Source of the DNA: a bacterium
GTDB taxonomy: Bacteria; UBP7; UBA6624; JBBIMK01
Length of the DNA: 32,000 bases
Direction of reading: 5' to 3'
Assembly (NCBI GenBank): GCA_037444445.1
Contig: JBBIMK010000018.1
Location: forward strand, 1 to 32,000
In this document: positions 1-32,000 of the stretch, in pieces
How positions within the stretch are numbered: position 1 is the first letter of the stretch
Layout of the letters: each line of letters opens with the position of its first letter
Position numbers and translations under genes: made by a program
The notes under the pieces: generated by a model
Told to the model about the DNA's origin: nothing
The model's input: only the letters and a program-made list of their open reading frames with translations
Database searches by the model: none

Positions 1-1
1 C

Positions 2-316
2 TGTGATGAGGAATGCTGGAGAGCATTTTTAAGCGACCAAAACTGGCCGGGAGATTTTCCCCCACCTTGTTGTTTGGGAGATTGCAAGCAATGGATTGGT
101 CCGGCCATTACCATTCCTCCTCCCGGTCGACCAGATGAAGCGATTACGGTACCCGATTGTTACTGGGAATGTATGAAAAAATATGATGTGTGTTGTGGGT
201 TGGAAGTGTGCGGTTTACTTCTTTGCACCGGGCTTGCATCAAGGGCATGTGAGGTATATTGTCAGAACCAACCGAAACCTCTTACCATAGGAGTTGCTAA
301 ATTAGTCAGTTATTAG
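2..316 (+). CDS. Cysteine-rich small protein, 5' partial (reading frame open to the window edge)
   Basis: Frame 2 is open from nt 2 (CDEECWRAFLSDQNWPGDFPPPCCLGDCKQW...) to TAG at 314-316. There are 14 Cys in about 105 aa, arranged as four CX3C motifs (CDEEC, CLGDC, CYWEC, CEVYC) plus two CC pairs. The TTG at 74 in the ORF track is probably not the real start. I recognise no family. Confidence 0.4.
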   Translation, partial: CDEECWRAFLSDQNWPGDFPPPCCLGDCKQWIGPAITIPPPGRPDEAITVPDCYWECMKKYDVCCGLEVCGLLLCTGLASRACEVYCQNQPKPLTIGVAKLVSY

Positions 317-326
317 AAGGAGTGTT

Positions 327-782
327 TTGAAGGCAGAATATTTCGGAAGATATTTTCTTGCCATTGTTTCCGGGTATTTGAGTGGACATGCCCTGTACCA
401 TTTCATCCGCCAAATTTCCACCGGGAGGCAATACTTCCAACCCCATACCTTTTACATATTTCATTGGATTACCATATTTTCTGCGGTAATTATAGGTGTC
501 GGTCTGACATTTTTTTTCTCCATTTCAAGACAGGAAAAAATTAGAGTGATAACAAAATTTCTCATCATCATACCTTTATTCTTGTTACGAGAGCTAATTG
601 TTGGCAATTTTTTTTCGCAAGGTCCAGGATGGGTGATTTACTTATCGGCTGTTTTTGGGGTTATTCTTTTCATTCTTCGAGATGGAAAGAACAGTGATTT
701 ATCTGCGCGTATAGCCCTTGTTGTCGGTAGCGCCATTACTTTTTTCGTTACATATCTCATTTCTTTTTCATGGATAACTTGA
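327..782 (+). CDS. Small polytopic membrane protein (about 4-5 TM), unknown function
   Basis: 151 aa ORF with a TTG start, 4 nt after AGGAG (318-322). It has several long hydrophobic stretches (IFHWITIFSAVIIGVGLTFFF, FLIIIPLFLL, VIYLSAVFGVILFIL, ALVVGSAITFFVTYLISF). The segment is low in GC. No recognisable motif. Confidence 0.55.
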   Translation: MKAEYFGRYFLAIVSGYLSGHALYHFIRQISTGRQYFQPHTFYIFHWITIFSAVIIGVGLTFFFSISRQEKIRVITKFLIIIPLFLLRELIVGNFFSQGPGWVIYLSAVFGVILFILRDGKNSDLSARIALVVGSAITFFVTYLISFSWIT

Positions 783-1267
783 AAAAATTATATCCATTTT
801 TCTTTTATATCGCTACTTTAGAATTCTGGATTGCATTTTTCGCGTTTGATTTTGCTGGGCGAAGCGTAAGTATACTTTTACTCTATGGCCTATATGGCCC
901 AGCAAATCATTATGGGCAATCAGGCAGGCCGTATATTGAAAACATCTTTCCACCTTTTCCACTCTGGGTTAAAACCATATTCTTCTCACTATCTATCATC
1001 TATTTTTACGTGCTTTCCAAAAACACCTGGCGAGAAAAAAAATCACATATTGCAGTGAGTTTTTTCTTCTTTCCGGTGTATTATCTTTTTCTGGTATGGA
1101 CAATTCCATATTTTGTATTTGTTAGAAGATTTGAACCCTTTTATTATATAATTTTTCTTTATATTCCACTTATCGTGTGGCTCATTTTCGCAGTCCCTAA
1201 CAAAATTATTGATTACCGAAAGGTCGTCCGGTGCCTCATGATAATTCTTCTATCCTCTTTCTGGTAG
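770..1267 (+). CDS. Small polytopic membrane protein (about 5 TM), unknown function
   Basis: 165 aa ORF whose ATG overlaps the previous ORF by 13 nt. It is very rich in Phe, Tyr, Ile and Leu, with multiple TM-like stretches. The segment is low in GC. No recognisable motif. Confidence 0.55.
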   Translation: MDNLKKLYPFFFYIATLEFWIAFFAFDFAGRSVSILLLYGLYGPANHYGQSGRPYIENIFPPFPLWVKTIFFSLSIIYFYVLSKNTWREKKSHIAVSFFFFPVYYLFLVWTIPYFVFVRRFEPFYYIIFLYIPLIVWLIFAVPNKIIDYRKVVRCLMIILLSSFW

Positions 1268-1446
1268 GATAAAACATAAAGAGCAGGCATCAACTACTGA
1301 ACTGTTAGGCAAAGGTGTGGGATGCACTCACCGGGTAGCCTGATAGAAGACAGGGGGATTTTGAACAGCGGGTGAGGAGGAGCATTTTTTGAAAGGAAAC
1401 TTCCGAGCAAACCTGTGGCAAGATTTGATAAGAAATTTGTGAAAAG

Positions 1447-1475
1447 TTGACAGGAAGAAATTGGTTTAATACAAT
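1447..1475 (+). promoter_or_regulatory. Near-consensus sigma70-type promoter (TTGACA-17 nt-TACAAT)
   Basis: TTGACA lies at 1447-1452, followed by an exact 17 nt spacer and TACAAT at 1470-1475. The predicted transcription start is around 1482. Confidence 0.5.
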
Positions 1476-1523
1476 TCATAATTGAAGGTTGCAAGGGACG
1501 CAACCGAAAAGGGTGCAAGGGTG

Positions 1524-1564
1524 CCCCGATTTCCCCGATGAAAATGGGAAGTCGGGGTTTTTTT
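1524..1564 (+). terminator. Rho-independent terminator/attenuator hairpin with a T7 tail
   Basis: CCCCGATTTCCC (1524-1535) pairs with GGGAAGTCGGGG (1546-1557), giving 12 bp with one G-U. The loop is 10 nt (CGATGAAAAT), and seven T follow at 1558-1564. It lies about 45 nt downstream of the predicted start of the 1447 promoter. Confidence 0.7.
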
Positions 1565-3550
1565 ATGACGCAAAGAGTAGAAGAAAAGATAAGGGAAATA
1601 AACGAAGAGGGAAAGAGGGAAAGAGAAAAGGAAAAAGAAGTCGGGAAGAAGGGCACTCGTTCCGACAGAAAGGGCTGGTGCAGATGGCAGGACCTTTCTC
1701 TTCGCCTGATTTATAGCCGGGACCAGAGTGAAGTGCCGGGCTTTCTGAAGTGGTTCATCCGCTGTGTGCCTGGTGAAATTGTGCAGCCAACCCGCATTGA
1801 AGAGATTCAGGAGATTTTACGGGAGGCATATCAGCGAAGGATTCCGGTGACCCCGGGGGCGGGGCGGTCCTTTGCCCTCGGCGGCGCCATTCCCACAAAA
1901 GCCGGCATCTGTTTAGACCTCTCGTTTATGAACCGCATCCTGGAGGTAAATCCGAAAGAAGAATGGGTGCGGGTGGAAGCCGGCGTCCGCTGGTCCACCC
2001 TTTCCGATGAACTCAAAAAATATGGCTTCGCTTTACGCTCCTACCCTTCTTCCTGGTTCTCCACGGTGGGAGGATGGGTGAACACTGGCGGTTATGGGAT
2101 TGGCTCTCTGAAATATGGAAGCCTCAAAGAGAATGTAATTGGGCTGAAAGTGGTGACGCCGAAGGGAGAACTCTGGAAGGTGGTGCCCGGAATGCCGCAG
2201 TTTGACCTGTTCTTCGGGAGCGAGGGACAACTGGGCGTGATGGCAGAAGTTCGGCTTCTCATTCGCAAAAAGCCTGCCACCGTTTTCCCTCTACTCTTCG
2301 CCTTTTCATCCGACCGGGAAGCACTCCAGGCAATCCAGAATCTTCTGTCAGCGGGCTTACGCCCCTTCTACTTAATTTTCCTGGACAGGGAGAAAATGAA
2401 GGAAATGAATATTTTAATGAGACAACCGCTCCTGCCCGAAACTCCCTGTGTTTTCACAATAGCAGAATCGGAAGACGAGGAGGAAATGATTAGAAATGTT
2501 CTGGGAGGCGGTGCTTCAACAGACACCACCGGGATTTCACTTCGCTCTGCAGACGCACCAGTGGCACAAACAGGCGGGGAACAGCAGGCGGAGTATCTGG
2601 CAGAATATCTCTGGAATGAGCGGTTTTTCCCTCTTAAGGCGAAGAAGTTTGGACCTGGCTTGCTCGCCTCGGATGTGGTGGTATCTCCGAAAATGGTTCT
2701 TCCGTATATTCAAAGATGCAGAAAAGTGGGAAAAGCCTACGGCATAGAGGTAGGCGTAGAAGCCCATTTTTCCACTCCCAACTCCGCCCTTGTTCTTCCC
2801 ACATTCACGACGGACTCTCGCAAACCTTTACTGTACTTACTCCATTCGGCTCTTGCCTATCAACTGGCGTCTTCAGGCATAAAAATGGGCGGAAAGCCCT
2901 ATGGAATCGGGCTGTGGTATAAGCGATTTCTGAATGGGAAATGGAAAAGAGAAGAAGAGATGCAATGGAAGGAGAGAAAAGAGTTCAAGAGGAAATTGGA
3001 CCCACTGGGGCTACTGAATCCAGGGAAGAGTTTCGGGAGGGGATATAACCCACCCGGGGTGCCTTTTTTTGCCCGTCCGATTCTCGCTTTGCTCAGCCGT
3101 CTACTGGTAAAGAAATTACAAGGTAAAGCCAGAAAAATGTCCCCTCCCCTCGCACCTGCCGAAAATGTGAAGTGGACAGGGTACAGGGAGAGCACCCCCT
3201 TGCTTCATTCCATCTATGCCTGTTCTGCCTGCGGGTCTTGCTATGCCAAATGCCCGGCTTACCTGGTGACACGAGACGAACGAACCACAGCCCGGGGAAA
3301 ATTGCAACTGGCAAGCGAAATTCTTTTGAAAAGGAGCACGAAAATTACGGCGGAAGAAGCCCAAACCATGTTTCTGTGCATGCACTGCGGGTTCTGCACG
3401 GAGGTCTGTCAAAGCGAGCTGGAGTTAGAAACCACCTGGAATCTCCTGGAGGCAGAACTGGAGAAACGCTACGGCAAGCCGCTGAAACGCATAGAAGAAT
3501 TCGTGAAGAAGGTGGAGGAGAGTGGCGTGATGCTCGCCACAAGGCCGTGA
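1565..3550 (+). CDS. FAD-linked oxidase (GlcD / D-lactate dehydrogenase-like) fused to a C-terminal 2x[4Fe-4S] ferredoxin-type module
   Basis: FAD-binding PCMH-type N-terminal signature: GEIVQPTRIEEIQEILREAYQRRIPVTPGAGRSFALGGAIP and FGSEGQLGV. FAD-oxidase C-terminal signature: KLDPLGLLNPGK. Two Cys clusters follow, CSACGSCYAKCP and CMHCGFCTEVC, with no CCG-type domain after them. The start is uncertain. ATG 1538 and 1544 sit inside the terminator loop and ATG 1565 directly follows the T-run. The first roughly 40 codons are a K/E/R-rich product of a polypurine tract. Confidence 0.8.
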   Translation: MTQRVEEKIREINEEGKREREKEKEVGKKGTRSDRKGWCRWQDLSLRLIYSRDQSEVPGFLKWFIRCVPGEIVQPTRIEEIQEILREAYQRRIPVTPGAGRSFALGGAIPTKAGICLDLSFMNRILEVNPKEEWVRVEAGVRWSTLSDELKKYGFALRSYPSSWFSTVGGWVNTGGYGIGSLKYGSLKENVIGLKVVTPKGELWKVVPGMPQFDLFFGSEGQLGVMAEVRLLIRKKPATVFPLLFAFSSDREALQAIQNLLSAGLRPFYLIFLDREKMKEMNILMRQPLLPETPCVFTIAESEDEEEMIRNVLGGGASTDTTGISLRSADAPVAQTGGEQQAEYLAEYLWNERFFPLKAKKFGPGLLASDVVVSPKMVLPYIQRCRKVGKAYGIEVGVEAHFSTPNSALVLPTFTTDSRKPLLYLLHSALAYQLASSGIKMGGKPYGIGLWYKRFLNGKWKREEEMQWKERKEFKRKLDPLGLLNPGKSFGRGYNPPGVPFFARPILALLSRLLVKKLQGKARKMSPPLAPAENVKWTGYRESTPLLHSIYACSACGSCYAKCPAYLVTRDERTTARGKLQLASEILLKRSTKITAEEAQTMFLCMHCGFCTEVCQSELELETTWNLLEAELEKRYGKPLKRIEEFVKKVEESGVMLATRP

Positions 3551-3585
3551 AATACAGTGAAGAAGAAGGAGTGAAGAATGAAGCA

Positions 3586-6500
3586 ATGAGGCAGGCAAAA
3601 AATCCGCATTCTACATTTCACATTCCGCAATCCGCGGAGTGGGAACGATATCACATCCCGGTTAAAACTGCACTAACTCCGTGGGAACTGGGGAAATTTA
3701 TGGTGGAGCGGGCGGATTCCTGCATCAACTGTGGGAAGTGCATCTCCGCCTGCATTTATGGGGTTCACTTCCGTCGGCCGGACGATGTGCGAAGGCTGGA
3801 TGAACCCAGGCACTCTCTGTGTCGGGACTGCTTCCGGTGCGTGGAAGAGTGTCCGGTGGGGGCGCTGAAGATTCTTCCCAACCCCGTGTATCTGGGCATC
3901 GGCGATGAGTTCATCCCGCCGTGGCTGGTACAACTCATCTGGCAGCAGGCGGAGACGGGGCGGGTGCCCGTTTCCGGCGCCGGCTTCCGGGGACCCTTTG
4001 GCGGACCCGGTTGGGACGGAATGTGGACCGATATGAGCGAGATTGTTCGCCCCACCCGGGATGGCATCCACGGCAGAGAATATATCTCCACCGATGTGGA
4101 AATTCGTCGGAATCTGCCGTATCTAAAATTTACCCCCGATGGTCGCCTGGCTTCACCCATTCTTCCTTCCCTGCGCCTGCCCATTCCCATCCTTTTTTCT
4201 TTGCCCTCCGTGGCGGAGCACCCTCGCCCTGCTCTTTCTTTGCTTCGGGCCTCCAAACTACTGGGCACTCTCGCCATTCTGGCGGAGGAAGATTTTTCTC
4301 CGGAATTGGAAGAGTTCACGGATTCCATCTTTCTCCATTTGCGAGAATGGCGGACAGAGAAGAAAACATGGGCAAAAGCCTTTGAAGTAGATTATCAGGA
4401 AGGATTTCATCGGATGGTGGAGCAGATTCGCCACGATATGCCTGGAGCAATTCTCTCCGTTCGCCTGCCCCTCATCCCCTCCGCAGAGTCAGCGATAGAG
4501 GACATCCTGAAGGAGAATGTGGAAATGGTCCATCTCGTTGCAGACCCCAATGGGTTTGAAACTCCTCCTTTACAGACAGGGCTGTTTGAGGAAGGAACAA
4601 GGGGAAAGAGGCGAGCCTTCATTCGGGACCGTCTGACAGAAATCCACCGGCATCTGGTGAAGTTAGCGGTACGAGATGAAATCACCCTGGTAGCGGAGGG
4701 CGGAATCATCGCTCCCGAACATATTGCGAAGGCCATCCTTTGCGGGACAGATGCCGTGGTTCTTGACCGCACCCTCCTGATTGCTCTCGGCTTCACCGCC
4801 ACGGGAAGACGCCTCATCCCAAATGCTATGGATGTGGAATGGGGCACCCAGCGCATTCTCAATCTAATGAACGCTTACCGGGACCAGTTACTGGAAGTTG
4901 CTGGCGCGATGGGCATCCGGGATATTCGTCGGATGCGAGGAGAGATGGGCAGAGCCATGTTTCAGGCTGACCTGGAGCGGGAATTCATTGAGGCTCTGGA
5001 AAATCCCATCCCGCTTCTCACAAAGGAAAAACTACAGGCGGAGGTAAGCCAGTCGCCTGCACACCTCATTTCCATACCCGAGGCAAAGCCTGCCCCACTG
5101 CAGGATATGTATCGCAGGCCTATTGGCGTGGCGAAAGTGATTCGTGCAGATTCGTGCATCCATTGCGGAATATGTGTGAAACTCTGCCCCTTTGGTGTTC
5201 ATATCCGCCCGGACGGTTATAAGCGAGTTCTTCCACCGCTGGATGACCTATGTATCGGGGAAAAATGCAAAGAGAAAGATTTCTATTGTATTAATAAATG
5301 TCCCGTGGATGCCCTGTTTCTGGTGCGAAGCCCCCACATAGATACTCTGGGCGACGCTCGCTGGACCCCCGAACTCATCCTCTCCAACTGGTATATGTCG
5401 GAAACAGGCACAGCACCGGAACACCTGGAATATAAGGTGGGGCAATCGGGGGGTGGGTTAGATAAACTCCGCTTCACCTTTGAACTGCCCGTCAACAGCG
5501 AAGATACTGGGGCTAAAAAGTTGCAGAATGAAGAATTAAAAAGTTCCAGTGTTCAACCGAACCATTCAAAGCCCACGGTTAAGAGTCCACATCCTCCGAC
5601 CAAAATCTCTACGGCATTGATGTTGAATCGGCGCAGCGATGGGCCTCGTATAGTCATTCCCATCCCCATTTATGGAGGTGGAATGTCTTTTGGCTCCATC
5701 GGCATCACCACGATGCTTGGCAGAGCAAAAGCTGCAAAGGAGTGGAATACCTTTGTTTCCACGGGCGAGGGCGGCTATCCTGCAGAAATTCAAGTCTACG
5801 ATGACCACATCATCACCCAGGTGGCAACCGGGCTGTTTGGCGTGAAAGAAGATACGCTGAAACGGGTGAGAATCATTGAATTCAAGTATGCCCAGGGTGC
5901 GAAGCCGGGGTTAGGGGGGCACCTCCTGGCAGATAAAAACACCCCCGTCGTAGCAGAGCAAAGGGAAGCGGTGCCCGGCACTTCCCTGTTTTCCCCCTTT
6001 CCCTTTCACTCTGTGTATTCCGTGGAGGACCATAGAAAGCATGTAGACTGGCTGAAAGCCACCAATCCCAACGCTCTCGTGTCGGTGAAAGTTTCCACGC
6101 CCACGGATGTGGATATGGTTGCCATAGGAATTTACTATGCCGGGGCGCACATCATCCATTTAGACGGCGGATATGGCGGTACAGGAGCCGCACCAGAAAT
6201 TGCCAAGAAAAATATCGCCATGCCCATAGAGTTTGCCATTCCGAAGGTTCATCGCTACCTGCTTCAAGAAGGGGTGAGGCACAAAGTGGTGCTGATGGTT
6301 TCCGGGGGAATCCGCACTGCCTATGATGTAGCGAAATGTATCGCTCTCGGAGCTGATGGCGCCATCATTGGAACCGCCGAACTCGTGGCAATGGGTTGCG
6401 TAAGATGCGGGAACTGCGAATCCGGCAGAGGATGCCCCAAGGGTATCACCACCACCGACCCGGAACTCTATCCACTCATTCCCGAAAACTGGGGGGCTCA

Positions 6501-6624
6501 GAGAATTATCAACCTTTATATCGCCTGGCATCATCAACTCTGCCATATCCTGCAAAATCTTGGAATGACCGACATCCGTGAACTGGTGGGAAGAACTGAC
6601 ACACTGAGATACCTGGAGAATTAA
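3586..6624 (+). CDS. Glutamate synthase FMN-domain (GltB domain 2, archaeal-type)-like protein with tandem [2x4Fe-4S ferredoxin + TIM barrel] duplication
   Basis: C-terminal half: IPIPIYGGGMSFGSIG, FKYAQGAKPGLGGHL, HLDGGYGGTGAAP, MVSGGIRTAYDVAKCIALGADGAIIGTA, and the Cys cluster CVRCGNCESGRGCPKGITT. Two ferredoxin modules are present: CINCGKCISAC...CRDCFRCVEECP at about 3721-3860 and CIHCGICVKLCP...CINKCP at about 5150-5310. The N-terminal half aligns to the same barrel but lacks its motifs. The track ORF starts at 3172 and overlaps the upstream gene. The likely start is ATG 3586 (AGGAG at 3567-3571) or the GTG at 3547 in a GTGA overlap. Confidence 0.85.
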   Translation: MRQAKNPHSTFHIPQSAEWERYHIPVKTALTPWELGKFMVERADSCINCGKCISACIYGVHFRRPDDVRRLDEPRHSLCRDCFRCVEECPVGALKILPNPVYLGIGDEFIPPWLVQLIWQQAETGRVPVSGAGFRGPFGGPGWDGMWTDMSEIVRPTRDGIHGREYISTDVEIRRNLPYLKFTPDGRLASPILPSLRLPIPILFSLPSVAEHPRPALSLLRASKLLGTLAILAEEDFSPELEEFTDSIFLHLREWRTEKKTWAKAFEVDYQEGFHRMVEQIRHDMPGAILSVRLPLIPSAESAIEDILKENVEMVHLVADPNGFETPPLQTGLFEEGTRGKRRAFIRDRLTEIHRHLVKLAVRDEITLVAEGGIIAPEHIAKAILCGTDAVVLDRTLLIALGFTATGRRLIPNAMDVEWGTQRILNLMNAYRDQLLEVAGAMGIRDIRRMRGEMGRAMFQADLEREFIEALENPIPLLTKEKLQAEVSQSPAHLISIPEAKPAPLQDMYRRPIGVAKVIRADSCIHCGICVKLCPFGVHIRPDGYKRVLPPLDDLCIGEKCKEKDFYCINKCPVDALFLVRSPHIDTLGDARWTPELILSNWYMSETGTAPEHLEYKVGQSGGGLDKLRFTFELPVNSEDTGAKKLQNEELKSSSVQPNHSKPTVKSPHPPTKISTALMLNRRSDGPRIVIPIPIYGGGMSFGSIGITTMLGRAKAAKEWNTFVSTGEGGYPAEIQVYDDHIITQVATGLFGVKEDTLKRVRIIEFKYAQGAKPGLGGHLLADKNTPVVAEQREAVPGTSLFSPFPFHSVYSVEDHRKHVDWLKATNPNALVSVKVSTPTDVDMVAIGIYYAGAHIIHLDGGYGGTGAAPEIAKKNIAMPIEFAIPKVHRYLLQEGVRHKVVLMVSGGIRTAYDVAKCIALGADGAIIGTAELVAMGCVRCGNCESGRGCPKGITTTDPELYPLIPENWGAQRIINLYIAWHHQLCHILQNLGMTDIRELVGRTDTLRYLEN

Positions 6625-6626
6625 AC

Positions 6627-9398
6627 ATGGAAGGAACAAACCGCAAGAACCTCCTTTCCTTCCACCCTGTGCTGAATGACACGCACAGAAATATGGACGG
6701 CACGGAGGCTGAAGGTGGATGCGGTGTTATCGGGCTGGCTTGCACAGAGCCCGTGGCAGGAAAACATATCCTTCAGCCCTCCCTGCAGATGCATAATCGG
6801 GGGAATGGGAAAGGGGGCGGGCTTGCCGCAGTGGGGCTGAATCCCACCCAGATGATGGTCAGCCCGGAAACCCTGGAACAGGATTACCTGATTCAGGTTG
6901 CCCTTCTGGACCCCACTGCAAAAAAAGAGGTGGAGTCCCTGTTCCTGGAACCTTACTATGAGATTCATCAGGGATACGAGATTCCCCATGTGGCAGACTA
7001 CCACGACATTTCAGGGCTGGAGGTTCGTCCTCCAGACATCCTCCGCTATTTCGTTCGCGTCAAACCCTCGGTTCTGGAAGAATTCGTCATCTCCTGCCGG
7101 AGGCAGAGAGGGCTACGCCCAAAAATTCCACTTCCCGCCTCACTTGCCGGATACGAGGATGAGTTCGTGTATCAAAATACCTACCGTCTGAATCAAACTC
7201 TGTATGCATCGTTGGGCGAAAAACGGGCTTTCGTCCTCTCTCACGGGAAAAATATGCTGGTATTTAAAATTGTGGGCTATGCGGAGCAGGCAGTTTATTA
7301 CTATCAACTGGAGAACCTCCAGGCACACATCTGGATTTCCCACCAGCGGTATCCCACCAAGGGGAAGGTCTGGCATCCTGGCGGTGCCCATCCTTTCGTT
7401 GGGCTACACGAAGCCCTGGTACACAACGGAGATTTTGCCAATTACCATTCTATTTCTGAATATCTGAAGCAAAGGGGCATCTACCCCCTATTTCTCACCG
7501 ACACAGAAGTTTCTGCCTTATTATTTGATTTATTGAAGCGGGTCTACAGGTATCCACTGGAGTATGTGATAGAGGCGCTGGCACCGACAACGGAGCGGGA
7601 TTTTGTTCTCCTACCGCCTGAGAAGCAGGAAATCTATCGGGCAATCCAGGCGACACACATACACGGCTCCCCGGATGGTCCCTGGTTCTTCATCATTGCC
7701 CGGAATGACCCGTTAGAAAAAACGATGCAACTGATAGGAATTACCGACACATCCATGCTTCGCCCGCAGGTTTTCGCCCTCGCTCACACACCTGAAGGCA
7801 GTGGATTTCAGCCGGTTCATCTGGGCTTGATTGCTTCCGAAAAGCAAGCCATTGATGCTGTGCTACGGAGTCTTCGCTCGGAAGACCTTCGCTTCTCCCT
7901 TTTCGCGGATCAATACTGGAACGCCCGCGGCGGTAGCCACACCGACGGCGGTGCCTTTATCTTCTCCCTCAAGAACCAAAAGTTATCTTGCACCGATAAA
8001 TTCGGAAAAGTTGTGAAACTGCCTGATGACCAGTGGTGTACTTATAACCCCGACTGGATTCAGTCCTGGGAAAGGGAACATCCGGAAGAATTGAAGCAGA
8101 GTCAGGAAACTATGAGAAGATGGGTGGAATTCTTCGGGCGGAGGGAGGATCCCTTCCTTTTTTTCCAGTTTCTAAATGGTGAAATAGAATTCCCTCATTC
8201 AGGTTATCACAAATGGCACCGGTTGAAAACCATGGGGTATTCCTCTTACGAGCACCTGGGGCAGGCTCTACGGGAGTGGGCTGAGCAAAGTGTAAGACAG
8301 GGTCTATTCGCCATTGAGGTTCTTACTCTTTTAATTGACCGCAGGTATGACATTGGGGCGAAGAGGAGATGTTCCCTGCTCACCCTCCTTCACGGGGCCC
8401 TGTACAAAATTTTTCAGGATATACCCTGTATAGATGAGCAGAATGGAAAATGGGAAAAGGGGGAAGAGAATCAGGCATTTTTTACTTATCCACCGCCTGC
8501 CTCACTGGAGGCTCATTTAGTGAGAGTGGATTGGAAGAGGCGAGAAACATTGAGCCGGGCTCCCTCCCCCACCAGTGTTCTGGTAGTGGATGTGGGTAAC
8601 TTCCCCCCGGAAGGTGAGGGAAGCATCTCGGAATTTCTGGTGAAAGGATACCGCATGGGCTGGAGAGAATTTATCACTTATAACTGGCAGGGTCAGAGGT
8701 TCTGCGGTTGCGGGATGGGGTCCAACTCTCGCGGTGTTCGCATACAGGTCTACGGCTGCCCTGGCGACTATCTGGCCAGCGGGCTGGACGGCGGTGAAAT
8801 CATCGTTCACGGTAGTGGGCAGGACCAGCTCGCCCAGATTATGAAAGACGGCAAACTGGTCATCCACGGCGATGTGGGGCAGACATTTTTATACGGAGCC
8901 AAGGGGGGCGAAATCTATGTCCTCGGCAATGCCGCTGGCCGTCCCCTCATCAACGCCGTGGGGAGACCCAGAGTCGTGATCAACGGCACCTGCCTGGATT
9001 ATCTCGCTGAATCCTTTATGGCAGGAAACCCGTTAAAAGGGGGCGGGTTCGTTATCCTCAATGGCGTTTACTTTGATGAACACGGCAGGCTGAAAGAAAT
9101 GGACACCCCTTATCCCGGCGGGAATATCTTCTCCCTGGCCTCCGGCGGCGCCATCTACCTTAGAGACCCCCAAAAAAGAGTAGAAGCCAATCAACTCAAC
9201 GGAGGTCGTTTCGCCTCCCTCTCCGGGGATGACTGGCAACTCATCCTCCCTTATCTGCAAGAGAATGAAAGACTATTTGGTATTCGTGTAGAGGATTTAC
9301 TCACGGTAGATGGAGAAAGGCTTCCACCGCAGGAGGTCTACCGCAAGGTGGAGGCTGTGCCGTTAAGCATTCTCGCCACCATCACTGCCCACCAGTGA
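6627..9398 (+). CDS. Fusion of a class-II (Ntn) glutamine amidotransferase domain and a glutamate synthase GXGXG domain (GltB domains 1 + 3-like)
   Basis: N-terminal part: GGCGVIGLA (candidate nucleophile Cys32), HNRGNGKGGGLA, HQRYPTKG...AHPF...LVHNGDFANY. C-terminal part: GQRFCGCGMGSNSRGVRIQVYGCPGDYLASGLDGGEIIVHGSGQDQLAQIMKDGKLVIHGDVGQTFLYGAKGGEIYVLGNAAGRPL, which shows the repeated GXGXG-type beta-helix pattern. ATG 6627 lies 9 nt after GGAG and 2 nt after the upstream stop. Confidence 0.85.
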   Translation: MEGTNRKNLLSFHPVLNDTHRNMDGTEAEGGCGVIGLACTEPVAGKHILQPSLQMHNRGNGKGGGLAAVGLNPTQMMVSPETLEQDYLIQVALLDPTAKKEVESLFLEPYYEIHQGYEIPHVADYHDISGLEVRPPDILRYFVRVKPSVLEEFVISCRRQRGLRPKIPLPASLAGYEDEFVYQNTYRLNQTLYASLGEKRAFVLSHGKNMLVFKIVGYAEQAVYYYQLENLQAHIWISHQRYPTKGKVWHPGGAHPFVGLHEALVHNGDFANYHSISEYLKQRGIYPLFLTDTEVSALLFDLLKRVYRYPLEYVIEALAPTTERDFVLLPPEKQEIYRAIQATHIHGSPDGPWFFIIARNDPLEKTMQLIGITDTSMLRPQVFALAHTPEGSGFQPVHLGLIASEKQAIDAVLRSLRSEDLRFSLFADQYWNARGGSHTDGGAFIFSLKNQKLSCTDKFGKVVKLPDDQWCTYNPDWIQSWEREHPEELKQSQETMRRWVEFFGRREDPFLFFQFLNGEIEFPHSGYHKWHRLKTMGYSSYEHLGQALREWAEQSVRQGLFAIEVLTLLIDRRYDIGAKRRCSLLTLLHGALYKIFQDIPCIDEQNGKWEKGEENQAFFTYPPPASLEAHLVRVDWKRRETLSRAPSPTSVLVVDVGNFPPEGEGSISEFLVKGYRMGWREFITYNWQGQRFCGCGMGSNSRGVRIQVYGCPGDYLASGLDGGEIIVHGSGQDQLAQIMKDGKLVIHGDVGQTFLYGAKGGEIYVLGNAAGRPLINAVGRPRVVINGTCLDYLAESFMAGNPLKGGGFVILNGVYFDEHGRLKEMDTPYPGGNIFSLASGGAIYLRDPQKRVEANQLNGGRFASLSGDDWQLILPYLQENERLFGIRVEDLLTVDGERLPPQEVYRKVEAVPLSILATITAHQ

Positions 9399-9501
9399 AA
9401 ATAGAGCCCAGAGATGAACCGGCCTGCCCCCCCAATCCATTCATAAATCACAGGGATTTAGAGTTCATCGTTTCTACCTGGTTGACTTTTCCCGGCATCC
9501 C

Positions 9502-9538
9502 GGTAAGGCAATCCGGAATCCTTACCCCCTACTTTTTT
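9502..9538 (+). terminator. Possible terminator hairpin after the glutamate-synthase-like cluster
   Basis: GGTAAGG (9502-9508) pairs with CCTTACC (9520-9526) around an 11 nt loop. A T6 run at 9533-9538 follows, but it is separated from the stem by 6 nt. Confidence 0.35.
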
Positions 9539-9593
9539 CCCCGACAGGCACAGGCGTAACTGGTTCCTGGGGACCGGCACCGGGCAAGGGATG

Positions 9594-9602
9594 TGCTATA
9601 AT
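9594..9602 (+). promoter_or_regulatory. Extended -10 promoter element (TGcTATAAT) immediately upstream of infB
   Basis: TG lies at 9594-9595 and TATAAT at 9597-9602. The infB ATG at 9608 begins 6 nt after the -10 element. There is no Shine-Dalgarno between them and no good -35. Confidence 0.35.
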
Positions 9603-9607
9603 ATGTT

Positions 9608-11779
9608 ATGATGCGAGAATTACGGGTTTATGAATATGCAAAAGAGAAGGGATTGTCCAGTCAGGAGGTGCTGGAGATTCTTCGTTCAAAAGGGGTGGCA
9701 GTGAAGTCCCATGTGAATAAGTTAACAGAAGAGCAATGGAAGGTGGTAGACAGGGAACTGGCATTACGGGCGAAAGAAAAAGAAAAGGCGCCCCCTCCAG
9801 TTGTTGAGCCTCCCCGGGTGGAAAAGAAAGAGGAACTTTCGGAGCCTCCTGCTTTGCCTCCGGAGGAGCCAGTGAAAGTGAGTGAACTTCCCCCAAAACT
9901 TTCCCGGGAAAAGGGAGAAATGCCATTGGGTGTTCGGACGAGGCCAATTTTTAAAATCCCCTCAAAAGTCCGGAAGACTCCCGAGACAGTAGTGAAGCCT
10001 CCAGAGCGTAAGAAAGCCTTCCGGGTGAAACCCGGTATTACTTTGAGTGAGCTCTCCCGAACCATTGGCGTCTCAATCCCGGATATGATGGATTTTTTGA
10101 TGAAGCAGGGCTTTTTGATACCCCAGAATAAGCCATTACCGGAGGAACTTATCCTACAAATTGCTCGGCATTTCAAGGTTGAGATAGAACTTCAGAAGAG
10201 AGTGGAAGAAGCGGGGGAGATCCCGGATGATTCAGTGGCAGAGCGGATGACGGAACGCCCGCCGATAATCACCGTGATGGGGCATGTAGACCACGGAAAA
10301 ACTCTGCTGTTGGACGCCATTCGGAAAAGTCGGGTGGCAGAGAAGGAAGTGGGGGGAATCACCCAGAAAATTGGCGCTTACCAGGTGGAAGTGAAAGGGA
10401 AGAAAATCACTTTCATTGACACACCCGGGCATAAAGCCTTTACATCTATGCGGGCTCACGGAGCCCGGATTACGGACATTGCCGTGCTTGTGGTGGCCGC
10501 CGATGAGGGAGTGAAACCTCAAACTCTGGAGGCTCTGGACCATATCCGCGCCGCTCAGGTGGAGATGATTGTGGCAGTGAACAAAATTGACAAGCCCAAT
10601 GCTCAAGTAGAGAAAGTGAAGAAAGAGCTGTCCGACCTGGGCGTGGTACCTGATGACTGGGGCGGGGATGTGCTGTTCGTCCCCGTCTCTGCCAAAACGA
10701 CGGAGGGGATTGATTCTCTCCTTGAAGCCATCCTGATTGTGGCGGACCTGTTAGAGTTAAAAGCGGACCCGGAGGCACGCCCCCGCGCCACCGTGATTGA
10801 AGCCTCCCAGAGTAAAGAGTTCGGGAAAAATGCCACCGTGATTGTGGAAAATGGAACTCTGAGAAAAGGAGACCTCGTAGTGATTGGCTCAACCTGGGGA
10901 CGGATTAAGGTCTTGATGGATGAGAATCTCAATCCTGTGAAAGAAGCACTTCCTGGCACGCCCGTGAGGATAGTGGGTTTGGCCGGTGTGCCGAAGCCGG
11001 GAGACCGCCTCTGGAAAGCGGCGGATGAACGGGAAATACGAAGATGGATGGAAAGTCAAAAAGAACCTGTGGAGGAAGAGTCCCTGCCCCGAACGGTCAA
11101 ACTGGAAGATTTCATGGAGCGCTCCAGAGAAGAGAAAATCAAAGAACTGCGCCTCGTCTTGAAAGCATCCTCCCAGGGGGCACTGGAAGCTCTGAAAAAA
11201 GAAACGGCAGAAATACCCACAGGCGAAATGGAGTTAAAAGTCCTCCGGACAGGTGTGGGCGACATCACCAGTTCAGATGTCCTCCTGGCGGCCGCTTCCA
11301 GGGCTGTCGTGATGGGTTTTGATGTGGGTGTAGAGCCTTCGGCAGTTCAAGAGGCTTCCTGCCACGGCGTAGACATCCGAATATACTCCGTAATTTTTGA
11401 AGTGGTAGAAGATGTGAAGAGAGCCCTTTTGGGATTGGCGCCTCCGGAGGAGGTGGAGGAAGAAATCGGCGAGGCGGAAGTGAAGGCCATCTTTCGGATT
11501 ACCACTCAGGGGGCTGTCGCGGGCGCTCTGGTTCGCAAAGGAGTGCTGGAACGCGCCCGAAAAATCGTCGTCTACCGGAATGGTTCCGACATCTTTACCG
11601 GCATCCTTTCCTCTCTCCGCCGCTTCACCGAAGATGTCCCCCGGGTGTCTGCAGGCTATGAATGCGGCATCGGCATTGAAGGCATCAAAGACCTTCAGGA
11701 AGGCGACCTGATCCGATGCTACAAAATGACGGAGAAAAAGAAAACAGCCGGAGAAATCCTCAGCGCCCCTACCGAATAA
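9608..11779 (+). CDS. infB: Translation initiation factor IF-2
   Basis: IF2 N-terminal motif: RVYEYAKEKGLSSQEVLEIL. GTPase motifs: GHVDHGKTLLLD, DTPGH, NKID. The protein is 723 aa with a typical charged linker. Confidence 0.97.
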   Translation: MMRELRVYEYAKEKGLSSQEVLEILRSKGVAVKSHVNKLTEEQWKVVDRELALRAKEKEKAPPPVVEPPRVEKKEELSEPPALPPEEPVKVSELPPKLSREKGEMPLGVRTRPIFKIPSKVRKTPETVVKPPERKKAFRVKPGITLSELSRTIGVSIPDMMDFLMKQGFLIPQNKPLPEELILQIARHFKVEIELQKRVEEAGEIPDDSVAERMTERPPIITVMGHVDHGKTLLLDAIRKSRVAEKEVGGITQKIGAYQVEVKGKKITFIDTPGHKAFTSMRAHGARITDIAVLVVAADEGVKPQTLEALDHIRAAQVEMIVAVNKIDKPNAQVEKVKKELSDLGVVPDDWGGDVLFVPVSAKTTEGIDSLLEAILIVADLLELKADPEARPRATVIEASQSKEFGKNATVIVENGTLRKGDLVVIGSTWGRIKVLMDENLNPVKEALPGTPVRIVGLAGVPKPGDRLWKAADEREIRRWMESQKEPVEEESLPRTVKLEDFMERSREEKIKELRLVLKASSQGALEALKKETAEIPTGEMELKVLRTGVGDITSSDVLLAAASRAVVMGFDVGVEPSAVQEASCHGVDIRIYSVIFEVVEDVKRALLGLAPPEEVEEEIGEAEVKAIFRITTQGAVAGALVRKGVLERARKIVVYRNGSDIFTGILSSLRRFTEDVPRVSAGYECGIGIEGIKDLQEGDLIRCYKMTEKKKTAGEILSAPTE

Positions 11780-11783
11780 AGCC

Positions 11784-12065
11784 ATGTTTACGGGCAGTGG
11801 TTATGTGATTCTGCACTTGCTCCATGCAGGCTCCTTAAAGGAGAAAAGGCGAATGGTCAAGCACATTCTGGCGAACCTTCAGTTGAAATTCAAAGTGGCC
11901 GTTGCAGAAGTGGGATATCAAGATAAATGGCAGATGTGCAAAATTGCCTTCGCCACCGTGGGAGCCCGCCACAAGGATGTAGAACAATTTGCCACCCGAA
12001 TTCTCAATTACCTGGATGACCTGGAGGGTATAGAAGTTCTGGAAAGGAATCTACAGGTGATATAG
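11784..12065 (+). CDS. DUF503 (YlxP-like) protein
   Basis: 93 aa. GSLKEKRRMVKHILANLQLKFKVAVAEVGYQDKWQ is typical of the DUF503 family, and the position between infB and rbfA is conserved. Confidence 0.8.
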   Translation: MFTGSGYVILHLLHAGSLKEKRRMVKHILANLQLKFKVAVAEVGYQDKWQMCKIAFATVGARHKDVEQFATRILNYLDDLEGIEVLERNLQVI

Positions 12066-12425
12066 ATGAAACTTTATAGAAGAGAAAAAATAGAACGGAT
12101 CTTTCGGGATGACATCAGCCGTGCCATATCCCGAATGAAGGATCCCCGTCTGGGATTTGTTACCCTCACCCGTGTAAAACTCTCGGAAGACTTCAAGCAC
12201 CTGAAAGTAGGTGTGAGCGTCCTCGGCGACCGGGAAATGAAAAAACACTCCCTCCAGGCCCTCCACTCCGCTACCGGCTTTATCCGCTCTTACCTGAAAA
12301 AACACATCCATATCCGGATTATCCCCGAACTTCATATCGTGCTGGATGAAAGGTTTGAAGAAGCTGAACGTGTCTATCAAATCCTGCGCTCCATCCAGAA
12401 AGAAAAGCAAGATGAAGCAGGATAA
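12066..12425 (+). CDS. rbfA: Ribosome-binding factor A
   Basis: 119 aa. RREKIERIFRDDISRAISRMKDPRLGFVTLTRVKLSEDFKHLKV matches the RbfA KH-like fold signature, and the gene lies in infB-rbfA-truB synteny. Confidence 0.93.
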   Translation: MKLYRREKIERIFRDDISRAISRMKDPRLGFVTLTRVKLSEDFKHLKVGVSVLGDREMKKHSLQALHSATGFIRSYLKKHIHIRIIPELHIVLDERFEEAERVYQILRSIQKEKQDEAG

Positions 12426-13389
12426 GATTCTACCTCTTTTGCAGAGCGCTCGGAATATCTTGCTGGTTACCCATAAAAACCCGGATGGAGATGGAGTAGG
12501 AGCAGTGGTAGCTCTCTCTTTATCTCTGGAAAGGGCTTCCAAAAGGATTTACCCTGTTATTGAGGATCCCATTTCTGCCGTCTATTCCTCTTTAGCGGGT
12601 GTGGAAAAGATACAACGAACGCTTCCACCGGATACAGACAAGATAGACCTGGGCTTTAGCCTGGACGCCGCCGATATGATGCGGTTTACACCGACCGTCC
12701 GTGAAGTCCTGGAACACCGCCGATTTCCGCTGGTGAACCTGGACCATCATCCCGGAAATCAGGGGTTTGGGGATATCAACATACTGGACGCGCAAGCCTG
12801 CTCCACTGCCATGCTGGTCTTCCGCTTTCTGAAGGAAGTTCAACTTCCCATCACCCCGGACATTGCCTCCGCTCTGTATGTGGGATACCTGATTGACACC
12901 GGGCGGTTTTCCTTCCAGAACACCACCGCTGAAACCCTGCGGGATGCGATGGAACTGGTTCAACTGGGAGCGGACCCCTATCGCATGAATTCACTCCTGT
13001 ATTTTTCTCTTCCCCGGTCGCACTTGAAACTTCTTGGGCGGAGCCTGGAACGCTTCTCCCTCCTGAATGGAACACGCCTGGGATGGAGTCAACTTCACCG
13101 ACAGGATTTCCAGGATGTAAATGCAGACCCTTCGGATGTGGAGGGAATCCCTGAGTTCCTTCTGACGGGTCAGGATGTGGATATTATTCTTTTATTCGTG
13201 GAGAGCATACAGGATGACCGCATACGCATAAGTTTTCGCTCCAAGGGCGACATAGACATCTCTCATCTGGCGAGGGCATTGGGGGGCGGTGGCCACAGAA
13301 ATGCCGCCGGCGCTCAGATGCCAGGACCCCTCCAGGAAGTGATCCAGTATGTCCTCCGTCAAGCCTCTACCTTTCTGTCTACTCCATGA
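12412..13389 (+). CDS. nrnA: DHH/DHHA1 phosphoesterase (NrnA-type oligoribonuclease / pAp phosphatase)
   Basis: Motifs: HKNPDGDGVGA, NLDHHPGN, GGGHRNAAGA. The start is taken at ATG 12412 (MKQDKILPLL), which overlaps the rbfA end by 14 nt. The track start at 12346 lies deep inside rbfA. Confidence 0.88.
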   Translation: MKQDKILPLLQSARNILLVTHKNPDGDGVGAVVALSLSLERASKRIYPVIEDPISAVYSSLAGVEKIQRTLPPDTDKIDLGFSLDAADMMRFTPTVREVLEHRRFPLVNLDHHPGNQGFGDINILDAQACSTAMLVFRFLKEVQLPITPDIASALYVGYLIDTGRFSFQNTTAETLRDAMELVQLGADPYRMNSLLYFSLPRSHLKLLGRSLERFSLLNGTRLGWSQLHRQDFQDVNADPSDVEGIPEFLLTGQDVDIILLFVESIQDDRIRISFRSKGDIDISHLARALGGGGHRNAAGAQMPGPLQEVIQYVLRQASTFLSTP

Positions 13390-14264
13390 TTGGATTCCTC
13401 GGCTTGATTAAACCCCCTTTTATGTCTTCCTTTGATGTGATACGCTATCTTCGGCGTCTGGGCGTGAAAGAAAAAATGGGACATACAGGCACCCTGGACA
13501 ACCTGGGGATGGGAGTTCTGACGCTGGCGGTGGGGAAAGCCACCCGCCTCGTAGAATTCTATATGCGTGAGAAAAGATACTGCGCCGAAATTACCCTGGG
13601 CATCACCACCGATACTCACGATGTGGAAGGGAAAGTCCTGGCAAATCGGGTAGAGGAAATCCCTTTATACACCCGGGAGGACATCCTGAAATCGCTGGCC
13701 GGGTTTCACGGAGAAATGGAGCAGGTTCCCCCCGAGCACTCTGCGAAAAAACTGGATGGTCATCGCGCCTATGAACTCGCCAGAAAGGGGGTGGCAGTCC
13801 ACCTGAAGCCACAGAGAATTAAAATTCACCGGATAGAACTCCTGAGCCTCAGTAACGAGAAGCCGCAGCGACTTCTGGTAGATGTCCATTGCTCCACTGG
13901 CACATATTTACGGGGAATAGCACGGGACCTGGGCGAAAAAATTGGCTCCGGTGCCACCCTCACTTTCCTGGTCCGGACTTACGCTTGCCCTTTTTCTATT
14001 GAAGAGTGCGCAACTCTGGAAGAAATTCAGAAAGCCGGCGGGATTTCCCCCTTCCTGAAACCTCCAGATGTGGGGCTCACCGACTTTCCCCGCTTCACCC
14101 TCACAGAATCCGAAAAAAGGCTCCTCTTAATGGGGAAAAAATTACGCGTCGGCAGAGGCTTCTCCTACCGATACTACCGCCTGTATTCCCCCTCTAACGA
14201 GTTCCTTGCTATCGGAGTGAAACAGGGCTCGTTTCTCAGTCCTTATAAAAGGATGGTGTCTTGA
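13386..14264 (+). CDS. truB: tRNA pseudouridine(55) synthase
   Basis: GHTGTLDNLGMGVLTLAVGKATRL contains the catalytic Asp motif. The start forms an ATGA overlap with nrnA. Confidence 0.95.
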   Translation: MIGFLGLIKPPFMSSFDVIRYLRRLGVKEKMGHTGTLDNLGMGVLTLAVGKATRLVEFYMREKRYCAEITLGITTDTHDVEGKVLANRVEEIPLYTREDILKSLAGFHGEMEQVPPEHSAKKLDGHRAYELARKGVAVHLKPQRIKIHRIELLSLSNEKPQRLLVDVHCSTGTYLRGIARDLGEKIGSGATLTFLVRTYACPFSIEECATLEEIQKAGGISPFLKPPDVGLTDFPRFTLTESEKRLLLMGKKLRVGRGFSYRYYRLYSPSNEFLAIGVKQGSFLSPYKRMVS

Positions 14265-14267
14265 ATC

Positions 14268-15380
14268 ATGAAAGAGGATGATTTTCACGACCTGGTGAAT
14301 CCCCATATTCTGAAATTATCCCCCTATGTTCCGGGGAAGCCCATAGAGGAAGTTCAGAGAGAACTTGGATTGAAAGAAATCCACAAACTGGCTTCCAACG
14401 AAAGTTGTGTGGGAACTTCCTCCCTGGCTCAACAGCGACTGATGGAATATGCCAGCCAATTATATCTATACCCGGATAGCACCTGCTATTCCCTCCGCCA
14501 GGCACTGGCAAAAAAACATCAAGTGGGAATGGACTCCATTCTGGTGAGCAATGGAGCGGTAGAAATTCTTTATTTCCTGGCAGTGGCTCTATTGAGTTCC
14601 CAGGATGAGGTGATTGCGGGAGAAGTTTCATTCGCCATGTATCCGGTGGTCACCCAGTTAATGAACGCCACACTGGTAAAGACCCCGATGACAGATTTCC
14701 GGCTGGATTTGAAAGCTATGGCTCGTGCGGTCACGGGTCGCACGAAAGTAATTTTCATTGACAATCCCAACAATCCGGCGGGCACCATTGTCACCCGTCA
14801 GGAAGTGGAAACCCTGCTGGAAATGATTCCGCCCCGGGTGCTGGTGGTTTTTGATGAAGCCTATGTGGAATTTGTAGAGTCCCCTGATTTCCCGGACACC
14901 CTCTCGTATTTGAGGGACGGAAGGCGAGTGGCTGTTCTACGGACCTTCTCCAAAAACTATGGGCTGGCGGGATTACGGGCTGGTTATATTCTGGGGCCTC
15001 CCGCTTTGATGGAGATTCTCAGAAGAGTGCAACCACCGTTTAATGTGAATGCAGCCGCCCAAGCGGCTGCCCTGGCTGCCTTAGACGATGACACCCATCT
15101 GAAGACCACGGTCAAAGTCACCCGAAAAGAAAAAAGGTTCTTATATGAAGGGTTTGACCGCCTGCATCTGTTTTATGTACCCAGTGAGAGCAATTTTATC
15201 CTGGTAAACACAGGAATTAATGCCATAGAATTCTTCCAGCAACTCCTCCAGGAAGGAATCATCGTTCGCCCGGTGGGACCGGCACTTCCCACCTTTGTTC
15301 GCATCAGCGTAGGCTCTCACGAGGCGAACAACAGACTTCTGGAGAGCATTGAGAAGATTCTCGCTGGCGCTATGGAATGA
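14268..15380 (+). CDS. hisC: Histidinol-phosphate aminotransferase (class II PLP aminotransferase)
   Basis: Motifs: LSPYVPGKPIEEVQRELG, KLASNES, NPNNPAGT, and FSKNYGLAGLRAGY with the PLP lysine. Confidence 0.85.
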   Translation: MKEDDFHDLVNPHILKLSPYVPGKPIEEVQRELGLKEIHKLASNESCVGTSSLAQQRLMEYASQLYLYPDSTCYSLRQALAKKHQVGMDSILVSNGAVEILYFLAVALLSSQDEVIAGEVSFAMYPVVTQLMNATLVKTPMTDFRLDLKAMARAVTGRTKVIFIDNPNNPAGTIVTRQEVETLLEMIPPRVLVVFDEAYVEFVESPDFPDTLSYLRDGRRVAVLRTFSKNYGLAGLRAGYILGPPALMEILRRVQPPFNVNAAAQAAALAALDDDTHLKTTVKVTRKEKRFLYEGFDRLHLFYVPSESNFILVNTGINAIEFFQQLLQEGIIVRPVGPALPTFVRISVGSHEANNRLLESIEKILAGAME

Positions 15381-17062
15381 AATATCCTTTTTCCCTGCTC
15401 CTTGTCGTTTCTATCCTCTCGCTTTCCGCTATTCCTCAACTTTCTGAACATCTTTCCTCTACCCACTTTGACATCTATTTTGACCCTCAGGATACCAGTG
15501 TGGTTACAGAACTTCTGGCGCAGGCCGAAAGCGATTTCACTCTACTCAGTGCGCTCTGGGGGCAGGCTCCTCTTCAAAAAATTCAAATTATCCTTCATCC
15601 CAATGCCCTATCCCTGTGGGAAGAATCAGAAAATAATGCCAGTTCACTCCGGGGCGAGCCTTATACTTCCCCGGACGGCACTCTGCATTTCCTCTCACCC
15701 CGGGATGGATGGCGAACCTCACGGTCCCTATTTCAATCCACCTTGCTCCATGAACTCGGGCACGCTTTTATGAGCCTGGAGAATATCGGAAGCGAGTCTC
15801 TCCCACTCTGGTTTCGGGAGGGCATGGCAGAATTACCCGTAACCATCAAAAATATCCCCCGTCAACAGGACTACCTGCGTGATGCCGTGCTAACCGGGAA
15901 GTTCCCGGACCTATTGAAAGATGCCAGTGTTTCCCGGCGGCTTTTTTATGCCGCCAGCGATTCTTTTCTCACCTGGATGCGGAATAAACAAGGGGAGGGC
16001 GCATTCAAAAGCCTTCTAACGCAGTTGAAAACTTTGCCCCTGGAGCAAGCATGGTCCTCCGTTTTTCAGCAATCTCTTTCTCAGTCGTTCAACGCCTGGC
16101 AACAAGAAATCACCTCCAGTTTTCTGAAACATTTTAACGGCATGCCACTCCGGCCAAGAAGCCAGCGTATATTTTCTAAATATCCTGTTCTGGACTATCG
16201 GATTAAAAATTCCCTGATCATTCTCCGCCTTCCGGAAGGGCAGGACATTTTTCTGTATGACCCGAGTAAGGGCACTTTGAAAAACCTCACGAATACTCCC
16301 GGTGCACTGGAAGTGGACCCGGAAATAGCGGGCGATACCCTTTACTTCTCTTCCTCCCGCCGGGACATGGATTTTGACCTGTGGGAAGTTCATATAGATG
16401 GCACAGGGCTTCAACTACTCACCACCTCTCCGGGCGGTGATTTCTCTCCACGGTCCCATCCGCTAATTCGCGAACGGATTGCTTTCATCTCATCCTCTTC
16501 AGGCAACCCCGACCTCTTTCTTTATGATGCCAGAAAAATCATTCCCCTGACTTCTACCCCGGAAGAAGAAACAAACCCTCAATGGGATGCTTCCGGTGAT
16601 TTCCTTTACTTCCTGCGCACAGGAAATGAGAACACTGCCTTGCTTCGCATCAAACTCGCAACCTTTCAAACCCAGAAACTCCCCTTCAACGGGAATATCG
16701 TGCAATTTGCCAACCACCCTCTCCTGGATGTCACAGCCTTCCTGGGAGAGGTGGAGAAAGCTACGAACCTGTATGAATATGTGTGGACGCAGAACCGACT
16801 GGACCAACTGACTATGGACGGCGCCAGAAAAACAGAAGTCGCCTGGTCCGATGATGGCCACTTCCTGGCTTATACACAGGAAATTCAGGGTCAACTGGAC
16901 ATCTATCTGTATGATATGGAGGCTTCCTATTCCCGCCGTCTCACCCGGACTGCATTGGACGAAACTAACCTGCAATGGAGTAGCCGGGGGAGTTTATACT
17001 TTTTAACCGGTGAACTGTGGAAAAAAGAACTGTACCGAATCTTTCCAATAAGGGGGAGATGA
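15377..17062 (+). CDS. Secreted peptidase MA-type (HExxH) domain protein fused to TolB-like (PD40) beta-propeller repeats
   Basis: N-terminal signal-like MKYPFSLLLVVSILSLSAIP. Zinc motif LLHELGHAF followed by WFREGMAE. The C-terminal half carries repeated PD40-like units (DFSPRSHP...IAFISSSSGNPDLFLYD, NPQWDASGDFLYF, EVAWSDDGHFLAYT, NLQWSSRGSLYF). The start forms an ATGA overlap with hisC. Confidence 0.7.
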   Translation: MKYPFSLLLVVSILSLSAIPQLSEHLSSTHFDIYFDPQDTSVVTELLAQAESDFTLLSALWGQAPLQKIQIILHPNALSLWEESENNASSLRGEPYTSPDGTLHFLSPRDGWRTSRSLFQSTLLHELGHAFMSLENIGSESLPLWFREGMAELPVTIKNIPRQQDYLRDAVLTGKFPDLLKDASVSRRLFYAASDSFLTWMRNKQGEGAFKSLLTQLKTLPLEQAWSSVFQQSLSQSFNAWQQEITSSFLKHFNGMPLRPRSQRIFSKYPVLDYRIKNSLIILRLPEGQDIFLYDPSKGTLKNLTNTPGALEVDPEIAGDTLYFSSSRRDMDFDLWEVHIDGTGLQLLTTSPGGDFSPRSHPLIRERIAFISSSSGNPDLFLYDARKIIPLTSTPEEETNPQWDASGDFLYFLRTGNENTALLRIKLATFQTQKLPFNGNIVQFANHPLLDVTAFLGEVEKATNLYEYVWTQNRLDQLTMDGARKTEVAWSDDGHFLAYTQEIQGQLDIYLYDMEASYSRRLTRTALDETNLQWSSRGSLYFLTGELWKKELYRIFPIRGR

Positions 17063-17078
17063 TAAGGTGAGCAGAAGA

Positions 17079-19028
17079 ATGAAAAAAACTCTCTTTTTAC
17101 TTGCCCTCTCGGTGTTTATTCCTGTCCATCTTTCTGCGGGGGAGGAATTTTTCCCTCTGGAGAAAATCCAGCCCGGGATGGAAGGGATTGCTAAAACGGT
17201 GGTGGAAGGAACTACCATTTCCACCCTGCAGGTGAAAATCCTGGATGTACTTCCTTCCTATGCACCGGGAGGAGGAACCTTGCTTTTGATACGCATCAGT
17301 GGACCTGCGGCGGAGAAAGCGGGGGGCATTGCCAGCGGGATGAGCGGGAGTCCGATTTACCTGGACGGCAAGCTGGCGGGTGCCATTAGCGTGGGATTTA
17401 CTTTCTCAGATAATTTTATTGGGGGCGCCACTTATATCGGCGATATGATGAAAAGCCTGCCCCAATCCTTTGACACAGAAAAAACCTGGGTGAGTCAGGT
17501 CCCGCGTCGGGACCATTCGCCCACTGCCCCTGCTTATGATTTTATTGCCTATGCTCCCACACGCAGACAGGCAATGGAATGGAGTCGCCTTCTCCCTTCG
17601 CGAGCCCTGGTCATGTATCCACTGCGAACGCCCTTTTATCTCAGCGCCCCTCAAGGAAGCCCTGCTTTCGCCTATCTAAAACAGGTATTTGCCCGTTTTG
17701 CCCCGGGAGCTGAATTATCTGAAATCGGTGGAGCGGCCTCGGAAGAGCCTCTCTCCTTCCAACCTCCCAGCCTCACACCCGGTGATGCCCTGGGCTTCGT
17801 CCTTGGAAGTGGCATTCTTCCTCTGTTCGCCTTCGGCACATTAACTTATGTGGATGATGAAGGGCGATTCCTCGCCTTCGGACATTCTGCACTGGAAACG
17901 GGTGAAAGCCTCGTCCCCACCAGTTCTATCTATGTTTCTACTACCGTCCAGAGCCTGCGAAGCCCGTTCAAATTAGGCAAGCCTGTTCACCTCGTAGGTA
18001 TCGTCAGCAACGATGAATCCGCCTCCATTGGGGGGTGGTTGGGGAAAATCCCCCGAACCATTCCTCTCAGGGTGAAAATCTACGACGACGACCTGAAGCA
18101 GGAAATGGAAGCCCGAGAAGAGATCACTCCCCTTCAGGATTTCTTCGCTTCCATAGTCCTCGCCACAATCTCCTACACCGCCAATCGGGTGATGAAACGG
18201 ATTGGAAAGGGCACCGCCCGATACGAATTTGAAATTCGCGGCGAGGGCATAGAGCCCATTCAATGGAACGACCGCATCACGGAGAAGATGATTCTATCTG
18301 TGCCCGGCACTGCCATCCCCATCCCTCCCGACATCTCATTCACTATGAGCCAGGACCTTTCCTTCCTCTTAAACCTTCTTCTGGAAAATCCCTATCATCG
18401 CGTTGTTCCTGCAGAAATTACCTTCTCCGCTCATGTAACCCGGGAAGAGCAACTGACTTACATCCAAAAAATGGAAGTGGAAGAGTTTAAGAGAGCATCA
18501 CCACCCTACATCGTTCAACCGGGCAAGGATTTACACATCCAGGTTACTTTGAAGGCATACCGGGGAGAAACACAGGAAGAAAATCTGCTCCTCACCCTTC
18601 CGCAGAACCTTCCAGAAGGTCCCGCAAAACTGGTCGTCTATGGAGGAAGCCTGATGCCTCATCCTTTCGCGGACAAGCGGGAGCGAGATGGCCTGGAAGC
18701 GGCACAAAACTATTTTCAAGCCCGGTCTGAAGCCTGGAAAAAGGAGTCGCTGAAGGATGTGCTATCTCTCATCCTTTCCTCGGAGAAGAACCAGTTCCTG
18801 GTCGCACGCCTTCTGGTGCCTTCCCGTTCCTCTGACAGCGAATCGGAGGAAGTAGAAAAGGAAACAGTGGCTCCAATGGATGTAAGCACTCATCTCCTGA
18901 TGGATGCAATCGTGGCAGGCGCAGATATGCTCCGGGTGAAGATTGAAATTCCGGGCAAAAAACACCCCCCTCCTGAAGAGGAAAAAGCACCTCCCGGGCG
19001 CCCTTCGCTGTATGATAGCCTTCCCTGA
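17079..19028 (+). CDS. SpoIVB-type peptidase S55 domain protein, secreted
   Basis: GIASGMSGSPIYLDGKLAGAIS shows the S55 serine-protease GxSGSP signature. Signal peptide MKKTLFLLALSVFIPVHLSA. ATG 17079 is preferred over GTG 17067. Confidence 0.7.
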   Translation: MKKTLFLLALSVFIPVHLSAGEEFFPLEKIQPGMEGIAKTVVEGTTISTLQVKILDVLPSYAPGGGTLLLIRISGPAAEKAGGIASGMSGSPIYLDGKLAGAISVGFTFSDNFIGGATYIGDMMKSLPQSFDTEKTWVSQVPRRDHSPTAPAYDFIAYAPTRRQAMEWSRLLPSRALVMYPLRTPFYLSAPQGSPAFAYLKQVFARFAPGAELSEIGGAASEEPLSFQPPSLTPGDALGFVLGSGILPLFAFGTLTYVDDEGRFLAFGHSALETGESLVPTSSIYVSTTVQSLRSPFKLGKPVHLVGIVSNDESASIGGWLGKIPRTIPLRVKIYDDDLKQEMEAREEITPLQDFFASIVLATISYTANRVMKRIGKGTARYEFEIRGEGIEPIQWNDRITEKMILSVPGTAIPIPPDISFTMSQDLSFLLNLLLENPYHRVVPAEITFSAHVTREEQLTYIQKMEVEEFKRASPPYIVQPGKDLHIQVTLKAYRGETQEENLLLTLPQNLPEGPAKLVVYGGSLMPHPFADKRERDGLEAAQNYFQARSEAWKKESLKDVLSLILSSEKNQFLVARLLVPSRSSDSESEEVEKETVAPMDVSTHLLMDAIVAGADMLRVKIEIPGKKHPPPEEEKAPPGRPSLYDSLP

Positions 19029-19134
19029 CTACTACCCTCCCTGAGTCTGTGAGGCCGTATGTTCTAATCTCCGAAGATATGAACCTTTTTTTCTTTCACC
19101 TGTATTCTGCCCGCTGTGCATTCAGGTTCAAACC

Positions 19135-20262
19135 TTGAGAATTGCCTTTCTCACTGAGCGATTACTTCAGGGATTCGGCGCCGACCGCATGGTCTATGAA
19201 CTTGCCAGGGGTCTGGCACAAAAAGGGCATTCCGTCCTGCTGTGGCATATTGTTTCTGATGGCAGTTATCCCCCTGTGCCCCATCTGGAATTGAAACAGG
19301 TTTCCATCCACCGCTCCCGATTTTTCCCCGCTTACGAATGGAATGCCCTCCGGAGGCTTCGCTACATCCGCAAAGCCTCCGTCTCTGTGGACATCTGGGT
19401 CATCAGCACCATCCCCTTCTATCCTTATGCTTCCATCTTAAAACCCTCTGTAGTTCTGGACTTCGGGCTCCCCCCGACTTACGGTTTCACCCCCCTACAA
19501 AAATTCAATTTCACATATATGGGCTGGACTCAATATGGAATCCATTATCGCAAATCCCAGAAGGTGTTCACCATCTCCTACTTTTTACAGGAAAAACTCT
19601 CGGAGGCCCTTCGGCAGAAGAGCACGGTTCTGTATCCCGGCTCTGACCACTATGCACGGGGGGTTATATCGCCCCGGAGTCATGAAAAACCACCCGACAT
19701 TCGCAACCACTTAAAAATCCCCTCTGACCATGTTCTTTTCCTGTATGTTGGACGACTCAATCCATCAGAACAGCCGTATAAAGGGGTGAAAGACCTGGTA
19801 GAAATGACACGGCATCTGAAAACCCTCACCTCAGCACCCTTCTCCCTCCTGCTCGTAGGGTATGGTGGTGAAGAAGAGCGCAAACGATGGGAAAGAGAAG
19901 GCATCCCCGTGCTGACAAATGTTCCACACTCCTGGCTTCCCGCCATTTACGATACCACAGATGTAGTTGTATCCGCTTCCCGGTGGGAAGGATTTAATCT
20001 CCCGCTGTTAGAGGGTCAATCCTTCGGCAGGCCTGTAATTGCTTACAAAGTGGGAGGCCATCCAGAAGTCGTAAAAGAAGAAGTCACAGGATTCCTGGCG
20101 AGAACGCAGAAGGAATTCATTAACTATATGAAACTTCTAACTGAGAATCGTGACATCCGCTACAAAATGGGGGAGGAAGCCTTCCACTGGTCGCAGAAAT
20201 TCCAGTGGCGATACAGTGTAGAAAAACTTCACCTTGCCCTTTCCACCTCCGGGTCAAGATAG
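19135..20262 (+). CDS. Glycosyltransferase family 4 (GT-B fold)
   Basis: N-terminal MRIAFLTERL..GADRMVYELARGLAQKGHSV and the EX7E motif EGFNLPLLEGQSFGRPVIAYKVGGHPEVV. The start is TTG. Confidence 0.85.
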   Translation: MRIAFLTERLLQGFGADRMVYELARGLAQKGHSVLLWHIVSDGSYPPVPHLELKQVSIHRSRFFPAYEWNALRRLRYIRKASVSVDIWVISTIPFYPYASILKPSVVLDFGLPPTYGFTPLQKFNFTYMGWTQYGIHYRKSQKVFTISYFLQEKLSEALRQKSTVLYPGSDHYARGVISPRSHEKPPDIRNHLKIPSDHVLFLYVGRLNPSEQPYKGVKDLVEMTRHLKTLTSAPFSLLLVGYGGEEERKRWEREGIPVLTNVPHSWLPAIYDTTDVVVSASRWEGFNLPLLEGQSFGRPVIAYKVGGHPEVVKEEVTGFLARTQKEFINYMKLLTENRDIRYKMGEEAFHWSQKFQWRYSVEKLHLALSTSGSR

Positions 20263-20264
20263 AG

Positions 20265-20285
20265 CCCCGCCAAAATATAGCGGGG
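20265..20285 (+). terminator. GC-rich hairpin just after the glycosyltransferase stop (no U-tract)
   Basis: CCCCGC (20265-20270) pairs with GCGGGG (20280-20285) around a 9 nt loop. It is followed by AACTGG, so it is not a canonical intrinsic terminator. Confidence 0.25.
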
Positions 20286-20576
20286 AACTGGAAGGGAAGT
20301 CTCTCGCTTTAGCCCGGGAAGAAGTATGTTGTTCAAGGATGACCGCCGCCGAGAAAAAACAGTGAAATGGGTGTCCCGCTCTACCAGGACACACCGAATC
20401 AAAACTATGGATTTACCGGAATGTGATGCAATCCACTCATACTTTGAACACTTTGAAGTGGTTAAGAATATAGAACTGGAAACTTATCAACCGGGATAGC
20501 GTTTGAGTCAAACAGGGAGGAAGTTGTCTCTTATCCTACCCCGGATGGTAAAACAAGCGGTATAATAAAGGGTGGA

Positions 20577-22349
20577 ATGGCAGTAGCCTTATACCGAAAG
20601 TATCGCCCCCAGAGTTTTGAGGAAATGGTGGGGCAGAGGGCGGTGGTGACAGGGCTGAAGAACGCCCTGGAGATGGGGAAATGGGTGCACGCCTACCTTT
20701 TTTCTGGTCCTCGTGGGTCCGGGAAAACCACGGCGGCACGGATACTTGCGAAAGCCTTGAATTGCTTGCAAGCAAAGGAGCCCACGCCTACCCCCTGCGG
20801 AATCTGCGAAAATTGTTCATCCATCCGGGATGGACGTTGCCTGGATGTTACGGAGATGGATGCCGCCTCCAACCGTGGAATTGATGAGATTCGCAATTTG
20901 AAAGAGAGTGTGGCATTTCAGCCCTCCGTTTGCCGATTTAAGGTGTATATCATTGATGAAGCCCACATGCTCACCACCCCGGCGTTTAACGCTTTGCTAA
21001 AAACCCTGGAAGAGCCACCGGCGAATGTGGTGTTTGTTCTCTGCACCACGGAAGCGCATAAAATTCCCCTGACCATCCTTTCCCGCTGTCAGCGGTATGA
21101 TTTCACCCGTCTTCCGGCGGAGGATATGTTCACCTTACTACAACGGGTGGTTCAAGAAGAAAACTACACCCTGGAAGACGGTGTTTTTGACCTGCTTTAC
21201 GCCCATTCTGAAGGTGCCGTTCGGGATGCCCTTTCTCTTCTGGAGCAACTTGCCATCTATAGCCACAACCATATTACCAGGCAGGCATTCCTGGAACTTC
21301 TGGGTATTCCGCAGAAGCAATTTTATTTTGACCTGCTGTCTGCCCTGTCCAGTAGAGATTTCCCCCGGATTCTCACCCATTCCCGTCAAGCCTGCGAGAT
21401 GGGATTGAGTTTCTGGAACTTCCTGAACACTTTTACTTCACTTTTACGAGACCTACTCGCCATCCGTCAGGGTATTCCCCCGTCGGATTTGTATTTGGAG
21501 GGAGAGCGGACCCGGCTCACCTCTATCGCTGCTTCGTTTTCCACCGCTGACCTCTTCACATTATTTGACAGGCTGGGGCATTTTCGGTATGTCTTTAAGT
21601 GGGAAACCGAGGGCAGATTGCTATGGGACATTGCTTTCCTCACTCTATTTCATTGTCTTTCCGGGGGAAGTCCGCTCTCTGCCGAAGAAGCAGAAGAGAA
21701 GCGCGAAATCCAGATACCTGCCGTTGAAAAGCAAGGGGTTTCCCGCCCTGCCCCTCAGCCTGAAAGAGAGGAAAAAATTCCCGTTATAGAGACGAAAAAA
21801 TTACCGCTGAAAGAAAAACCACCTGAATTTCTCTTCCGAGAAGAGGAAGAGAGATATCCACCATCGGCGGGGAAAGAATCCAGTGACTCATCAGCGCTTC
21901 TGTCGCCACCGGCAGTAGAAGAGTCGGTCTCAACAGAGTCTGCGGGAGAAACAGGGAGCCGAAATATCCCGGCAGAACTGAACTGGCAAGGTTTCTATTC
22001 TGCCTTAAAGGTTCAGAATCCGGTGTTAGCGGGGATTCTTTCGCCTGCCACGATTCAAGAGTTTTCTTCTTCCCGTCTCGTGATTTCCTACCCTTCTTCC
22101 TTCTCCTTTCCTCGTATTTATTTGAAGAAAGTTTCTGTCCGGCGAGAACTGGAGGAAAGACTGAAGGAATTTTTCCAGCAGGATGTTGCGTTTCGGGTGG
22201 TGGAATCAGATGAAAACTCTTCTACTCCATCACCTCCCTCCCCACCGGCAGAAGTGCAAAACAAGGAACGGCGAGAGGTTGCCTCTTCCGAAGGAGAAAT
22301 CACGATTCAGAGAATTCTAAACTTCTTTCCGGGAAGTCAGAAGGAGTAG
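20577..22349 (+). CDS. dnaX: DNA polymerase III subunit gamma/tau
   Basis: Motifs: YRPQSFEEMVGQ, the Walker A GPRGSGKTTAARILAKALNC, the Zn module CGICENCSSIRDGRC, IIDEAHML, and SRCQ. Confidence 0.96.
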   Translation: MAVALYRKYRPQSFEEMVGQRAVVTGLKNALEMGKWVHAYLFSGPRGSGKTTAARILAKALNCLQAKEPTPTPCGICENCSSIRDGRCLDVTEMDAASNRGIDEIRNLKESVAFQPSVCRFKVYIIDEAHMLTTPAFNALLKTLEEPPANVVFVLCTTEAHKIPLTILSRCQRYDFTRLPAEDMFTLLQRVVQEENYTLEDGVFDLLYAHSEGAVRDALSLLEQLAIYSHNHITRQAFLELLGIPQKQFYFDLLSALSSRDFPRILTHSRQACEMGLSFWNFLNTFTSLLRDLLAIRQGIPPSDLYLEGERTRLTSIAASFSTADLFTLFDRLGHFRYVFKWETEGRLLWDIAFLTLFHCLSGGSPLSAEEAEEKREIQIPAVEKQGVSRPAPQPEREEKIPVIETKKLPLKEKPPEFLFREEEERYPPSAGKESSDSSALLSPPAVEESVSTESAGETGSRNIPAELNWQGFYSALKVQNPVLAGILSPATIQEFSSSRLVISYPSSFSFPRIYLKKVSVRRELEERLKEFFQQDVAFRVVESDENSSTPSPPSPPAEVQNKERREVASSEGEITIQRILNFFPGSQKE

Positions 22350-22354
22350 AGGAG

Positions 22355-22660
22355 ATGGACATACGGAAGCTTTTAGGCGATGTTCAGAAGTTGAAGCGCC
22401 AGGCGGAACAGATACGAGATGAACTGGAGAAGATAGAGGCGGAGGGCATAGCCCAGGGTGGAAGGGTGCGCATCCGAATGAACGGCATCCAGCAGGTTCT
22501 GGAGGTCAGGATTGACCCTTCGCTGGTTCAGGCTGGAAATGCTCCTGTGCTGGAATCCCTGATTCAGCAGGCCTTCCAGAATGCGGAGGAGCGGATTCAG
22601 AAAATCCATCGTCAAAAACTCCAGGGGCTGGGAGCAGGGAATCTCCCGTTTTTCCGGTGA
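22355..22660 (+). CDS. ebfC: Nucleoid-associated protein YbaB/EbfC
   Basis: 101 aa. KLKRQAEQIRDELEKIEAEGIAQGGRVRIRMNGIQQVLEVRIDPSL fits the family, and the gene sits in the conserved dnaX-ybaB-recR position. Confidence 0.9.
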   Translation: MDIRKLLGDVQKLKRQAEQIRDELEKIEAEGIAQGGRVRIRMNGIQQVLEVRIDPSLVQAGNAPVLESLIQQAFQNAEERIQKIHRQKLQGLGAGNLPFFR

Positions 22661-23253
22661 AAATCCTGCCTGACATACTCCAGAACCTGATTCAGGAGAT
22701 GAAGAAGTTACCCGGCGTTGGGGGTAAATCCTCCACTCGTCTGGCATTTTATTTGTTGGAAAGCTCACCGGAACAGAGGGAGAGACTGACAAAGGCTTTG
22801 CAAGCCGTGGATAAGATTCACTGGTGCTTACGGTGTTTTTTTGTAGCGGAGGACGAATTGTGCGAAATCTGTAAAGATATGGCGCGAGATGGTTCATTGC
22901 TGTGTATTGTGGAAAAGCCTGCGGATGTGATAGCCATTGAGAAGGCGGGGCGGTATGTCGGCCGCTATCATGTTCTTCACGGGCTCCTCTCCCCCCTGGA
23001 AGGGGTTCGCCCTGAGGATTTGAAAATTCCCGCTCTCTTAAAGCGTGTAGAAGAAGAGAAGCCAGGGGAAATCATTTTCGCCCTGTCGCCGACCCTGGAA
23101 GGGGAAATGACTTTACAATATCTCACGGAACAATTGAAGAAAAGTGAGAGTAAACTTTCCCGCCTTGCCCGAGGGGTGCCTTTCGGTGCTAACCTGGAAT
23201 TTACAGACGAGATGACTATGAGCAAAGCCTTTGAAGGGCGTCAGCCTTTGTAA
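22657..23253 (+). CDS. recR: Recombination protein RecR
   Basis: [24 protein letters not shown] (HhH), Zn finger [16 protein letters not shown], and a Toprim region. The GTG start forms a GTGA overlap. Confidence 0.95.
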
Positions 23254-23300
23254 AAAAGACAGGGGGTAATGAACGAGAGAAAAAAGAAGGTGAAGAAGAA

Positions 23301-24191
23301 ATGGAAGAGGTTCTGACGGGAGATTTTCAGGTAAAGGTGGGGCTGGCAGAGATGCTGAAGGGGGGGGTCATTATGGATGTAGTGACCCCCGAGCAGGCGA
23401 AGGTCGCGGAGGAAGCAGGAGCGGTGGCCGTGATGGCTCTGGAGCGTGTGCCGGCTGACATCCGAGCCGCTGGCGGCGTGGCCCGGATGGCAGACCCGGA
23501 AATTATCCTCAAAATTATGGATACTGTTAGCATCCCTGTGATGGCAAAATGCCGCATCGGGCACTTCGTAGAAGCACAGATTCTGGAAGCATTGGGTGTG
23601 GATTTCATTGATGAAAGCGAGGTTCTCACACCCGCAGATGAGGAGCACCATATCCACAAACATGAGTTCAAAGTGCCCTTCGTGTGTGGGTGTCGGGATC
23701 TGGGAGAGGCTCTGCGACGCATTGGAGAAGGAGCGGCGATGATTCGCACTAAAGGGGAAGCAGGAACGGGAAATGTGGTGGAAGCAGTCCGGCACATGAG
23801 GAAAGTGCAGGGGCACATCAAGCGTTTGACTGTCCTGCGGGAAGAGGAACTCATGGCAGAAGCGAAGGCCCTCGGAGCACCCTATGAACTTGTGAAGTGG
23901 GTGGCAGAGCACGGGCGATTGCCGGTACCCAACTTTGCTGCCGGTGGCATAGCCACTCCTGCGGATGCCGCCTTGATGCTTCAACTGGGCGCTGAAGCGG
24001 TGTTCGTGGGCTCCGGCATCTTCAAGTCCGCGGACCCACAAAAAAGAGCCCATGCCATCGTCCAGGCTGTAGCACACTTCCAGGACCCGAAGGTTCTTGC
24101 CGAGGTCTCCAGAGCCCTCGGCGAGCCCATGAAGGGGCTGGACATCGCTTCTATGCCGGAAGCCGAAAAACTTCAGGTGAGAGGGTGGTAA
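23301..24191 (+). CDS. pdxS: Pyridoxal 5'-phosphate synthase lyase subunit PdxS
   Basis: [38 protein letters not shown], plus [16 protein letters not shown]. The match is very conserved across the full length. Confidence 0.97.
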
Positions 24192-24781
24192 GCAAGATAC
24201 CACCTATCGGAGTTCTCGCCCTGCAAGGGGATTTTGAAAAGCATCAGGAAATCTTCCACGCCCTCACGACAGAAACGGTGCGAGTAAGGGTTCCGGAAGA
24301 CCTGCAGAAGGTTTCCGCACTTGTCATTCCAGGGGGTGAAAGCACCACCCTTCGCATCCTGATGAAAAAATCCAGCCTGTGGGAGGCAATAATAGGAAAG
24401 CGAGAGGAGCACTTTCCGATTTTTGGAACCTGCGCCGGCGTCATTCTGCTAAGCAAAGAAATTCCGGATTCCCCCGGAGAAGAGACCCTGGGATTTCTGA
24501 ACATTCAAGTTCTTCGGAACGCATACGGGCGCCAGAGGGAAAGTTTCATTACCCCCGTTCAATTCCTTCCGGATGGTGCTTCTCCTGTTTCGGGTGTGTT
24601 TATTCGGGCTCCGCAAATCATCCGGGTGGGGAAGGATGTTCAGGTTCTGGCTCGTTTTCAAAATAGCCCGGTTCTGGTGGAAGAGGGGTTTTGTCTCGGT
24701 GCTACTTTTCATCCGGAACTGGTGGGCGAGGTTAGAATTCACCAGCGTTTCCTGAACCTGGTTCATAAAAGATGGGCATGA
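24185..24781 (+). CDS. pdxT: Pyridoxal 5'-phosphate synthase glutaminase subunit PdxT
   Basis: [31 protein letters not shown] (catalytic Cys), and FHPEL. The GTG start overlaps pdxS by 7 nt. Confidence 0.93.
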
Positions 24782-25425
24782 AATACGGATTCTTGATAAC
24801 CCTGGAGGGAATAGAAGGGAGTGGCAAGAGCACTCAGGCGAAACTGCTTTTCAAAAAATTTCAAGAGCGAGGGATTGCCGTAGAATTGACGCAGGAGCCG
24901 GGGGGCTCTCATCTGGGGAATGCCCTTCGGCACGCTCTTCTGAAAGGTCCGCCCGTTCATCCACTCACCGAATTGTTTCTCTTTCTTGCGGACCGGAATG
25001 AGCACTGGTGGGAAGTGATTCAGCCGGCACTGGCAGATGGAAAAGTGGTCATCATTGACCGCTTCCTGGATTCCACAGTGGCTTACCAGGGCTATGGCAG
25101 AGGGATTAACCTGGACATCATTCACCATCTGAATCATCTTATTTTAAACGGGGAAGAACCGGATGTGACTATCCTTCTGGACATCTCTCAGAGGGGGGGG
25201 CTGGATCGTCTTCAGGGAGAAAAAGACCGGATCGAAAAGGAGGACCCCGCCTTCCACCTCCGGGTACGAGAAGGCTACTTAAAAGAAGCGGAGAAGAACC
25301 CCACCCGTTACCTGATATATGATGCTTCCCTGGACCCGGATGCGCTATCCGTCAAAATTTTTCAGGATGTCTGGGAACGATACCAGAACTGGCTCACCCG
25401 GGCACAAAGAGGCAAGAATTCTTGA
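24772..25425 (+). CDS. tmk: Thymidylate kinase
   Basis: ITLEGIEGSGKSTQ (P-loop) and DRFLDSTVAYQGYGRG. ATG 24778, in an ATGA overlap with the pdxT stop, is an equally good start. Confidence 0.93.
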   Translation: MGMKYGFLITLEGIEGSGKSTQAKLLFKKFQERGIAVELTQEPGGSHLGNALRHALLKGPPVHPLTELFLFLADRNEHWWEVIQPALADGKVVIIDRFLDSTVAYQGYGRGINLDIIHHLNHLILNGEEPDVTILLDISQRGGLDRLQGEKDRIEKEDPAFHLRVREGYLKEAEKNPTRYLIYDASLDPDALSVKIFQDVWERYQNWLTRAQRGKNS

Positions 25426-26366
25426 TTACACCCAATCCGACGGCTCACCGGTTGTTGAAAGAGGTGCTTCACTCCCGGCGAGATGAAGGCACCTTTCTAT
25501 TTTACGGGCCGGAGGGGAGCGGCTTACTCCGTAGCGCCCTGAACTTCGTCCTCGCTTCTGCCTGCGAACGCCGGGAAGAATTGAAGGCGGAACAAGACTG
25601 GTGTGGTCAATGTTCCTCCTGCAAGCAAATCCATCGGTTAACTTACCCGGACCTGCTGGTCGTTCGTCGTGTGAAAAAAGAGATTCAGATTGATATGATT
25701 CGTCATGCTCTCTACTGGACGAAATTAAAAGCCTTTTGTAATAAGCGTTATCTGGTGATAGAGGAAGCGGAGAGAATGAATGCAGAAACGGCCAACGCGG
25801 CTCTGAAGTTATTTGAAGAGCCAGCAGAAAAAGTGGTGTTAATCCTGACGGCTCATCACCCCTGGCTCCTGCTTCCCACGGTGCTTTCTCGCGCCTTCAA
25901 AGTGTTCGCCCTGCCTCCCTCCCCTCACGACCTGCGGGGGTCTATGGATAGCCTCTCCCTCTTCTATGATGGACGAGAGGAATCTATTCAGAAGTGGAAA
26001 CCTCTTTTTGAATCCCTCCGGAAGCCGACTTTTGACTTCTATTTACTGTGGCGCCAGGGTGCCCACTGGATGAGTCTGGTAAATTACCTTCAGCAAACGC
26101 CGGAGTTATACAGCGATGCAGAGCCACTGGATTTGACTTTTCGGCTTCTGGTGGGTTTCCTGCGGGATGAGATGACCCTGGGAAACGGTGGAAATAACCT
26201 GCTTTTCCCGGAGCATCAGGAATCACTGAAAGATTTGCATGCCACTCAACCTCTTCCCAACCCTGTTCAGGTGCTGGAGGCTTTTTATCGTGCGAGAATT
26301 CTGCTATACTCTACTCGGATGAATCGTCAGTTGTTGCTGGAACGAGCCATGCTGGAGGCTGGATGA
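25422..26366 (+). CDS. holB: DNA polymerase III subunit delta'
   Basis: FLFYGPEGSGLLRSA, Zn module CGQCSSCKQI, IEEAERMN, LSRAF, and a position after tmk. The TTG start forms a TTGA overlap. Confidence 0.85.
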   Translation: MITPNPTAHRLLKEVLHSRRDEGTFLFYGPEGSGLLRSALNFVLASACERREELKAEQDWCGQCSSCKQIHRLTYPDLLVVRRVKKEIQIDMIRHALYWTKLKAFCNKRYLVIEEAERMNAETANAALKLFEEPAEKVVLILTAHHPWLLLPTVLSRAFKVFALPPSPHDLRGSMDSLSLFYDGREESIQKWKPLFESLRKPTFDFYLLWRQGAHWMSLVNYLQQTPELYSDAEPLDLTFRLLVGFLRDEMTLGNGGNNLLFPEHQESLKDLHATQPLPNPVQVLEAFYRARILLYSTRMNRQLLLERAMLEAG

Positions 26367-27199
26367 ACATGCAGAGCGTGGAGGTCAGTCTTCATAAAAC
26401 CAAAGATATTGTACTGGCAGATGCGGGTTTTCTATCCGTCCATCCACGGATGATGGTTCTGGTGGAGGAGGGGCGCGGAGTGGATGCAGGGCGGGTGATA
26501 TCTGCCCCCCGGTTTGTGGAGGAGAACTCTCATTCTCTCCCGAAAATCCTTCGCATCCTGACAACCCAGGACTTGAACCGTCTGGCTTCGTTAGAAAAAA
26601 GGGAGCCCGCCGCTGTGAGCACCTGCGAGACTCTCGTGAAAGAATTGAACCTTCCTATAAAAATTATCGCGGCCGAATATACGCTGGATACCACCCGGCT
26701 CATCTTTTACTTTCTGTCGGAGGAACGGGTAGATTTTCGTGAACTGGTTCGGCGATTGGCAGGGATTTATAAGCGGCGAATAGAAATGCGGCAGGTCGGA
26801 CCCCGGGATGTAACCCGAATCTACGGCGGAATCGGCTCCTGCGGCCGGCCTACCTGCTGTTCCTCCCACCTGAAAAACTTTGAGAGAGTGTCGGGTGAGA
26901 TGGCGGAAATGCAATTTTTGCCCACTACATCCAGCAAGATTTTGGGGCTCTGCGGGCTTTTGAAATGCTGTCTACGCTACGAATATCCTGCCTATCAGGC
27001 GATAGGGTTGCGGTTGCCTCCGATGGGAGGAAAAGTCCTTTCCCCGCAAGGAGAAGGGCTGGTGATTGGCGTGGATGTTTATAACGAAATCGCGACCTTG
27101 AAAATTCTGGGCACTACGGAAGTGGTGAAATTCCCTTTTCACGAACTATCCAGGCCCTTCCAGGGAGGATGTATGGACCGTGCAGAGAGAACGAATTAA
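26363..27199 (+). CDS. ricT: PSP1 domain protein (RicT/YaaT family)
   Basis: RIEMRQVGPRDVTRIYGGIGSCGRPTCCSSHLKNFERVS...KILGLCGLLKCCLRYEY shows the PSP1 C-terminal Cys pattern. The gene sits in the tmk-holB-yaaT synteny seen in Firmicutes. Confidence 0.88.
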   Translation: MNMQSVEVSLHKTKDIVLADAGFLSVHPRMMVLVEEGRGVDAGRVISAPRFVEENSHSLPKILRILTTQDLNRLASLEKREPAAVSTCETLVKELNLPIKIIAAEYTLDTTRLIFYFLSEERVDFRELVRRLAGIYKRRIEMRQVGPRDVTRIYGGIGSCGRPTCCSSHLKNFERVSGEMAEMQFLPTTSSKILGLCGLLKCCLRYEYPAYQAIGLRLPPMGGKVLSPQGEGLVIGVDVYNEIATLKILGTTEVVKFPFHELSRPFQGGCMDRAERTN

Positions 27200-27202
27200 A
27201 TC

Positions 27203-27289
27203 TGGTGCCGAAGGGGGGAGTCGAACCCCCACGGGCTTTCACCCACTACACCCTGAATGTAGCGCGTCTGCCAGTTCCGCCACTTCGGC
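27203..27289 (-). tRNA. tRNA-Leu (anticodon CAG), class II with long variable arm, CCA encoded
   Basis: The reverse complement reads GCCGAAGTGGCGGAACTGGCAGACGCGCTACATTCAGGGTGTAGTGGGTGAAAGCCCGTGGGGGTTCGACTCCCCCCTTCGGCACCA. The acceptor is GCCGAAG/CTTCGGC. The anticodon stem is CTACA/TGTAG with loop TTCAGGG. The T arm is GGGGG-TTCGACT-CCCCC. The variable arm is 14 nt and the total length is 87 nt. Confidence 0.93.
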
Positions 27290-27300
27290 ACATCACTTTT

Positions 27301-27329
27301 ATTCTATCTCACTCGCTCTCGCCCGTCAA
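27301..27329 (-). promoter_or_regulatory. Sigma70-type promoter for the tRNA-Leu gene (TTGACG-17 nt-TAGAAT on the minus strand)
   Basis: The minus strand reads CTTGACGGGCGAGAGCGAGTGAGATAGAATAAAAGTGATGT and then the tRNA 5' G. The -35 is plus 27324-27329 and the -10 is plus 27301-27306. The -10 ends 11 nt before the mature 5' end. Confidence 0.5.
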
Positions 27330-27331
27330 GC

Positions 27332-28522
27332 ATGACGCTACCGCAGATACTCCTGCTGATAAAAGTGTTAAGCCTTCTCATCCTTATTCTTTTTGTTCTA
27401 CTGGTTTATGTGATTTTTCGGGCTATTGTTAGAGGGTTAAGCCTGCTGGATAAGTATCTCCTCTCGGAAACTTTACTGTGGCTTTTTCCTGTTTATTTGG
27501 GATTCATTATTGTAATGGTAGGGAATGATTTCTTCTTGATGGTGGGATGGATAATAGAAAAGCAAATTCCTCCTGCTATTGTGATGAAACTGCTATTTCT
27601 GCGTGCTCCAATATGGATGGCACTGGGAATCCCCGTAGCGGTCCTGTTCTCGGTTCTACTCGGCATAGGCAGGCTTGCTAACGACAATGAAATCAGCGCT
27701 CTGAGAACCAGCGGGGTGAGCCTCATACGAATGTTAATTCCCCTTCTTTTCGTGGGAATTTTTGCCAGTTATGCCACCTGGTATATCAATGAAAAAATAG
27801 TACCCCCAAATCTGAAAGCCTATTATCAGTTATCCGTTCAATGGGGTGCTTCTTCAGTGATGGAAACCATCAAACCTCAGCGGTTCTTATCAGCCCCCAA
27901 AAACCGGTATTTTTATTTTAATCAGGTAGATGTGGAGAACAACCGCGCCTATGGTGTGATGATGCTGGATTTTGAAGGGAGTTTATACCCCCGCCGGATA
28001 GTTGCGGCTAAATTGGCCGTGATTGAGGAAAATATCCTGCATCTGGAGAATGTGAGAGAAATGCGATTCACGATGGATGGCCGATTGGAAGCCATTTCTC
28101 AATCGCTAAATAATTCCATAGATGTGGGGAGAGATGTTGTTCAGAATATCCGACCCCCGGAAAATCCTGTTACCCAGTCTTTCCTGGAACTGACCTCCTC
28201 CTGTAAGAAGAAAGCGAAAGCAGGTTCTCCCAAAAAGGATATAGACATCTGCATTACGGAGAAGCACTTCAAATTGTCCCTCCCTCTCGTGGCATTGATG
28301 ATGGTGCTGGTGGCATTCCCACTGTCCGCTCGAGCCACCCGTGGTGCTCGTTATCTGGCACTATTTTATAGTATATTTTTATATGGCTTGTATTATATCC
28401 TGAACAGCGGAACCAAGATACTGGGATACAGTGGCATAGTTCCGGCTGCCCTGGCTGGATGGCTCACCACCGGGACCTTCTTTGTCATCGGGCTATTTTT
28501 GCTTATTCGGGGAGAACGATGA
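27332..28522 (+). CDS. LPS export ABC transporter permease, LptF/LptG (YjgP/YjgQ) family
   Basis: The LDKYLLSETLLWLF start motif, an IGRLANDNEISALRTSGVSL loop, three N-terminal TM segments, a roughly 170 aa periplasmic insert, and three C-terminal TM segments. The start is uncertain. ATG 27332 has no Shine-Dalgarno and abuts the tRNA promoter; GTG 27410 is an alternative. Confidence 0.85.
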   Translation: MTLPQILLLIKVLSLLILILFVLLVYVIFRAIVRGLSLLDKYLLSETLLWLFPVYLGFIIVMVGNDFFLMVGWIIEKQIPPAIVMKLLFLRAPIWMALGIPVAVLFSVLLGIGRLANDNEISALRTSGVSLIRMLIPLLFVGIFASYATWYINEKIVPPNLKAYYQLSVQWGASSVMETIKPQRFLSAPKNRYFYFNQVDVENNRAYGVMMLDFEGSLYPRRIVAAKLAVIEENILHLENVREMRFTMDGRLEAISQSLNNSIDVGRDVVQNIRPPENPVTQSFLELTSSCKKKAKAGSPKKDIDICITEKHFKLSLPLVALMMVLVAFPLSARATRGARYLALFYSIFLYGLYYILNSGTKILGYSGIVPAALAGWLTTGTFFVIGLFLLIRGER

Positions 28523-30765
28523 GAGCCTTTCGTTTTCCTCTGCTCATTCTTTTTTTCTATTTTTTCCTGCTTTCCACCGCCCGGGGGCAACTTTTTAAGA
28601 TTACCTTTGAAGCGGAGAATTTTACCACGATGGATGAAGGGGATTCCTTCTACGGCTGGGGCGGGTCAAAAGTCTCCTTCGCCGAAACCAGCCTGGAAGC
28701 CGAGGAACTGCTGTTGATGAAAAAGGAGGGGAAAATCGTCGCCAAAGGCGATGTGAAAATGAGCAAGCCCGGACTGGGCGTATTCGCAGAGGAAATGGTC
28801 ATTGACTTCTATTCCGGCTATTTTGAAATGCGGAATGCCTCTGGCTACTTCACCGTGGAAACTGCTCCCAACGAACTTTTCTATTTCTCTGGCGAAGAAT
28901 TAAAGGGCTACCCCAATCGGTTTATCGCCAGAAAAGCCTATATCACCAGTTGCTCTTTTGACTGCCCCCAGGAATACCATATCCAGGGAAGCAAAGCGGT
29001 GGTGAAGCCGGGGAAAAGCATGGAGGTCTGGAATGCCTCCGGCTGGGTAGGCTCCATTCCCATCCTCTACCTGCCTTATATGTACATTGACTTGACCGAA
29101 CGGAACAGCCGATGGCAGGCTTTAGTGGGAAAGAACAAAACGGAAGGAAAATTTTTGAAATCCTCCTATACTTACGCCATGCGCCCCTCGTTTATCGGGA
29201 TTCTTTTCTTTGATTGGATGCAGAAAAAGGGCACTCGCTATGCTATTCAAGACACCTATCGTGTCAGGCGATTTGGCGACCAGTTAGGCTCTTTCTCTTA
29301 TTCAACGAATAAAGACAAACTCACGAAGCGACGCAATGAATCCTGGAGCCTGAAACAGGGATTTCTCAAAGGAAAACTGAAATCCGATATAACCTTACAG
29401 CGGAATAACACTTACAATACCACAGGACCCCGGGCAAATAACTTTAACTCCTCTTTCAGTTTAAGTGGTATCAACCCCAACTTTAATTTCGGGTATACCC
29501 AAACGGGCGGAACCTCAAAATCCCTCAATCTGACTGGAAAGATGGGCGATACCCGGAAGATTTTCGGATTCTCTTCCAATCTCACTTTGAACTTTACAGG
29601 CAGCAAATCCGCTCAAAAGGCAATGAACCAGGAACTGACTCTCAACCAGACCTTCACCGGCAAACCCGGTAAACTTTTTTCTAACTTGACGATTACCGTC
29701 GCCAAGCGATGGGACCTGGATGGTTCAAAATTTACAGGAGACCCCTTTACCGGTATGGACAAGTTCCCCGAAATGAAATTCTCATTGAACCCCAAACTTT
29801 TCCAGGATTCCTTGTTGAAAAAACTATTCCTTTTATCGGCGGTCAATTTCACCCTTGCAGCACAGAAGACTCAGACTGCTACGAGACAGGTTAAAGATTT
29901 GGTGCTGGGAGAAACGGAACTAAGCCAGCAGGCAAATATCAAATTTTCTAAAAGCCTTGGCCTTACGCTCGGCCACCGGTTCACTCAGGGGATATATGGA
30001 ACCGGGGATGCCAAGTATGGGGTTCAGCCTCAGGCTACTCTCCGGTGGGACCACTCCAGGACCTTCCACAGCAATTTTGTTTATGGCTACAGCCGGGAGC
30101 ACGGTAACAACCCCCTTCGCGGGGGTGCTATCGCCGGGCAGAATAATCTCACCTATAACCTGAATGCTGGCAGAAGTCCGAAATGGAGCTTCACGCTTGG
30201 TACCGGTTTCAACTACAATGATAATAAATTCTCTCCTCTCACCTTCAGTTATAACCCAAAGCCCAGCCGAAACTTTAATCTCATTCTTTCTTCCGGGTAT
30301 GACCTGGAAAATAATAAATTTTCAGACCTCACTTACAAGCAAACTCTGGATAAGAAACAGGGCTGGCTTTTCTGGGATGCGGGTTTCAGTTATAGCATTG
30401 AAAAGAACAAATTTCAGCGCTTTGACACTACATTGAGAATGAACCTGAGTGGGGGGTACAATATCCAGACCAAAGGGTCCTGGACCCCCACAGATAAGGT
30501 GCCTTTTATTAAAGAAATCATTCTGAACAAGCAAAATTGCTGCACCTTTTATCAACTTGTTTATCGGTCGCAAACCAAAGAGATATTCCTCAACTGGGGC
30601 ATTACTGCCTTTCCCCAGTATTTCGTCGGTCTGTCGCATGGGGATGAAGGTCTTCTATTTACCCACATTCCGGGCAGGGAATTCGTGGAGAAAGGCGTGG
30701 GAGGGCCCCCGGCATCGGGCGTTGGGACTGGAGGTGGTTATAGCGGTGGCTATTCGTCGTATTAA
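28519..30765 (+). CDS. lptD: LPS-assembly outer membrane protein LptD (OstA family)
   Basis: Signal peptide MRAFRFPLLILFFYFFLLSTARGQ. An OstA-like N-terminal jellyroll (EAEELLLMKKEGKIVAKGDVKM...AEEMVIDFYSG...ARKAYITSC...EYHIQGSKAVV...IPILYLPYMY). A long region of alternating beta-strand-like sequence rich in N, S, T, G, Y and F, ending in an aromatic residue. The ATG forms an ATGA overlap with the lptF/G stop. The track start at 28459 is rejected. Confidence 0.85.
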   Translation: MRAFRFPLLILFFYFFLLSTARGQLFKITFEAENFTTMDEGDSFYGWGGSKVSFAETSLEAEELLLMKKEGKIVAKGDVKMSKPGLGVFAEEMVIDFYSGYFEMRNASGYFTVETAPNELFYFSGEELKGYPNRFIARKAYITSCSFDCPQEYHIQGSKAVVKPGKSMEVWNASGWVGSIPILYLPYMYIDLTERNSRWQALVGKNKTEGKFLKSSYTYAMRPSFIGILFFDWMQKKGTRYAIQDTYRVRRFGDQLGSFSYSTNKDKLTKRRNESWSLKQGFLKGKLKSDITLQRNNTYNTTGPRANNFNSSFSLSGINPNFNFGYTQTGGTSKSLNLTGKMGDTRKIFGFSSNLTLNFTGSKSAQKAMNQELTLNQTFTGKPGKLFSNLTITVAKRWDLDGSKFTGDPFTGMDKFPEMKFSLNPKLFQDSLLKKLFLLSAVNFTLAAQKTQTATRQVKDLVLGETELSQQANIKFSKSLGLTLGHRFTQGIYGTGDAKYGVQPQATLRWDHSRTFHSNFVYGYSREHGNNPLRGGAIAGQNNLTYNLNAGRSPKWSFTLGTGFNYNDNKFSPLTFSYNPKPSRNFNLILSSGYDLENNKFSDLTYKQTLDKKQGWLFWDAGFSYSIEKNKFQRFDTTLRMNLSGGYNIQTKGSWTPTDKVPFIKEIILNKQNCCTFYQLVYRSQTKEIFLNWGITAFPQYFVGLSHGDEGLLFTHIPGREFVEKGVGGPPASGVGTGGGYSGGYSSY

Positions 30766-31513
30766 CCGGCTTATTCTCACAGGATTCTTCCTGCCTGTCC
30801 TCCTTCCCTCCTGCGCCCGAACCAATATTCCGGAACCCCCCAGAAAACAGATAGAAATAACTGTGGCAATGAATGGCACTCTTGACCCTGCTCTCTTCTA
30901 CTTCATCGTATTCCAGGTGGATAACAACCCGGGTGATGGACCTTCTCCGGATGTTTCCGGGGAAAAGCGTGCCAGAAACTGGTCCTGTTATATCCTCTTT
31001 ACCGGTGATACTCGCCTCGTGGGCGGTGTAGAGACCTTCCTGTACAAAGCCATTGACCCGACGAACTCCGATGATAAGTTCGCTCTTCCCGCTCCCCTCA
31101 TCAATCAGCCTTTCTCCATTTTTCCGTATACCCGAAAATTTTCAAGAAGCATTCGGGGGCAAGCCCGCACGAGCAATGCCCTGGTCGTCCTGCTGGAGCG
31201 GGATGAGTTTTTAGGCCCCTCTACCGCCCAGAACCCCACTCCCTGCTTGATGAACTCTCAGCAAACCTTCACCCGTTTTGATATTACTTTCCTCGTGGCA
31301 ACGGCAGGCGTGGATGAAATCACCAATCCCCCTACCCCTCCAGAACCGGGTCAGGTCTGGGATGCTATTGATTCCCTGTATATTCAGATTAACAACACGA
31401 ACCCGGGTCAGTTATACAATGCAGACCTCAACGCGAGTGCTGAAAACCAGGTATTGGACGACGCCCCTGTCCCTGCCGCCGACATCAAATGGTGGGAAGT
31501 TCGCTTCAAGTAA
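30746..31513 (+). CDS. Putative lipoprotein, unknown family, translationally coupled to lptD
   Basis: GTG 30746 lies 11 nt after GGAGG (30730-30734). The N-terminus is MAIRRINRLILTGFFLPVLLPSC, with a positive n-region, a hydrophobic core and a lipobox-like LPSC. It overlaps the lptD 3' end by 20 nt. I recognise no motif in the mature part. Confidence 0.6.
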   Translation: MAIRRINRLILTGFFLPVLLPSCARTNIPEPPRKQIEITVAMNGTLDPALFYFIVFQVDNNPGDGPSPDVSGEKRARNWSCYILFTGDTRLVGGVETFLYKAIDPTNSDDKFALPAPLINQPFSIFPYTRKFSRSIRGQARTSNALVVLLERDEFLGPSTAQNPTPCLMNSQQTFTRFDITFLVATAGVDEITNPPTPPEPGQVWDAIDSLYIQINNTNPGQLYNADLNASAENQVLDDAPVPAADIKWWEVRFK

Positions 31514-31520
31514 TGCTCTC

Positions 31521-32000
31521 ATGAAGTTTCCCCTTCGTTTTCCCCCTCTGCCATCAGCACTATTGCTTGCTTTTCTCTTTTCCCTCCCGGCTGTGATTCA
31601 ACGATTCAATGTGGAATCCAAAGATAAACAGATTCTGCTGCTGATAGACCATCGTTCATATTTTCGCCTCGCCATCCTGAAAGGGCTCACCCTTTCCGAT
31701 TACCTGAAAGATATACAGCCTCTGGGTGTCCTTGTTCTGGAGGAAGAAACCTTTGAAGATTTACTCCAGCGGGGCGACCTGACTATCCAACCGGAGGGTA
31801 GCACTCTGCGGATTTCGTCCACAAGCCAGCAAACTTTGAACAGGGCTGGGCAAGCCTTAACCCTCCATTTTCCCGGTTCTGTTTCTGTTACTCCAGAGCG
31901 AAATGCTTATCGTTTTCAGGGAACCTATGAAGACTTAAGGAAGACCGGCGCTCTGTTTGACCCTGAACTGCTGGAGCAGTTGAAGGAATATCCTATCCCC
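31521..32000 (+). CDS. Hypothetical protein with N-terminal signal/anchor, 3' partial (runs off the window)
   Basis: I translated the frame from ATG 31521 by hand and it is open to nt 32000 (160 codons): MKFPLRFPPLPSALLLAFLFSLPAVIQRFNVESKDKQILLLIDHRSYF... It is absent from the ORF track because no stop falls in the window. No confident family assignment. Confidence 0.55.
   Translation, partial: MKFPLRFPPLPSALLLAFLFSLPAVIQRFNVESKDKQILLLIDHRSYFRLAILKGLTLSDYLKDIQPLGVLVLEEETFEDLLQRGDLTIQPEGSTLRISSTSQQTLNRAGQALTLHFPGSVSVTPERNAYRFQGTYEDLRKTGALFDPELLEQLKEYPIP

Follow-up and report, generated by a model that had tools for sequence, protein, structure and literature searches.

Locus organization

The DNA analyzed, referred to here as the window, is a 32,000-nucleotide stretch (approximately 32 kb) of a contig of approximately 39.5 kb. 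Three of its genes, designated A, B, and C, are described in this study, and their features are listed in Table 1.

Table 1. Features of the A-B-C locus (positions in the window)
Feature	Position	Strand	Description
Sigma-70-like promoter upstream of A	1447..1475	+	TTGACA-17-TACAAT, 11/12 consensus match
Gene A	1565..3550	+	PCMH/VAO-type FAD flavoprotein with C-terminal 2x[4Fe-4S] domain; 661 aa
A, FAD_binding_4 domain	1778..2179	+	Pfam; holds invariant FSTVGGW motif, common to alkyl-DHAP synthase
A, FAD-oxidase_C cap/substrate domain	2291..3028	+	Pfam; Arg353 carboxylate clamp retained
A, Fer4_8 dicluster domain	3212..3418	+	CxxCxxCxxxCP ... CxxCxxCxxxCQ; no CCG domain after
Gene B	3547..6624	+	Tandem [ferredoxin dicluster + GltS-type barrel] x2; 1025 aa from GTG 3547
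B, first 2x[4Fe-4S] ferredoxin domain	3700..3867	+	Fer4_7/Fer4_9/Fer4_10; 8 Cys invariant in family
B, N-terminal barrel	3868..5118	+	Degenerate FMN-domain paralogue, GltB central equivalent; weak Glu_synthase and Glu_syn_central matches
B, second 2x[4Fe-4S] ferredoxin domain	5137..5328	+	Pfam, family alignment
B, Glu_synthase FMN/synthase domain	5635..6567	+	GAKPG..R motif; cluster motif C-x2-C-x2-C-x5-CP
Gene C	6627..9398	+	Ntn (class II) glutamine amidotransferase, weakly conserved linker, GXGXG beta-helix; 923 aa
C, amidotransferase domain	6720..8036	+	Begins at catalytic Cys32 (EGGCGV), propeptide ahead
C, GXGXG domain	8706..9188	+	Pfam PF01493, 5.7e-13

Gene A, whose product is identical to database protein P0121, could start at 1565 or at an alternative ATG at 1538 (670 aa). 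Its stop codon (3548-3550) and a GTG at 3547, from which B may start, share bases in the sequence GTGA. Translation of B from this GTG gives database protein P0001, and the first in-frame ATG, at 3586, gives a product of 1012 aa. Gene C starts only 2 nt past the stop of B. The original prediction of three tightly spaced, same-strand genes was confirmed at both junctions. The promoter, judged by its motif, is a probable operon start for A-B-C. It is the sole 11/12 match in the region and is correctly positioned relative to gene A, although it is a consensus match only and such sites are no more numerous in the region than expected from shuffling. No riboswitch was detected by Rfam before the operon, tRNA-Leu being the only RNA element detected, and no terminator-like site was found between C and infB.

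A tblastn search of the 32-kb window with GltD/NfnB-type, GS, Amt, PII, MetF, MvhD, and Hdr queries returned no match. A GltD-type reductase had been predicted to be missing from the window, and this held; since the window covers only part of the contig, the absence of GltD is a local statement.

Gene A is a flavoprotein with a GlcD-like fold and an altered active site

Pfam assigned FAD_binding_4 (8e-36), FAD-oxidase_C (3.8e-12), and Fer4_8/Fer4_17 (1.5e-9) to A. The two cluster motifs, C553-x2-C-x2-C-x3-CP and C605-x2-C-x2-C-x3-CQ, were invariant across all 35 family members. A CCG domain (PF02754) was not detected in A by Pfam search and was also absent from all full-length A-family members listed; of the matches in that listing, only P0236 (903 aa), longer and weaker in score, carried CCG. 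The protein is, as predicted, of the FAD-linked oxidase type, ending in two cluster motifs with no CCG/GlcF-like domain. In the GlcF/HdrD/LldF-type Fe-S subunit layout Fer4_8 is followed by CCG, and in GlcDEF, LldEFG, and YdiJ the Fe-S module runs on into CCG domains, whereas A has the Fer4_8 part without CCG.

The AF2 model of A (pLDDT 81.8) had its best PDB fold matches in mLDHD, D-LDH, LctD, and AGPS, with a TM-score normalized by target length (TMt) of 0.82 against mLDHD. The three-domain fold of the D-2-hydroxy-acid dehydrogenases (mouse LDHD, 8jdc; LctD, 7qh2_C; GlcD; D2HGDH, 6lpn) is shared, with its FAD_binding_4 and FAD-oxidase_C domains, FAD-binding motifs, and carboxylate-binding Arg. 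This Arg353, equivalent to mLDHD Arg347, which binds the substrate carboxylate, was conserved in 34 of 35 family members. In contrast to these enzymes, A includes a fused 2x[4Fe-4S] domain and lacks the His-His-Glu triad of Mn2+ ligands and the catalytic His. mLDHD depends on three Mn2+ ligands, His398, His405, and Glu442, and on a catalytic base, His443, each of them essential (PMC10589216). The cap domain of A has A408, P445, and Y446 in place of Mn ligands and catalytic His, and across the family the four positions were, in the same order, H in 27/35, A or G in 30/35, P in 34/35, and Y in 35/35. The NCBIfam glcD model TIGR00387 scored A at 150 bits, below its equivalog cut-off of 567.9. Judged by sequence and model, the resemblance of A to GlcD is confined to the fold. 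The idea that A is a fusion of glycolate oxidase GlcD and GlcF was rejected on account of the missing CCG domain and metal triad.

The FAD domain of A matched the AGPS (4bby) family profile at E=2e-42, with FSTVGGW in both, and AGPS has a metal-free active site that uses Arg, Tyr, and His. However, the cap domain of A aligned better with LDHD and LctD, and AGPS has no Fe-S domain and catalyzes no net redox reaction. The active site of A is unlike that of any characterized enzyme and points to no particular donor.

Genes B and C encode all four domains of GltB

The FMN domain of B (Glu_synthase, PF01645) matched Pfam at 4e-98 and aligned with residues 905-1170 of A. brasilense GltB at E=2e-52, cluster cysteines included. 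Its motif AMGC-x2-C-x2-C-x5-CP aligned with the 3Fe-4S ligands of GltB, with a fourth Cys present. The two ferredoxin dicluster domains add four cluster motifs. The synthase domain and four ferredoxin motifs that had been predicted for B are both present; in addition, the N-terminal half (B_N) is paralogous, though diverged, to the C-terminal one (B_C; blastp E=8e-33 over the full length), and its barrel has lost its own Cys cluster motif in this clade. The AF2 model of B (pLDDT 82.2) could be aligned with both Fd-GltS and the GltS alpha subunit over approximately 950 columns, spanning the central and FMN domains. Since the N-terminal half of B is the equivalent of the GltB central domain, the three glutamate synthase modules originally counted were found, and the total with the central domain is four. 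The closest homologues of B outside the window had 52-55% identity.

Among 34 B homologues, the equivalents of GltS Q969, K972, R992, and E903 were invariant, and the Q978 and E975 positions were invariant His and Leu, respectively. The roles given to these residues here are those that we take to apply from the Synechocystis Fd-GltS structures.

The amidotransferase of C had weak profile matches to GATase_6, GlmS, and PurF. Its EGGCGV motif sits past a propeptide of approximately 31 residues and was invariant in 13 of 13 aligned homologues, as were MHNRGNGKGGG, HQRYPT.G, HNGDFANY, and TDTE. Together with the Pfam assignment, these data bear out the predicted fusion of a glutamine amidotransferase with a GXGXG domain.

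Gene order across relatives

We retrieved 80 species genomes by A alone, approximately 52 bacterial and 28 archaeal MAGs. Gene B lay directly downstream of A on the same strand in 79 of these, and C followed B in all 60 loci that extended far enough. C was missing from the other 20 loci and B as well from one of them; each terminates within 203 nt after the last match, so that there is no counter-example to the A-B-C order. The A-B-C set includes Dehalococcoidia, Aminicenantes, Bipolaricaulota, Fraserbacteria, Acidobacteriota, Planctomycetota, and Verrucomicrobiota, and the archaeal Thermoplasmata, ANME-1, and Bathyarchaeia. In loci with a recognized B_N gene, the A stop and B start mostly overlapped or lay within tens of nucleotides, many at -4. 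Whether the FAD/Fe-S and GltS-like genes are conserved together was the decisive check of the original prediction, which passed it very clearly.

GltD-type genes adjoined the cluster in 6 of the 80 relatives. An NfnA/NfnB-like (GltD-like) pair lay immediately 3' of C in 4 Thermoplasmata loci in which A was also present, and a canonical gltB-gltD lay upstream of A in 2 loci. An adjacent gltD in relatives had been named as evidence against the proposal; it does occur, but in a minority only. Because an Nfn-like pair or gltBD lies beside A in some loci, A is not simply a substitute for GltD everywhere.

GlnA was found directly upstream of A in 14 loci of relatives, and Amt, PII, and NrpR-like genes were recurrent beside the cluster. 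Other glutamine amidotransferase genes (purF, carA, hisH/F) were frequently downstream of C.

B-C clusters with other redox modules

Loci found through an A-less C protein contained A in only 3 of 29 evaluable cases, and MvhD and/or MetV/MetF occupied the slot upstream of B in 23 of the 29, MvhD-MetV-MetF being likewise a flavin/Fe-S module. HdrC/B and an HdrA-GltD fusion lay directly after B-C in 5 loci. B-C was also seen without a partner, with MvhD alone, or with MvhD-MetVF. Since B-C exists without A in many lineages, A is not needed for the core chemistry, and the ferredoxin domains of B could take electrons from free ferredoxin. That the B-C core also occurs in an MvhD-MetVF/Hdr context may point to a connection of GOGAT with the bifurcating redox machinery of Wood-Ljungdahl organisms.

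A regular-expression count associated loss of the extra B_N Cys cluster with the presence of A, giving 45 lost and 18 kept in clusters with A, and 3 lost and 35 kept in those without A; the pattern overlooks many B_C clusters and phylogeny confounds the comparison, so the association is given no weight here.

Comparison with known glutamate synthases

All four alpha-subunit domains of NADPH-GltS (GltB and GltD; A. brasilense 1ea0/2vdc/6s6s, B. subtilis 7mfm) are common to B-C. The partner GltD carries FAD and two [4Fe-4S] clusters, as A does. Unlike in NADPH-GltS, the domains here are distributed in a different order between two genes, [Fd-central-Fd-FMN] and [amidotransferase-linker-GXGXG]; B has two additional 2x[4Fe-4S] ferredoxin domains, and its synthase motif has four Cys, not three, with His at Q978. 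No GltD-type subunit (Fer4_20 and Pyr_redox_2) is encoded in the window. The PCMH/VAO fold of A bears no relation to the two-dinucleotide-binding fold of GltD, and no NAD(P)H site is predicted in it.

B also aligned with Fd-GltS (Synechocystis, 1llw/1ofd), in which Fe-S delivers electrons singly to a synthase site with one flavin; A-less B-C clusters may similarly use free ferredoxin. Fd-GltS differs in being one 1500-aa chain with neither built-in ferredoxin domains nor a flavoprotein partner.

The elements of a split archaeal-type GltS were all found: a class II amidotransferase, an FMN barrel, synthase-domain Fe-S cysteines, and central and GXGXG domains. The archaeal split GltS (FGltS I/II and the ANME FrhB10-linked clusters) resembles this system in its synthase subunit, of approximately 500 aa and bearing 2x[4Fe-4S] in an N-terminal domain, and in its separate amidotransferase and GXGXG parts. 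In this cluster, the synthase unit is duplicated to give the central-domain equivalent, and amidotransferase and GXGXG are fused. To our knowledge, none of the archaeal split or F420-linked forms has been biochemically characterized, and no experiment has established which electron donor split archaeal-type glutamate synthases use. The input subunit of the F420 forms is FrhB/FdhB-like and F420-binding, whereas A is a PCMH-type FAD protein. Interchangeable F420H2-dehydrogenase input subunits have been predicted for archaeal GltS, likewise from gene context (PMC3448663; PMC9012536).

Proposed function and alternatives

Conserved GltS catalytic residues together with the recurrent GS, Amt, PII, and NrpR-like neighbors make a genuine glutamine:2-oxoglutarate amidotransferase the most likely identity of B-C, and we consider it highly probable that B-C is a glutamine-dependent glutamate synthase. 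With still greater confidence, gene order suggests that A, B, and C are one functional unit. The reading that we favor, by a modest measure, is that the three proteins would be subunits of one split archaeal-type glutamine:2-oxoglutarate amidotransferase. The N-terminal cysteine of C would hydrolyze glutamine, with the GXGXG domain as a structural part. The central and FMN/synthase domains of B would aminate 2-oxoglutarate, FMN reducing the imine, and the four ferredoxin-type [4Fe-4S] clusters and the synthase-domain cluster would link FMN with the protein surface. Electrons would pass from a substrate to the FAD of A, then through its two [4Fe-4S] clusters to the clusters of B and on to FMN; the data show domain content, residue conservation, and gene order, and from these we infer the complex, the direction of flow, and the donor. 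On balance, A is more likely than not a dedicated electron-input dehydrogenase in the place of GltD, as a non-homologous analogue. Its occupation of the electron-donor position, as originally proposed, agrees with its gene slot and with its cofactors, which match the GltD inventory of FAD and two [4Fe-4S]. Because A has kept the carboxylate-clamping Arg, the donor is most likely a small carboxylate-bearing organic compound, and it is probably not oxidized by the Mn2+/His mechanism of the D-lactate, glycolate, and 2-hydroxyglutarate dehydrogenases.

The donor originally suggested was D-lactate or glycolate, with A as a 2-hydroxy-acid dehydrogenase whose acid oxidation is coupled directly to glutamine-dependent reductive amination. 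A has its closest sequence and fold counterparts in LctD, mouse LDHD, D-LDH, and D2HGDH, TIGR00387 aligns with it end to end, the carboxylate-binding Arg353 is kept, and by our own estimate the thermodynamics are feasible (lactate/pyruvate approximately -190 mV; glutamine hydrolysis makes the effective acceptor couple more positive). However, throughout the family Ala/Gly, Pro, and Tyr stand in for His405, Glu442, and His443, all three of them indispensable to mLDHD. The glcD score (150) falls far short of 568, and FSTVGGW is an alkyl-DHAP synthase signature, not one of GlcD or LDHD. One fermentation acid serving nitrogen assimilation in ANME-1, Thermoplasmata, Dehalococcoidia, and Aminicenantes would also be physiologically odd. 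These two donors are unsupported, and we regard this explanation as quite unlikely. An unlikely alternative, if a little less so, is that B-C alone is a ferredoxin-dependent GltS and A an accessory, as MvhD-MetVF/Hdr would be elsewhere: an additional outlet or inlet for electrons of a bifurcating or confurcating complex, a redox sensor, or a regulator. The variety of B-C partners, including none, MvhD, MvhD-MetVF, and the HdrC/B and HdrA-GltD fusion genes, would fit it, as would the NfnAB-like genes after C in 4 A-bearing loci and the two complete ferredoxin domains of B, which suit docking of an external carrier. Yet the window cluster has no bifurcation-type flavin site of the HdrA, NfnB, or EtfB type, the single FAD and two clusters of A are the usual layout of a simple dehydrogenase input, and strict A-B adjacency with overlapping stop and start suits a stoichiometric subunit.

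That the cluster is not a GltS at all, with chemistry like that of N-methylglutamate synthase or reductive amination of another 2-oxo acid, appears improbable. N-methylglutamate synthase has the identical three domain types, the B family has invariant His for Q978 and Leu for E975, NCBIfam GltB equivalog matches are sub-threshold only, and database names say just "glutamate synthase-related" or "alpha-hydroxy-acid oxidizing protein". Against this, the equivalents of K972 and R992, presumably both binders of 2-oxoglutarate carboxylates, do not vary, and neither does the catalytic Cys of the amidotransferase; nitrogen-assimilation genes (GlnA, Amt, PII, NrpR-like) recur nearby, and no methylamine-utilization genes were among the recurrent neighbor clusters of 160 loci. 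N-methylglutamate synthase has no external electron need, whereas seven Fe-S clusters and two flavins are predicted here. The polyferredoxin domains, the FAD/Fe-S partner, and the nitrogen-assimilation context speak against MgsABC, which the original prediction had offered as its alternative. Least probable by far is inherited synteny, with A as a mere neighbor that has no functional link; adjacency held in 79 of 79 informative genomes from two domains of life while the remaining flanking genes all differed, and A stop/B start overlap was frequent.

Implications

The literature searched contained no account of a GlcD-like FAD/Fe-S protein tied to glutamate synthase, or of B-C inside metFV/hdr clusters. 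From its sequence and gene context, A is probably an undescribed electron-supplying GltS subunit, with a fold not known to have been associated with GOGAT before. If so, this FAD/2x[4Fe-4S] subunit would add a fourth class of GltS to those that depend on NAD(P)H, on ferredoxin, and, by prediction, on F420. A tentative extension, which we hold to be doubtful, is that nitrogen assimilation is wired to the oxidation of small organic acids via A and seven Fe-S clusters, without NAD(P)H, F420, or free ferredoxin. In its extreme version, D-2-hydroxyglutarate or another 2-hydroxy acid would be oxidized by A and the product itself aminated, in a redox-neutral "hydrogen-borrowing" reaction. In a broader version, B-C would act as a universal acceptor core for lineage-specific flavin/Fe-S modules, namely A, MvhD-MetVF-HdrABC, and Nfn-like or FrhB-like proteins.

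Split archaeal-type GltS is common among strict anaerobes of both bacteria and archaea, including ANME-1, Thermoplasmata, Bathyarchaeia, Dehalococcoidia, and Aminicenantes, and the three-gene A-B-C set provides a concrete construct for testing. If A is an input subunit, the annotation of nitrogen assimilation would be altered in hundreds of MAGs, in which such genes currently carry the names "FAD-binding protein", "alpha-hydroxy-acid oxidizing protein", or "hypothetical".

Three genes without a local GltD

Three ORFs on one strand occupy 1565-9398 of the window. They encode an FAD protein with two [4Fe-4S] clusters (A), a protein combining ferredoxin domains with a glutamate synthase (GOGAT, GltS)-type barrel (B), and an amidotransferase with a GXGXG domain (C). 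Pfam assigned FAD_binding_4 (8e-36), FAD-oxidase_C (3.8e-12), and a Fer4_8-type dicluster (1.5e-9) to A and found no CCG domain in it. B is identical (100%) to a 1025-aa database protein, P0001; the GTG start implied by that length overlaps the stop codon of A as GTGA, and a gap of 2 nt separates the stop of B from the start of C. The domain order of B is a ferredoxin dicluster, a region of about 400 aa that matches Glu_synthase and Glu_syn_central weakly, a second dicluster, and a strong Glu_synthase domain (4e-98). Searches of the 32-kb window by tblastn gave no further match for GltD/NfnB-type proteins, glutamine synthetase (GS), Amt, PII, MetF, MetV, MvhD, or Hdr. By these ORF and domain readings and searches, the original prediction of three genes without a local GltD was correct.

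B consists of two paralogous halves (blastp E = 8e-33, 24% identity across the full length), and its AlphaFold model (pLDDT 82.2) could be aligned along about 950 columns to both the GltS alpha subunit and Fd-GltS. The N-terminal barrel of B therefore corresponds to the GltB central domain, and all four GltB domains are present.

Two smaller features of these proteins were recorded. The N-terminal barrel of B (window 4815-4886; residues about 410-433 of the 1012-aa form) has lost the C-x2-C-x2-C-xn-CP motif LLIALGFTATGRRLIP, which most distant homologues retain at the position matching the synthase-domain cluster (alignment comparison). By a crude regular expression, and with phylogeny as a confounder, loss was commoner where A is present: the motif was missing in 45 and kept in 18 with A, and missing in 3 and kept in 35 without A. 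Residues 1-45 of A (1565-1700) form a Lys/Glu-rich start (EEKIREINEEGKREREKEKEVGKKG...) that is not conserved and is partly of low confidence in the model; homologue alignments to A begin at about residue 41-50.

Features of the gene cluster, its flanks, and one related locus
Feature	Position	Remarks
Hairpin	1487-1505	perfect, 6 bp; GGTTGC-AAGGGAC-GCAACC
Direct repeat	1490-1497 and 1514-1521	TGCAAGGG
CCCCGAT, two copies	about 1524-1530 and 1533-1539	
Sigma-70-like promoter	1447-1475	near-consensus TTGACA-17-TACAAT; consensus match
Gene A	1565-3550	661 aa; 670 aa if upstream ATG 1538 is used
Gene B	ends 6624	1025 aa from GTG 3547; first in-frame ATG at 3586
Gene C	6627-9398	923 aa; class-II amidotransferase region and GXGXG domain
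tRNA-Leu(CAG)	27203-27289	
NfnA/NfnB-like pair (example)	L058:11087-13567	directly after C

Conservation of the gene order

Among the candidates scored, B had more than 1100 homologues in many phyla, whose database names go no further than 'glutamate synthase-related' or 'alpha-hydroxy-acid oxidizing protein'. Relatives of A (about 600-680 aa, FAD domains and dicluster without CCG) occur in bacteria and in archaea (Thermoplasmatota, Methanomassiliicoccales, ANME-1). A 35-sequence alignment of A alone served to fetch loci, with each GTDB species represented by one genome. It yielded more than 480 stretches encoding a relative; the best 80, about 52 bacterial and 28 archaeal MAGs by record title, were kept and then searched with B and C of the window. 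In 79 of these best 80 the gene immediately after A, on its strand, was B; in the sole exception the sequence ends 32 nt past A. C came next in 60, and in the 20 loci without C (including the one without B) the DNA ends at most 203 nt beyond the last match. No counter-example to the A-B-C order was found among the 80 loci, bearing out the predicted co-conservation of A with the GltS-like genes. The combination of a PCMH-type FAD/two-[4Fe-4S] protein with a GltS-like enzyme is conserved in at least 80 species from both prokaryotic domains. Complete genomes with A-B-C include Aminicenantes CP070750.1 and CP070825.1, and paired A and B sequences number several hundred.

Many lineages encode B as two separate genes, each of about 500 aa. 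Where the gene for the N-terminal half was recognised, the distance from the A stop to the first aligned B residue was typically -64 to +160 nt, with a -4 overlap in many loci.

Probable glutamate synthase identity of B and C

The equivalents of Synechocystis GltS E903, Q969, K972, and R992 are invariant in 34 B homologues, and the Q978 position is an invariant His; the roles of these GltS residues come from the Fd-GltS structures. The synthase-domain cluster motif has four Cys (C-x2-C-x2-C-x5-CP). Across 13 homologues of C, the Ntn signature EGGCGV, which follows a propeptide as it does in GltB, does not vary, and neither do HQRYPT.G, HNGDFANY, and TDTE.

Neighbouring ORFs were clustered in two separate sets, of 82 loci and later of 80. 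In 14 loci the gene immediately before A, and on its strand, encoded GS; Amt and PII genes were upstream in 7-9. Aminicenantes-type loci had a divergent Lrp-type regulator upstream of A, NrpR-like regulators were among the neighbours in relatives, and purF, carA, and hisH/hisF often followed C directly. This neighbourhood is as expected of a GS-GOGAT system and, together with the conserved residues, upholds the GOGAT identity proposed for B and C. The same GS/Amt/PII/NrpR context argues against N-methylglutamate synthase, the alternative in the original prediction.

Near B and C (L002, L022, L032, L042, L100, L101, L125, L141, L145, L146) there also recurs a different protein, of about 530-550 aa, whose Glu_synthase match (PF01645, 3e-13) is only partial and which often has an NrpR-like regulator next to it. 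This protein could be a further, as yet uncharacterised, enzyme of nitrogen metabolism related to GltS.

Nature of the A protein

The AF2 model of A (pLDDT 81.8, pTM 0.83) matched the folds of mouse D-lactate dehydrogenase (mLDHD; TMt 0.82), isopod D-LDH, LctD of the Ldh-Etf complex, alkyl-DHAP synthase, and D2HGDH. The family profile matched LctD (1e-50) and mLDHD (5e-48), and alkyl-DHAP synthase shares its FSTVGGW signature with the FAD domain of A. The NCBIfam glcD score of A was 150 against a cut-off of 568. In mLDHD, His398, His405, and Glu442 are the Mn2+ ligands, Arg347 holds the substrate carboxylate, and His443 serves as catalytic base; Ala at any of these residues abolishes activity (PMC10589216). 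Among the 35 A sequences, His398 is retained in 27, His405 is Ala or Gly in 30, Glu442 is Pro in 34, His443 is Tyr in all, and Arg347 corresponds to R353 in 34. A thus does not have the active site of these dehydrogenases and is a distinct PCMH/VAO subfamily with a metal-free Arg/Tyr(/His) site.

Both Fe-S motifs are invariant in the A alignment, giving A a built-in two-cluster exit wire with no CCG domains after it. This is the layout expected of a subunit that exchanges electrons with a partner protein, in one direction or the other. VAO/PCMH enzymes with such a cap domain generally act on small carboxylate-bearing substrates. That habit and the conserved Arg point to a small carboxylate-bearing organic substrate as the probable donor; NAD(P)H or another carrier could still serve.

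Proposed mechanism and alternatives

From the observed domain inventory, cofactor motifs, glutaminase and synthase residues, A-B-C order, and nitrogen context, we infer that the three proteins would form one complex. C would release ammonia from glutamine and channel it to the synthase site of B, and A would be the electron-input dehydrogenase in place of GltD. Cofactor motifs indicate FAD and two clusters in A, and four ferredoxin clusters, one synthase-domain cluster, and FMN in B. Electrons would pass from FAD through the clusters of A, the ferredoxin domain(s) of B, and the synthase-domain cluster to FMN and 2-iminoglutarate.

A could instead be an accessory or bifurcation-related module of an intrinsically ferredoxin-dependent enzyme. 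B has ferredoxin clusters of its own, and A stands directly before B with great regularity; we regard this reading as unlikely. That A is a true D-lactate or glycolate enzyme, as first proposed, agrees with its fold matches, but the Mn ligands His405 and Glu442 and the base His443 are replaced and only the Arg is kept, and we rate it as quite unlikely. The linkage and the GOGAT identity in the original interpretation therefore stood, and the specific donor did not. Chemistry other than that of GOGAT would suit the generic names of the B family; with the synthase residues invariant, it is very unlikely. A coincidental neighbourhood is scarcely credible: every gene besides A, B, and C was common to at most 14 loci, so ordinary synteny does not account for the arrangement.

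Glutamate synthase itself, split forms of it in archaea, and exchangeable input subunits have all been known or predicted before. GltS combined with a PCMH-type FAD/two-[4Fe-4S] protein was not described in the literature searched, and databases annotate the three genes generically. Although wholly computational, the result is clean, broad in reach, and open to direct testing, and it bears on what supplies the reductant for glutamate synthases in strict anaerobes.

Modules at the A position in other clusters

Metagenome contigs were scanned with an alignment of C whose first member came from an A-less cluster (L002). The two B genes and C were intact in every case. Upstream DNA was sufficient in 29 loci: 18 had MvhD and MetV/MetF (identities confirmed by Pfam) directly before B on the same strand, 2 had MetV/MetF only, 3 had MvhD only, 3 had A, and 3 had none of these. 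The A-less order is mvhD(FlpD)-metV(DUF5981)-metF(MTHFR) followed by B-B-C, same strand (L002, L083, L089, L095, L102, L108, L117, L131, L133, L151, L152, L155, L159, and others). In 5 loci (L099, L127, L133, L157, L159), some or all of hdrC, hdrB, and an hdrA-gltD fusion (HdrL-like) followed C; in those clusters the B-C core sits inside a MetFV-HdrABC-MvhD-type cluster. GS-Amt-PII genes were upstream in several loci of the MvhD-MetVF/Hdr type. No paper on a GltS-like unit within such a cluster was found in the literature searched.

GltD-type genes were near A-B-C in 6 of the 80 loci, a minority that counts against the original interpretation. Four are Thermoplasmata (L052, L058, L072, L080), where an NfnA-like gene (PyrK-type, DHODB_Fe-S_bind and NAD_binding_1) and an NfnB/GltD-like gene (Fer4_20 and Pyr_redox_2) begin about 40-230 nt past the C stop; here the GltD-type module coexists with A. 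In L023 and L082 (Opitutaceae/Verrucomicrobiae MAGs), a canonical-looking gltB-gltD pair (gltB a 1544-aa ORF in L082) lies just upstream of A-B-B-C, and these genomes would have two glutamate synthase systems side by side. Since MvhD-MetV/MetF stand at the place of A and GltD-type genes lie near some clusters, the slot before B is a site where interchangeable flavin/Fe-S modules dock. In a similar way, F420H2-dehydrogenase subunits were predicted earlier for archaeal GltS from gene context (PMC3448663; PMC9012536).

Flanks of the cluster

Three small features (table) lie at 1487-1540, in the leader that separates the promoter-like site from gene A. Rfam gave no match there, and the stretch may serve as an operator or as a leader element. 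Just upstream of the operon promoter are two ORFs (327-782 and 770-1267) with very hydrophobic products, and G+C is 43% in the first 2 kb of the window versus about 52% elsewhere. Downstream, ORF translations identified an ordinary housekeeping block at 9608-27289 with infB, rbfA, a DHH phosphoesterase gene, truB, hisC, dnaX, recR, pdxS/pdxT, tmk, holB, and a PSP1-like gene. An infB-DUF503-rbfA group is also near A-B-C in the related locus L001.
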